Source: Raillietiella orientalis (taxonomy: Eukaryota). Taken from it: a DNA stretch of 64,000 bases. A program made the position numbers and the translations under genes. A model generated the notes under the pieces. That model saw nothing but the letters and a program-made list of their open reading frames with translations, did no database searches and had not been told where the DNA came from. Positions 1-64,000 of this stretch are shown here, one piece after another; positions within the stretch are counted from its first letter, which is position 1; every line of letters starts with the position of its first letter. Where the stretch lies: positions 682,001-746,000 of the forward strand of contig JAYWIR010000012.1 of NCBI GenBank assembly GCA_036172245.1. The letters are read 5' to 3'.

Positions 1-3000
1 CCCAGGGTGTTGAAAATTTCGGGAACCAACGGGCGGCTAAGTTTCGAACGAATCTTTCGCGGAGTCTGCTGAAAAAAGCTGTACGGATGCGCACATATTA
101 TATACGCATATTGCAAATGCAAGAAGAGCAGTATAGGTTGGATGAAGGCTCGAAAGCACAAGATGGTTGCCAAACACTGAAGACCTTTCTCAGCCACTCG
201 CTTGCTCGAATCCCATCATACATCAGCATATGAGGGATATTTCAGAATTTAACAGGAGTCGGAGAAAACACAGAAAAAAGAAACAGAGGTGGAACAGGGC
301 GACGTGGGCGAAATAGTGCGAAATTGATCTTTTCCTTAAAAGATGAACTTGTGTCTCTTTGCCTTAAAAAGAGATAACCCTCCTTTCTTCGCTGTTTACA
401 CAACGAAGGATGAACTTTGGTAGTTCGATTTCTCTGGTATATTAAAATGAAGACTTCAGCAAAGCTCGTAAATTTCTCTGGTAGGGATAAATCATAGGAA
501 AAACCAACGGCTCGCATGCTGAAATGTTGAAACGCTGATGCACCAACAGAACAACGCATCACACACAAAAGAAAGATTGGAGTTTGAGCCACAATCCGCA
601 TACACATTTATATCAAACATGGTGCATGCAAATGATGCTTTAATTTCAGAGGAACTGTAATAACAAAGGAAACTAAATCGAGGGGAAAGGGTCAAGTGAT
701 CCTCTGAAACGAGCACCTTTGAGAACGAAAACCAGAAAAAAAAATGATGATGATGATGACGACGACAAAATCAAGTTAAGCACACAGAAAAGCGTTCGTT
801 ATCCGCACCCAGCTCTGATCGCCCGAATTCAAACGTCGTCGGAATAAAGAAAGACAAATTCTTGCATCCAAGTGACTTTTCATAGCTCAAACTAGAATGC
901 GAAGCGATCCCCGTAACCGCAACCCTTTCTGAGAAACGAAACGCCACGACGAACACTCCGAAGTGTTCGACTTGATCGTTTGGAAGACGGGATGCCAGTT
1001 CCAGAAGAATCACTTTCCCACCCGGCTCTTAGAGGTTTTCGGTTTCCTCCATGTTATATTGCCAGGCACCGCAACTGCAGCGCTGAGCAGCTGTAGAGAA
1101 ACCTGACCACAACAAGCAGGGGCTGAGCACTGATTTCCCTTAAACCTTCCGCTCGTTTCGGTTGCTTCATCGGTGCGATCCTGTGAGCAAATTAGAATCC
1201 CTCAAGGGATCGGGACGCCAAGACTCCAATCTCGTCCTTCGCGTTTCGAGAAGCTCTCTCGAACATCCAAACGTACATGCATCCGTCAGCTTCCACGCGA
1301 AGATGCAGACAAGCTCCAAAACCAATCACATAACCCCAATGCGCATTGCCTCCACATGTCTTTGGCGTTTTGCTTGCAGTCCGCTGCAAGTTCCATGCAA
1401 AGTCAAGCCTTTCTCTCTCACACTTATAGACAGAATTTGCATTGAAAAAGATAATCCCCAGTTAATCACTGACCAAACCAATCGAATGCTCTTGACCAAA
1501 ACTCCATTCACATAACACCAAGTACGATTTCATTTACCAAGGATGAAATAATTCCTTGCTCGCTGTATGTGACAAAACAAATGAACACATGACTTGTCGG
1601 ATGAATAGCTAGCTATCAAGCTACCATCCTTCAACAAATCTAAAGAAAATCGTCGGTCCATTAGGATTAGCGATGGAAATTTGGATAGAAAAATTTTCAG
1701 CATCTTTTTTCATTAACTGCCTCTCCTAAGTTCTTGCACACCATTGAATTCCAAAAATTCTTGAAAACCGCATACGTTTCAGCTCTGCATGCTCAGGTGA
1801 AGCAAATGTATTTTTTTTTTTTTTAAGTCAATTTTCGAATCAAATTCTCGATTCTCGAAATCAACTTCTTTCTCCCTTTACCTTTTAATTAAAGAGAAAT
1901 GCGAACGACCGTTATCTCCAATTATTATTAAAGTGGCTGGTCACTTTCGTAAATCCACATCATAACCGCATGCACTCTGCAAAATGATTTACACGAAAAT
2001 TAATAGAGCGCAGCATAATTTATAGAAAAATATACACACGATAATGAAAAACAAAACCCCAAATTTTTTTTTTGATAAAATTGTGTACAGCGCAGCATGC
2101 TGAATGAATGTGTGGCACAACACAATGGCATCAAACCGTTGTACGTATGACCATTTTGAAGACGTGAATTCAATCTGCAATTTCACTGCAGCGTCCATCG
2201 AAAGGCTGCAGATGCAGCTGATGCTTTTCTTTCGATTTTGCTTGAAATAAAAAACCAACAACAGTTTGAAGGCATTTTGCTATCAGCGACGCCAAGTTAA
2301 AATTCGAAAAAAGATTCGTCTTCTGCTGTAAGCTTTGAATTAACGTCTCGACACAACTCAACGAAGCACAGAAAACACCAAACACCTCAACCAAACACCC
2401 ACTCCCGTACAGAATCGAATAGATTCTTATTTAGTGGCCAGCATCTGTGTTGAGATTCCTTGGGGCTTCTCCCGAAAGAAGTTCCTTTAGAGCTTTTCCC
2501 GATGGCACAATACCATACTTTATTTCATACCCGCGAGTAGGCTTTAGTCACGTGCATCTCAAAGTTTAGTTTGAAAAGAATTTAGTTCTAGAAGCATCTT
2601 CCATCTCTGCACTTCGCACTTCAAGGAATCAGTGAGTTTGTCAATTAGTTGAAGCAGCCCATTGGGTTTTTACATCCAACTGTCAAGAGTGATCCGTTCT
2701 TCGAAAATGTCCCATAGACCGACTTATTTCTTGAACTCAAACATTTGGGAAATCTTTATCATCCAGATCTTAAACTGTAACAAAGTCTTGTCTTGCAATA
2801 AGCAGCTGAATCTGCAATAAAGTCGCAGTGGGGAAATCGCAGTTCTTTCCTCACCACATCATCTGCCAATTACTTAAGTCTTCACAAGCAGAGAGTTCAT
2901 GACATCCATCTAGTATACAACACAGAATCTATGCAACCGTGCTGTTCTGCAAAATTCTAGGTAGACTTTGATTACAGGATCGACAGCATTCGTGCATCAC

Positions 3001-6000
3001 ATGCTGCGTTCCAAATTGTTTAAACATACAGTCGCAGTGGTTTCATGATTTCACGAATCATTGCTTAAAGCCGTCCATGGAAATACCTCGTATAGCAGAG
3101 GGTTCGTTCGCAACGTAAAAGGTCAACCATGATATCTTCCGGGTATAAGGGAATCATTATTTCCAAAATTAGCTTGTACAAAGGTTTGTTTACTTGTCAG
3201 CAAATCTCAGTTTAGAAGATCAAACGGGTGTCTCAAATTTCACACTTCAGTAGTCGGATCTTCCTAAAGGAATCGTGCATTTTTTGCCAGCTCCCGAACG
3301 GTTTGCAGTTGGATTTTCAGAAATGATGATCGGGAAACTCCAGAATTGAATACGCATCCATGGTGGAATATTCCGTAATGCTCGAGCGTGGTAACCGCCG
3401 TTGAAACCAAACCATCAATGTCCAAGAAATCAATTTAACAGAAATGTGCGTTTTTGTTCAAGACCTGACCATCCTGATGCAAACTTTAGTGAGGAGGAAT
3501 GATACTTTTGCGGTACAAAAGGTATGCTACAGATGGCTAACTGCAGAGGTGCAAACGATCATTTCTATCAGCGAAATATCCTTGAAATTAGTCTGGAAGT
3601 CCCCTATCACTTGACTCTAAATGCAGTTTGATTTAATGTCCTAATTTGAAGGATATCAAATAAAATTTAGGTATCAGGATTCACTCTTCAGCGGAAAGCA
3701 TACTGCAAGAAATGACAGAGAGATGAAGAAACGAGAAGTCTTCTATGTCAACAACATTCGTGATGAAACACAAGTATATTAATCTAACAGAATCTGAAAC
3801 AATAAAACCCTGTACAAAATATATCTATCTATCTCCTTCCTTTATTGTTCGTTGTGCTGCCTATTTTATATCTACCTCACATTCGTTGCAGTGATCTCTT
3901 CCATAGCTACCAATACGTAAATCACCACCAACTGTAAATGAAGAAAAAACGTCAATAATCACACCTAGGCACCCAAAATCTAGAAATTTTCACAGTTTTC
4001 CCAATTTTCTAAGCATCACAAACTGGTTCCAATCACCAATAACTATGGATGCACATAGGTATCTTTTTTTCTTTTTTCTTCAACACTTTAATCCAGAAAA
4101 GTGAACTAAGTGCGATAACGCAACTGCAGATTGATTCCGGTGATCTGAATCGTCAATTCGGGAAAAACACTGAGCAGATGTTAGAAGTTACAAACTAAAA
4201 GTTACAGTGTGCTCGCTACAGCGTCCTTGCGACTTCTAGGCCAATATCCACACGTCGAGAAGGTAGGATGCGATGAAATACGGATGCCTCTCGTTTTCGC
4301 AAAATATTCAGTAAAGAATGTAAACCGAACAGGGAAAAATAATAATGTAATCACGTCAGGAAAATACCATCGGCCATAAAACCATGACATATGCCTGATG
4401 CCATGCAGCATCCGGGAGGAAGGCTTCAAGAGAGAGTACCTGAAGAATGACAAAATGAATGTGGAAACACTGCTGTTGGAAAGATGCGACGACAGCACAC
4501 TGAAAACCGCTACTGAAGAAAATGCCACACACTAGCCATCCTATGCTTGAAGATTTCCAGAGCAAAATACAACTGCTAATTCCAAATTGCCAGTCCACAA
4601 CAACATTCACTTGGTCCAATTTGTATCGTAAGAGAACGAGTTTCAGAAGCAATCCGGATTGCAATCAGGAAGGAAAAGTAGCACAACTCCCGCTTGGCAA
4701 ACACATAACAAAGAAGACATTAGCAGCTACAGAAACGTAAATGCAATAGAATTTGCTGAAGTGATGGGAAGAAACGATTTCAGTTCCGGGAATCGTTGAA
4801 TAATCAAAAAGAAATTCGGAAAAGCATCGGATCATAAAACAACGCAAAAGATCATGCGCGTCAATGTAGGAAACAAATGAAGAGGGCACACAAAAGGGAA
4901 TCACAAGACAGACCGGAGGATCCTTCATGTAATAAGTAATTGTAAAAAAAAAAAAAAAAACCCCAAAATCAACACAGCGTTAATGACAATGATTTTTCCT
5001 CTGGAAACAACGGAATCCGGACTACGTAAGTTTTGTTCTGCTCTTTAATTTTCACGGGACTACGGGTGGGCTCTTAAGCCGATGGGCACTGCCATCAGTG
5101 AGCTTCTGGCCGCTGCAAGCAGACAGTGCATCCCTCTTCTGAAACAAGGTCACTCGCGCTGTACTCCCTTATGAGCCTGCTTCTCATATAACACATGATC
5201 CATCATATACATTACATGGAATATAATTTTTCATAACAGCTAAAGAATCAGAAACGGGGCATCTTTTCAAACTCTGGTAGGAGTCTCTGAGCTTGAAAAA
5301 GTAATGAACGGAATGCAAGGAGGGAAGGCCTGACTCGAACATATAGTCTCCTGGATTCAATGTGCTTTCCATGCCACAATTCGATTAGACTGAATGATCT
5401 AATTGCTCCTCCGAATCACCATTAAGTTACCTTTGAGGCACGAGATGGTTTCTCCTTAGGTCTACAAGGATGCAATTTAGAGCACGTCAGTTTACACAGG
5501 CAAAAAACGGGGCTTCCCACGAGATCCCAGATTAGCACACTTAGAAAGTCATTTTGTTTCAGAGTGCTCAGTACGTGAAATCTCATGTCGCGATACATCG
5601 CAAGTCTCGAGACGCATCTCGACATGTGAAGAAATAACAACACACAAAAGAAATAACGCTCAGCAACGAGAAGCAACAGAGATGACGATCGCACGAAGTG
5701 AGAACACTGAAATGATTATGCAATTATTCGGAACAGCTTTCAATAGATTCCTTAGAATTTCGGGCACGCCTGGGAAAACGACAAAGGTAACTTCAGTGAT
5801 CCTTCAGTGCTTCAAAAAGCTGACGCACGTACGAAAAATCTGAGAAAACGTTCTAGATTCAGGAATATAAGAATCAATGTGATTTCAGCCACAAAAACAA
5901 CAACAACACGTATTCCTTGGACCATCGAGATGCAAGTCGAAAGGTTGCGAGTTCAGAAGCATCGCTTCCCATGGAAACCGCAACCTGGTACGTCCGTAGT

Positions 6001-6607
6001 ACGGCAACACGGCGAACCCGAGTTCGCCTTTTCAAATTTAGAACGCTCCTAACATGGATAACGTCACGAACGGGAACTAGAGTTCCCGTTCTTCCACTGA
6101 AAGGAACGAGCACACCGGAACTTTGAGGATTCTATCAGGTATCTCATGATTTTCACCAGGTGGTTTTGGAGATCTCCAGAACAACCCACGGACAAGAGAC
6201 GGTGATTGTTCTCTAAACGGCTGAGGCGATTGGTTCCAAGCACATGCTTGTTTCTAAAATGCACGCTTTCGTCACAGATTACTGCCTCCACTGACGTAAC
6301 CGATCTTTTGCTGCCAAGCATTAAAGAAGAAAACAAGGACCAGGAAAGTATGAGCGAACTAGCATTTAATTCACTCAATGGGTGTTATTAAGATCACCGA
6401 ATGAGCCACTAGACGGATTTAATGAACCTGCTGCTTGAATGCTTTTCATGAAACAGTTCTACTTTGACTTTTTCAAAGTCCTTTGGATCAGAATCGAAGC
6501 TACTCGAGCAGCACGAAAGAAACCGTCACAACATATCGTGACAGCAAGTAGCGCATAACTCGAGATGCGATAACAAGAGGTACCCCGCCCATATGAAACA
6601 GGCCTAC

Positions 6608-6827
6608 CTTCACGATTTGCATGTGCTGCCTTTCTACAGCTAGGTGCAAGGCTGTCTGCTGATTGACATTCTGGATGTTCAAGTTGGCTCTTCCTTCGCG
6701 AATCAAATACTCGGCAACATCAAGGTGATTATTCAACGCTGCCAAATGCAATGCTGTATAGCCATCGTCCTTCTTTTCGTCCACAATCCACGGACGTAGC
6801 AGTTTGGAGAGGATGATCTTCACCGCA
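6608..6827 (-). CDS. mib1: mib1 ankyrin exon after the 15.8 kb intron
   Basis: ttccag acceptor; its phase completes [38 protein letters not shown]...HMQIVK; gtagg donor. Confidence 0.92.
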
Positions 6828-9800
6828 CTGGAACCGCAAATGGAAAATAACGACTGCGTTTTAAAAACTGAAGTCCAGAATCACAAAAAGGAAGCTGGAA
6901 CGAAAACGCGCTTTCAAACATCATTTAGGAATCCATCTTAGACAGCCCGAAACGAAAGCTTAATAGAAAAGAGCAATCCGTGTTTTAAAGGACAGCAAAG
7001 CAGTAAGGGCATCCCGAGAGAAGAGCAGCTTAGCAGTGCTCACATTGAGTGCTGCGGAAGGTTTGAACTAGTCACCAATCTAAGACATCACTGAACATTA
7101 GAAAGAATCGAACACTCAAGATGGAGATTAAAATCACAACTGTAATTCTTCTAGGACCGGTTCCGCTACGTGCCACCTTGCCGAAAAAAGAAAAAAATCG
7201 AGAATTATTAGTGTGTACTTTGTTTATTTAAGGCTACTTTTCATTAAAGTTCTTCAATGTGCCCTATTTTGCATAAACACCTTCCTCGTCTCACTTGCTA
7301 AATAAATAAATAGTAACCCGCAGCAGGGATTGCCAATTCTCGAGACTAGCGCCAGAAAGGACAACGCTCTGAAAGAAGGCTTGAACCGAGCTTTTGGTCC
7401 TCAGAGCAGAAACAAAAGCACAAAAAATTTCCGCATCTCTTTTAGCGTCCAATCTGTGAAGGAACGGAAGCCACGAAATCCCACAACGAACATCGAATTA
7501 CTAAAACTGAAATCGCTGCAACAGAATGAACACACACAAAGTGGAGCGAAACTGGACACGTGAAGCAGCAGGGTCCTGACGAGAGATACGACCCAAGAAG
7601 ATAAGAAGCCATTCTTCTTGAATGGGATGCAGGCTGCCTTTCAGGAAGGATGCAAAGCACAATGAATTTCAAATCTCTTCGGAAGCACTCCCAAGCAAAC
7701 GAATTGAATACCATCTCATGCGGAAGTGACATCCTCGGTTTTGCTGGCAGATTTAGGCACTGCACTTCTCACACGATGCATCTTCGTCAGAAGGTGCCAT
7801 TTATAAAGAGCTAAATCTGTCATGTTGCTTTTATTACGTGGGAGAGAGAGAACGATAAAAACAAAAAAACGTTAATTAATTGTGTGACAGGCTCCTCTTA
7901 AAACATTTCAGAGTTTCATTCACAATGTTCAGCTGTTGTTTCGTCGCGGTTTTCTGAGAGGGAATGAATCAACACCAATATTATTCAGCCTGCCATAGAT
8001 GCATACGCACTGCATCACTGCTTTCTAAAACTTGTAGAAAAAAAAAGGGGGGGGGGGGAAAGCGGGGAGGGGAAACACGAACACTTCTGAGTTGCAATAA
8101 ACGGCATGGAATTAGGTTGAAAGCAATGCAGTATTTGCCGAGACCGCTCAAATACATAAAGAAAAAAAAAAAATTATTCGTAACTCAATACTGTGGTTTG
8201 ATAAATTCATAAATCACTGGACAATTCCATTCAACGGATGCATAACACTTCACAAAGCACCGTTGCGACTACTCTGACATTTGCAAGTCGAGTAGTTGTA
8301 TCTTTTTTCTTTTTTAACAAGAGTACATTTGCACCGAGAAACCGTCTAAATAAATAAAACGATCTCATTTACGTTTTGATATGCAACACATCCCCAATCG
8401 AGTGGCAAAAGTTCAATACCACTGGCGATGATTCACAGTGGCTTCTTAATTAATTCTGCAAAAAACTGCCAGAAAAGTTTCCGTCTTTCACCCATTCCTC
8501 TACAGCCCCGTTCAACACACTCTTTTCCGTTAATTTCCTCGGAAATCCTTCCTAAGCAATCAGTCCCATTTACAGTTATTCTGTTTGCCATCAGCTTGTG
8601 TTTATCCATTCATGATTCTCCATTTTCTGCTTATTTTCACATATACTTTTACCGCTGTATATATATTTTCTTACTGCACTGGTGTTGAATAAATGAGTTC
8701 AAGTTGCAGGGATGATATATTTTTAACGCGGCGGCACCAAGGCTCCGAAAACAAAAGACTGCGAAGAGTTTGGATGCTGTGCTGTGGCAGAAAAATGTCT
8801 TAACTTCAAGAGCCTGCTATCGTTCTCCCATCTTGCGCTTTTTGGTTTCGTTAATGATCATTTGTATTATGGGGGGCAGACGCCATTTTTGCAAACGTGT
8901 TGGAGGCAAACGTATCGTTGATGCCTTTTTTTTTTTTTTTCTTCCTTTCTTGTAAGCATTCAAACAGCATTTGCTCTACACAGCTATTGGGCTCTGAGTG
9001 TGCAACCGATGGTGATTTTTTCGAGGGCACATCTCGCGAATTTTAACGTCCGTTTTCAACCAATATGGGACCAATTTTCGCCGGAGAAATTTCAAAAAAG
9101 GAAAAAAAAAAAAAAAAAAAAAGGTTAAAAAAATGCTGCAGAAAACATGCCCAGACAAAATCGCAACTCTGAGATTTAAACTCTGCCTTAAAGTTCAATG
9201 CACCATATTCGAACCTTTCGAGAAGAATTGTAAACTGATCTCCACGCAAACCTTTTGGTATTCGCTGCAAAGAATTTCTCAATTCAAGAAAAGGGAAGCA
9301 ATTAGTATACTTCGAAATAAGAAATTTTGACAAATAATCTGCAACTGTATCCACGCGGGATAAGTGCAGGATAAATAACGGCAAGACCGATTGGAAGTTT
9401 CGCATTCCGAGATGCCAGCTTCCAAAAAGCACCTCAAGCATCAGAGGCACTTTCAGAATGATGGTGGGAGCTTTCGCGATTGACTTTTTGATGATTGCAA
9501 GAGATAAACGCTAAACTTTTTCCAGCGATTCCTCCTTTCCCGTCATATGAAAGACAAGGGCTAATAATGACTCCCAATCACTAAAAACCAAAAAAAGAAA
9601 ACACACACACACACAGACACAAGCGGAAAAGTCCCCATCAGTCTGTGAAATTCGCAGTGGAACACATTCATTTCCACATATTTATACATAGGTAATAAAT
9701 TGCCGAGTGCTTCCCTGAAGTAACCGTCGAGCTCGAATGAGTCTATCAATGCCCGGAAAAATCGCAGCAGAATCGTGTTGCCCTTCCCATTTACAATATA

Positions 9801-10310
9801 AATATATGTACACTTTTGTGCGTGTTGTACATATATTATGTACAACACGCACAAAAGTGTTCTTTGTTTTCCAAGAAGTGCCGCGACATTTGGCAGTGGG
9901 GGGGGGGGGGGGAGAAAAAAAAAAAAAGGAAGAAGAAGGAGTCCGTTTCTGCGACGCCAAGTTAAAACTCCACACGGCACGATTGCATTCGAAAACAACG
10001 AAAACATTCACTTATCCCTTTTTTTTCCCTTCTTATACTCTTACGCGGGATTGGTATTAATTTATTCCCGAAAGAAAGCGGCAGTCGTATGGAATGGGAA
10101 AATACTGGAGGAGGAAATTTCCATCCTTCCGCTTTCATAACGAGGGGAATTTTCACGCACCAAATGTGTGTATATTTCCTGTCTGGAATCCAGATGTACT
10201 ACCCTCATACTTTGTTAGGGCGTTGCAAATTTCGTTTTAGCCAACGCTTAAGATCGGGAACCACTGGCCAAACGTGGAAAATGACACACTGCAGGAACGC
10301 CAAGCACGCG

Positions 10311-10345
<35 letters not shown>

Positions 10346-13300
10346 ACATTAGACACTCTTTAGAAAAATAAATTTCGAAAACAAAAAAAAAAAAAAAAAA
10401 AGGAAAAAGCGGAGCAATACTACATAAAGCAAAGGAACACTTTGATTCACATTTGTATCAAATTCTATGCAGCCTTTCCATTCCCGAAGAATGTGTCAGA
10501 TTACATGGATGCAAAAGGCAGTTTGCAACCAATTCTTATTATGGAAGGATGAACGAACAACGGTGTGGATCCGAAGATCCATTTCAAAGATGGGAGAGGG
10601 AGAATCCTTCGCACGCTCCACGGGAAACTGAAAGCATGTACTATTTTTGAGAACTTGGGGAGGCTTATTTTTAGATAGCAGCATCTTATTACTCTCAGAC
10701 TTGCTGTTGGAAAAGGACCAACAGAACTGAGTCAGGTGTATGGATTTCCTTCAATCTGCACACGTACTCACCTCTTCCATCCCAGATGTCCTTTTATGGC
10801 TCAAGGGGCTGGGCCAATAACGTGAAGCCTGCGAAACTTTCCGTGATTTAGTCACTGTTTGCAAGGCATGTGACAAAGGCTGATCCAGTTTCGGGTACTT
10901 ATGCCAAAATATTTGTGAATTTTAAATGTAGGTAGCCGAAGTTTCCTCGATTCTGATTTCGGCGACAGAGAACTTATTATCATTACGTCACTGGATAAAG
11001 TCTCGTCAAAGGAGAGAACGGAAAGCAGAAAGCGAGAAGAGTCCCCGAACATACAGGAACGTAGAGAAGAAGCAAGGAAGGAAACATTTGAATTTCTGAC
11101 AAGCATAACGCGGGCAAGAAGTTTGTAAGTTCTCCTCCAGTCCGTAGTCTCGTTGAGGAACGATCACATTTCATGAAAATCCTTTCCAGTGATCCAGAAG
11201 ATAGCTTTACTCAACCTTGAGATGAAATCTGCTGTGAATCATGTCCCAGATACTGCTTTCTAAGCATGGAGATGATCCAGTGAGTGAATAATAATGGAAA
11301 TCACAAGTTTTTTGAGCTGTGAAAATTGACGTGAAACGTGAAACATTGCCAAAATCGAATAGAAATTTTGCGATCGGATCGAAAAGGAAAACAAAACAAA
11401 ACAAAACAAAAAACAACAACAAAAAAAAAAACGGATGTTTGAAGTTTTTTTTACATTTGTGCCCCAAACTCATATTCAGAATAACCAAGAAAGTTACGAA
11501 TTAGGGAATCATCAAACCAGGTACATTAAAGTGACTTTAAAAAAAAAAAAAAAAAAAAAAAAAACCCAAAAAACCAAAAAAATGTTTTCGTAAGTTTTCA
11601 GATAAAAATTCTTGTTTGCGAAGGAATGATTTTTGCATAAAGTCTTCAAAGAAGTTTGGTGCAGACTCCATGCCTCTTTACGTTTCATGATGTTATACTT
11701 ATGGAATGTAAAGAAGTATGGAGTTTTCGTCAAAATAAGCGACGGCCTTTGATGTTAATCTGTGATCAAAGTCACAACGGCATGACGAAAATGATGTTTT
11801 ATGCAAACGGATCAGGCGAAGATCTCAATATGAAACGAAAGTGGTCAAATTACGAATTCGTGAAGTGTTTCCTCACAGAGCTGAAAAGTAAAGTGTGAAT
11901 AACTGATAAAAGATAAGTTTTATTTGATGTGAACTCGTGGGAATCGGATGCCTGAAGCGACATGCAAATCATTACCATGACACGGGAATAGTCATCACAT
12001 GAAAACAAAGACCGCATGCTTAGCCGAAAGATGAATGTTTTCCAGCTTTCAAGACAAAATACAAGATATGTATTTTTTTTTTTTCTTTCCCCCCCTTGAA
12101 ATAAAGATCTGAACGGTGCAATGAGTATGATTTTCGATGCATGATGGATTCGCAGAATAAGCAACTAACAAAAAAGTCACATTCTGAACCCAAGCTTGCG
12201 ATATAGAAGTGCGAAACCAGAAAAAAAAAAAAAAAAGAGGATAAAATCAAAAAATATGCAAATAGTGCACATGATTAAACACTGAATATTCGCTAGTGAA
12301 TCGTGAAAATCAAATTTCCAATGCAACACCCATATTCGAATGAATCCAACATCTTACAAAAAGACCAGAAGCATGACCGGGGTCAAAATCCGCCCTCACG
12401 TCCTTATCGATCTCAAAATGAATGGCATAGAAAATTCGAAAAAATTCATGAATTAAAAAGCATAGTAAGAGCAACTCGACTTCGCCCATGTCCTAGCAAC
12501 TCCTCTGATAATTTCGATGTTGCACCGCCCAAAACGCGGAATATTCCGTATTCTATGCAACTGAGGTAACTGTAATTTTATTCAATACAGTAAGTTCCAC
12601 AATTTTCTGCTTTCAAAGGACAAAAGTCTTAAAATTCAAACCCAAACTGAACATTGTAAAAAAAATCTGCGATACGCTTGAAGTGGAAATGAAAAAATGG
12701 TAGCTTAAATGTTGTACGACCAATAAGCGTTTAAGAATTCCAATTTATCAATACGTGCAAAAAATGCTATCCACGAAATCCACCTCGAAGGCTACAACTT
12801 TACAAATATGTAGAACATTCAGAGTGACACCATCATCCACAGAAACTCTGATTTAAACGAATCCATAAGTAAATCCATAAAGCCAAGATGAATCAAAGCT
12901 TACACAAATTACGTGCGATTAGCGCCAACTGTGTGTTCTTCTTTTCCTTCTCTCCTTCTATTTCATAATGGAGCTAGAGGGCGCATTTCAGCACAAAATA
13001 AATTGAGAAGAATATGTGAATTCGCAACAACCTTCCACAATTTCATGCTGTCGCCCATGCAAGCGATCAGAATATTTAACATGTGAAAAGTACGTGTCAC
13101 GTACGTAGTGAAAATAATGCCTGCATCTAAATTGAATAAAGCAACAATTTTTTCTTCCTTCCATGCAGACCGTGCAAATTTTCCATAGAAATGAGAGAGC
13201 TGGCTTCTTTGCACGTACCGACCAATATGCACGCAAACGAAACACAACACAGAATCCGGAGAAAGACACTGTCCAGACACCCTTACTTCCGGAAATCTTT

Positions 13301-16300
13301 CCTTGAAATTTCATAAAGTGCAATTTTTCAATTAGCAGTTGGATCCGTTTTTGATGAACTCCTTACGGCGCATCAGGTGCTGTACTGAAAGGAAAGGAAA
13401 GGAAAGATGTCGCGGAAAAAGTGAACGCGTTCGATTCCTTGTTTCCATAACGATTTCGTCCCAACGAGCCCTCCGGCTGCAAAAATGCAAGTGACTACGT
13501 GTGTGCATGGTACTGGTGCAGTGTACACGCGAAATCACTGTTGCAGGCCATGAGGAGTGCACGCAGATGCACAAAGATCGAAAAGAATTGCATTTAGATC
13601 ATCACGACATTTCCCAGATAACTCATCTTGGGCTACACAGGGTGGACCAATCCTACTTCTAGCATGCTCTCAAAAATGCTTATCCTGCACTTCCGGATGC
13701 CTGTGCAAACTCGGGCCTCTATTCGGGAATCCCATACATCAATCTGGAATGGTTACATATACGTATTCAAGAGCTTCAGGCGGCATCTGCTTGTGCTTTG
13801 CTTTGCATGAAGATATCGAAACACGTTAAGCAGGCAGACCTCCTCAAACAGAACACACATTTTGTGAAAATCACTTCGATCTGCTTTAACGCTGCAAACG
13901 ATGATGATGAGGATGATAATAATAAAACAGCATGCAATACAAGTCGTGTGTGTGCATGTAAGCCAAAGGTGATCTCAAGGTAAGCACCCCAAGACTATTT
14001 TTGAATTAAAATAAGTCGGGAGATTATACGTGAAGTACTGGCAAGAGTATATTTTGGATTCCACGTCAAATACTTTCTATGCTATTGTGACATTAGTTTT
14101 CTTTGATTAGTATCCGGAATTCTTTCTTTTCACTGATGCTGGTAGAGGAGGCTCATTCACAACGGGCACAAGTACCATTTTAAAGTAACCCGCAAAAATC
14201 TTCATAACTTTAAGCAGACAACGCACCTACTTCTACTCCATTCGAACTCTGTCATTCAAAAGAATAGATGTGAAAGTGAATCGTGATAAGTTGAAAAAGG
14301 TTATTTATAACTCCCGGCGCTTGAAAAGTTAGTTAGCTGATTAAACTGGCAAACACTCGGAGAATGGACCTCGAAGGAAAAATGCAAATCGGTAAGGAAA
14401 TGCTGTAAATTGAGATTTTTGTTAGATTCTTGTGAAAAGAAAATCCCCTCCCTTCCCCCCCCCCCCCCCCAAACAAACAAATCACAACGATAGATGCATA
14501 TGTAACGGGTTTTGCTCTGAAGTGCTTAATGGTTCCAACGGTTAAGATTTTGCAACATTTGCAACCGAATTCCTGCAAAAGAGTTCTTGCAAATTCGACA
14601 GTGTCTTCACCGTTAACTAACTCCCAAGTGAGGTGTTTTGAAAGCTGAAGACGAAGCCGAAAATGTGCATAAACGGCGGTAATTGAGAAATTCCCACACG
14701 ATCTGGAAATATTCAATACTACACTACAGCTGGCTGACGAGGAGCAAATCATAGTACCGCGTTTGATTTGGTCCCCTTCAACCAGTTACAGGTAGTATGT
14801 TGATAAGCATGAGATCAGTATGAATGAAGAAATCAATCAAGGAGATCGCCTTCCCGGGATCAGCCAGTGGCATGAAGTGTTTGAAAATTGTCTCCACGCG
14901 GAGAGGCACCACAGCATCCCTGACATTTCGAGTTTCCTCAAAATCGGTGTGTTTTATGGGATCACATCAATATCTTCTTTGGATTAAATCGGTAAGAAAC
15001 TGGTCTTCAGCATACAAGTTAAAAAAGTGCCGATCTCAAACTTAAATTAATATGAAAGCTGTAAAGACTTGTTTAAGATAAATTGCACTTCGGAAATATT
15101 GAAAAGAGGCCAGATTCAAGCAACGATGCTTCATTCTGAAATGGATGCTGCCCGTTATTTTATTTAAACCTCTTTCTAACTGATACTGTAATTTCAAGTA
15201 TGGCGTTTCCATAGTGAACAACGATTCCACACATTTTTAACTCATCATTTCGTTGATAATTCTCTCGCTGCTGCACCATACTTTTATGATTTTTCTTAAT
15301 CACATTTGCTCTTTGTTTACATACGATGAGCACAATTAATTCACAATCACATAAGAGTACGTAAAAGCCAATATTCATAAGCCATACAGAGTTAATGCTC
15401 TCAAAAATGCTTATTTTGGTAAAATTCCAACTTTTATTGCCAGTCTTGTTTGTGTTCTGAAGAACGTGAAATTCACTACCGATCTACATTCTACAAAATT
15501 TCTTTGATGTCTGTTAGTATCATAGAAAGTAAAATAACTGAGTATTGCGTAAATTGCACAGCATAAATGATAAAGAAAATCAGCTTTCCATGCAATTTGT
15601 ATAGACGGTTAATAACATGCAAAGCACTGATACCACAGATTCCACATTCTAGCTTTCAAACCACTATGAATAGTGGCATTAGGAATAAATAATGAAGAAA
15701 AATTTCGAAATTTTTGAAATTGAGATCGACTATACATTTTCTTCTAAAAAAAAACAGGAGAAATCAAACACCAGAATACCTTAGGAGCATAATCATCAAA
15801 GGGTTTACAATGTGTGAAAGAAAGATTGTTATAGAGACACCAAGGGCTACAATAATCATAAATCTGTAATAAATTTACAGTTGAAGATGTACTAAATTCT
15901 CTACACCATACAAGCATAAAACTCAAAAGCAACCAGTGAGAAAACTTGTACAAAGAAAAGCAAAAAAAAATTGGAAAACTAATAAATCACCAACTTCTGT
16001 GGTACATGCACGTACATTAGATGCAGTGCATAAAAATAGATGTGCAAGCCACAGAAAAATGCACACATACATGTTCAAAAAAAAAATACTTCGTGATATT
16101 TCTAGATGCTCATTGAACAAGCTGGAAATCGCATTTTCATACATACCGTAGTTTGGAAAATGAAAGCATACAGAGTCTTGAAATCAAAATCAGAGAACGG
16201 CTCCACTCATTTCCGATAAGCAACAGCCCAAGGATTTTTTTCAATCTACATAAGTAAAATTTCGAGAATACAGAGAACAGAAAAAAAAAAAAAAAAAAAC

Positions 16301-19300
16301 CTAATTCTATGAAAGGCAAAGAATAACTACAGCCATAGCAGAAGCACATTTTCTACTGCTTTGTGAAAACATCAAGTTGGAGGCCTTGGTAGCATGGAAA
16401 GGTTGCTCCTTAGTTAAAATAATTTTCCTGGCCAGATGTCCAAGAGCTTCCTAAGACGCAGGTTTTTTCAAAATTCTCTGCAAATCGAATTACTAGATTT
16501 TGTGAGAAGGAAGCGACTACTAGGTGTGGAGATACTACGCCATCTAAAGCTAATAATAACCTGTGCCAGAACTGGGTTTTAATATTAATAAAAGATCACT
16601 TAAACGGAATCACACTGGTCACCATTTCACATAATTATCGGTATCAGATGAACTTCGTGTTTCGCCTATGCCGCTGTTCCACGATGGACCACAACAAACG
16701 ACCACACTTCCCACAATAAATCAGAGAATTCCACTTCCAATTCTCATTCGGAAGCAAATAAGTGTTTAAGCAACCATTTCACATTAACAAGAATCCTGAC
16801 AGGTTGAGGCGAGTACTTTATAAAGTGAGAAAGAGTACAATTTTGATCCATCACATCATAAATAGAAGCTTTTGAGAGGTTCTGAATTCAGCCACTGGAC
16901 ATAATATTCGGCACCTCAGAGCATTGAAGAGAAGGTACCGATGCATTATAAGCAACATACATTGAAATCGAAGCATCATTAAGAATAAGTCTAAAAAATA
17001 AAAATCTCAAACGATTGCAAAGGCGATTCGATTCAGAGTACTCTCGTGATGATAATCTCGTAATTTAATATCCTAACAACTGTTTTCCAAAGTCCACGAA
17101 GTGCTGAATGTAGGAAAAATGGCCACAGTAATCACCTACTTTTCCTTCCATATTACTTTTGCCCTTTTCCTCGAACATAAGTACTGTTTTATGATAGTCC
17201 TTACTATCGAAAAAAGAAATAATAATATCCTTCTACAAAGACTATAGGCTATTGTCAGTGTATGCGAAAGTACACAATCCAGTGATCCTTCGACATACAA
17301 TCATTTGTATGAAACGATATCCACTTGCAAGTTTTGAAAAATGGAAAGCAAGCTATTGGTATCTTCTTTTACAGGTTTGAAGAAAAGAAGATGATGTGCA
17401 TTAAGATGGTCAATAGGGGTGACCTTTGTCATTTGGCACGCGAACTGCATGGCATTGTATGTGGGATCATGATGCGTTACCTAATCAAGACACTCTTTTT
17501 TTGAGTTTCACAAGTTGCATTCTATTCTACAGTTTATTGTAACAGAAATATTCGATTTCTTTCACACATCAAGTCGATAATAAAACCCATGAAGATCTTT
17601 ATTAAAAAATTTCAAGGCTATTCATTCGGTAGAAAACTAGAATCTGCAAAAACTTCTGCAATAGCATAAATTAGTGCTCCATTTGCCCAGATGAAGAAGA
17701 ACACATACGCTTTCTTATTTTTACTCCACGTCTCTGTTATTATTTAGTGGATTACATCCATCCTCGCACAAATGGTTCGGCTTTATACAGCTTGCAAGGG
17801 ATCTTTGGGCTTTCTGAAACCTCTCAGGGAAAACACACTTTATTCGTGACCTGCTTCTCGTCACTTTTCTGATTGATTACGGTGGTTACAGCACATACGG
17901 TTATGACTACAACCAAAAATGCTGTACCAGTCCATACGTCAGGAGATTTACTTTCTTTTCTAACGGATGAGAGCAAACTGAATCCACTGCTTTAAGGTAT
18001 TCAGTATCCAGTTGCTGCAGAAATGCTTAATCTCTCGAACGAACCCTTGGACAATTACATTACAAGACTTCATAATTATTTTTAAAATCCTTTTTTCGAT
18101 TAATACATTTGGATATCCTTTGATCTGTTTTTTCCTTTTTTGCCCTTTCTAGTCATATGATATCATAATATGTTCTAAGATCAAAACAATATTTCCCAAT
18201 TTCTTATTAAAGTTCCGCAAGTCAGTATCATGGAGTGCAGAGATTCAGAGCTGCACATATCCACACATGAGGAAGAATTCAGAAGGCATAAAGAGATAAA
18301 TCGACCAGACATCATCCAGCTAGAAATGATTTCAAAACAATAATTTCGCATGGTCAAAAACCCAGGCAGATTAATTAGTGGGTGCAAGAAAAAGACTTAC
18401 TTTTAGATCTTTTTTTAACTGCCCTTTTAAAGAAATGCTTTGGTTGTCAGTTCTTTCTTAGCGACGATAAAAAAATAATAATAATAGCTTTGGCAAAGTA
18501 CTTCAAACTTCGAAACGCAATTCACTGATTACGTAACATCCATGTGTGACATATGAGCACTAGCAAAACTGGGTAATGTAATTAAAACCACAGGGAAATG
18601 GAATTACATGAAATGAGGGAAAGCAGCATTAGTCATTGCAATTACCGGTCATTACATATCTCAGTACTTTTGTAGTTGTTTTTGTTCTTAGAGGAAGGAG
18701 CGAGGGGTTACTAGACATGACTGCAGACTAACGCTTTGCTGACCAACTTTCCTTATATTCACACATAAAAAATGAATTCAAATGAAAAAGAAAAAGAAAG
18801 CATTTTAGGAAATGAAAGAACGGAAACTTAAAAGAAAGAAACTGCTGACGATCCAGTGCTTGTGATCCTTATAACCCATATACGATATCCACACCTTCAA
18901 GATATCTATAGTTATCCATATCATTAAAAAAGGACAGAAAAATACTCACACGAGATAAAAAAAGGAACCGTGAAAATTTCAAAATGAAATGAATGCTGCA
19001 AAGCGCCTGGGGGTCTCTTAGTTGCCTACATAATAATGGTAGTAGGAAAGCAAACTATAAAGGTATTAGATGGCTGAATGATCAATCAGAATGTGCAGAA
19101 TGGAGACCCCAGTTCAGCTTGCAAAATAAAACTGGGCATTTAGCTATTCAAAACTCGACTATGTGAATCGCGAAAGCTACAACATCGACGATTCAGTCTT
19201 CTCAGGGTTACCAGATATTTCTGAACGGTTTCTTAGAATTGCTGCTATGAATGATTGTAATTTTATGGCTTCAGCCTTGAATGATACAGAAAAAAGGCCT

Positions 19301-22300
19301 GCTGGAAAAATTAACAGCATTCAGTAGATCCTATGGTTAGTTTCGTCGTCCGCAGCAGCATCAAAAGCGAAAAAATCATTCTAGTGGCGACACAAGCAAG
19401 ATCGTTCTTCTTAAAGGCATAACTTGCAAAGGCAGCAATTACATTACTCGAATCAATCGGAAACTGAATGAAATTAGAACTTTCAAATCAGAACAATTAA
19501 ATTATTGTTTTGAGTCTTCGGAAATTTCACTGAATTGAGATAGTGTAATAATAATAATAATAGAAAAGTGATAGTACATTGAATAGCAGGAACGAAGAGA
19601 GTCTGCAACGGTTGCAGGAAGTTTTCGCAAACTTATCTTCAAAAAAGTTGTTTGAACCAAATAAGCAGTTAGGTAATGAAATGCACACACAACGAAATGA
19701 AAAGCATACGCGGTAAAGAAGCTGAAGGGGGAATGCAATCACGTGATTGCTTTGCTCTCCAGCAGGAATATGAGGGCTCGCTTTCCCGGGAAGGCACAAA
19801 AAACTGACCCTCCCTAAGGATAAAAACAATCGTAGAAATCTCTGAAATTGATGTTTCAAAAGAAAAGAAAAAAAAAAAAAAAAATGGAGGGAAGTCCTTA
19901 ATGTAGGGGAAACAACTGCAAAAGGTTTTTAGTAAAGAAGATGGGCCGTGAAAAGGAAATCACACGATTGCAGTGGATTTACAAAAAGAATTACTGCAAG
20001 ACACCTTTCCAAACACAAATTCACAAAATAAACCAAATAAATCTTCTTCCCACACAGATGAGGAGACAAGGTTCCTTATAACAAAGACAGAAACCAATAT
20101 CCGTTTGCTCGAACTTCCAAACCTGGTCGAGAGTTGTATTAATGCCCTCCATGTTACGGATAAATACTAATGAGTGAATTCCAATATTGCAAGAGAATCC
20201 TGAAGTAAGCATCATTCCCAATCATACGCTTGCAACAAAACAATCATTTACAACTACTGGGAGCCTACTCTTCCAGAAGGGAAGAATAAGTGGTGCATAC
20301 TGGTTAAAGTGGGCTGAATCAGCTGTGGCAGCACAGATGTAGATAAGGTTTACATATGGGAAATGCGAACCAGATCAAGGAATGGGAATGCTTTCAAATA
20401 AGTTCTGGGGCAAGAATTTGGACGCTTCTTTTGGATGCCTGTTGGTGAAACCTACGGAATCAATTATGTGCACTCGACTTCTTGCAAGGAGAAACCAAAA
20501 AAAACTCCACGGACAGAATGGCGAAAATATCCCACACAAGCAGAGGATTCCAGAGTGTCAAGAGTGACCAAATTAATTCGCAGTTTCGACGACATTAGAT
20601 GGACCTCTTCACTGCACAAGAGTAGGAACGAGAACCCAGGTCAAGCCAATTGGTAAGATGACGCAGGAGCAGCGTTGGATAGACACGTCTGCATCTCAGA
20701 AACGCAAAAGGAAGATCAACAGAAAAATAATGAAGGAATGCATCGCCAACTGTTTTGATTACAATTCACGCTAATAAATTTCTGGAAGAACATTCTGTAA
20801 TAACCATGTCCTACTCGCTTTCATTTTCCGAGCTGAAATAAATTGTAAACAACATTTTTTTTTTACATGAAAACCATAGTGAGTACGGCTCGGATACTTT
20901 CTGATGTAAGGAAAAACAAATCCTTGTCCCACTATGATCAAAAAGTTGGAATGACGATGTTGGATTCACTGTAAAGGCAGAATGTGTTGTTTTAATAATT
21001 ACAAACGACTGATTTTTCAAAAGCCTCTGCTAGTGCCTGCTGGTTCTTGCAAAATCTTTCCCATTTCGAGACTCCTAATTCGCGTGTGGGCGTGTTTTTT
21101 TTTTTTTTTAACCGCTAATTACGAAGTCAAATGATTTCCAACAGGCTCATTCAACATTCATGAGAGCTGATACCGTAATCAAGAGCTTGAATGGGAAATC
21201 AAGTGTCCAATCAGCAATGATTGGTTTTCGTCCGATAGTAACGTTTACATTACTTCGCTTCGAACCTATTCGATTTCACACATCACACATACGGCAACAT
21301 TTTCGGATTTACAGTTTACCGAATACACTTAAATGAAAATGTCAACGGTATTTTAGAAGGAGAGAGAATCGTGGAAGTACAAGGACTGGATACATGGGCT
21401 AATGAAAGCGCAGTAACCGAAAGTACCTATTAAATCATGTTACATTCACTGAAACTATTATTTGAAAGCAGTGCTCCACCTCTCTGAAACCAAAAAAAAA
21501 AAAAAAAACGAATTTATGAAGCCTTGAGTTGATCTTCAGTCAAAAGGTTTGCAAAGAAAGTAAGGGCAAAACAAGATGAACCTTCATCTTCACTTGGTTA
21601 AAACCGGAAACGTGCAAACATCCAATAGTAGGCTCCTATTATCTTTCATACACAGATTCGACAACTTTGAGAAAAATTCTGCAGTTGATGCTCATTAATG
21701 TTCATTAAAAATTCGACTTCTCAGTAAAATGCTTACACTGCTACTGCAGCAGTGCGCAATCGAATTTGCTTCAAGAGTAAAAGGCAAAAAACAAATTCCG
21801 TTGAGACCATTATAACACAGTAATCAGTAGAAGATATTAATAAAAAAACAATCAAGATTGTACAGTAATGTCACGAATTAAATGGAAAGCTATGCACTAA
21901 GATGACCGAAACAAAAATTCTGGAAAGGTCGAAAATCTGAAAAAGAGCTGTCATTACTTTTCTGCAGCTTGCAATCTGCAGTGCATAAATTATGAAAGCC
22001 TTCAGGCTTTCATAATTTATGTCTCATTTTGATAATATCCAAGACATAATCCTTCCCAACATATTTCAATACCCAATGCTAATAACCATCAAATCATGTC
22101 AAAAATACATCAACCATCCAATAAAAAGACAATTGTAATAGGGAATAAAAAACTTCGTTTTGATAGACACACTGATGGAAACGATATCGGAACTGAAATA
22201 TCTACAAATTATAGCACTTTCACAATATAGTGTACATGGAAATATATGTGTGTATTCTGCCATATATGCATACAAAAAAAATTCATGGTGCAGTACATAA

Positions 22301-25300
22301 AAGGAAAATCTCGACAATTTTAGCATTAAAACAAAAGCAACTTAGCAGATTTTTTATTCACTGTTCACACCTTCCTTATATACGAAAAATAATTAATCTG
22401 CAGGCATGTATTTGACATGGTGTGCCTGAGAATCGACATTCAAATGTTTATTTCTATTGCTATACTCAATCTATAGATCTGATTAGAATTTAAATTTAAA
22501 TTAATCGAGAAAAACATTAAAAATGAAAATTCCGATTGGGATACTTCTCAATGAACATGCATTTAATAGCAAAACGATCTACATGTATTATTAAAACGTT
22601 TTTGATGCAGCTTCCAAGAAAAAACAAACGATCTCAGAAGTAACATACCTGGAATTTCCACGTAATGCTGCAAGGTGAAGCACATTGAAACCATCATTAT
22701 TGGTAACGCTAATATCCGCTTTATAATCAAGAAGCAAAGAAACCATGTTTTCTCGTTTTTTAAACACAGCATCATGGAGAGGGGTATCACCTTCTGCATC
22801 TTGTAGAGAAGGATGGCATCTTTTTTGCATCAAGGTTTTTGCCACATTTAGAAATCCTTTGTTAACAGCAATATGTAGTGCTGTTTGACGTTTCTTGTTT
22901 CGTGCATTCAGATCTGCATCCGCATTTGCTAGTTCTTCGATAATTGCAGGTTCATCTCCATGCACTGCATGATGCACTGCACGATCTCCATCTTTGTCCT
23001 AATAAAAGTAATGCAGTCACTTGATAACGTTGATAGTTCATTTTCATTACCTCAAGCTCAATGTCAGCATGATACATCAAAAGAACACGCAATACTTCCA
23101 TGTGACCATTCTGACATGCTATATGCAAAGCAGTAACTCCCAAAAATTGATCATTGACTCCAACTTCCTCACGTTTCAACAATTCTTCACATTTTTGCCA
23201 ATCTCCACTGCTAGCAGCTTTAAAAAGCTCCTCAGCAGAATCACCAGATTCATGCTTTTCAAAAAGCTTCTTTAGTAAAGTACTCATGCATTCTAAGAAG
23301 AATTTGGGATGAAACAAAATTATGGCTGAAAATCAGATTTGCACCTAATGGTGGTGGAGGAGTGGATTCTGCTTGATTCGAAGTCACCTTGATGACAGCA
23401 GCAGGATTATAAGTCCATGTTGTCCCGCACACTTCAACTTTTAAATCATTATCATGATAGATTTGAATTACCCGACCAAGTTGGCCTAGAGTCTGAAATT
23501 GCGTTCATTATCACAGATTTCAGGAAATCCGCATTCTCACTGGTTGCATAGCATCTGCCCACTCTCCATGGTTTCTTTGTAAAATTTTCATACGATCAAG
23601 GTCTGAACAGATTTGCACCATGTCTCCAACGGAAAATTGCGAATTGCCCCATTCCAAAGTTCCAGACGAATTACTGCCCACTTTGGTAAGAACAGCTGGA
23701 TTGAAAGTCCATCGATTGCCGTTTGGATAATACACCACAATGTCATGATCCTCATCAATGCTGACAACTGTTCCAATTGTTCCCAAACATTCAAACATGT
23801 TATCGGTCCATCCTCCATGACCATGTTGTAGATTTTGAATCAATTCAAGGTCTAGTTCAATAGCTACCTAACATTGTTTTCGGTGATTACGATGGACAGA
23901 AATATGCACTCAACCTGATCACCGATGCAAAGCCCCATGGGACCTGATGTACTGTACTGCTGTTTACCAAGAAGTGGAAGATGATCTTTGTAAACACTTC
24001 CCCCTTTTGCATCTGCAACCACTTTTAAGTCAACCTAGGCAAAGCAACCATTAAACAAATGTTGAACGAAACTACTCAATAAATATAGACGAAACAGTAA
24101 ACGAACAAATAGTTACGTTCAAACAATTGCATAATAATAATGCAAACGTGCTAAAGGATTTACCAATGGTATCAAATATCCAATCTCCGGATTTAGAATT
24201 GGTTACACTCAAATGAGTATATAAATTTAATGATACACACAGTACTATAATAAGTTCATTGTTTTATTTCTCCTGATATTTACAATCAATCTTCCTTTTC
24301 GTACTAAATTCTTCAATAATTCAATATTTTCTTATAGTCAAGAATTCTCAAGATCATTAACATTCTACATAATATTTTAAGAAATCCAATCTGATTGGAG
24401 GAGTACCATCTGCGATAGCACATCTTCATGGAACTCAACTTACTATTTCATGAATGCGGCAGCTGCAAATCATTTTAAGTCAAATGCCGCAAATCTTTTT
24501 TCTGCCTTCAGAATGAAGAGAAAGTGAACAGGTAGTGTACTCGAAAAGTGTAGAACTAGATTGCCATTTAATATTCTTTTTCAAAATGTGACCTAATTAA
24601 TCATTGAATAGTACACTCCAGCATGCTTGTTGTCTTTCTTTTAAATATTTTGAATCAGTTTGTAATATATTCCCATTCATAATTGCAAAGTTTTACTCAT
24701 GTATTACTGTCTCTTACTTCCTTTCCTGATCATGATTCAAATGATTCCATCCTAAGAGCAAAGCATTTTCTTGAAAGCAGAATTTGTAATTAAAGCTGAT
24801 TTCACGAATTTTTAAAATGTAAATGATAGTTTTCATTTCTAATATGAAATTGTATGACTGCAGTTTTTGACTTGTTTTATTCACAATTCTTCTTTAGAAA
24901 TAACATTTTTTTTATTACAAATGTCTCTTGTGCTTTAAGACAAATTAAGGATGCATATACACTTCAAGGACAAGCTGAAGACAAATCACCACAGTATTTG
25001 CATAAACAGACACAACTCCTTCAATCATAAAAGCTCTAAATTGTAATAAAAGGGAATGCATTTTTACCAACAGACAGTAATAAACTTCGAAAAACAGAAT
25101 TTTTTATCAACAAAGGGACTACTGGTTACTACTATCTGGGAGATGATTCATATTTGAGTTCGTCTTTTAAACTCTCCTTTGGCTTTGCCATTTATACAAC
25201 TAACAATTTAATTGTAATTCCATTCAATTACACTTTTGTTTCCATGAGATGTCATTTTATTTTTTCTTTCCCAAATTTTCCGTTTACTTTTTCTCCTTAA

Positions 25301-28300
25301 CTTTACGTGAAATCTTCGTGTACTCAATTGTTTTCAAATTGGTATTAATCCAGGGGCTGGAAATCGGAAATACGGATAAGGAAATTCATGATAAAAACGA
25401 AACTGCATTCACCAAGTTTCTTTCAATTTATATTTAAAGTTTTTGTGGGATAAGCTGGGGGCAGAGAATTCACTTCGTATAAACCGAATCGTACAACAAG
25501 TACTCTTCTTGCGAAGTAAAATAGCATTATTAAAGTAAACTTAATGCACTTGATGAAGTTTCATTTTATTAATGAAATCGTAAATAAGCCTGATGGAAAA
25601 TTATAATTAGTCTGCAATTATTGCTGGCTGTGATTAAATGGAGACTGGGTTTGTTATTTTCATAAAGCTAGTGTGTCTTCATACTGATGTCATGGTTTCT
25701 TGCCTTCATAATTCATTTCTCTTTAACAATTTTCAGAAAGATTTTAATAATTTACAGTTACTCACTACCTCTAATTAAGCCCATCTTCATAAGGGTAATA
25801 TTGAAACATTATTATATTCTCTTGATTCACTAAAAATTTGTAGCCAAAGTTTGCTTTAAGTACCATTTCAATATGACAATTTAAACTCCTTTTCATGAAA
25901 TGGAAGATTTCGATAGTATAACATCAGTTTTTCCATAGGTTTCCATAACTTACATAGTTTCTGCAAAATTTTCAGATGGGAAAGGCGAAATGGGAAAAAA
26001 ATTCCTTTATGATTATTGATCATTCAAAAGTTCAATATTTTGATATTTTTGATCAAAAAAAAAAAGGAAAATACCTCAACTTCCCTTCCCACTCAAAGAA
26101 CTCATAACTGCAGCATTAAAAATATTCTCAAAATACTCTAAGATTGTTTTCAAGATTTCCAGTTCTTTATGCTAAAATAATTTTTTTCCAGTAATCAGTT
26201 TGCACAAAACAAAAGAGATGCATGCCTATAATTATTATTTTTATTTTTTTAATGAAACAATTAAACATCATATAGAGATCTACTGCCAATCTTTCCATCC
26301 TAAATTTGAATATTTCACTCCTTAAAAAGGACCTCAAAAATGATAGATTTTCGATTGTTCCCTAGATATTTTGTTCTTTTCATTCCATTTGTCCAAAATT
26401 CAATTTTTTAAAATTCTTTCTTATGCAACAAAGGATTTTAAACACTATACAATGAATATTGTAAGGTTGATCTAATAAACATTTATACTGATTCATTACA
26501 CATTTTACAAACGTTCTACAGTCAAAACTACATTTTGCAAACAAACCAAAACAGCATTTAATACTCAAAATAAAAAAGTTGTTAAGATAATACAGATAAT
26601 CAAAGCAAACTGCAGAAGTAATTTGTTAATTAAAAAAGTAAAACATCTATTCATGAAACCAATCAGTCAAACTCTAAAGATTAAGAACCTGTTAATTTGA
26701 TTTCAACTAAGAAATATGAATCTGGGAAACTGGAAAATATTATGCAATACAGAAATAAGTCGATATTTTTCCGGGAATTCCGTTATAAAATTAAAGAAAA
26801 CAAAGATTACCATGCCCTCAAAACCAACACGATACAAATTTTTGGAACCGTTATCCCAAATGACATGAGCTGCTGAACGTGGACTATTTGAGGACCAATT
26901 CTGTATTTCAGTAACCTTGCCTCGCTCCCAGTTACCACCATCCTGGTCATCCCATTGCCAATCAACCCCACGGACCACTCTTGCTCCTACAAAAATTCCT
27001 CTCACAACAACTTTCTTGCTTTTTCTACGAGGTTCAATGAGAAATCTGAAAACAAAGGGCATTGCAGCTGTTTTGCACTTTGATTTCCATACCTATCTAC
27101 ACCATCAGTGTACAATAAATGAGTGTAGCAATAAAATTTATGTCTTAAATTATGTTTGTCACCATGATAACAGGATGAACAGAGATCATAGTTGGAACAT
27201 ATGGCACACTTCCAACGAATTCCATAAATGGGTTGCTGATGACAAGAGTCACAAATTGTGCCATCATGCTTTAAACCTGTGAATATACAATAATATCAAT
27301 AGCATGTTATTTAATGAACTAAGATATTTTTCGAAAACACAAGACAACAATGCATTTAATGTAACAGATACACAGCAATGCAGAAATATGCCATAATTAG
27401 ATTACAAAATACAAACCAAGTTGAAACAGTCTATGAGTTCATTGTGTGGGGCAAAAAGTTTACATTGACGAATTTTTACTTCAATGTTATTACCAAACTA
27501 ATACTGTGATGAAATTAATTCTAAAAGTGCTTATCACGTTTTCTGCCTACTTATTTTTATGATGTAACCTTTAGATACCAAAAAATCACAATGACGAATA
27601 CATCTGTGTTTTGCATTTACATTTTTTCTTTACAGAACTGAAAATGAGTAGATGCATAATTATATCATCATTTTAGACAAAACGGTTGTCAGAGCATTTA
27701 TCCTGCTGAAAATATGAATACCATTGTAAAAATCATTTTTCAATACTTGGAAATGCTCAGAATTTCTAATGAGTTAATGAAATAAGCAAACTAAATATTA
27801 AAATGAATATTAACTCCAATACAAATACGAATAAGGTTTAACTACGAAACATTTCTCTCTCAAATCACTTGAGAATATTTTTCCTCACCACATGATACTT
27901 ATGCATTCATCAGAGTGTGAAGGACTTTTTAATTTTTACCCATAACCTCAATATTTGTTCGACATTCACGTCAGGAGTTTTGATGTTAATGTAAATCCAA
28001 ACAGTGATGGTAAAGAAAACTTAAAAAGTAATTGCTTTGAATCTCTCTATCATCCAATGTACCAATCCATTTAATTTGCTTCATGTGGATTAAATAAAAC
28101 CTTTCTTGGTTATTATTTCTGTCTTTCTTGTTGTTGACTGTTTTGCTAATGCACATGAAATCTTTGTGTCATGCTATGTTGCAACCCATCATCCATCTGA
28201 CTGAATAAGATACATGTTTTTCGGTGCCAGTTTCCAACATTTTGATGCCACAGCAATAAAGCAGGATTTCTGATTGGGTCATAAATTCTAGGACTTATTT

Positions 28301-31300
28301 CAAGTTAAGTTTCTTGGTGTGTATGTGTTAATGATATCTAGTTTCCTAAATAAGGAATTCGTACTTTCTGCAGCTTCAAAAACCATTTCATCCTTTCATT
28401 TTGTAACATTCCTATTTAAACATCGACCATAATTCAGTTGTCATGTGTTATTTAGAATGTGGTACCTAGGGCACAGTCAACATTTGATAGGTTTTTTATT
28501 TTTCTTATGACTGCATGTTAATTCACAGATTTAAAAGTAACAAAAAGACATGGAAATATCTTTCAAAGATTAAAGCATAACAAGTAAGAAATTTGTTAAA
28601 ATTTGTAAGTCCAGCACACCTCTTCATGGAAATACATTTGAATGCTGCCCCAAAATGAAAACTCTAAAGTTAACTTTAATGAATTGTTCCCTGTTAACAA
28701 AGAAACACATGCAGTAGTTGTTTGTCAGTTACCAAAAGTAAGCTCAAAGATAAGAAAAAGGTTTTAAATTCATTTCTGCAAAGGACAAATGTTTAATCAG
28801 TGTCAAGCCACCATATTCCTTCAAAGACACTTACAAAATACAAGACAATGGGCAAAGATGTGATATTTAGAAAAAACTTTAATCACTATGTTCACCACGT
28901 TCAAATATACAGGAAATAAAAGCAACATGGAATGAAAACATGCGATTCAATGCAATATTATAAATGAATACGATAAACATATAATAGATGTAATGCATAT
29001 CTATTAGAGATGCATATAAAAGGAGAAAAATTCAGACTGCATCATTTTCGGACTTTTGATTAAATCACTACGAATTCATGTAATCCTGATGGGGAATAAG
29101 AAACAAAGGAAGGTAAACATGAAATCCTAGTTCAGTTGTGAAAACTACATCATCCTTGATTTCAGCATTTCAATGAATTTTAATCCCATCAGCAATATTA
29201 TGCATTACATTTAAATGCAATAATTCAAATCCGGATTTGTTCCCTTGGGCTTCCTTTTTAAAAAAAGACTGCTTATTTTGATTGTAATAAAATCATTCTC
29301 TTTCATTAAATTTTGTTGGGTTGCCTCAATTTCACTTGCTTTCTCATTTTCACCACTGAAACCTTTGATACAATACTAAAAAACTTCCAGGAAGCTTCCA
29401 GGAAGCTTGCATGGATATTTGAAACTTGAACTCTAAATATTACAAGAATTTGCTAAGCAAAAATTTAATTATCAATTAACAATAGCACTAATGAGTCATT
29501 AACTGCGTCCACTGATTATCTATTATGTTTAATATAAGCATGTAAGTTCATATAATAGTTTATCATTTATAATATTTATTTTAAACTTATATATTGCAGA
29601 TATGAGAAAACTTCCCATTTAACTCCGAATTCTATATCAATTGGATGCTCGCATCACTCTGAGTAAATATACTGGACTTACCAGCTGAAGCACTATCATA
29701 AATCCTTAAGTCATAAGCCTTGTAACATCGATAGTTTGCTGCAGTGCCATTATCCCACACTACGACAACTTCTTCTGGAGATTCAAAATTTCTGATAGTT
29801 CCCACATGCCACTCTCCACCATCCTGAACAAAGCACGATAGAGGTATTCATAATGAAATGTTACAGAATAATAAGCACCTTCTGTCTTGCAACTAATTTA
29901 CAATTCAGAACAATTTCAAGGGATAACTTAAACAAAGTGTCATAGGGTGCAAGATTCAAATATCATTTGAAATAATCAAAGTGAACACTGTCACCAAACT
30001 TCTTATAATGATTTCATGTGATCTAGTATTGAATGAAAACGTTGGTGTTGAGTGATACAATGGCTTATGAAATAACAATGACTTTTAAAATGAACATAAT
30101 AAAATGATACAAAAACGACTGCATGACTGAAATTCATAATGGACTCCCTGGGTGTTTAGATTAAAATATCAGCAATCTATCCAGATAAAGTCGGTTTTTC
30201 CTATAAAAAGAAATTTGTTCCATATTTAATGATCAAATGAAATAACAGTATTTCACATGATATGCATCTAATGCTTAATAATAAACTGAATTGCTGAAAC
30301 ATTTTGTTGGATTTTCCACATTAAAAATGTCTAAAGTTCCTAAAATCTTTATCTCATTAGTAAATTATTTGTGAAAGATGTTCGTCATACAAGAGTTGGG
30401 TCAAACTTTCCTCCAAACACATTAGTTGGATTCTTAATACATTGAGTGCAGATTTATTCTGTACATCTTTTTGAAATGCGCATATGACACAAGGTATATA
30501 TCTAACCTGTAAATTAATTAGAAATGATTTTTGGGCACGCTTTGAAAGGGAAAATCATTATCACAATCATGATCATTACACATCACAGAAGAAGAAAAGT
30601 TGCTAGTGGTTAAATTCCGAACCCGGATTCAATTAACAGATTAACAAATAGTTCAGTTGAATTGGAAGAGAAATTAATGCAAATTCTAAATGAGAATCAT
30701 TCTTTAAATTGCATACTTTCCAATGACACTGAAACATGGCTTTCACTTTCTTGTTTTACAATGTATTCACAGTATTTACATGACTGTAATTTTACAGAAT
30801 TCGAAATCAGTGTTTCAGACTAATGAATTTGAGTCAACAGTTAAGAACACATGGAACAGACTTGAAATGTATTTAATTTTGCATGTAATGAATCTGTACT
30901 TAGGAAATAAATGCTTCAATCAAACACAAAAAAGCATTATTGTACACCCATGCTTACAACAATTTCCTAAGGCATAAAAAGTGTCTGTCACATGTGATGG
31001 TATGTTTTAAAACTTAGCTTAAAAAAATTGGATTACTTATTCTCGCAAAAAAAACTGTTAATGTGCAAAACGCTAGTGTAATTTTAAATTTTTTCAAGTA
31101 CTTTAGCTTGTTTTCTTATTTATGGAGAAGTTTTTGGTGTAGAATTTTTCTCTAGTCAATTTTGCATGCTCTCATTTGGAATTGCTGGCTCTGTTTACCA
31201 GCCAATCCAAATTTCTTTTCATTCTACACAATCTAGAAAATACATTTTCAAATCCAACACCAAATAATACTTTGACAAATCATAATTCTTTAAATCTACC

Positions 31301-31540
31301 TTAATGATTTGTTCCACTAACAAAATGAAGCGTTGACTAAGAAATCTCTTAAACATAAACAAAAAATGTGTCTTAATAACATAAACCCACTTTGCAATTT
31401 TAAAAAGCGTGCCTCAAATCATTATTGTGTGCATGCTATTTGATCTCTGATGGAAAGAGATTAATGAGAAAAGAATACAGTACCTGCTTTCCCCATTTCC
31501 AATCAGGACCTCTGATAACCCTTGCACCTATGCCATTCAT
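6608..31540 (-). CDS. mib1: E3 ubiquitin ligase mind bomb 1 (Mib-Herc2, ZZ, Mib-Herc2, 2x Mib/SH3-like repeat, ankyrin repeats); 3'-partial, continues beyond the left edge of the window
   Basis: Ten exons with GT-AG boundaries and consistent phases: 31484-31540, 29682-29823, 27093-27276, 26811-27045, 23915-24034, 23541-23867, 23345-23492, 23051-23292, 22649-22998, 6608-6827. The joined translation [52 protein letters not shown]...[23 protein letters not shown]...[12 protein letters not shown] matches MIB1. I found no later ankyrin or RING exon in 1-6607. An AG just upstream of the ATG allows an extra 5' exon. Confidence 0.96.
10313..10348. repeat. (CA)n microsatellite
   Basis: About 14 perfect CA units followed by TACACACA. 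Confidence 0.9.
18960..20750 (+). mobile_element. Heavily decayed non-LTR retrotransposon RT remnant (RTE-like) in the mib1 intron
   Basis: Broken-frame traces: KMNAAKRLG (like MKxGKAPG), RRFSLLRVT (like RGISLLSV), [10 protein letters not shown] (like YLGS..), [17 protein letters not shown] (like RTE C-terminus); many stops. Confidence 0.35.
21984..22021. repeat. Perfect inverted repeat (hairpin)
   Basis: CATAAATTATGAAAGCC-TTCA-GGCTTTCATAATTTATG: 17 bp perfect stem. Confidence 0.9.
22649..24034 (-). CDS. mib1: mib1 cluster of five exons (Mib repeats and first ankyrin repeats) separated by 47-52 nt introns
   Basis: Exons 23915-24034, 23541-23867, 23345-23492, 23051-23292, 22649-22998; motifs [52 protein letters not shown]. 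Confidence 0.93.
26811..27045 (-). CDS. mib1: mib1 exon (Mib-Herc2 domain 2)
   Basis: [41 protein letters not shown]...[16 protein letters not shown]. Confidence 0.93.
27093..27276 (-). CDS. mib1: mib1 exon (ZZ zinc finger)
   Basis: [48 protein letters not shown]. Confidence 0.93.
29682..29823 (-). CDS. mib1: mib1 exon (Mib-Herc2 domain 1)
   Basis: [47 protein letters not shown]; ttcag acceptor, gtaagt donor. Confidence 0.93.
31484..31540 (-). CDS. mib1: mib1 first coding exon
   Basis: [19 protein letters not shown] followed by a GT donor. Confidence 0.85.
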
Positions 31541-32407
31541 TACCTTTTAAACAAATTGCTATTATTGCAAGAATTAGCACCTTCGATTCCTATCTTCTGA
31601 TATGCAACCTAAAAAACGTAATATCGGATGAATTGAGTTTCTGTTGATTTTTTAATTCTTTTCTCCACATTCAACACGATGGTCAAATTCATCATACATT
31701 GCAGATCACTTGGTAACTTTTATCACTTCGGATTCTCATTCAAGATTAATTATTCTTTCTTCTTAGAATTACAAGGGCCGGTTTCCCTTTTAAATGTTGA
31801 GCTTTTGCATTCAATGTATACATTTATAGTGCAGAGTGTACTCTGTTGCATCATGATATGTACTAAGTTTAGGTGCTTCAGATTAGTTTCTTAAAAGACG
31901 AATTTATGCTGCCATTAGTTACTAATGTATCCATCGCGGATTCATTGACCTTAAAATGCCTTAAGTAAATGGGAACGAAGTTACAGGTAAATAGGATATA
32001 ATTTAAGTACTTGGTTTTCACTATACATAGTCATTCAATAACCATATACAAACATATAACCTGAATTTCGTGCTGCTGTTCAAAAACCTGAAAAAACTGT
32101 CTTGCAAATGTTCATTTTGTAACGGCATTATATCTTTCCGTTTTGTATTTCCAGCTTGCATCACCAACTTTGTTGGTGTCCATCGCGCTCAAAGATCCGC
32201 ATTGCAAAAAGCCTAGTCGGACTCGGGATTGCCTCTGGAAGTGTTGTCTCCTTGCGTGACATGACCTTAAAACACTTGGAATTTGAAGTTTTCGGATTAG
32301 TCCAAGGTTAGCGTTTTTTTTTTTATGTAAGCATTCTTGTGGTTTTGTGGCCGGAAAGCAGCAAAGATCGACTTCTGAACGTTCAGTTGTACGTACAATT
32401 TGCCCTT

Positions 32408-35320
32408 ATGTCGGAGAACAACCAACGGTATAAAGACCGTAAACAGAACCTGATAACCGAGCAACTACTTATTCTGCAGGCCAACGGTTATATTCAGGTG
32501 CTGTAAATGCACCAAACCAAGGGAAAATCCACCTTCGGTATCAGGAAAAAAGAATAGTATTCTGTTGCATGCTTAATTGCTCATCAATTGCAACAGGTTT
32601 CGTCTGCTTAATAGTATTGCGTACGAGAAACATGTTTTCCTACCAGAAGCAGTTAATGCTCCCATTATATAAAGTCTGTTAAGCAACTTTCATTTCTTGA
32701 ATGTTACTTATGTACATTTACACACGTGTACAACCCTCTGGCACGGATATGCATCATGCAGTCGTTTGTGTCTGTAAGAGAAATGCCTAACAGTTTACTT
32801 AACAATTGTGTAATTAGCGTGGTGTGATAAAAACCAACTGACCTACTTATCGCAAATTATATTTCCGTAATAACAACGAAACAATTAATTTATCGGACCG
32901 GTTATCCAAGCTATATATGAGATATTCACCTGACCTTCGATGTAGTATACGTGCTCAAGAAGCTGATAACGATTAACATATGGGAGATTCAGCTGCTAAT
33001 CTATGCATTCATCCGGTAACAAACAAATCGAAACTAGATGTTCCCAGGGTTTTTAAACACCCATCGACCGTGTGTCAAACTGTGTTGTGAAAACCACTTT
33101 GTGATTGCTATCTATCAAGGGTTTTAACCAAATGCATCACTCCAAACAAAAGAGCATGCTCACTTTGGACTGCATGATTTGCCAAACTCTAGCATCTACA
33201 TTTGATTTGACAAAAACGATTCCATGATTCCATGTAGTTACTTTAACAGATTTAATTGATGTTGTATACATGAATATCAATACTTGTTTCCCCATTCATT
33301 GCATTACATGTGATTTTCAAATGTGTGGTACTCGTTCAAGGGTAGACTGGGATGCAAGAGTCCACAGTACAGAACTCAAATTCAAATCTCAAATAATTAT
33401 GTCACATTTCTATCCCACTTTTGAAATGTGAAGCACATCACTCATAGAAGCCTCAAGCCATAATTAATGCAAGATTTTGGTGATGAGCACTGGCCGAAAA
33501 TGTACGAATCACTGAGTTAGTTTTTCATTTAGTTTCAAAAAAATGCGGCAAGCTGTGCAATCAGGTTGTGCAATAAAGTAATACGAGTTTCTAGTAATGG
33601 TTTTGCCTCCAATTCAAGGATAACATAGTGAGGTGGACTGACAGTATGGTAAATTACGAATATCTTAACCCGAAATCCAAAACAAAAGGTGAATTTACTC
33701 AAGATTAGTTTAGAAAACTGCAGTGAAAAGTGTCAGCATCTGATCAGGATAAAATAAAACACACAAGACCAGAGATGCCAAAATAATTCAATATTAGAGA
33801 CAAGCACATGAAGGGGGGTTCTAGCACAAAACTTCAGATTCAAAGTGGATCACTGGTTGGATTCCTGATTGAACTGTCCTGATGTCCATTCCTTTGGAAT
33901 CATTACTGTTATTCACTTTGTATCTGAAGGGTTCTTATATAACCTTTAGAAAGTGGATTTGAGTTTCTGTTGCAGTTGGAGTTTCTCTGTATCTTTAATT
34001 ATTTTGTGATCCCTTGCAAGGATTCTGAATAACTGATTTCTCTTCTGCATGGTGCAACCATGTATGTCTTCATGTGAACTTCTAATTTGATATCTCAAGT
34101 GTGTGCAGCAATGAAATACTTTTAGTTGATGATTTTTAGTTGTGTGGATTTAGTATAGTGTCTTTATTTAGATTTCCATCCATTCCCTTGTTCTTTTGAT
34201 TTGATGGATTCTTCTTTTTATTCCAAATTGATTAGTGTCATGGTGTACCTTTATGATTAGAGTTGGGAAGTAACCCTAAGAGATGACAAATGACTAGGAA
34301 ATATCGAAAAGTATTCAATAGAGATGGTAAAATTGCTTTAAATTCTTGTTGTACAAAAAGATTTGTCACATGACCCCAAAGCACCATTTATTGGATTCAT
34401 GACAAGTGTTTGCAAAAATCATGGGAAAGCATTTTAAGGAAAAATCTGCAATCTAAGCCAAGCTGGTTTTGCAAAACTTTGCAGTGTTTTTGTTTTTTAG
34501 GGATGGGGGGGTGCTCAGTTAGTGTTGTGTTTTTTCAATAAAATGTGATGATCTGCATATTCCAAAAATGAATATAATTTTCCTATTGAAGATGTAATGT
34601 GGACATGATGGAAACCGAACCTTCTAAATTGTTTGACCTTGAGAAATCAGCATGATTCTTTCTTGTCTCAAGTCTCAAAAACTGCCTCTGTGGATTTCAT
34701 TGCTGCTCATTGGCCATCGGTCTTGATGTCTTAATCAAATCCTTTGCAATTTAGTGTTTTGTCTTCAGTTCTCTTTGTTTTCAGTAGTTTGACATTTTTG
34801 TTTTTCAAGAACTTTACTTTGTTTTGTGAAAATTGTTTTGGAAATAATTCTGGTTCCAGAGGCAAGCATTGCTTTTTAAAACGTTTGCGAGTCGACCATA
34901 GTAACCACTGTGGCATTTTGATCAAGCAGTGTGGTGTACAAATTATTAAACTGAACAAGCAACTCAGAAAAAATATCCAGTTTTATCCTGAAGTGTGGCT
35001 CTCGAAGATGCATTCATGTAAAAAAAGGTTTCAAGGGTACCAAAGGCAAGAGTACCGGTCTTTGCATGGAGAACAAATAGTGTACAGACAGCTTGCATGT
35101 AACATTGTACATTTTTCCTATGATCTTAGTATCAGCGTGAGTGATCATAGTATCATTTGTGATTTACCCTTATGCTTATTTATCCTCATGCTTCAATTGC
35201 TATCTGGTTTATGTTTATAGTGTGCACGACCACAAAGAAAAAAAATACATCAATATCTTCGAGAGGAACTTTCAGAAATGTTCAATTCTTTGGCCAGAAA
35301 AATGCCTGTTACCAAGGATA
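32408..35320 (+). CDS. Candidate spliced gene head-to-head with mib1; degenerate RING plus coiled-coil, loosely RNF212/Zip3-like (possibly a pseudogene)
   Basis: ATG at 32408 and a 52-nt GT-AG intron (32428-32479) give MSENNQRPTVIFRCCKCTKPRENPPS. The ORF near 34811-35100 reads NFTLFCENCFG...NHCGILIKQCGVQIIKLNKQLRKNIQFY...KKRFQGYQRQE. A further putative exon starts at 35221. The CxH RING ligands were not found. Confidence 0.3.
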
Positions 35321-38246
35321 GAGTCACAAGGATAAGAGTTGCGTGCTTTGTGCCGGTTTGCAAGCAGATGAAGAAAAAAACAAACGGTTTGCTGCTTTTG
35401 CGATTTCGCATCTTCATATGGGTTGCATTTCTAAAATCTTTATCAACCTGTATCCAATGAGAAGTGAAACCTCGTTTGATCATCAAGTGGTCCTTCTGCT
35501 GCTTCATTTGTTCGTACACATTTGTTACTGTGGAATGCTGAGTATCTTGCACTGAACATTGCCTCTGCACTCGCGGGTGCGAAGCTTATGGGAATTCCAA
35601 TTATTGGGAAATTAAAATGTGGACATGCATTTTGAATTGAATTTTTAAGATTCTGTATTAAACACTTGCGACACGATTGGATCACATTATCCTGATTCTG
35701 ATTCTGGTTTATGTCTCTTTTCCAGGTGTTTTTTTTCGCAAGGTAAGTCTTCAGCTAGAAACATCCGGGAAGTAAAGTTGTGATCAAGATGAGGGATCTT
35801 CATTTGTCATAGTAGCTTCTGTGTAGCTTGGTATAATGAAAAGACGCCGTGCTTTTTCTGTCGGAAGTAGTGCAAACTGGTGTCCTAATGAGATTTTTGT
35901 GTCGAAAGTTGCATTACTTGTTCAAGGTTTCCTTAGCATGAATGCATCCTCGATTTGATTCCACGATAAGCGTCGGAGGTGCACGAATCGCATGTAGAAT
36001 CGTCGGACCAATGCAGTGATCAGAGATTTCCTTGGTTTGTTTATTCTTGAATGAACTCGTTTTCCTAGTTATCTCGGAAAGAATCATTTCCGTGATAAAC
36101 CGCTGGCACAAAGCTCGTGAAGAATTCCGCATCTCAGCGAAACTTTAGCAATTACTACTTTTAATGGATCATGCACGCTCAAAACAACGAAAATGGAGAG
36201 CAAACCTTCGGTTAAGTCTTTTCCAGAGCTCAGTATAAAAGTAAAATGTTTCGGGCAAATAATGAGTTAACTGATAGTGTAACTTCGAAAATAAATTTCT
36301 GTAGCGTTTTCGGTCCGTGTACAATTAATTGAATTTCTCCTTTTTAATAAGTATACAATGCAGAAATCAATTGAATTGAATCTGAAAGGATGGTGTAAGA
36401 ATACTCGCAAAGGAACGGTTAGAGGGGTGATTCAAGGTGAAGAAGAAAATGTCGATCAGATGTAAGCACTGCAATAAACTTTATTTAATCACTTTCAGTT
36501 TTCCCATATCCCTAACTGTTTGAAGGTGTCACTGGTTACAGCATACAGGAAGCCCGAAATCGAAAATCACTTCTGTAGCTTTTCAGAATGCAAGAACTCT
36601 GAGCAAACTGGATTTTGACAATTTCCAAATCCGTTATTAGAAACCGATGTCTTAACAAGATGAATAAAGGCCAAGAAATTGCAACCGTGTGTGGTCAGAA
36701 TTTCGTTCTCAGACAAAGCATCCGTTTATTGTGGCGAATGCTTTTCAACTACACCAATCTCCCAGTATAGTAATGTGCCGATAATACTGTAGGATTTTGT
36801 ATCCGTACGTGCACGTGTACGTGCAGAAAAGAATTACCTAGGAATTCTTAGGAACACGCTAATTCCATTTGCAAAACTGAAGACACTGGAGATTGGATTG
36901 CGGTAATTCATCTAACAGAGCAGGCTGGTCATACACTGAACGTACACCGAACCCAACTCTCGTGTTGAATCAATGTGATGTTGAGCAGCAATCCCCCCCT
37001 TCGAGTATTTCTTTCCTTGTTTCTGTCTGTGTATCTCTTTCCCACAAGAAAAATGTTCGTTTATGTCACTAATGGTCATGTCATCTAGTTGAACAACCGC
37101 GGGCAGAACTTCCGAGGTCCGCCGGCTTGTTGGCTTGCTTGCGCAACACGCAAGCTGTGTCTTCGCGCGTCGAGCATGAGGATGCAACGCAGATAGATAC
37201 GAAAGGACGGATTCCTGCGTGCTGCACGGAATCGCAGTGCCGATGCACCCTTCCGCCTTATGATTGACGGTTTGCACGCGACCGCGCAGTCCAATGGTGT
37301 GAAGCCAGTGCAGCTGCAAAATCCTTTCTCGCAAGGGCATTTCAGATACAACGATGTCTAGAGGGTCCATGCCGACTATGACCTCCGCCCATCGGCAAGA
37401 CGGCTTTACGAAACTTTACAAGGGTTCTTTGTTTCCTGTCCTACCGTCGGCAGATAGCCTCAGGATTTTTTCCCTTATTATTTCTCTCAAGGTAGCACAA
37501 GAGAGCTCTCGGGTGAACGGGTTAACAGCTCGGTGCTGCTGACCGTTTCAAATGATGTCGGCGGTTTTTTCCTATTATCATCAGACAGTAGGCGGAAGTT
37601 GCAGGCGGACAATTTCCCCGCCTATTATCTGATGTCCAGATCGAAAGTGTCAACGAGTACATCGCGGAAGGTGTTTATCTGGTGCAGGAACGCTGAGGCC
37701 AGCCTCCACCACAGTTCCTGGAGAGCATCGCAGTCCAAAAACAGATGCGATGGGGTCGCCTTTGCCGACCCACACTTGCAGCAGTTCGGAGACGCTACTG
37801 AACCTGGAGACGAGGGTGTGCAGGCGCTCATTGCTCTGGAATCCCCAGTGCAGAAAGAGCGCTCACTCACAGGAACACGGAAGTGTTCCAACACGAGAGA
37901 GAAAGCACAAGTTCCCCGGAAGCAACACTCCAAAGTCCACTCCATCAAAGGAAGGAGTCCCGTCGCCAGAGTATGCAGCGTGGCAGGATCCACCAGTTCG
38001 CGTGTCTTCCAGCCACCAAGGAGAAAACTCCCTGCGAAGGTGCTGGATGTGAACGCGCACCTATTCGGTCGGCAGCTGTAGTCGGTTGCCCTGCAGGCAA
38101 ACAGCGCCGCGGCAAGGGGTGTTGTGGCCACTTTGCCGTGTCCTGCATCGCCACTTCCAGAGGTCGTGGGGTGCAAAGATCCTCCGGGCGCATTCCGTGG
38201 GATGCAGTCTAGGACTCAACAGTTTCCTGCCGCCTGACATCAAACC

Positions 38247-38435
38247 TGCGGAAGATTCTTCACGCAAGGCGGTCTGTATGTTGGTGGGCGTGATCGCCAA
38301 GCAGATGCTACATCCGCGCCATTGTCGCAGCCCTTTCCGTGATGGGATCTCGTTCGCAGCGAAGGGAGGCCGCCGGAGTGGACGGCTACGAGGAACCTCA
38401 AGGCAAAGTCCCCAGGGTGATCTCCTGCGAGCTTC
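38247..38435 (+). repeat. Left arm of a dispersed inverted repeat (LINE ORF2 C-terminal piece); partner at 40900-41132
   Basis: For example, TTCGCAGCGAAGGGAGGCCGCCGGAGTGGACGGCTACG recurs exactly as a reverse complement near 40988-41025. Confidence 0.85.
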
Positions 38436-40899
38436 AGAGTGCTATGGAACGCATATATGCGTCTGACGAAGACGATCGGCGTATTCTATGGACGTATATA
38501 GTTCGGAGAAATGTATATGCATTTGGCAAATGTATTTACCTTATACAGGCGGCATTGGTTTAGACTATCAACGTTTGATGTGGACACACTTGCGTTCTTA
38601 TAATTCTGTGAGCAACGACAGTAACAACTCCCATCTTGCCGGTTGGCAGCTGTCTTCTCTTGCCTTCAGGGCAGACAGCACTACGGCACACCTGTCGAAG
38701 GTGTCATTCCAAGGGTGAGCGCAACCCTGTGTACCACCTTTCTGCGGACTTTAGAAGGGATTGCAAACAGTTGCTTCCTCTTTTTCATGTTCTCCCACGC
38801 GGGGGCATTCGTCGTAAGATGTGCTTGCATTCAGAAAGTCCCGGACGAATGTAAACGAAGGGTCTCAGTAGGATTATAGATGTGTCCGAGTCGGGAGGCA
38901 AATCACTTCGCAAGCCATGTCGAGCGAAGTCCTCACAGGGAAAACAAGGAAAAACAGGAGGGAAGTAGAAAAGAAAAAGAATCAAAATCGTCATCCTCAG
39001 AAAGGAAAGACACAGTTAGGGTGCTCCCCCTGCTGGCATAACAGCTTTCGGCGCAGCTTCTCTCACTGAGACTTCGCATAGCTACTTTCGAAGATTGCGA
39101 AAGAATAGGCACAAGTCGAACTCCCACGTGCATTTTTTCCAGACATGTCGCGGATCGATCCCTCCGCAAATGCGCCTGTAAACACCGCAACGAGTTCCAG
39201 AGGTGACACTGATTTACTACAACACCTAGGCAACCTTGGAGAAAACAAAACAAGAGAAAAAAAGAAAGGAAGAAAGACAAGCAGAAATTTCGCAAGATGC
39301 TGTCCTTGGAAACCAGGGAATTCCCCTTCCCTTGGCGAAAATTGCTTCCCCAGGATCACAAGAATCCATCCCATTTGCCTGCCCCTGCGTTTCCAAGATC
39401 CCCTCCATACCTACGATGGAAACCTTGGCGGTGTGCGGATTAGGTGCCGCAGAGCTTCCGTGGGTGGCTCCTCAAAGAGGTGAGGTGTGGAAATGCACCT
39501 CCCAGTCTTGCGTTTGTCTCGCGTCTTGAGCTTCATGTAACTGGCCGCCGTTCAGCCGGACAATCGTCGCAGCTTCGTGCCAAGCTGGCTCGAGGCGCGG
39601 TCAAGCAGCGCGCTCGCCGTTCGCTCGCGCCCTCATACAACCTTTCAGCTTACCTTGAGGATCCTGATGGAAACATGAATAAAGGAGGACGTAAGGGAAA
39701 GTTCCGCTCGGGAAGAACACTTGTGGCAATCGTGACCAAAGATTCCCATGAACCGGCAGCATGTAGGGAGTGCCGCGAGCGAGTGTTCTCAGAGAGGGCA
39801 GGAGGCTGCGGTTGCTTGGGTGAGAAGACGCGCCACTCGCTGCACCCCGCATGTGCGCTCTGGGAATGCCTACTAGGTGCTGTGACTCATCGATGCTGTT
39901 CTCCGGAAATTCGGAGTGCGGAGGAAGATCACAGAGGCGAGAGCGGAAACGAGGGATGCTTCCCCAGGAAAGCGTCCGGGTTCCCTTGAGGCAGGTGAAT
40001 CTGTGAAGGGGACCGGTTTGGAAATCGTGCACCCAAGTGCTCATTCTGGGCATACGGGAGATCATGGGGGAGGTGTCCAAGCAGAACCGACAAAGTTGCA
40101 GTGTGCCCGCTTACACTGGGAGCGGGAAGAGGAGCTTGTTCGAAAAGAATAAACCTGCAGCTCCACGCCTCACGTCCCAGTGATTGGAACAGTGTTTGGG
40201 GGTTGACAAGCAGGTTCATGACACAAACGGAGGGTAATTGGAAAAGCAAAAACTAAACTAAAATAAAATAAAATTCAATTGTATCTGGTACTTGACGGTG
40301 TTTGAACTCGTCACACTCAGTACTCGTCGCATTTTGACGAGAAAAAAATGTTTCGACGCTCGGCGCATGCTCGGAACTGGACATCCCACTCTCATGATGA
40401 AGCAAGTGAACGCTTTAGTCTCATGGTAGCTCGCGAACAGTGCCGAACACTTCCATAGAGTGCCTCCCGAATCATTCCTCTTTTTGTGTTTTCCGTGAAT
40501 TCTAAGCATCGTCAATCATGGGTCCTATAATGGTTAAAAATGATACCACGAGGTCTAGAGAGGAACTCGCTCGGTGCTCGTCTCTTTCGGCACTCATCGT
40601 GAGTTCCGGAACGAAGTACCGACAAGTACCGAGGTACTACAGCATATAAAAACCGAATCATTTACATTTTGTACCCAGTCACGCCGGGACGTTTACTTAC
40701 AAATAAATAAATTACAAGTCAAAAAAAAGAAAAAAGAAAAAAAAGCAGCACACTGGAGATGACCACCAGCTCTCAGGCCGGCTTCTGAGGGAGTCAAGAG
40801 TGGAAGCGAAGGGGCAATAAATAAGGTAAAAAAAAAGGGGGGGAGAGAGGACAGGGGACTTTGGTCTCAGCTTCTCCTTTCTTCGTGGAGCTGATGCTA

Positions 40900-41132
40900 A
40901 ATGCTGAAGATCACCCTGGAGACTTTCCCTTGCGGTTCCTCGTAGCCTTCCACTCATCGCTTCTCGGCCTTTTGGCTAAGATCAAAGCGTAGCCGTCCAC
41001 TCCGGCGGCCTCCCTTCGCTGCGAACGAGATCTTATCACGGAAAGGGCTGCGACAATGGCACGGATGTAGCATCTGCTTGGAGATCATGGCCACCGACAT
41101 ACAGCCCGCTTTGCGTGAAGAATCTTCTGCAG
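40900..41132 (-). repeat. Right arm of the dispersed inverted repeat, carrying a roughly 47 nt internal insertion
   Basis: Reverse complement of 38247-38435 at high identity by eye. Confidence 0.85.
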
Positions 41133-42619
41133 CAAATGCAAAGCGGCGTCCCCCGGGTGGGGGAGCGACTGCATCGTCGGTGTGGTGATGTGGCAGCGGA
41201 GGCAGCTAACAGCTGCGCAGTTCTTCGAGTCGCCTCGACGCTACGAAGAGTTCCGACAAGATCCCACAGACGGCTTCCCAGGTAAGACCACGCTGTTGCG
41301 GATCTGTCGGGGCGCAGCGCCTCGGCTTCGTCGTAAGCTGCGAGGACGCCGTGCAAGCAGTCGAGAGCTGCGATCGCGCCGGCGGGCGGAAATTTCACCT
41401 GGTCACGCCCGGGTGTTTGGATAAACCGGTCAAACAGTCTCAACACCGAGTGCTGCCGTGGTGTCTTGTGCTTACTGGCGTGCGGCAGGAGCATACACTA
41501 ATGCTCTGAAGGCTGTGCTTGAAAACGTACTGTGGATTGTCGACGGGGCTGGAAGAGCCACGCAAACAAATCTTCAGGAAGTGGCCGGAAAACAGCACAA
41601 GGCAACTCAGGTGTTGGAATGGTTGGGTTTTCCCCATGGGGCACACTTCAGCGCAACGCTTCTCCTCTTCCCGACGGAATGGAAACGCGTTTTCCGCTCC
41701 TTTCCTTGGCGATCAAATGCTCACACTTGCTCGTTGCTAGAAAAGAGCTACTCCTAAGAGGAAACATGAGGAGAGAACTTGCTCACCTTCAACCCTGAAG
41801 ACGTGGGCAGCAGCCTGAAAAAAGTCCATTCTAGGAGAAGAAAAAGACACGCAGGAAAGTAGAGGCAGCGACAACAGTCGTCGCTCGAACGCAGAACAGA
41901 GGGCAGTTACATGGTCAGGAAACACCTGGAAAAGTTGCAGTACGAGGCGAGACCGACGTGGAATATCGTCAGTAGTGCACTCTCAGGCAGAAGAGCTGCG
42001 TGAAGGGTAAGTTCCTTAGGCAGAGCAGGAGGAACCCTCGGTGCTGTTCATGAGGTGATCCTTACGGATGCAGAGCTTGCCCAGAGACTGCTAAAGCCTT
42101 CTATATGCGTCGAAGGAAGAGAGTCTTTCGGCTCCAAGCGGCACCGTCGGTTGCGATCCGGCTATTGAAGACGCTCAGGACCGAAGAGAAAGAATTCCTT
42201 CTCCAGCACCGGAAGCGGCGACGGTGCACGTGTTCTGCTAAAAGTCGGACCGTTTCCAGAGTTTCCAAAGACAAAAGTCAGCGGTGTGACCGCGGCACAT
42301 GTATCTGTGCACGGAAGAAAACAGCTGATCCATGTTGACGCTGGCGTGGCTGCGGTCTCCGCGGCTGACAACTAGCGCTGCAGTTCGAATGCCTTCGTGG
42401 AGGATATTAGGGTTCGGGCTGAAACTGTGGGGTGCATCGTCGGTTCGAGTCTTCATGGCAGGACGAGGCTGGTTGAACAAGGTGGGCGCGGCACCGGTGG
42501 AAAACGGACGCCCAGTTGACATGCCGAGTTTAGAGGTATACCCTCTCGGATCGTTCCAGGAATCAAGGGAGAGATCCCCTCCGGGGTTTCTCCCTGGTCC
42601 GGAAAAAGGAGCCGTACTC

Positions 42620-43250
42620 CACTTCATTGCGCACCATGCAGCAGGTTGATACCCTCCTCGCAAGGTCGTCTTTCCAGAGTGTAAGAAGCGCGCCGCTCCC
42701 TTTCAGGATCGCCCATGCGAGAAATCTGGAAGCGCCCATTCGGGATTAGGATGATGATAGTTTGGCCGTGAAGGAAATTTCGGCATCTCCATGCGCGTGG
42801 TAGATGTAGGTGGGTGCTGAGCGAGCGTCGGATGCTACGTGGAGCGCACATCTGTTGAAGGATGGGTTCTCCGCAGTAGGCATTGTGTACCCCCCTTGCA
42901 TGCCGATGTCAGCTGCAGCGGCTGTGCGAAGGTGCGATGATCGCTGTGTTGAGTTCTATCTGTTGGAGTGTGACTGCTGCTTCCTGCTAGCTGAAGGAAG
43001 CCAGAAAGAACGTGAATCATGGACATGCGTGATTTGCAACGAATTCAGTTTCATTTCATGGCAGTCGCGAACGACCTTCTGCAATCAATACAGGTTATGA
43101 ATGATTATTTCCTCTTTCGTGGGAATGAAATGCACTAAATACTTCCTTAGAAAGAAGGTACCGAAATACATATCTTCATCTATAATGTGAGGATCAACTT
43201 GGATTAGAACTTGGCATAGACCTCCTCCATGAGTCTGTGATTTCACCTGA
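42620..43250 (+). repeat. Duplicated block A (pepsin-like last exon plus 3' flank); partner at 61370-61990
   Basis: Shared strings such as ATCTGGAAGCGCC, GTGAAGGAAATTTC, TTGAAGGATGGGTTCTCCGCA, GCGAACGACCTTCTG, GATTTCACCTGA. Confidence 0.9.
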
Positions 43251-46123
43251 AATCGTCACACGCTCGTTTCCTTTTTAAGACAACGTGTTTCGTTACCTCC
43301 CTCATGTAATCCTTGCCACTAAAGCTGAAGTGATGTCCCTCTATGTCGAAACTGAATTCTGGAAGACTCGGAGCACTGGAACATGGTATCTAGCAGTTTT
43401 GTGAAAGCAAATCTACTGACGTCCGGTTACCCACCTCCATGAATTGATCACCCTTCTTTGCTATTGTCATCTGTTTAGCAAATTTCTGATAGGAATTTGA
43501 AGAAAGAACAATGCCAATGTGTTTGAAAGAGAAAACGCTAACACATTCGTCTTTGCAGAGCCTCTGTGCTCCCATTTTCACGCTGAAGAAAGATAATGCC
43601 GATCAGCAGCTTCTTAGCAAATTCTCTTGCAATCTCTTACTTGCGCAATGTGAAGAACCAAGATTCCTTGCCATCGGCTTTAAACTGAGCTCCACTGGGT
43701 TCTCCATCAGAAAGCTCTATCGTGAGATTTCCTACTTCCTGGTTATTACTTGGTTCTCTGCAAGAAGGAGGGAATCACTTACAAAGTGGCAAAATCGAGA
43801 GAGATATCATCAGTTTTCTTAATGATAAAGAAATTCACAGATCTGCAACGATTTAGAATCATTCTCATTAAGTCAATTTGCCAATACTAAAACCTGGTTC
43901 TCGAGAGTAGGTTCAAGAACGTACTTTCACCTGATCTAGAGGAGAAGAAGGTGAGTCAAAGAAAGCGCTATTCCTTTCATGCGCCAGCACCCAATTCCGT
44001 CCCTTGATAAAATTTCTCATGTAAGGTTCAAGTTCCTTAATATCTATCGGCAAACATATATCTGGTATGATTAGTCATAAGCACATTATGAATGAAGTAA
44101 AGATAAGCACCAATTACTATACGTTGACATATCTATTCCATATGGGTTTATGTGAAAATCACTATATATTTAAAAAAGGAAGTTTGTTCTACGTTTGTAT
44201 GTGGATTTATGTGGAAATTCATTCTAACATATCGTTAACACCACGTGTGAATATGTACGATTCGAAAACGCAAGCTTGTGTACTTCATACATATTAGCAT
44301 ACATTTCAACACGCAATACGTATTCATGAAATGAATATACGAATACCGAGTAAGAAAGATATCTATTTATGGAATGATAGAAAGGCGGAGAATGGACTTG
44401 GTCATATCGAGCGGGGGTTTCGTTTGTTCAGAGTGGAAACTGACACGGAGATGAAGTACCAAATGGCTTGTTCTTGTTTATTCAAGTCATTTGCTTTCTC
44501 CTATTCTTTCCCCTTATTTTCAGCTGTCTTCACTGTTTCTGATTTTGGTGAATCGATATTTGTGTAAAAAATGAAAAATATCTTTTTAACATATTTTTAT
44601 CGTGCGATATCTTTAGTGTGTGTACCGGAAAGTTATTAATGCATACGACTAATTGTAAAAAGGATATGTAAGCCAGGAAATATTAATAAATATGTGTGTG
44701 TAAATGAATTCGAATACTTATGTACATGCAAATGTAGGTCACGATGCATATACGGTTATTATTTAGTAAATATACGAATCGACGCATTTGTATTGGTATA
44801 TATCTAAAACATGAGCATTCTTTCGTAATTTTGATGTTTTGAAACCGTCCCGTTCCCATGGCATCCTGGGGCCGGCGGAAAAATAGGGGAGTGGAGGTAG
44901 GAATCGCGTGAGGAGAACCGAGGAAAGGAAGAGTGTTTGTGGTGCTCGGTTGAGGGGCCTTGCACACGTGGGGTGTGCCCTTTCCACCGCCAGATTACGG
45001 CGGTGCCTCCCTGTGCACCATGGAGCACCCCCTGCTTGTCGAAAGGGAGCTTCCGTTGTGGCTGCCGCGTGTTGGTGACGATCGGCCTGCGAACTCGCGA
45101 GCGCGTGCTCCTCGGGGAAACGACCGATTTCTCTCAAACGTCTTACCTGTGCCAGCTGAAAGTGTACTTCAAGGATTGCGAGGGAGATAGCAGGCTGTTG
45201 AAGGCATTCAGAAACACTGCTGGTGAAGCGAATTTATCTTCCGGAGGGGGACTCAATCCAAACCATCCATCAAAATTTTGTGGAACAGCATCATAATCTT
45301 TAATGTTTTGTCTTTCCACCACGGAGAAATTGACACCCTTGAGAGAAAGATCTCCAACCTGGAAGCACACAATAGCTGCATTTTGCAGCGAAGCCATCGG
45401 GATTTTTGCTATTCGAATCTCCCGAATGAATCTCCAGGAAAGGACCGCAAGTACGAAGAGATTGCTTAGAACGCGATTCAGCCATTGGTTTCTTGCATGT
45501 AAATGCTTCCTTATGTTTAACTCGAGACCACAAATAATGCAGGATTTTTCTGTTTGCAAGTTTGGATCTTTCGTCCGCTTTAGATATCGAAACTCCCGGA
45601 GATGCGGTGAAATCCTAAATTTCAGTAGGGAGTTCTCAAAATTCGAGAGGCATCAAAGTAACCAAAAATCTCGTCGTAAAACAGGCGGAAAACTCTAAAT
45701 GAGCACTAGAATATCCCCAAGAGAACGCACTTGAATATCTTCCGTTCCCACATGGTCCACTCTTAGAAAACTGGCGAGTTCCTTGTCGTCTATCTCATGA
45801 AACGTTTGTGAATTTTCAATTGTATATAAATCACCTCCATCTGAAAACGAAACTCTGTTATATTCATCAGAAAACGTGAATGTGAATATTACCTTCATCG
45901 TAATATGATACGCCCTCTTCCACGACAACCAGTAATTCATACAAGCTTGCATGTGGCAGAAGATTCACTGTTTTCTGGGGCTTTCCTATTTGTACCTTCA
46001 CGTAGTTGTACTGCAAGAGAGAAAAGGATGCTCAGCGTTGAATACTGTCGAATCCCACACGCAAATTAAGTCATCTGGAACGCTCGCTTTTGCTCCCATT
46101 GAACGCACGCAAATAAGAGACAT
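43085..46123 (-). CDS. Pepsin-family (peptidase A1) aspartic protease homolog, predicted catalytically inactive, about 340 aa, 8 exons (N-terminus uncertain)
   Basis: Exons 46061-46123(?), 45893-46010, 45731-45840, 45147-45358, 43641-43757, 43435-43582, 43297-43389, 43085-43246; all GT-AG, phase-consistent and stop-free. Pepsin landmarks in order: YNYVKVQIGKPQKTV, TEDIQ-VGDLSLKGVNF, NFDGWFGLS, YTFSWHR, VGNLTI, ESWFFTLRNVKMG, IPCSSAPSLPEFSFDIEGHHFSFSGKDY, MYFGTFFLRKYLVHF. Confidence 0.88.
44850..45125 (-). mobile_element. GC-rich LINE-like fragment in the long intron of the pepsin-like gene
   Basis: Abrupt GC-rich segment with weak resemblance to the ORF1-type pieces elsewhere in the window. 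Confidence 0.3.
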
Positions 46124-47269
46124 GGCGCAGGACATTTCTCTCAAGATGAACGCATGGTACTCTTCTCATCCCCGAAACCAACCCATGCAACGCTTTCCGA
46201 ATGGGTGCTTTTCAATGCCAAGCCTCCCGGATTTCCTACGACCCGTGAGGAAAACAAGGAGTCACGAAATTCTCTCCTGAGTGGTGCGGCACCCCTCCTG
46301 GGAACAAGCGGGAGTGGAGGGAATGCACCGAGGTATCCTCTTAGCCACGTCGTTTTCCACGCACGGTGCCATCCCATACTGCCAATTCCCACTGCAGCAT
46401 GAAGCGTCTGCTGCGAAATCTGGAAACAGCGCTTAGGCCACCGTGTAACTTGGAAACGTTTCCATGGATTGAGCGCACAACCACCAAAAGCTATGTGGTC
46501 ATCCGGTGCAACGGAAAACTCTCGTAGAAGACGAAGCGCGAAAATCACAATGCTCTAAAAGAGGTTCTCTTTCAAATGACGCTTTCTGTGGTTAATGTGG
46601 ATAGTTACGAGGCTCGGAGCTGGATGCGTCCAACAGCTTGTAAGCCTCGACTGCTGGTGGGATGATGCGTTCACCAGGAGCGCCATCGCACCAACGTTCC
46701 AGCCACGAATCTTTGAATCGAATGCGCTGATTCATCTACTCACCGAGCCATCGTTGAAGAGAGGTATTTCGTATTTCTTGGATGGACTGCGTTGATGGAG
46801 AGACTCGAGTGAGGATGACTCTTTGAAGGGCATTCGAAGATGAGGTAACCTGATGAGGTGAAAAAGCAGGAAATGCAGTGATTCCGAAGATTGGCACTCT
46901 GTGCGGAAGACAAGGTTCCATGCGAAGCAGAGGAAGAATTTTTCACTTCACGGCTCTCGGTAATCTTCTGATGGAAGGGTAGAAACGGGAACACGTGCAC
47001 TTTCCTTTCATGTCATAAGGACCAAATCCAAGAAAACTGTCATTCGATTGCAATGTAACCGAAGACGAAGGAAGTTTATTGATTCTCCGAGTGATGCGAG
47101 AGCGTCTCAGAAAATACGCGGTACTACAAGGATTTAGGTAGGTGGTGACGTCCGGCGTACCTTGCTTTCTCGTTGTCCCAATCGTGCCTACGAGAAAGCA
47201 AGGTGGGTGCGGAAAAGGGCATCGCCCCTATGCCTTCGTGAGGAGTGTGTTGATACGCAATCCGTGCTT

Positions 47270-48160
47270 ATGAGAAAGTTATAGTCGGAAAGTTGCGTGA
47301 TAGAAAAGGCAGAGAGGGCAGAGATCTTCCTCCGAAGCATCTCTTGAAGAGTTGAAACAAAAATGCGAGATGCAGAGCTGTACCTGGCGGCTTCTCCGAT
47401 GAAATAGCCAACGTGGAGCAAGAGGAATCCCAGGAAATACTTCATTGCAACTCTGCTGTTGGTGGCTGAGCCCTTCCTGAAAGGAAAAAGGGCTGAGAGC
47501 GCTGGTCAAGAGCATTCGAGTTGTCCGCTCCAGCGGAAGCGTTTTGTCTGGAACAATGGGCAGTGATCGAACAATCTTCGCAGAGATGCTATTTGGACCT
47601 GCAATGGTTCGCAGGAGGAAGGACTTTGGCTCCCAGGTAGAGTCAGAACACTGTCACGTGAACTTGGCGTTGAACTTGCTTGCTAATCCTTAAGACTCTT
47701 CGCAGATGCTGGAGCGCGTGTTGAGGAATCGCACCGCCAGGAAGATTATCCAGGAGATTGTTCCGCTGGCACGCAAGTAAGAGGAAATCGTGTTGCTCAG
47801 CTGTCGTACCAAGGCCGGCAACCGGCAACACAGGAGTCACAGGATGTGCAGTATGGGATGGCATTTTGCATCTCGTTCCCTGAAGCGGCGTCTTGATTGT
47901 CCCAGTATCACGAGAAACGGTTTGTCAAGCCAGGTCCTTCAGAATCAGAATTTTTTATTGACAGTGGAAAATTTTGCCTGCTGTTTCTACGCAGAACAAT
48001 GAAGAGGGACTGCGATTGGTGAGGTGATTTTCTTACTACATGATGCTTCCATATCGTTTCGATGAAAGAGGCTGGCATTTGCTCAGCACTTTCTGGCGTT
48101 CCAGCTGTGCACAAAAGGTACAAGCTGCCGGAACCCCAGAGGTGCGTTCTTGAAACGATG
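47270..48160 (+). repeat. Duplicated block B (upstream flank of the pepsin-like gene); partner at 63145-64000
   Basis: Collinear shared strings GCTCCAGCGG, AATGGTTCGCAGGA, CGCGTGTTGAGGAAT, TCAGCTGTCG, CGATGAA. Confidence 0.8.
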
Positions 48161-49649
48161 CATGCTATTTTCGACGCAGCAGGTGTTGTGGATGTCCACC
48201 AATTTCGATTCGCAACACCACAAGCAAGAGGCTCTTGATCTGTGTCCTCGTTCTTTTGTATGACGTCTGCTAGAGTCAGTTATGAATCACCAACGTGAAT
48301 GCCGGTTTCGCCATCCTAAATGAATGTCTTTGAAAAGTGGTGCAGTCTTCTATTTAGCTTCAGTCCGATGGAGAGCAGCGAGTTTGTCAGGGTCTTGCTA
48401 TGAGTGGATGAAAGGTTATCACATGGAGGGCTCATCGTAATCGTCAGTTGTTCTTGAAGAACTTTGTGATGATACCATTCATGTTTGAAAGTAACCAAGT
48501 CGGGACATTGAGGAATTGGTGAATTCGCTACACTTCAACATGGTTGTGTTGAAGTGTAGAGAGTTTTCCAATTATTCATTGCATGTCATCGTCATCAACT
48601 GCTGGTCATTGCACCAAACTTTTCTTCCGAAATTCTTAAGCTCTTACGTTAATGAAGACTTACATCCTCATTTACCTGAGACGAAATTTGCAGCTTGCAG
48701 GGAAGGGTGGTTGTAAGCGGCGATCGTCGTGGACCAGCTAAGCAGATTTCGATCTGGATGTTCACAGGAAGCGGAATGTCCTCAAGCTAAGCACAGATGA
48801 ACAGGCAAGGTTACCAGGAGATGGCGGACCGGTTCTGATCTGAAATCGAGAACGTTTGCCGTTTTGTCATTTTTCTGCAGGTGGCTATACCAATGAGAAC
48901 TCACAGCTCGAGGGCCACGTTCTTCAGGTGTATTCATCTCATGCAAACAATTCCTTATTCTGATGGGACCACATCCTGCGTTGCTATGACAGACTTTGAA
49001 TTGTGCAAGTGTCAAACTGCATTTTTCCAAAATGGAAATTTAGGTGATATCCCTTTGACATTGAGGTCTGCAATTGTGTGTGTTTCCTAGATGAAATTTA
49101 GAATTACTCAAAAAATATTAAAGAAATTCTGTGTGTAATGCGCTCGGTTTACGGACCAAGACCAAAGTTCCATTGCTCTTGGTGATTGCGAGAGTAATCG
49201 CTCTGCGCGAAAATTAGAATTTTCTATGTTCAGCAGTTTCCCTCAGCAGCTCACTCCTCCTTTGGAAGAGTTAGTTATAAGAAGAGTTGCCTAGTCGTCC
49301 ACTGTGGGAAGTTGAACTGCCTACGGCCTCAACGAAGAGCTGGAGGTGACCGTTGGACGAGGTATTCTCACTCGCTCACGCCTAAGAGTTTACTATAAAA
49401 GAATACAAACTCTTTCTGGAGGTGGTTCCATGTTTCTGTAGGGAATGAGCATTGCCGTCACTTCCGTATATTTCCGAAAAACTGCCTGTTGGGAGCATTC
49501 TTTGGAAAGGCCTTCGCACGGAAAAAAGGGGTAAGCGTACACACAGAAAATGAAGAAATATTGAACAAAAAGAACTTAAATGTTTGGAAATGCAAGCAAG
49601 AGAGGCAATTCTAGCCTGTTCCCCACCTGTCTCCATCCCGCACTTGTCA

Positions 49650-52420
49650 CAGCCTTAGACCGCACTTGGTCCAGAGCCTGAGACGTGCAGTGCTTAGAAT
49701 GGTCCCTGGGTGCTGCAGAGGTGCCACATGGTGCCTCAAGGCGGTGCTCGAATTCAATCCGTGGGTTATCACCACGGTTCGAATGACCGTGAACAAACCT
49801 TTCCGCAACGATCTGAGGGCAACAGAACGCATCAGCAGGTGCTGGAATGGTTCAGCTTGCCGTCACCAGACACACTTCGGCGCCATATTTCCCCTCGTTT
49901 AGCAATACGAGAAGAGCGCGTCTTTTGTTCTTTTGCTTGGCGTTCTACTAGTCAGGCTACTCGTTACTGTCTTTTGCGACTCTCCTAGAGGCTGGTATCA
50001 GTGAGGCTCGGAAAATCGAATAAATGCCAGAAAAGTAGCACTCTCAAGAGGAAATGTGAGGGAAGAGTTCTTTACCTTGGCCATCTTCACACGTGGAGAC
50101 GTGAGCAGGAGCCGGAGAAATATCGACTCACCAAAGAGCGAATGATACGCAGGAAGGTGGAGGCAGCATGAGCACCCGCTGCCCAGGTGCACGCCGGATC
50201 CCGGGCCATGTAGGTGCCACTTAGATGGCCCAGGGACTCCGGGAGATGCTACAGCACAATGTTTGGCCGACATGGACTTTTGCCAGTGGTGCGTTTTACA
50301 GCAGGAGAGCCGCGCGAAGGGAACGTTCGTAAGGGTGAGCATGAGGAACTTTTGGTGTTCTTCGTGAGATGAGCCCTGGAGAACTCGGGACGTTTCCGGA
50401 GGCTGCCCAAACCATCCATATGCTTCGAGGGAAGACGGTCTTTTTGCTCTAAGAGGGACATCGAGTTGCAAAGTTCAGCGTATTTCATAGTTGCACTATG
50501 AAATACGCTGAAAAGCCGCATTCGCTCTGGAGATTCGAGAGACGATACTGCAAGATACCGGACGTTTTCTTAGAGTATCAGGGATAGGAAGTCGATCTTC
50601 CGGGATCTATCCAAGAATCAAAGAGGCGGTTCCTTTTTGGTTTCGTTTCAGGTTATGAGAAACCAAAATGGGGGGAGCCGTTCGCTTACGGAGTGTTTGT
50701 GGGCACACGGTGCGACGATGTCTCGTTTGCTGAAAAGTCCAAGGTTTGAGATCATCCGCGGGACGTTGGAAACGAAATTCCAGGATGGTGACGTTCAGTG
50801 CGTGTTCCCGAAATGGATGAGCCCAGTTCTTTTCCCGCTCGGGGAATGCAAGTGACACGCATGCGAAAGCCGTCTCGAGTCGACCACCTGGAGAATGAAG
50901 GCCATGAGCGTGAGGATGCGAAAGTGGCCTGTTTAGCCACCGGAACGGCCGTTCAGGAGGGGGAGGCAGGCATTGGAGACGCGATGCGACAGCAGGTGCT
51001 CAGCAGGGAAACAGTTTGAAGAGAGGGAAGTCCGGCGCACTGGTGGGTGACGAAGGGGCGCGGATGCGTGGGATGAGGATGGAGGGATGAGATGCGAGCC
51101 GTGCCGTGTAGCTCTCGATCGCGCTCACGTGCTGGAAGGGCGCCTTCTGGTGATGCGGTGCGCGAGGATCCAATCAGCGTTGCACGGAGCAACTGATGTC
51201 ACGAGACGCGGGGACAGTCGTGCATCATCGAAGGTTAGCCACCTGTCGACAACAGCAGAAAAGTCTTCCTTTAAAGGAAGGAAGGTGGGGAGTGGGGAGA
51301 AAAGAGGAACTTTTGGTCTGCCTCCCGAAGAACCTGTAGCCTTTTCACCCTACGTGGAAACCTCCGTGTTCCCGCTTCGTGGTAACAGGATGTTCTGCTG
51401 TTTCTGCACTGGGGACTCCAGTGCAATTAGTTCAGACACCTGGTTTCTGGGGGGTTGCGTCCTTAATTTGTCTTAGGTGCAGAGCGATAGAATCGCTTCC
51501 GCACTCAGTTTTGGACTGCAGTGACTTGCAAGAGCTGTGGCGGAGACTCACCACGGGTCTCCATCAACTCCAAGACACTGCCATCCACCTGCTTCTTTAG
51601 CAAAGACGGACTGGAAAAGGGCGTTGTGATTTCACACCCAGGTGCGCCGGGGCGTTTATTGCTCTTAGACAGATCGATGGAGCCAAAAGCTTCACCGATT
51701 CCAATTATTACACTAAAACTAGGGGGAAGCCGGCGAGGTCCATCACGTCCACGAAGAAGAAGGGGGTAAAACAAAACTAGAGAAAAGAGAAACAGACTAT
51801 AACAAACAATAAAAACTAACCCAAAAAAATTAGTTGGGGGAAGGGATGGGATCACATTTCGAGGTGGGTGAGGCCTCTGCATCCGTTGAAGGATGCCGGC
51901 GAGCTCCTCCTTCTCTCTTTCCAGGTGGGGCCACCTCAAAGCTATCCGCATGAAGCGAATGGCGTGCAGGGCAGCCCCCTCGTCTCTCCGACCTCTCTCG
52001 GCGTGGCACTTCGCCGCGACGACACTGCGCACGCAGCACAGAGCTGCGATTGCGGCTGCGGGCGTCATGGCGTCCCACACGAAGAGGGACCTCAAAGAGT
52101 CTATGGAATCGTCCACGGGGTGTGTAGGGACGCAGAGAAACTTTCCCATAATTCCCGGAGAGCGACACACTGCACTATGAGGTGGGGGAAAGTCTCCTTC
52201 TCTCCACACCTGGCACAATTGGGCGATGCGCTTCCCCTCGTCCAGTGGTGCCGGAGCGCATTGCACAGAAGACCTCAGTGCAGTATCATCAGCGCCGACT
52301 GCTGCCACTTGAGGGAAAGCAGCTTACTGTCCCTGAGCACAGGGGGCACTTCCAACTCTTCGGGCTGAATGGAGAAGAGTTAGCCTCAATGTTCCAGTCC
52401 TTTGGAGACGGTTCTTGGTG
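49650..52420. mobile_element. L1/Tx1-clade LINE ORF2 fragments
   Basis: 49670-50430 is homologous to 41440-42100. A plus-strand thumb AKVACLATGTAVQEGEAGIGD leads to zf-RVT CRAIESLPHSVLDCSDLQELW (50500-51620). A minus-strand zf-RVT SPNCARCGEKETFPHLIVQCVALRELW has a T-rich 3' tail (51760-52370). Confidence 0.8.
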
Positions 52421-52699
52421 TTACTGCTTCAGCCAGCTGACGCGTAGTCCAGCCACCCATAGCCTTCCTCCAAAGTGCTTCTTTTTTTTACTTTTTCTTT
52501 TACTTTTCTTTTTCTTTTTTCCCCATCTCCCTCCGCTGCCGAAGAGAGTCGAGTCAGTCTGCGTACGGAGACCCGGCAGGTCCCATGGTGTGCTGGGCGT
52601 AGTGGAACCTTGTACCACAAACGTAAAGAAGGGTTTTAATAAACGCTTCGGCGTGACCGGATGGCAACACCCAAGCCGGCGAGTAGACGGTCTACCGGG

Positions 52700-53535
52700 A
52701 ATCCTCCGCAGAACACTCGGACTGAGCGCTTGAGAGCGTTCCAGTCTTCGAGTCGCTGCACTGTTGCTTTTCGCAGGAAGGCGCGGAGGTGCTCCACTGG
52801 CCCGAGGAGACGCATCCAGTCTCCCGGTATATGCCACACGGAGGGCGGGGGCCTTTCTGCGTGGCAGCATTTCGAACTCAATTCGGGAATGGTCCGACAG
52901 CTCCGACGGCATCCTGTTCCGGCAACTCACTCGCGCGTTCAGGTGCTCGTCGAGGAAGACGTGGTCGATGCTGTTTTCCACCCCCGGTCGCCGTCAAGCA
53001 AGTTGCGCGCGCGTACGGACGCGCACAGTTCGTTGACGTGGTGGAGTTCGGCGATGTTCCCACCTGAAAAGCCGTCGCATGTTGAAGTCGCCTGCAATCA
53101 GATGGGCCTTGCACACGCCTGTCATCCAGCCATCCGCGCTGTAGGGAGTCGAAAAAGTTTTTCCGTTCCCTGTGCAGGTGGGAGCCAGTCGGCGCATAGA
53201 CATTGGTAAGCACGAGGTCGATCGAGTTGGACCATTTGAGCACAAGATGGCCGACGCGACCTTCAGCGTCGAACCGTACGCTATGTACCGTACGCATAAT
53301 GGCTGATGCAGTCAGGAATGCCTCCCCTCTCGATTTACGCGTGCCAAACCGCCAATGCAGCTTTCCGACCGCGGTCCTTTCGAAGTCGGCGACATCCTCG
53401 TAGGAGATAACGTGGATCTCTTGGAGTAGAGCCAAGTCGAAGTTTCGTAGAGTGGGCTTTGCCGCGTCTTTTTCTGACGTCGCACAGGCCGTTCACGTTC
53501 CAAATGGCCACACGCAAGCGACGGGAGGACACGAA
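52700..53535 (-). pseudogene. LINE ORF2 apurinic-like endonuclease (APE) domain, frameshifted
   Basis: WNVNGL, ALLQEIH, SRGEAFL, DAEGRV, NVYAP, IAGDFN, SIDHVF and SDH motifs spread over three frames. Confidence 0.9.
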
Positions 53536-53539
53536 TCCG

Positions 53540-54738
53540 CGTATTACTGCCGGGAATCTGGCAGTGCGGCCCCCTTCTGGCTTGCAGGTGGCGCGTTCTC
53601 GTTGGGGGAAGGCATTTCACGGACTTCCGTGGCACCCCCTATGCCCTCTTCACCTTGCGGCGGGAAGGGCGGGGCTGTCTCCAAGGAGGAGTCCTGTGAG
53701 CCTTCCTCCATCTTTGGGTCAGAACCAGCGTCGTTCCCCCCTTGCAGGGACACTTCCCTGTGGACCGCTTCTACATGGAGCGCGGTCTTGTGGAGTAGTC
53801 CCTGCACGGGAGGCGACGGTTCTGCGTTCGCCTCTACCTCAGAGGTCGGGCAGAGCGATTCTTTCGCGGTAGGCCCGCGTATATCGTCCCGAGCGACTCT
53901 CGCGGCCGCGCGCGTCATCACGCTCGGGCGCTTTCCAGAGGCTGGCGAGAGGTTTGCAGGGCTGCTGCCAGGAGCCGCTGGTGATACGCCGTCGAGGTCA
54001 ACAACCTTGACGACCCGCATGTTGCAGGTCCCGTCTACCGTGCTCTCGGTCGCGGATGGTGTGATCTTTCTCCGCAGGAGAGACGGTGCGCTGAACCGCA
54101 GCTACCGCGTTTTTTATTTTCGCGAGTCGCGGAATGACATTGCGCGCGGCCTTTCTTTTTCCCATTTCTGTTTTTTCGGGCAGATGACCTGCACCCAGCC
54201 TGTTTCCTTCTCCCCCTCCTTGACTCCCACATGGTTGCCTGCCTCAAGTGCAGGCGTGGTGGATGCCGCTGGTTGCGGGTAACCTTCCGGAACCGCCTCC
54301 GATGCAAAATCGGCCGCGAGCGCTCGGTTTTTCCCATTTTTTGTATTCTTTTTATTTTTTTTGTTTCTGTTTTCTTTTTTCTTCATCTTTGTGGCTGACG
54401 CATGTTTAACCAGGTAGAGGGCACACGAACTGGATGTGTCCCTTCGCGCCACAACGGTAGCATTCGATGTCGGGACACCCCCTCTTCCGTTTCCGAGACT
54501 TGCCACAGTGGGCGCACACAAGGGGCCTCCTCGAGCACCAGACGCCGACGGGTTCCCTGCCGACGTCCAATCTGCGGGGTAGGACGCTACCCCTTCCACG
54601 GACGGTAATGAGGGCCGCTGACCAGACCTGCTGATACCTGGTGTGCAGGGAAGACGCAGGGCTTCGCCCACAGTGCGTGCACCGCCGCGAACTCTTCCAA
54701 TTTCCGATGGACCGCCTCCTAGGTCGTCCTCACCGTCA
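53540..54738 (-). mobile_element. LINE ORF1 fragments, including a degenerate zinc knuckle
   Basis: VCAHCGKSRKRKRGC near 54475-54520; low-complexity ORF1 tail abuts the APE start. Confidence 0.6.
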
Positions 54739-54956
54739 AAAGAAGACGGGCAGCTTGGGATAGAAAAATTCTGGGCTGGAGCTTTAAGGAGAGAGGTGCT
54801 TGAAGGAGATGTTGAAACGGGATCTTTAATGGCTGGTCAAAGTGTTGGCATGGTTGATAAAGAAAAGCCCGTAAAAGAAGTGATAGATGTGTTAGTTCAA
54901 CAGGCAAACAATTATATCTAAAAAAACGAATAAAAGTTCTACGTGCGAAGAATAGT
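54736..54956 (+). pseudogene. C-terminal fragment of a bacterial nitronate monooxygenase / FabK-like flavin oxidoreductase
   Basis: IEKFWAGALRREVLEGDVETGSLMAGQSVGMVDKEKPVKEVID; the TAA at 54919-54921 looks premature because the frame continues KTNKSSTCEE*. Confidence 0.8.
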
Positions 54957-54957
54957 A

Positions 54958-55125
54958 AGGAATGTGATTTGTCGAAATTTGTTCACGATAACTCTCGGCA
55001 TAATTTAAAGCAAAAGCGTACTGATTGTACGAACAATCTAGAAAAACTTGAAGAGCTGAGAAAAGTTTTCTCGCTGCCAAATGTTCCGAAGCGCATCGAG
55101 GTTTATGATAATATCTGGAAATCAG
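54958..55125 (+). pseudogene. uvrC: Internal fragment of excinuclease ABC subunit C
   Basis: NLEKLEELRKVFSLPNVPKRIEVYDN, then after a small deletion ISGNQ (UvrC RIExxDNSHIxG motif). Confidence 0.85.
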
Positions 55126-55287
55126 AGAGAGTGTTGGACTCACGGTCAAGTGTAAGGTAGTTTAGCCCTGCATTTTTCAAAAATTCAATTCCTCTTGATT
55201 ATTTCACTTAATATTTTACTTGAGATTTGCTTCTGTTGTTCTACAAGCTTGCCTGGCGAATTTTCAAACCATTTAAGGGATTTATCG
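55123..55287 (-). pseudogene. uvrA: Internal fragment of excinuclease ABC subunit A
   Basis: DKSLKWFENSPGKLVEQQKQISSKILSEIIKR / frameshift / IEFLKNAGLNYLTLDRESNTLS, the segment preceding the UvrA LSGGE signature. Confidence 0.85.
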
Positions 55288-55387
55288 TTGCGGAAACTTT
55301 TCTCCTTCCAACTCTTTTATTTCCTTATATTTCATCCTTTCAAATATTTGATCTTACTCACCTTCTCACAATTTTGAAAGAGGTCTA
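55286..55387 (-). mobile_element. Left end of an IS5-family insertion sequence (terminal repeat plus transposase start)
   Basis: TAGACCTCTTTCAAAATT end, then ATG at 55335 giving MKYKEIKELEGEKF, which resembles Wolbachia IS5-family transposase N-termini as I recall them. Confidence 0.6.
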
Positions 55388-55532
55388 TTCACAATTCACA
55401 CATACGTTCGGGAATGTGGGATTTGTGCAAATGCTATCCTTCAGTTGATTTTTACATTGAAAAAAATTCCTGACCGAGGTGATTTTTTGCATATAATTCT
55501 AAGTATATTAATAATTGATTAAAGAGGTAGTT

Positions 55533-55896
55533 ATGCCAATTTTTAAAAGTCATCGTGGTCAATTCCACAAAATGAACACTGCACTTCTCCGTACGTCGCA
55601 ACGGTGTTACTGCTACTACTTTTCAGCGAGGTGTGGAAATGCATGATGAAGAGATTACTGCTATAAAAAACACTTCCTGCTCTAAAACAGGGGTTCTACC
55701 TAATCTCATGAATAAAATTATTCTGAGTACTGAATCTAGGTTGTCGCCACTTCAATTAGCGATAATGTGTGGTTGGAAAGAAGTCATCATCGAATTAATT
55801 AAAAAAGGAGCGAACCCTAACAAAACACTTGGTGTACAAGGCATTACTATTCTTCAACTTATGTGTACCGCTGCTGTTTTTAAAGATAAGCAATAG
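55533..55896 (+). pseudogene. 5' fragment of a bacterial ankyrin-repeat gene
   Basis: Shine-Dalgarno-like AAAGAGGT before the ATG at 55533; frameshifted; LSPLQLAIMCGWKEVIIELIKKGANPN ankyrin repeat. Confidence 0.65.
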
Positions 55897-56049
55897 GACA
55901 AATCAAAAAGAACGTTTTTCGCCTATAATTGGGGATTTAGGCGAATTTATAATATGCCCTATTTGTCTTCCCCATAGCGAAGGTTGGTATTAGATTCAAT
56001 TTTCATAATTTTCCCGTCGACTGACAAGACGGTATCTTTTTTCTCTTCC

Positions 56050-56335
56050 TTACATCAACTTTTCCTCTATCAGATATTTAATTGGATAGAAGTTACCATT
56101 TTTAGCAGCATAGTGCAAAGGTGCTTTATTATACTTATCTCGAGCATGAACGTTGGCTCCTTTCTTCTCTATCAGATATTTAACTAAATCTAAATTACCG
56201 CTTTTAGCTGCACGGTGCAAAGGTGTTTGATTATCCTTATCTTTAGCATTAACATCAGCTCCTTTCTCTTCTATCAAGTATTTGACTAAATATAAATTAC
56301 CAGCTCCAGCAGCAGAGCATGTAGGCGTTTGACTA
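56050..56335 (-). pseudogene. Fragment of a bacterial ankyrin-repeat gene (about three 102-nt repeats)
   Basis: AAGAGNLYLVKYLIEEKGADVNAKDKDNQTPLHRAAKSGNLDLVKYLIEKKGANVHARDKYNKAPLHYAAKNGN. Confidence 0.85.
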
Positions 56336-56683
56336 TACCTACCCCAAACTTGACAAACTTTGGAGCAATAGCATCAGATTGACAATTCATCGAGCACTTA
56401 AAAACAAAGGATTCACAAGAAAAAAAAGACCTACGGACATAAAGAAAGAAGTGAGGAAAAGCGAGCTCAGTTTGCAAAGATTATAGCAACAAAAAATCCT
56501 GATGATCTCATGTACATAGATGAATCAGGAATAGACGACACTGAAGATAACGCTTATGGATATTGTAGAAAAGGAGAGAGGTTTCATGCGCTAAAATCTG
56601 GAGTGAATAGTCAGCGTATTAGCATGATTGCAGCGTTAAATAAAAAGAAAATAATTGCCCCGTTGACCTTTGAAGGATAATGT
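56335..56683 (+). mobile_element. IS630-family transposase fragment
   Basis: IHRALKNKGFTRKK / -1 shift at A8G 56420-56428 / KTYGHKERSEEKR...LMYIDESGIDD..YGYCRKGERF...RISMIAALNKKKIIAPLTFEG. Confidence 0.88.
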
Positions 56684-57140
56684 CAGTGAGGTGCACGATC
56701 AGGGAGAGGTCCTCTGTTATGGGGAAGAGCTGGCGCCTTCCGATCATGGTCGAAGTTCGCAGTAATCACTGGGTTAGGGTCGCGTCCTTGAAAGCCTGAC
56801 CTCGACGGCCCTTCCCCCGGCCAGAACGGAGAGCGCGCAAAGCTCTTCCGGTTTAATTTGCAGTCACTGAAGCTCCCTCGAGAAGGAGAGCGCGACAGCA
56901 AGGTCATACAAAGGGCCTACCTTATATCTCAGGCATGGATTATAGGCCTGCGCGTTGATAGCAGCCGCAGGCAAGGGTGCCGCAGCCACCATGCTCCAAG
57001 TCTTCCTGCTGGGGGAAGACGATCCTTCTTTGGAGAGGACAGCGTTCACCTCGTTCTCCTCGTTCTCCCCGGGTGGTGAGGCTTCTGCCCCTCTTCCCAA
57101 GGGCGCTGATAGGCTTTGAGGACATCGGGTTGCCGCCAAA
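56682..57140 (-). mobile_element. LINE ORF1 N-terminal fragment, collinear with the piece left of the endosymbiont insert
   Basis: KTWSMVAAA, LQIKPEELCALSVLAGGRAVEVR, LSLIVHL. Confidence 0.55.
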
Positions 57141-57299
57141 CACTATTCCACACTTCACGGGTTGGTGACCTCGCGGAGAGCTCAGAGGCACGTTCGACCG
57201 GCAGAGAGCAGTGATCGCAAACATCGGTTGCATCGGTGCCATAGCCACAGCCAGCCATGTGTTGGAGTCAGATTTGTAGTGAAGAGAGGCCACCAGCAT

Positions 57300-60200
57300 G
57301 GAAGGAGTCCTCATGAGGACAGTAGCAAGATCCCCTCATCTGCCAGAAGTCCCAAGAGAGATCGCCACTGTTCAGAGCCGCTTCAAGAAAGAAAGGAACG
57401 CCTATAGCCGAAGACCCCTGCCCCACCCTCCCGTCTTTTTGTTAATTTATTTATTGTTCCCTCCCTCCGTTCTCAACTTGCTGTAGACCGACCTTCGTGC
57501 CGGTGATTAAACCGAAAGTTGTTCTTATTTTTTTTGGCGAATCTCGTTTTTGAGTGGTTCCTCTCCCTTCTTACTAGTATTTTTTTGAAAATAAATGTAT
57601 CGACATCACCGGGTGAAAACACCATGAGCATCGATAAGTTCAGTACCAGGGGGAGGCAGCTTAGTTGCGAAGCACTGAAAGAATTGCGCAGGCAGGACAT
57701 CCTTACCTAATGCCTTCCATCCCCACTCTGCCACGTTGGCGGAAGAAACTTCCCCCGTCGCGGATGGTTCTTCGGCACATGCGCGTTCTTCCTACTCGAT
57801 TGCGGGTCGCCTTCCAAGGGTAGGAGCCACACCGCCCCCTTTCGACGGCGCCGTTGCGTCCAGCGAAGACAAACAGCACGTTACAGTGCAGCGTCCGTTA
57901 ACTGGGCCGAACATTTCCGTCCTCGGTCGTCGAGCGGATGAGCTGCTCCAGAATTCCAGGCCTGACGCTCAACACACTCACTCCGTTTTCTCGGCGTGCA
58001 GGAGGCTTAGCCTCTGGAGAAGGTGTGCGCCTACAAAGAAGTTCCGAAGTCGACCACTATTTCTCCATAGTCACTCCGAAACAGGTGCGAGGGACATCGG
58101 ACTGCAAAAGCGCGAGGTTGAGCACTCCTCTTTGTCCCGGTCTCGAAGTTCCTGTGTGAAGAAGTCTGTGAAGTACTGACGAAGATGTTCGACCTCCTCC
58201 GGATGGCTGAAGCGGCATCCACCATATGCTGTTGGAAGGTCTTTTATCGGGAGGCAGTGGTTCCAACTCCAGTCTGGAGTAATAGTATGACTCCCAAATC
58301 CTCCTCCTTCCTCCAGGAAAACACGTGAGCGCAAGATCCTTCCATGCCAGGTTTGCTGGCAAGCAGGTTGCACTCGCGCACGGAAGCGCACAACCACGCT
58401 CACCAGCGACCTTCCTTTCTTCAAAAGTTCTTTCGTCTCCTACATCCCCTAATTTTGTCTACCTCGTCCCCAGAGGGACGAAAAAGCGGACGAAGGACTT
58501 TCATAAATTGCCTTCTGGGATAAATGAAGGTCTAAAATCCAGTTGAAGTACTTCTGCACTCCCCGTCGAGATAGCGGCGCACCTCTCCTCACTCTGGAGC
58601 CAATGCAGCGGGGATGGGGAACGTTAGCCATCGCAGCGAAGTATTGGAGCATCTAACGGTGCGCTCGCGCACGTTCCCTCTCCAGCTGTATAGTCCGGAC
58701 AGAACAACTTGCGTCCCACCTTTTGTGTCAAGTCGAAAAAGTAAGAAAGTGCAGGGTACTCCACGGACGCAAGGCCAACTTGCAAAAGGAGAGCGACTGG
58801 ATGACCTATTCTTCTCCAGCTCTAGAGCTTGGCTAAATAAAGCAGTTTGCACGTAAGCGAAGATAAAGAATCGCACCTCAGAAAAGTGGAACTGCCAGCA
58901 TCTCGCGATGTACGCTAACTGCTTTCTGCGAAGGATCTAGGAGAGTCCAGACATTTGAAGGTGGGCAGAACAGATCCTCTCGCTGCAACGCCGCGCTTGC
59001 TGATGAGGACGGTGGGCTGCAGCCAACTGTAGAGATCGGAAATCCTTTGCGAGATGGCGGGAAGCAGGAAGATCACGAGTGGTTAAATCATGAGGCAGAT
59101 AACCAACGATGCAATCCCAAGTTCCCTTCTACAAGGACAACGACGTTGTCAGAAGCTGCTCAGTATTCTCAATGAAGACCTGGAGTGTCCCCAAAGTTCG
59201 GGAGCAGAAGCACTCTCCTCCAGAGTGGAAAGGGTCCGCACTTCTGCTATTGCACTGGGATCTTTCTTGCTACTCCCGCCAATATCAGTGGACACTGGGG
59301 AGTGCGAACCCGGGCTGACACAGGTGCTGGGAGAGGGAAGCTCTTTCGCAAATGATTGTAGATTGTGCTGCTTTACGGCCCCCGTGGAAATGTTATGGGA
59401 CGACCGTGAGAATCCCGAATAACATCCTCAGAGATGCTGCGGAACTACTCTTCCCTCAGGGTGCCCTACCGCCAGTATCAGCGTTAGCAGTACTTTGGGA
59501 TTGTACGCGCCTGGAGTGAGGTTAAAAGGGAACCATCAAGAGAATCCTCATGGCAGCATCTGGTTGGAATCGGGACAGACATCGACGAATACATGCAAAG
59601 GACGCCCTGCGACAAGTGATCTCATCTCGGTCCCCCCAGATTTTATGGTTCGGATTTCATAAACTCCCTTTCTTTACTTTTACTTTACTTCTCTACTCCT
59701 CAGCCGTGGGGAACCTCTCCGCTCTATACACCGAAAACCTGTGAAAGGTCCGTGAACAAATAAGAGTTTGGTAGGATCACTTGTCCTATCACAATTAATG
59801 AGCTATTTTTAATTGCAATAGTCCCAGCGTGTCTTGGTGAAAAGTAGAAGGCGTCTGCTGTTCGCAAGCAGGTGGACGTTGAAGCACCTTGCGACCAGAT
59901 GTGCTGCTCTTGAGCCGGAGATCGCGAGCAATCAGCTTCAAAAAACGTCGAAAAATTTCCCTCTTTCGGAGCGCCGCTCAAAGCATCTTGAAGAGTAAAC
60001 CCTCCAGTCGACGGTCACGATCGAGTCTGACCAAGTTACGACAAGTTGACCGCTCTCGTCCTTCCCCATCCAAACAAACATTGCTCACGGGTAATGCCAA
60101 CATTTTACGCGACTGTACACCCTCCTATGGCGGCGCGAGTCCCGTTGTGAACCTCCTGTAGGAGCACCAAGCTGAAAACAGAGCACCGCTCCTCTTTTCA

Positions 60201-61200
60201 TCGTCGTGCAGCCCGTCGACATTCCGTCGGGAAACTGAGACGACCCTGAGGACGGGATTGCCTACATCCGTGGCTGAGGAGATTGTGGCGTATTTCCCGC
60301 ACCGTGGTGCAAGTGACCTTCCTGCAGCACGGATGACGTTGAAGCGCCTTCTCTGCTTTTTGTCTCCGTACTGCACATTGCCCATTTCTCGGGGGCGAGG
60401 ATCACCTCCGGATTTGTTGTAATGAGAGGCTTGAGAACCCGCACCTTTGAGAGCGGCGCACCCTTTTTAGTTCTTTGCTGACTGAGACCCCAGACCGGGC
60501 AACAGCGGTGGGACGCAAGAAAGACTTTTCACCTGCCGGCGGATACGCCAAGGACCCGCCCAACTGGACGGCGCATGCAAAACAGACAGAACAGCCTTCT
60601 GCCTCATGCATGAAAACGGCTAAGCCCTGCCTGGAAGTGAGCGGAACTCACGTATCAGGTAAGTCCAAGAGAACACAATTTCCAAAGACATGCACAAGAG
60701 ACGGTGCGCTAAATGACGCGATTTTGTGACCCAACCACCTTGTTTAAAGATGGACGTCTATTCGTGAAATATCTCGAGCGTTTGTAGGACCTCACCCCAG
60801 GGTCGCCTTGAAAGTCCGGGGGCACAGGGCACAGCGCCCAAAAAGTAGCTTTGAATTCCGAATAAACGACAGCTGGATGAGAGGAGACAGGAGGCAGCCG
60901 TAAAAACCTTTCCACGAGGTTTCCATCTCAGGCCGAATTCGGGGGAAAAGACTTTTCGTGCGAATCTTCGTTCGAGTTCGCTGTTGGCTTCTGCAAAGCC
61001 ACGGAGAGCAGAAATGCCTCTGACTGCTGGGAATCAGTTCGAAGAAGAGTTTCTGGCTTGCGCTGGCGGCCTTAAGACTGCGACCTCTGCATGTGGAACC
61101 AAAAGATCAGGGTTGACATCCCGCTCTGGAAAAAATGGAAGCAGAGAATGGGGATGCGTCGTGAGTTTCAAGTTCCTCACGCTGGATAATTCTGGTTGGC
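57300..61200. mobile_element. Further scrambled L1/Tx1-clade fragments
   Basis: Minus GIR*GCP (about 57700); minus decayed RT core CLDSPRSF...CVRGVPCTFLLF...FA(D)D-like (58500-59100); plus zf-RVT HRCWEREALSQMIVDCAALRPPW with T-rich tail (59200-59700); minus ORF1-like piece (60200-60450). Confidence 0.7.
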
Positions 61201-61821
61201 CTCGTTTGACATAGGGTGAGGCAATGGCGGAAGTTGGAAACCGTATGCTCCCGCTAACTGGTCGGAATTGGAACTAGACCATCTATGGTTCTTCAAGATA
61301 TCAAGTAGCTCTGAAGTTTTCCCCTTTGTTCCTATGAAAATAAAAAAAATTCTCTTTCTCAGAAAAGACTGCATTGGTGCCATGGATCTGGTACATATCC
61401 CGCTTGGAGATGGTAGCCTCTCCTTGGTGTAAAAAGCGTGCTGCTTCTTTCCAAGATCGCCAATCCGAGAGATCTGGAAGCGCCAATTGGTGTTTCGTAT
61501 GATGATAGGTTGGCTGTGAAGGAAATTTCCACGTCTTTGCGTGCGTGTAGGTGGTTGCGGAAAGAGCGTCGCATGCCACGTGAAGAGCGCATCTCTTGAA
61601 GGATGGGTTCTCCGCATCAGGCCTTCTGTGCACCTTTTGCATGACGATGTCAACTGCAGTGGCGCTGTGAAAATGTCATCATCGCTGTGGTGGACTCCAT
61701 CCGCTAGCGTGTAACTGTTGGTCTGAACTGAAGGAATCCAGATTGAATCAGCATCACGAGCATACATGATTTACGACGAATTCACTTTCATTCCATGGCA
61801 ACTGCGAACGACCTTCTGTTA

Positions 61822-61984
61822 TCAATTCAGGTTATAAACGATCATTTTTTGCTGCGCTAGAAAGAAGCGCACTGCATACTTCTGTACAGAGAACGTACCT
61901 AGATACACAGCCTCATCAGGAAATTTTTGAAAGATGCTGGACCGCAATTCCGCATAGACCCTCTGCATCACAGTTTGATTTCAC
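61822..61984 (-). pseudogene. Paralogous last exon of the pepsin-like gene, +1 frameshift, upstream exons missing
   Basis: cag acceptor then VKSNCDAEGLCGIAVQHLSKI / PDEAVYLGTFSVQKYAVRFFLAQQKMIVYNLN*; 163 nt versus 162 nt in the intact copy. Confidence 0.85.
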
Positions 61985-62269
61985 CTGAGATCGCCGAAAA
62001 AGCCAAGCGCAATTTTGTACAACCAGAGTCGTACACATTACCAGCAGGAACGATGGATGAGTGGAACAAGAGAGATGTTGCATTAGAGCGAAGGCAAGAA
62101 GTTGAGCTGACAGTGAGGGATTGAGCTCTTCAGGCGCAGCATCCAGGCGGAAGCGACAAGCACTCGTACAACATGTGAATACACTCGCTTTACCAAAATT
62201 TACAACTCGCTTCGTATCGAAAGATACACGAACCGGTTCGTGTTCAGTGTAATTCTTCAGGATAGGGGG

Positions 62270-63145
62270 CACCCCGGGATGAGGGGGTTCGCCCTATGAA
62301 TCCAGGAAAGGCTCGGAGTCCGTTCCTCTCACGCTTGGGGAGCGATCTCCCCTGGACGAAGGGGATCGCACCTCCCACCCTGGTTGTCTCCGAAGGGGAA
62401 CCCCGATGGGAACCTCCTTCCTCATTCTCTCCGGAGGGACGTTCCCTGGGAGGGGGGTGGTCCTCTCCATTTCAACTTCTCCGAAGGGAACCCGGAAAGG
62501 ATCCGCTTGTAGGAATTTCTTCTCCGGAGGGAACCTGCAAGGAAACCGCTCCTGTTCACTCCTCTGAAGAGAACCCCGAAAGGACGCTTCCGAAACTCAG
62601 AAGGGGTTCTGCAGCTTCCCGCAGGGAATCGCTCCCGCTTGCTCCCTTGCACTCTGTGAAGAGGCAACGACTCGGAGGGTCCCCCGAAACAGGGGGGTCC
62701 TCTCCTTTGAATAACTGGAGAGGTTCCCGTGAGGGCCCTTGCTCCATCTTGAAACCGGAAGGGTCTCCCGGTGAGGGGGGTCCTCTCTCCGTTGTACGAC
62801 CGGAGGGGGAACTCCCCACTCCTTTATTCGTGGGAAGACCCGGAGGTCAATTTCCCATTGTTCCGTCCTTCATCGGGGACCTCCGGCTTAATCCACCGCC
62901 GGTGCCACGCCCGAATGTCTCGGCCAGCCAGCGCCATTGCAGGAGAAACTCGGAACTCGACGACGCAGTGGCGTCAGAGTTTCTGCCGGAGTATTCGAAC
63001 CTGCGACGCATGGTGTCACGCGCGGAAGCCTTAACCACAAGGCCTCCGGTTCGTGTTTTGGGAGAAGGGGATGTCAACCACCTCAGTTACCTTCAGATAC
63101 CCATTCTCCTCATAAAGATTGTGGCCTCGACACGCCAGCCGTTCT
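62270..63145. repeat. GC-rich insertion with degenerate internal repeats
   Basis: Recurring TCTCCGGAGGGA, CTCCGAAGGG and GGGGGTCCTCTC motifs; lies between duplicated blocks A and B. Confidence 0.5.
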
Positions 63146-64000
63146 GAGGAGCCGACTATAAGCGGAGATGGGTGATAAAAGGAGCACACGCCACAAACTT
63201 TCCACGAAAACATCCCTTGAACGATGCGCAACTAAAAATGGAATTCAATGCTGTGTCTTGCGGCTTCTTCAAAGAAAAAGTCAGTGTGGATCACGAAGAT
63301 TTCCCCTTAAAAACTTAATCTCGACTCTGCCGCTGCTCCTTGAGCTCTTTCTGGAAAGAGAACCGGATGAGTACTTTGGACATGAACATTCGAATTGTAG
63401 GCTCCAGCGGCAGCTCTTTCCAGACTGAATGGGCTACGAACGGAAAGTCTTCCCACAGATTCAACTTCGACTTGGAATGGTTCGCAGGACAATGGACTTC
63501 GGTTACAAGGAAGGGTCGAATTTCTTGCGCTTGAACTCGGTCCTCAAATTGTTCGTGGATGCTCGAGGAAACGCGTGTTGAGGAATGAAATCGTTAGAAC
63601 GGCTACCCAGCAAAGTGCACTGTTCAGACGCGCTAAGGAGGAGATCATGCTGATCAGCTGTCGCAGGGAGGGGGAGAAGGGGAACACGACATTTAGGTAT
63701 GGCGTTTCCCATCTCATTCCCTGTGGGGATGTCATGACTTCACCAGCAACAAGAAAAGCTCTTCATGAACGGCAGTCGAGCTCATCAGCAATAGAATGAC
63801 GATGAAAAGTATTCCTGCTCTATCTGCGGAAAAGAATCAAGAGGGAGCTGCAACCAACATGAAGATTTTCTAATGATGAGATGGTGTTTCGAGATCGTAT
63901 CGATGAATGCAGCTAGCGGTTGCCCAGCATCTCACTGGTATCCCAGCACCGCACAGAAGGTATCAGCTTTCTCAACACTAGAGATCCGTTCATGGAGCAA

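Follow-up and report, generated by a model that had tools for sequence, protein, structure and literature searches.

Gene model and surroundings of the locus

The 64-kb window carries on its minus strand an eight-exon gene between positions 46123 and 43085. Spliced by coordinates, its frame comprises 1023 nt and 340 codons and closes with a TGA stop; there are no internal stops, and the exon phases are consistent throughout. Introns 1–7 (50, 52, 372, 1389, 58, 45, and 50 nt) are all GT–AG, with 14 of 14 splice dinucleotides intact, and the 340 codons and 14 dinucleotides together contain no disabling mutation, whether stop, frameshift, or lost splice dinucleotide. The uninterrupted eight-exon frame described in the original prediction is thus borne out. 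Because the profile alignment presented below begins at residue 26, only an open frame and a GT donor define exon 1 as originally predicted (46061–46123, minus strand, as are all exons; ATG 46123–46121, donor TGC/GTGTGG), which lies outside that alignment. Exon 2 (45893–46010) holds an I-G-K-P-Q motif and the first "active-site" loop, L-L-P-H-A-S, with its His codon at 45953–45951; exon 3 (45731–45840) spans the flap region, where Phe85 occupies the column of the flap Tyr and the flap is three residues shorter; and exon 4 (45147–45358) reaches the end of the N-terminal lobe with a conserved F-D-G-x-x-G-L motif. Exon 5 (43641–43757) covers the inter-lobe region and includes an N-L-T sequon, while exon 6 (43435–43582) places a C-x3-C loop ahead of the second "active-site" loop, V-F-S-F-K-H, with its Ser codon at 43530–43528. 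Exon 7 (43297–43389), 3′ of the 45-nt intron, is the best-conserved piece (I-P-C-S-S-A-P-S-L-P-E-F...), and exon 8 (43085–43246) contributes the strands of the C-terminus, F-G-T-F-F-L-R-K-Y, before the TGA (43087–43085).

Zymogens of pepsin family A1 carry a signal peptide and a propeptide of ~40 residues; read from the ATG at 46123, the predicted protein shows neither. A candidate upstream exon, absent from the original prediction and here called exon 0 (47384–47445, minus strand), could change this picture. It opens with an ATG at 47445, runs for 20 codons to a phase 2 donor (CAG/GTACAG), and encodes a hydrophobic, signal-peptide-like N-terminus; across 4.4 kb of upstream sequence, just one other ATG-led ORF has a hydrophobic N-terminal window. 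The phase of its donor is compatible with an acceptor at 46139 (ttcatcttgag), and exon 1 would start at 46139 if exon 0 were real. Joined in frame, the hydrophobic leader is followed by only ~25 residues before the mature domain. It is possible, then, that exon 0 supplies a putative signal peptide, with a propeptide that may be short or missing.

Among 52 hand-picked long ORFs (at least 330 nt, positions 36.9–64 kb; a few may have been missed), none matched a Pfam family at E ≤ 0.001, and no repeats of the locus introns or flanks were found elsewhere in the window. These results do not support the proposal that the gene sits amid decayed transposons, though they do not refute it.

Homology to pepsin family A1

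The homology of the spliced protein was assessed against a reference profile drawn from metagenome and metatranscriptome contigs: 44 full-length ORFs, every one assigned by Pfam to Asp (PF00026; best E 6e-126). These were recruited by a degenerate pattern describing the A1 active-site motif, which found 116 loci with the motif in an ORF; 72 were dropped as partial, intron-split, or without a second motif. Since every reference carries that exact first-site motif, the profile is biased, at the first site only. Against it, HMMER gives the spliced protein 52.4 bits (E 2.9e-18, one test) and an end-to-end match, with residues 26–332 aligned to profile positions 17–318 of 328; the best of 1000 composition-preserving shuffles reached 5.6 bits. 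Alignment of the protein to the reference alignment with hhalign gives 97.1% (E 5.5e-11, 217 columns). Each half is separately significant: exons 1–4 alone score 12.2 bits and exons 5–8 alone 34.8 bits, and 0 of 1000 shuffles reach either value. The N-terminal 97 residues (exons 1–3) are marginal by themselves, at 0.4 bits with 44 of 1000 shuffles scoring as well (p ~0.04).

It might be argued that the model was put together by chance from open frames, or was over-fitted by readers aware of the pepsin pattern: exon borders were picked with the family in mind, and most single exons are not significant alone. We regard this as extremely improbable, given the scores of the whole protein and of both halves, which even a million alternative splicings would be insufficient to produce. 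Further, Pfam, the PDB, and the Atlas each match contiguous, unspliced pieces independently. Single exons also fall on the profile collinearly, with exon 2 at positions 15–29, exon 3 at 57–67, exon 4 at 91–124, exon 7 at 246–274, and exon 8 at 295–319. When 2677 window ORFs were ranked by the profile, those holding exons 7, 4, and 8 came first, second, and sixth, and no further A1 gene emerged from the 64 kb.

Alone, exon 7 matches Pfam Asp at E 0.021 (14.7 bits) and yields 86% in hhalign; the contiguous, unspliced read-through of exons 6–7 improves the Pfam match to E 0.0017 (18.3 bits, against a gathering cut-off of 19.9). Searched against the PDB, exon 7 recovers A1 chains in 23 of 29 matches, including all of the top 19, with chains of the cockroach protein Bla g 2 first (E 0.002–0.003 over 34 residues). 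Exons 2, 4, and 8 searched singly against the PDB recover no A1 chain (exons 2 and 4 have one unrelated match each, that of exon 4 being taken as chance, and exon 8 has none), and exon 2 alone reaches 0.3% when aligned to the references by hhalign. In an Atlas feature search, PF00026 annotates 22 of the 30 clusters nearest to exon 4 (top score 0.94), and clusters of TAXi_N account for 3 of the 30. A frame-1 read-through of the whole locus, taking in exons 1, 3, 4, 5, and 8, has no Asp match in Pfam; a sub-threshold match to Mhr1 within intron 3 in that read-through is taken as chance.

The degree of divergence is considerable. The spliced protein is 14–21% identical to the 44 references, which are 30–88% identical among themselves, and it keeps 19 of the 57 columns that are at least 90% conserved in the references, including G30, P32, D127-G128, G131, W201, C259, C298, G316, and F319. 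Two of the three usual A1 cysteine pairs are retained—Cys259/Cys298, both in columns of at least 90% conservation, and Cys216/Cys220 of the C-x3-C loop—and the pair that follows the first site is absent. Taken together, these comparisons establish that the locus encodes an A1 homologue spanning both lobes, as the original prediction had claimed.

A closer relative than generic A1 proteins was found neither by a word-index search with exon 4 nor by phmmer with the exon 6–7 read-through against 1.84 billion representatives; the latter gave three matches at E ≤ 0.001, all to long, repetitive, unrelated proteins. The source lineage itself, however, seems to be unsampled in the databases, and these empty searches therefore say little: no database protein exceeds 71% identity to its MIB1 exon (68% for Blattella), and MIB1 lies about equally far from arthropods, molluscs, and vertebrates. 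On these identities the lineage does not seem to be that of a cockroach. The mature arm of mir-1 appears to end in the arthropod manner.

Catalytic sites and flap

Active A1 enzymes carry an Asp-Thr/Ser-Gly motif twice, once in each lobe. In the HMMER alignment the column of the first catalytic Asp is occupied by His41 (codon CAT, 45953–45951), with motif columns reading His-Ala-Ser, and that of the second by Ser225 (codon TCT, 43530–43528), with motif columns reading Ser-Phe-Lys; both codons agree with those named in the original prediction. Alignment posteriors are ~0.6 for the His41 column and 0.8–0.9 for Ser225. Because exons 1–3 alone are only marginal, the equation of His41 with Asp32 rests on collinearity and on spacing: the 11 residues from G30 of the I-G-x-P motif to H41 are canonical, as are the five from C220 to S225. 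At the second site hhalign places Leu232, not Ser225, under the Asp, a non-Asp residue in either alignment. Between Cys216 and Asp252, acidic residues are limited to Asp218 and Glu219, both inside the C-x3-C loop, and all three minus-strand frames from 42900 to 47600 are free of D-T-G and D-S-G, in agreement with the earlier claim that no such motif is left. Asp is thus absent from both catalytic positions.

The losses extend beyond the two aspartates. The flanking residues T-G-S-S and T-G-T-S are gone; Phe85 stands in the column of flap Tyr75 (pepsin numbering), the next Gly is replaced by Leu, and three flap residues are deleted. Every active-site column has changed, while the Gly, Phe, Trp, and Cys columns that mark the fold are kept. 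The flap Tyr is described as conserved in every known active A1 enzyme, with Phe in its place permitting only reduced activity (PMC3116508), and A1 activity is held to require the Asp of the C-terminal lobe (PMC11313796).

A re-tooled pepsin scaffold, in which His and Ser (or other residues) perform a different hydrolytic chemistry, has two points in its favor: in A1 structures, the side chains at the columns of these two residues point toward one another, and the histo-aspartic protease (HAP) of Plasmodium shows that a His at position 32, the first catalytic column, is compatible with catalysis (PMC11313796). HAP remains active, however, only because Asp215 is kept, and the Asp of the C-terminal lobe is argued there to be indispensable (PMC11313796); in the present protein the second position reads Ser225 (HMMER) or Leu232 (hhalign), with the remainder of the site lost. 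The loss of the neighboring T-G-S/T, the flap Tyr, and the flap length resembles the decay of a site and not its redesign. Alignments disagree over the second site, Ser225 or Leu232, and the searches brought up no relatives that would show conservation of the pair. An atypical enzyme of this kind is therefore very unlikely, and the still more specific idea—that His and Ser, facing each other across the cleft, would form a new catalytic pair in a hydrolase re-invented on the aspartic protease scaffold and selected in an unsampled lineage—is slightly less probable again. No A1 homologue with a His/Ser pair surfaced in the literature searched, which is not to claim that none is in print.

Local duplication, probable selection, and a possible pseudoprotease

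About 18 kb from the intact gene lies a partial, decayed duplicate, also on the minus strand. One segment (61427–61993) corresponds to exon 8 and its 3′ flank, is 73% identical, and is frameshifted inside the exon by a 1-nt insertion; a second (63200–63994) corresponds to the upstream block at 47327–48152, is 64% identical, and ends a few bases before the end of the window. Exons 1–7 are missing between them, with 1207 nt separating the upstream block from exon 8 against 4072 nt in the intact copy, and the ATG, frame, and GT of candidate exon 0 have all been destroyed. Divergence of the flanks between the copies (K = 0.28–0.45; 13 indels per 1179 nt, 11 with lengths not divisible by three) offers a neutral yardstick: with 4.6% of point changes in the coding sequence creating a stop, half of this drift on the intact lineage predicts ~7–10 stops and ~5 frameshifts in 1023 nt, and none is observed. 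A frame left to drift neutrally from the duplication onward would almost certainly have been disrupted by now, and the gene has therefore probably been kept by selection, acting at least on its reading frame. Exon 8 tells a different story. It is identical to the dead copy at 108 of 162 positions, as compared with 303 of 395 in the 3′ flank, and its K of 0.45 against 0.28–0.45 in the flanks is no better than that of neutral DNA; differences at codon positions 1, 2, and 3 number 25, 14, and 15, so that purifying selection on residues is not visible. It is more diverged than the 3′ flank (Fisher p 0.02) and equal to the upstream block, and for the latter reason we do not claim positive selection on exon 8. 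The original proposal that selection has kept this gene is supported indirectly by the intact frame and 14 splice dinucleotides, set against a diverged duplicate; the lack of amino acid constraint in exon 8 speaks against it.

This mixed record also bears on whether the gene is functional at all. It could instead be a relic, a copy left by local duplication of an A1 gene, unexpressed or splice-broken, whose frame by chance is still open. The neighboring copy is plainly dead, and the neutral-like divergence of exon 8 is what such a relic might show. The acceptor of the 45-nt intron 6 (cacaaaactgctag, ending in ctag) is purine-rich and weak, whereas the other six acceptors have a pyrimidine tract, and retention of this intron would end the frame at a TAG. 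Neither AATAAA nor ATTAAA occurs within 1084 nt 3′ of the stop. The originally predicted model lacks a signal peptide, and relatives were not found with exon 4 or exons 6–7. There is also precedent in Phytophthora sojae, where an A1 gene that lacks an orthologue and has replacements in both motifs is treated as a pseudogene (PMC3116508). Against this stand the expected but missing stops and frameshifts, the full set of splice dinucleotides, and the non-random pattern of loss, in which active-site columns are gone and fold-marking columns remain; together, these mean that any loss of function would have to be recent. We consider a relic possible, and a rather doubtful account of the locus.

The reading that we somewhat favor is that this intact and extremely divergent A1 member, its whole catalytic apparatus lost, may be a pseudoprotease, a two-lobed pepsin scaffold used for binding and not for cutting. 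With both catalytic aspartates lost, the product would most likely be a binding protein that does not cut. It may be secreted by way of the putative signal peptide of exon 0, may fold without zymogen activation, and could use the dead cleft or its vicinity to hold a ligand such as a peptide, as has been put forward for Bla g 2, Lma-p54, and the pregnancy-associated glycoproteins. The original prediction named effector, inhibitor, or reproductive protein as candidate roles.

Several known systems offer comparisons for such a protein. Bla g 2 keeps both aspartates and is disabled by changes around them; unlike it, the present protein has neither, and the similarity between the two is confined to exon 7. 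Bla g 2, Per a 2, and Lma-p54 are inactive insect A1 proteins that are secreted, with a binding role proposed (PMC9541408); the present protein would likewise be a non-proteolytic, pepsin-fold invertebrate protein, predicted to be secreted and to bind, and its ~340–366 residues leave, as in this group, no room for a full propeptide. Inactive A1 proteins (pregnancy-associated glycoproteins, Bla g 2) and A1 proteins without a propart are on record, and the MEROPS identifiers A01.950, for the inactive cockroach group, and A01.971, for the pregnancy-associated glycoproteins, are cited in the same source (PMC3116508). The pregnancy-associated glycoproteins of ungulates resemble the present case as fast-evolving, lineage-specific A1 paralogues born of local duplication; many of them have substitutions at the active site and are held to be peptide binders, not cutters. 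They differ in being vertebrate placental proteins in which the propeptide and most of the surroundings of the active site persist, and we saw no specific sequence relationship to them. In plants, TAXI-I, EDGP, and basic 7S globulin have the pepsin fold, have lost the Asp of the C-terminal lobe, and are, or once were, binders or inhibitors (PMC11313796). These xylanase and glucanase inhibitor-like proteins, however, form a plant subfamily with Pfam models of its own, TAXi_N and TAXi_C, neither of which matched the window pieces. Two papers on tick proteomes (PMC10665701 and PMC12466206) deal with serine pseudoproteases and were left out of the comparison.

Protease relatives without activity occur commonly, and binding, inhibitory, allergenic, or reproductive roles are frequent among them. 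The locus is an extreme new addition to the known class of inactive A1 homologues, at most 21% identical to ordinary A1 proteins, with both aspartates, their neighbors, and the flap Tyr lost and the frame still open. It opens no long-standing question, and the existence of such a protein would not surprise specialists. If it is expressed, though, it would indicate how much drift the pepsin scaffold can undergo and yet be kept, and would bring a predicted family of secreted proteins to an invertebrate lineage with scant coverage in public protein sets.

Gene model and family assignment

The window is eukaryotic DNA, and the pepsin-like gene lies on its minus strand, where we read positions 46400–42800 and joined the exons by coordinates. 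Exons 1 to 8 (46123–46061, 46010–45893, 45840–45731, 45358–45147, 43757–43641, 43582–43435, 43389–43297, and 43246–43085, all minus strand) are separated by introns of 50, 52, 372, 1389, 58, 45, and 50 nt, with compatible phases and GT...AG boundaries in 7/7. The spliced coding sequence of 1023 nt runs through 340 codons to TGA with no internal stop, so the uninterrupted frame of the original prediction holds, and the codons at issue fall in joined exon sequence exactly where it had placed them (His, 45953–45951; Ser, 43530–43528).

The ATG of this model opens a 21-residue exon 1 that has no signal peptide and lies outside the profile alignment. Just two ATG-led ORFs in the upstream 4.4 kb begin with a hydrophobic stretch. 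One of them, a candidate upstream exon termed exon 0 (47445–47384, minus strand), runs up to a good donor whose phase, 2, fits the sole pyrimidine-rich acceptor before exon 1 (first base 46139). The resulting nine-exon model would encode about 366 aa, comprising a leader, some 25 further residues, and the mature domain; with so few residues between them, there would be no space for a full propeptide.

Among nine stop-to-stop pieces, one, from exon 7, matched Pfam Asp (PF00026; 14.7 bits, E 0.021). The exon 6–intron–exon 7 read-through, with X at its single stop, narrowly missed the 19.9-bit cut-off (18.3 bits, E 0.0017), and the frame-1 read-through covering exons 1, 3, 4, 5, and 8 gave no match to this family. 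In PDB, the exon 6–7 piece retrieved 29 sequences at E ≤ 10, of which 23, including the top 19, were proteases of the pepsin family (A1); Bla g 2 matched best (E 0.002), with renins and cathepsins D next. PDB searches with exons 2, 4, and 8 singly returned no A1 chain.

A reference set was drawn from metagenome contigs by scanning with a degenerate DNA pattern for the A1 active-site motif. This yielded 119 loci, 116 with an ORF containing the motif; we kept the 44 that reach a stop, span 285–335 residues from motif to end, and carry a second D-T/S-G, and excluded 72 as partial or intron-split. Pfam calls Asp in 44/44 (best E 6e-126). Against the 44-ORF profile, the spliced protein scored 52.4 bits (E 2.9e-18, one test), aligning residues 26–332 of 340 to positions 17–318 of 328, while 1000 shuffles reached at most 5.6 bits; hhalign against the references gave 97.1% (E 5.5e-11, 217 columns). 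Exons 1–4 alone scored 12.2 bits and exons 5–8 alone 34.8 bits, each reached by 0/1000 shuffles; exons 1–3 alone were marginal (0.4 bits, equalled by 44/1000). Exons scored singly fall in the correct order along the profile, and the 2677 ORFs of the window, among which there is no second A1 gene, rank those of exons 7, 4, and 8 first, second, and sixth. Exon 4 is scarcely detectable by HMMs; a language-model search with it alone was led by PF00026 clusters (22 of 30 matches, best score 0.94). Judged from sequence, these profile, shuffle, hhalign, half-protein, exon-order, ORF-rank, and language-model results establish the predicted A1 homology across the whole length, and an artefact is barely credible.

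The catalytic positions

HMMER aligns His41 with the first catalytic Asp column (posterior about 0.6) and Ser225 with the second (0.8–0.9), H-A-S and S-F-K replacing the respective D-T-G motifs. His41 lies 11 residues from the conserved Gly of I-G-x-P, equal to the Gly–Asp distance in the references, and Ser225 lies 5 residues from the end of a C-x3-C loop, the spacing of pepsin's Cys206–Cys210 loop before Asp215. hhalign gaps the second site and, at low confidence, places Leu232 under the Asp column; neither alignment puts an Asp there. Residues 26–58 contain no Asp, and the only acidic residues between Cys216 and Asp252 are Asp218 and Glu219, both within the C-x3-C loop. No minus-strand frame of 42900–47600 contains a D-T/S-G motif, and therefore no hidden alternative exon there restores either site. 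The predicted loss of both catalytic aspartates is thus upheld.

Of 57 reference columns conserved at 90% or more, the protein keeps 19; those retained are fold markers (G30, P32, D127-G128, G131, F164, W201, C259, P266, C298, G316, F319), and those lost are active-site columns (the two D-T-G-S/T stretches, plus Y-G of the flap). The flap reads F-L in place of Y-G and is 3 residues shorter than in the references. A1 activity is described as needing the C-terminal-lobe Asp, with His32 of HAP tolerated only because Asp215 is kept (passages in PMC11313796), and the flap Tyr as conserved across all known active A1 members (a passage in PMC3116508). Given these requirements, the loss of both aspartates and the flap Tyr excludes, on sequence grounds, a conventional aspartic-protease mechanism. 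The protein fails every test applied for an active A1 member, and a re-tooled enzyme seems very unlikely. The predicted protein is thus shown to be homologous to A1, with its frame intact and its active site dismantled.

A decayed duplicate and the question of a relic

A decayed tandem duplicate (61427–63994, minus strand), 18 kb from the intact copy, ends within a few bases of the window edge, and more copies may lie beyond it. Exon 8 with 400 nt of 3′ flank (42679–43255) matches 61427–61993 (minus strand) at 73% identity, and an upstream block (47327–48152) matches 63200–63994 (minus strand) at 64%, the interval between blocks being 1207 nt in the decayed copy versus 4072 nt in the intact one. 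The decayed copy lacks exons 1–7, what is left of its exon 8 has a 1-nt insertion, and in its counterpart of exon 0 the ATG, frame, and GT are all destroyed.

The duplicate flanks offer a neutral yardstick (K = 0.28–0.45); over 1179 aligned nt they differ by 13 indel events, 11 with lengths not divisible by three. Stop-creating changes make up 4.6% of point changes in the coding sequence; assigning half of the flank drift to the intact lineage, some 7–10 stops and about 5 frameshifts would be expected per 1023 nt. None is observed, and 14/14 splice dinucleotides are intact, which argues that the reading frame was probably protected during most of the period following the duplication. This argument presumes that the whole gene was duplicated, an assumption supported by the homology on both sides of it.

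The same evidence weighs against a recently silenced relic, a reading that we consider possible but rather doubtful and that other observations favor. Exon 8 is identical to the decayed copy at 108/162 positions (K 0.45), not above neutral (3′ flank, 303/395), and its differences by codon position number 25/14/15; residue-level constraint is therefore not visible in this, the only measurable stretch. The original claim that selection has kept the gene accordingly finds indirect support in the frame, intact against expected decay, but none in the residues of exon 8. The acceptor of intron 6 (45 nt), unlike the other six, is purine-rich, and neither AATAAA nor ATTAAA occurs within 1084 nt past the stop. 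Searches with exon 4 and the exon 6–7 read-through found no relatives, which is weak evidence because the source lineage seems thinly represented in public protein sets: for an SH3-repeat exon of the neighbouring mind-bomb (MIB1) gene (23523–23867, minus strand), identity to 544 database relatives does not exceed 71%, with roughly similar distances to arthropods (insects and crustaceans), molluscs, and vertebrates (fish).

Between copies, the 400 nt past the stop (42679–43084, minus strand) are 77% identical (K 0.28); exon 8 and the upstream block are less conserved (K 0.45). This stretch could be a 3′ UTR or an element with a regulatory role, but simple rate variation could also account for the difference.

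Genomic setting and possible role

A setting amid decayed transposons, also predicted, went unconfirmed: no Pfam family was matched by any of 52 ORFs spanning at least 330 nt, hand-picked from the 36.9–64 kb part of the ORF list, and repeats of the gene's introns and flanks are absent from the rest of the window. One ORF (52424–53492, minus strand) resembled a retrotransposon endonuclease by eye; Pfam gave no confirmation. The stretches 36000–42000 and 50000–64000 are GC-rich (up to 59%), with long open frames on both strands and no Pfam domains, and one diverged repeat pair (41735–42144 and 50025–50459) shows 65% identity.

Farther away, a mir-1 hairpin (11659–11730, plus strand; Rfam, 54.2 bits) lies antisense within a 16-kb intron of MIB1 (6503–27295, minus strand), in which Pfam identifies ZZ (27005–27295), MIB_HERC2 (26706–27092), SH3_15 (23262–23867), and Ank (22594–23332 and 6503–6880) domains, all minus strand. 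Vertebrate mir-1-2 is likewise antisense in a MIB1 intron, and by this analogy the linkage may be ancient. No match to mir-133 in the window attained the gathering score.

For the pepsin-like gene, we lean toward an inactive A1 homologue that selection would maintain while it evolves fast. If the candidate leader is real, the protein would be secreted without zymogen activation, and it may act by binding, after the model of inactive A1 proteins. Binding has been proposed, in the passages concerned, for Bla g 2, Per a 2, and Lma-p54 of cockroaches (PMC9541408), for pregnancy-associated glycoproteins (PMC3116508), and for plant inhibitor-like proteins (PMC11313796). To such proteins the pepsin-like protein is tied in family by homology and in mode of action by analogy. 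HAP keeps Asp215, whereas the pepsin-like protein has no Asp there, and the plant proteins form their own Pfam families, which pieces of the locus do not match. Bla g 2 retains both aspartates; the pepsin-like protein keeps neither. Our literature search surfaced no His/Ser double replacement in A1, which does not imply absence from print. The pepsin-like protein would represent a new, extreme case among the already known inactive A1 homologues.

Follow-up and report, generated by a model that had tools for sequence, protein, structure and literature searches.

Composition of the block

Between positions 54737 and 56685 of the window (the whole stretch of 64,000 nucleotides that was analysed) lies a block of 1.95 kb made up of pieces of 38-340 bp, at least 11 in number and lying in both orientations. 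The pieces abut each other directly, without host DNA in between, and the GC content of the block is 36.4% as against 59.4% in the 2 kb to its left and 54.2% in the 2 kb to its right. The first-pass annotation had described a patchwork of at least seven fragments. All seven named pieces were found, in the order and orientation given there, and the patchwork stands; its count had to be raised to at least 11, four pieces having been missed. Pieces and flanks are listed in the order of the forward strand.

54647..54736, no strand: host left flank, GC-rich; joined to 56686-56735 in a public contig
54736..54921, plus strand: nitronate monooxygenase (NMO), 3' end, last 61 codons; 86-91% nucleotide and 85-87% amino acid identity to Wolbachia
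54922..55124, plus strand: uvrC, internal piece, residues ~341-410; 77-83% nucleotide identity to Wolbachia
55123..55294, minus strand: uvrA, internal piece, codons ~431-484; 82-89% nucleotide identity to Wolbachia
55293..55396, minus strand: left end of an IS5-family element, terminus and first transposase codons; 88-89% nucleotide identity to many copies
55387..55424, minus strand: comF-family phosphoribosyltransferase gene, 5' part, a 38-bp scrap; 80-84% identity over 36-41 bp
55422..55586, plus strand: intergenic DNA downstream of dut and first 18 codons of a gene for a hypothetical membrane protein; 85-91% nucleotide identity
55594..55893, plus strand: Wolbachia ankyrin-repeat gene, internal piece (start approximate); 72% amino acid identity
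55889..55993, no strand: part of a multi-copy Wolbachia intergenic repeat "Y" (~125 bp); up to 88% nucleotide identity, 10 matches in genome G032
55990..56047, no strand: part of a multi-copy Wolbachia intergenic repeat "Z" (~140 bp); 91-92% nucleotide identity to copies in genome G041
56053..56335, minus strand: ankyrin piece of three tandem 102-bp repeats; Pfam Ank_4, 94.7 bits
56337..56686, plus strand: IS630-family transposase gene, internal piece (HTH end, DDE start); 88% nucleotide identity to genome G029
56686..56812, no strand: host right flank, GC-rich; a 207-bp public contig spans the IS630/host junction

Nine of the eleven pieces (NMO, uvrC, uvrA, IS5, comF, dut-downstream, the two intergenic repeats and IS630, all matched as nucleotides) show 83-92% identity to Wolbachia genomes, and for a tenth, the plus-strand ankyrin piece, a Wolbachia match was found as protein only (72% amino acid identity). 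The proposed Wolbachia origin is borne out by matches to the block at E<=1e-25 in 59 of 60 representatives of the genus. Searches with five Wolbachia genomes at E<=1e-6 found no Wolbachia-like DNA in positions 1-54700 and 56700-64000 of the window. Every coding piece is truncated, as had been noted before, but the earlier statement that most pieces carry stops or frameshifts was too strong. There is one clear private frameshift, in uvrA at ~55184-55190 (blastx, two frames), and one in-frame 6-bp deletion, in uvrC near 55112, and stops occur only at or near junctions.

The NMO piece runs into a stop at the junction, three codons ahead of the stop in Wolbachia genes, and its Pfam NMO match reaches 19.9 bits, below the cut-off of 28. 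The uvrC piece is 75% identical in amino acids to UvrC of Wolbachia pipientis (E 8e-19), and the reference ORF for the uvrA piece was identified as UvrA by NCBIfam. The source of the IS5 piece is a multi-copy element of ~918 bp with copies in genomes G056, G047, G053, G048 and G009, and the piece terminates at the natural terminus of this element. In a reference copy (L046) two ORFs match transpos_IS5_4 as the best family with 43.9 and 75.6 bits, below the cut-off of 140 because the transposase frame is split; DDE_Tnp_4, DDE_Tnp_1 and HTH_Tnp_4 were found above their cut-offs in the same ORFs. Matches to the comF scrap were found in the 11 genomes listed for it (E 2e-5 to 0.017 per genome), with one gene context common to the three loci examined and a gene of the ComF family. 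The dut gene was identified beside the source locus of the dut-downstream piece in L040.

The plus-strand ankyrin piece corresponds to residues 73-172 of a 567-aa protein from the Wolbachia of Kerria lacca. Across the 60 genus representatives its DNA gave a single chance-level match of 29 bp (E 0.007), and its protein a weak match in one genome. The minus-strand ankyrin piece had been taken as symbiont-derived too, but homology gives it no Wolbachia assignment: its best matches, at no more than 58% amino acid identity, are generic, with insects, fungi and many bacteria represented besides Wolbachia. In a phage collection the matches were confined to four ankyrin genes of Wolbachia phage WO with 68% identity over 11% of the query, a generic ankyrin similarity. 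A search of the block against a plasmid collection gave no match. The IS630 piece matches Pfam DDE_3 with 36.2 bits (cut-off 28.6), while its NCBIfam transpos_IS630 score of 41.5 bits lies below the whole-protein cut-off of 100 because the piece is only a fragment; its frame change also occurs in a Wolbachia copy (blastx).

Source loci in Wolbachia genomes

The source loci of the pieces are scattered when mapped on single genomes, and none of the genomes examined joins two of the single-copy pieces, in agreement with the earlier claim that the block is not one transferred segment. On the 1.45-Mb contig of G032 the NMO source lies at 387.5k, uvrC at 892.3k, uvrA at 124.7k and the dut-downstream piece at 1345.3k, with mixed strands; in G014 NMO lies at 419.9k, uvrA at 851.3k and the dut-downstream piece at 171.3k. 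Among the matches listed, single-copy pieces are at least 15 kb and mostly hundreds of kb apart, the nearest pair being NMO and uvrA in G044 (15 kb), and none of these matches in the 60 genus representatives runs across a junction. In this comparison five candidates per genome were scored, and the donor strain is absent from the 60 representatives. An exact-match search of metagenome contigs for a uvrC motif, a gap and a uvrA motif, which is of low sensitivity, gave 0 matches. The best matches of uvrA, the dut-downstream piece, both short repeats and IS630 belong to one clade, which includes strains of a louse (Penenirmus), a cicada (Tettigetta) and Paracimex. Donor affinity was taken from the uvrA tree and identity ranks only. 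The trees were midpoint-rooted, and the exact placement of the window in them was discarded as unreliable given its long branch.

A uvrA and IS630 pair, 2 kb apart on the same strand of contig C5 in G002, was considered as a pre-existing neighborhood and rejected, since uvrA is intact there, with the IS630 copy upstream of it, and the element is multi-copy. Copies of Y were seen ~0.65 kb downstream of uvrA in G029, G038, G003 and G002, and comF ~0.6-0.85 kb downstream of uvrA in G009, G052 and G058. As one local source fragment these neighbors are not collinear with the window, and the uvrA-adjacent Y of G038 matches at 81%, poorer than the best copy elsewhere (88%). The proximity of Y and comF to uvrA is kept as a lead for template switching.

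Insertion site, junctions and decay

The window contains a mir-1 precursor at 11659-11730 (54.2 bits, gathering score 45.6), so that the host is a bilaterian animal. Directly beside the block, a minus-strand frame at 54409-54729 matches zf-CCHC (23.2 bits, cut-off 20.8) and is possibly, as judged from this domain match, a decayed retroelement gag. This zinc knuckle was the sole Pfam match in 148 of 153 flank ORFs of at least 75 aa (37-64 kb). A weak zf-RVT match at 37628-38215 appeared in one of two flank profile searches. The host region in which the break lay is GC-rich, apparently repetitive and non-coding, and the zinc-knuckle remnant of a possible retroelement adjoins it.

Among public sequencing runs, one low-depth DNA run and no RNA run was found to contain part of the stretch. 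The Logan contigs of this run cover a small share of the stretch and may come from the assembly's own source. The 207-bp contig crosses the right junction (56606-56812) with 1 difference. A second contig of 151 bp joins 54647-54736 to 56686-56735, skips 1949 bp and carries 7 letters between the two parts. It represents a copy of the empty site, which defines both insert boundaries and differs from the window by a single clean indel in host DNA; it is only ~91% identical to the window flanks and therefore a paralogue.

Junction overlaps, read against relatives that are 8-17% different, amount to 2-10 bases common to both sides at seven of the eight readable junctions, as end joining, proposed earlier, would have it; the four junctions beside the two ankyrin pieces are unreadable. 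The readable junctions are as follows.

Host/NMO: overlap of 1 base
NMO/uvrC: A-rich stretch, ~5-9 bases
uvrC/uvrA: CA, 55123-55124 (reported before as CAG, 55123-55125)
uvrA/IS5: GA
IS5/comF: ~10 bases, imperfect
comF/dut-downstream: 3-4 bases
Y/Z: TTAG
IS630/host: up to AATG

Such overlaps are also expected at deletion junctions and thus cannot by themselves separate stitching in one step from later whittling.

At sites invariant in 17-21 Wolbachia, 19 of 345 positions (5.5%) carry a change private to the window. By codon position 1, 2 and 3 these changes number 6/129, 10/150 and 2/63, whereas the variable sites of Wolbachia itself number 50, 32 and 120. AT-to-GC changes outnumber GC-to-AT changes by 14 to 3 (binomial p 0.013). 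Private changes that are even over codon positions and directed towards GC argue that they arose in the host nucleus, and the insert has decayed neutrally under the host mutation pattern since its insertion. The earlier note had spoken of a past or present infection; ~5.5% of private change with a neutral, host-type pattern places this infection in the past. The terminal branch of the window measures 0.159 compared to 0.001-0.09 for the references. Private change is unevenly distributed, with 2.3% in NMO, 5.0% in uvrA and 11/116 (9.5%, omitting 12 misaligned columns at the 6-bp deletion) in uvrC, the last against 8/229 in NMO and uvrA together (Fisher p 0.026). Six of the 11 uvrC changes fall on codon position 2, with no concentration at position 3.

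Origin of the block and its relation to known insertions

We interpret the block as a nuclear Wolbachia transfer (NUWT) of a complex, multi-fragment type, most likely end-joined at one break, and give this reading a rough probability of 0.6. Lysed Wolbachia cells would have released DNA that was broken down to short fragments by the time it reached a germ-line nucleus. There, non-homologous or microhomology-mediated end joining would have ligated the fragments to one another and into a single double-strand break, with the shortest pieces, among them the 38-bp comF scrap, serving as filler. The block itself reads as dead bacterial DNA that is fixed in an animal chromosome and has no demonstrable function.

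Several other histories have to be weighed against this one. An unlikely one starts from a large Wolbachia insert, anything between tens of kb and an entire genome in size, that was later cut down to 1.95 kb by internal deletions and inversions. Large NUWTs are known and older inserts are described as "fragmented by neutral genomic processes" (PMC12693587), microhomology is found at deletion junctions as well, and in some genomes, e.g. G048 and G001, NMO and uvrA do lie 15-80 kb apart with the order and orientation that they have in the window. Yet at least 10 deletions, each of 15 kb to hundreds of kb, would be needed in addition to inversions, while no remnant larger than ~340 bp was left; five single-copy pieces are not collinear in order or strands in G032, and 62 kb of flanks hold no other Wolbachia-like DNA (five genomes). 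Somewhat more doubtful still are successive captures at one fragile site, or copying from older nuclear Wolbachia inserts, by which the pieces would differ in age. The higher private change of uvrC compared to NMO and uvrA, which is not predicted by a single event, and the lack of concentration of its changes at third codon positions point in this direction. However, the p-value is modest, was obtained in one of several comparisons that could have been made, and concerns ~116 sites; moreover, each later insertion would have had to hit the inside or the edge of a target of less than 2 kb, the pieces have no host DNA between them, and the empty-site copy differs by a single clean indel.

That the patchwork was pre-formed in the donor bacterium, as a degenerate and rearranged stretch that moved as one segment, seems very improbable to us. 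Wolbachia genomes are rich in IS copies, short repeats and gene fragments, and the IS5 piece stops at its natural terminus, as is expected of a genuine insertion in a bacterium. Such a stretch would, however, have to hold extra internal scraps of the single-copy genes uvrA, uvrC, NMO and comF. It is also opposed by the absence of junction-crossing alignments among the matches listed for the 60 genus representatives, by the location of uvrC and uvrA on different contigs or far apart in the ~16 genomes with both placed, and by the 0 matches of the exact-match, low-sensitivity metagenome search. We give next to no credence to a chimeric assembly or to contaminating reads from a living Wolbachia. 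Part of the stretch is found in the one public run, whose contigs leave the left junction and the interior (54770-56461) without cover, but an assembler does not stitch together scraps of 38-340 bp from scattered loci on overlaps of 2-10 bp. The right junction is spanned, with 1 difference, by an independent short-read contig, the insert boundaries are those of the empty-site copy, and the pieces carry a frameshift and neutral, GC-ward private changes.

A more speculative version of the end-joining reading, to which we attach very little probability, is a one-step "shatter and stitch". Here the spectrum of 38-340 bp would record the degradation of symbiont DNA at the germ-line nucleus, and the joining would have been polymerase-driven and microhomology-primed instead of a simple ligation. 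On a bolder reading, which takes up the earlier note, the block might feed a small-RNA pathway against Wolbachia or its mobile elements, since it lies in a repeat-rich region and holds pieces in both orientations.

The kind of transfer, from symbiont to host DNA, is well known; the fine shredding observed here is unusual. The sizes given for NUWTs range between a few hundred bp and almost an entire genome, and no strong evidence of function is reported for them (PMC12693587, PMC4046930). The block resembles NUWTs of arthropods and nematodes in that Wolbachia DNA, truncated, pseudogenised and neutral, lies within host nuclear sequence, but it differs from NUWTs that form one collinear fragment in packing into 1.95 kb no fewer than 11 pieces, each of 38-340 bp, whose source loci are scattered. 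A word search of open-access text found no paper on fine-scale stitching of this kind for Wolbachia. Organelle insertions are termed "complex" when composed of multiple fragments (PMC6215612). Like complex or mosaic numts and nupts, in which several non-contiguous donor fragments are linked up either ahead of their insertion at a single break or in the course of it, a process attributed to end joining, the block combines distant donor loci, although its donor is not an organelle but a bacterial symbiont (facultative or obligate) with a genome of ~1-1.8 Mb. Short filler pieces and microhomology are typical of transgene integration sites. The block is comparable to transgene concatemers in that exogenous fragments are joined mutually and to a chromosomal break; unlike transgenes, it stems from a natural germ-line event, is made of heterogeneous fragments of one bacterial genome, and is old (~5.5% private change). 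DNA that has been injected usually takes the form of a concatemer (PMC7145541).

As a molecular fossil, the block records a Wolbachia infection of the past. Its short-overlap junctions, 38-bp filler and intact target site would illustrate the way in which bacterial DNA becomes part of an animal chromosome, following the same logic as complex organelle inserts and transgene concatemers. In annotation, blocks of this kind are best masked as dead DNA and should be called neither bacterial genes nor contamination.

Pieces of the block and their sources in Wolbachia genomes

A uvrC-like frame at 54924-55124, 75% identical to a 606-aa UvrC labelled at source as Wolbachia pipientis (E 8e-19), was the point of entry to the donor. 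This UvrC was used to fetch Wolbachia loci and from these the genomes against which the block (window 54737-56685) was searched, namely five Wolbachia genomes and then 60 genus representatives, 59 of which matched at E<=1e-25. Individual pieces were resolved by shorter nucleotide queries, protein queries and local alignments. The first-pass annotation had described at least seven symbiont fragments joined in one patchwork and proposed end joining or successive captures as its route; our analysis confirms such a patchwork and refines it to at least 11 pieces. In our judgement the block is almost certainly a nuclear Wolbachia transfer (NUWT).

Pieces of the block (window coordinates; nt, nucleotide identity; aa, amino acid identity)
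Piece 1: 54736-54921, plus strand, 3' end of the nitronate monooxygenase (NMO) gene, up to 91% nt
Piece 2: 54922-55124, plus strand, internal part of uvrC, up to 83% nt, with a 6-bp in-frame deletion
Piece 3: 55123-55294, minus strand, uvrA codons ~431-484, up to 89% nt, with one frameshift
Piece 4: 55293-55396, terminal ~104 bp of a ~918-bp multi-copy insertion sequence, 88-89% nt, transposase matching IS5-family models
Piece 5: 55387-55424, minus strand, 38-bp scrap of a comF-family gene, 80-84% in the 11 genomes listed
Piece 6: 55422-55586, plus strand, intergenic DNA after dut and first 18 codons of a hypothetical gene, up to 91% nt
Piece 7: ~55594-55893, plus strand, interior of an ankyrin gene, 72% aa identical to a 567-aa Wolbachia protein over its residues 73-172
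Piece 8: 55889-55993, short multi-copy intergenic repeat Y, 88% nt
Piece 9: 55990-56047, short multi-copy intergenic repeat Z, 91-92% nt
Piece 10: 56053-56335, minus strand, three tandem 102-bp ankyrin repeats, generic matches only
Piece 11: ~56337-56686, plus strand, internal part of an IS630 transposase gene, 88% nt

The comF scrap was found in one conserved gene context in the three loci examined. Piece 10 reached at most 58% aa identity to Wolbachia ankyrins and also matched insects, fungi and other bacteria; it is from composition and context only that we infer a bacterial origin. In one Wolbachia locus (L066, G048:C1:354455-357781) the IS630-family transposase at 1428-2205 on the minus strand is divided by an A-run into two frames that overlap, exactly as in the IS630 piece of the window. 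The split could reflect programmed frameshifting or a defect common to the family.

The sources of the pieces are scattered. On the single contig of Wolbachia genome G032 (1,451,416 bp) NMO, uvrC, uvrA and the dut-downstream piece are located at 387.5k, 892.3k, 124.7k and 1345.3k on mixed strands, and in G014 NMO, uvrA and the dut-downstream piece are located at 419.9k, 851.3k and 171.3k. The nearest pair was NMO and uvrA, 15 kb apart in G044, in a comparison of 60 species representatives with five candidates scored per genome and the true donor not among them. No alignment crossed a block junction in the five genomes or among the five candidates scored per genome in the 60 representatives. 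These far-flung placements and the lack of junction-crossing alignments bear out the earlier claim that the block is not one transferred segment. An exact-match search of metagenome contigs for the pattern across the uvrC/uvrA join, a weak test, gave no match. In three genomes the sites matching the comF and uvrA pieces are separated by only about 2.2 kb (G009:C1:279098-281276, G052:C1:611331-613744 and G058:C1:411544-413954); in the window the two pieces are 93 bp apart in reversed order. If the donor shared this gene arrangement, the reversal might be a trace of template switching along a single donor fragment.

The best matches of the uvrA and dut-downstream pieces, Y, Z and IS630 all fell within one set of genomes (G002, G003, G014, G029, G032, G038, G041, G043 and G044), which we take to be supergroup F and which includes the Wolbachia of Penenirmus auritus, Tettigetta isshikii and Paracimex. 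The set members included in the concatenated tree (G002, G003, G032, G041 and G044) form a clade, and the uvrA tree groups the set except for G014, G043 and G044. The NMO and uvrC pieces are not decisive on donor affinity; the pattern is consistent with a single donor lineage.

Junctions and a probable empty site

Breakpoints were located by aligning each piece with its best relative past its end, by which eight junctions were readable on both sides; the four beside the ankyrin pieces were unreadable because donor DNA is absent for them. The overlaps comprised 1 base at host/NMO, an A-rich stretch of about 5-9 bases at NMO/uvrC, CA at uvrC/uvrA, GA at uvrA/IS5, about 10 imperfect bases at IS5/comF, 3-4 bases at comF/dut-downstream, TTAG at Y/Z and up to AATG at IS630/host. 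Two or more bases were shared at seven of the eight; by our rough estimate about one fifth of random blunt joins would be expected to share as many. A short direct duplication at the ankyrin/IS630 junction (56336-56360, CAAACTTGA / CAAACTTTGG) is of the stutter type known from polymerase-mediated joins, though it may be due to chance.

Read evidence consisted of contigs from one public run, which is possibly the source sample of the window itself and so not independent proof. A 207-bp contig spans 56606-56812 across the IS630/host junction with one difference, the right junction being the only one covered by contigs of this run, and a third contig is IS630-like and 90% identical. In a 151-bp contig 54647-54736 is followed, after 7 other letters, by 56686-56735, and 1949 bp of the window are missing between them. 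With 13 differences in 140 bases (~91% identity to the window), this contig is most plausibly an empty paralogue of the host sequence. Its 7 inserted letters are similar to the bases immediately preceding 56686, sharing AATG followed by three transitions, which makes it probable that no part of the target site was lost.

Age and origin of the insert

Private changes, i.e. differences of the window at sites invariant in all Wolbachia references, were counted in pieces 1-3 against 17-21 references and amounted to 19 of 345 sites (5.5%). By codon position 1/2/3 they numbered 6/129, 10/150 and 2/63, compared with 50, 32 and 120 for the variable sites of Wolbachia itself, which indicates that they accrued without purifying selection. 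Fourteen were AT-to-GC and three GC-to-AT (binomial p 0.013), a direction expected in a GC-rich host context and not in AT-rich Wolbachia. The terminal branch of the window in the concatenated tree was 0.159 versus 0.001-0.09 for the references; the insert is old. The uvrC piece (54922-55112) showed 11 private changes in 116 sites versus 8 in 229 for NMO and uvrA (Fisher p 0.026), about 2-4 times the level of these neighbours. If real, this excess points to pieces of differing age; possible causes are a copy of greater age, errors of synthesis during joining, and chance.

We favour, with a probability of roughly 0.6, a single repair event, in which end joining would have linked short pieces of already degraded Wolbachia DNA to one another and sealed them into a host break. 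Favouring this route are the small piece sizes within a narrow range, the mixed orientations, the short junction overlaps, the 38-bp filler, the lack of intervening host DNA between pieces and the one clean indel relative to the empty-site copy. A large insert that was afterwards whittled by deletions and inversions appears unlikely. Capture of the pieces one after another, or their re-copying from earlier nuclear inserts, for which the higher private change of uvrC speaks, is in our view quite improbable. That the patchwork already existed in the donor is very doubtful, and an assembly chimera is scarcely credible. The further proposal of the first-pass annotation, that the block could template anti-symbiont small RNAs, is speculative.

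NUWTs are well documented. A word search of the open-access literature found no description of such fine stitching of Wolbachia scraps; supplementary NUWT catalogues might hold similar cases, and we do not claim this feature as unpublished. Multi-fragment 'complex' insertions of organelle DNA joined by end joining, as proposed here for the block, are described in the abstract of PMC6215612, and concatemers of injected transgenes, a comparison case for its joined fragments, in the abstract of PMC7145541. The value of the block lies mainly in being a clean natural example of symbiont DNA assembly into an animal chromosome.

Host sequence around the block

The block has a GC content of 36.4%; the 2 kb to its left have 59.4% and the 2 kb to its right 54.2%. 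The sole Rfam match in the window is a mir-1 precursor (RF00103) at 11659-11730 on the plus strand (54.2 bits, above the gathering score of 45.6; E 1.5e-8), which identifies the DNA as that of a bilaterian animal. Outside the block the window had no match to the five Wolbachia genomes at E<=1e-6, and this includes its AT-rich first 37 kb. The flanks from 37 to 64 kb contain 153 frames that reach 75 aa or more; a Pfam scan of 148 of them revealed no recognisable gene and one match only, a minus-strand CCHC zinc knuckle at 54409-54729, so that the surroundings resemble decayed repeats.

In a 1-kb profile the composition shifts from 30-45% GC at 1-37000 to mostly 45-60% at 37000-64000. Inverted repeats of 145 nt, 93% complementary, at 38246-38390 and 40988-41132 enclose about 2.6 kb, possibly as the terminal inverted repeats of a DNA transposon. 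Nearby, at 37628-38215 on the minus strand, is a weak match to zf-RVT. One host repeat, some 500 bp long, occurs twice in the window, at 42664-43180 and 61412-61917, with 75-77% identity.
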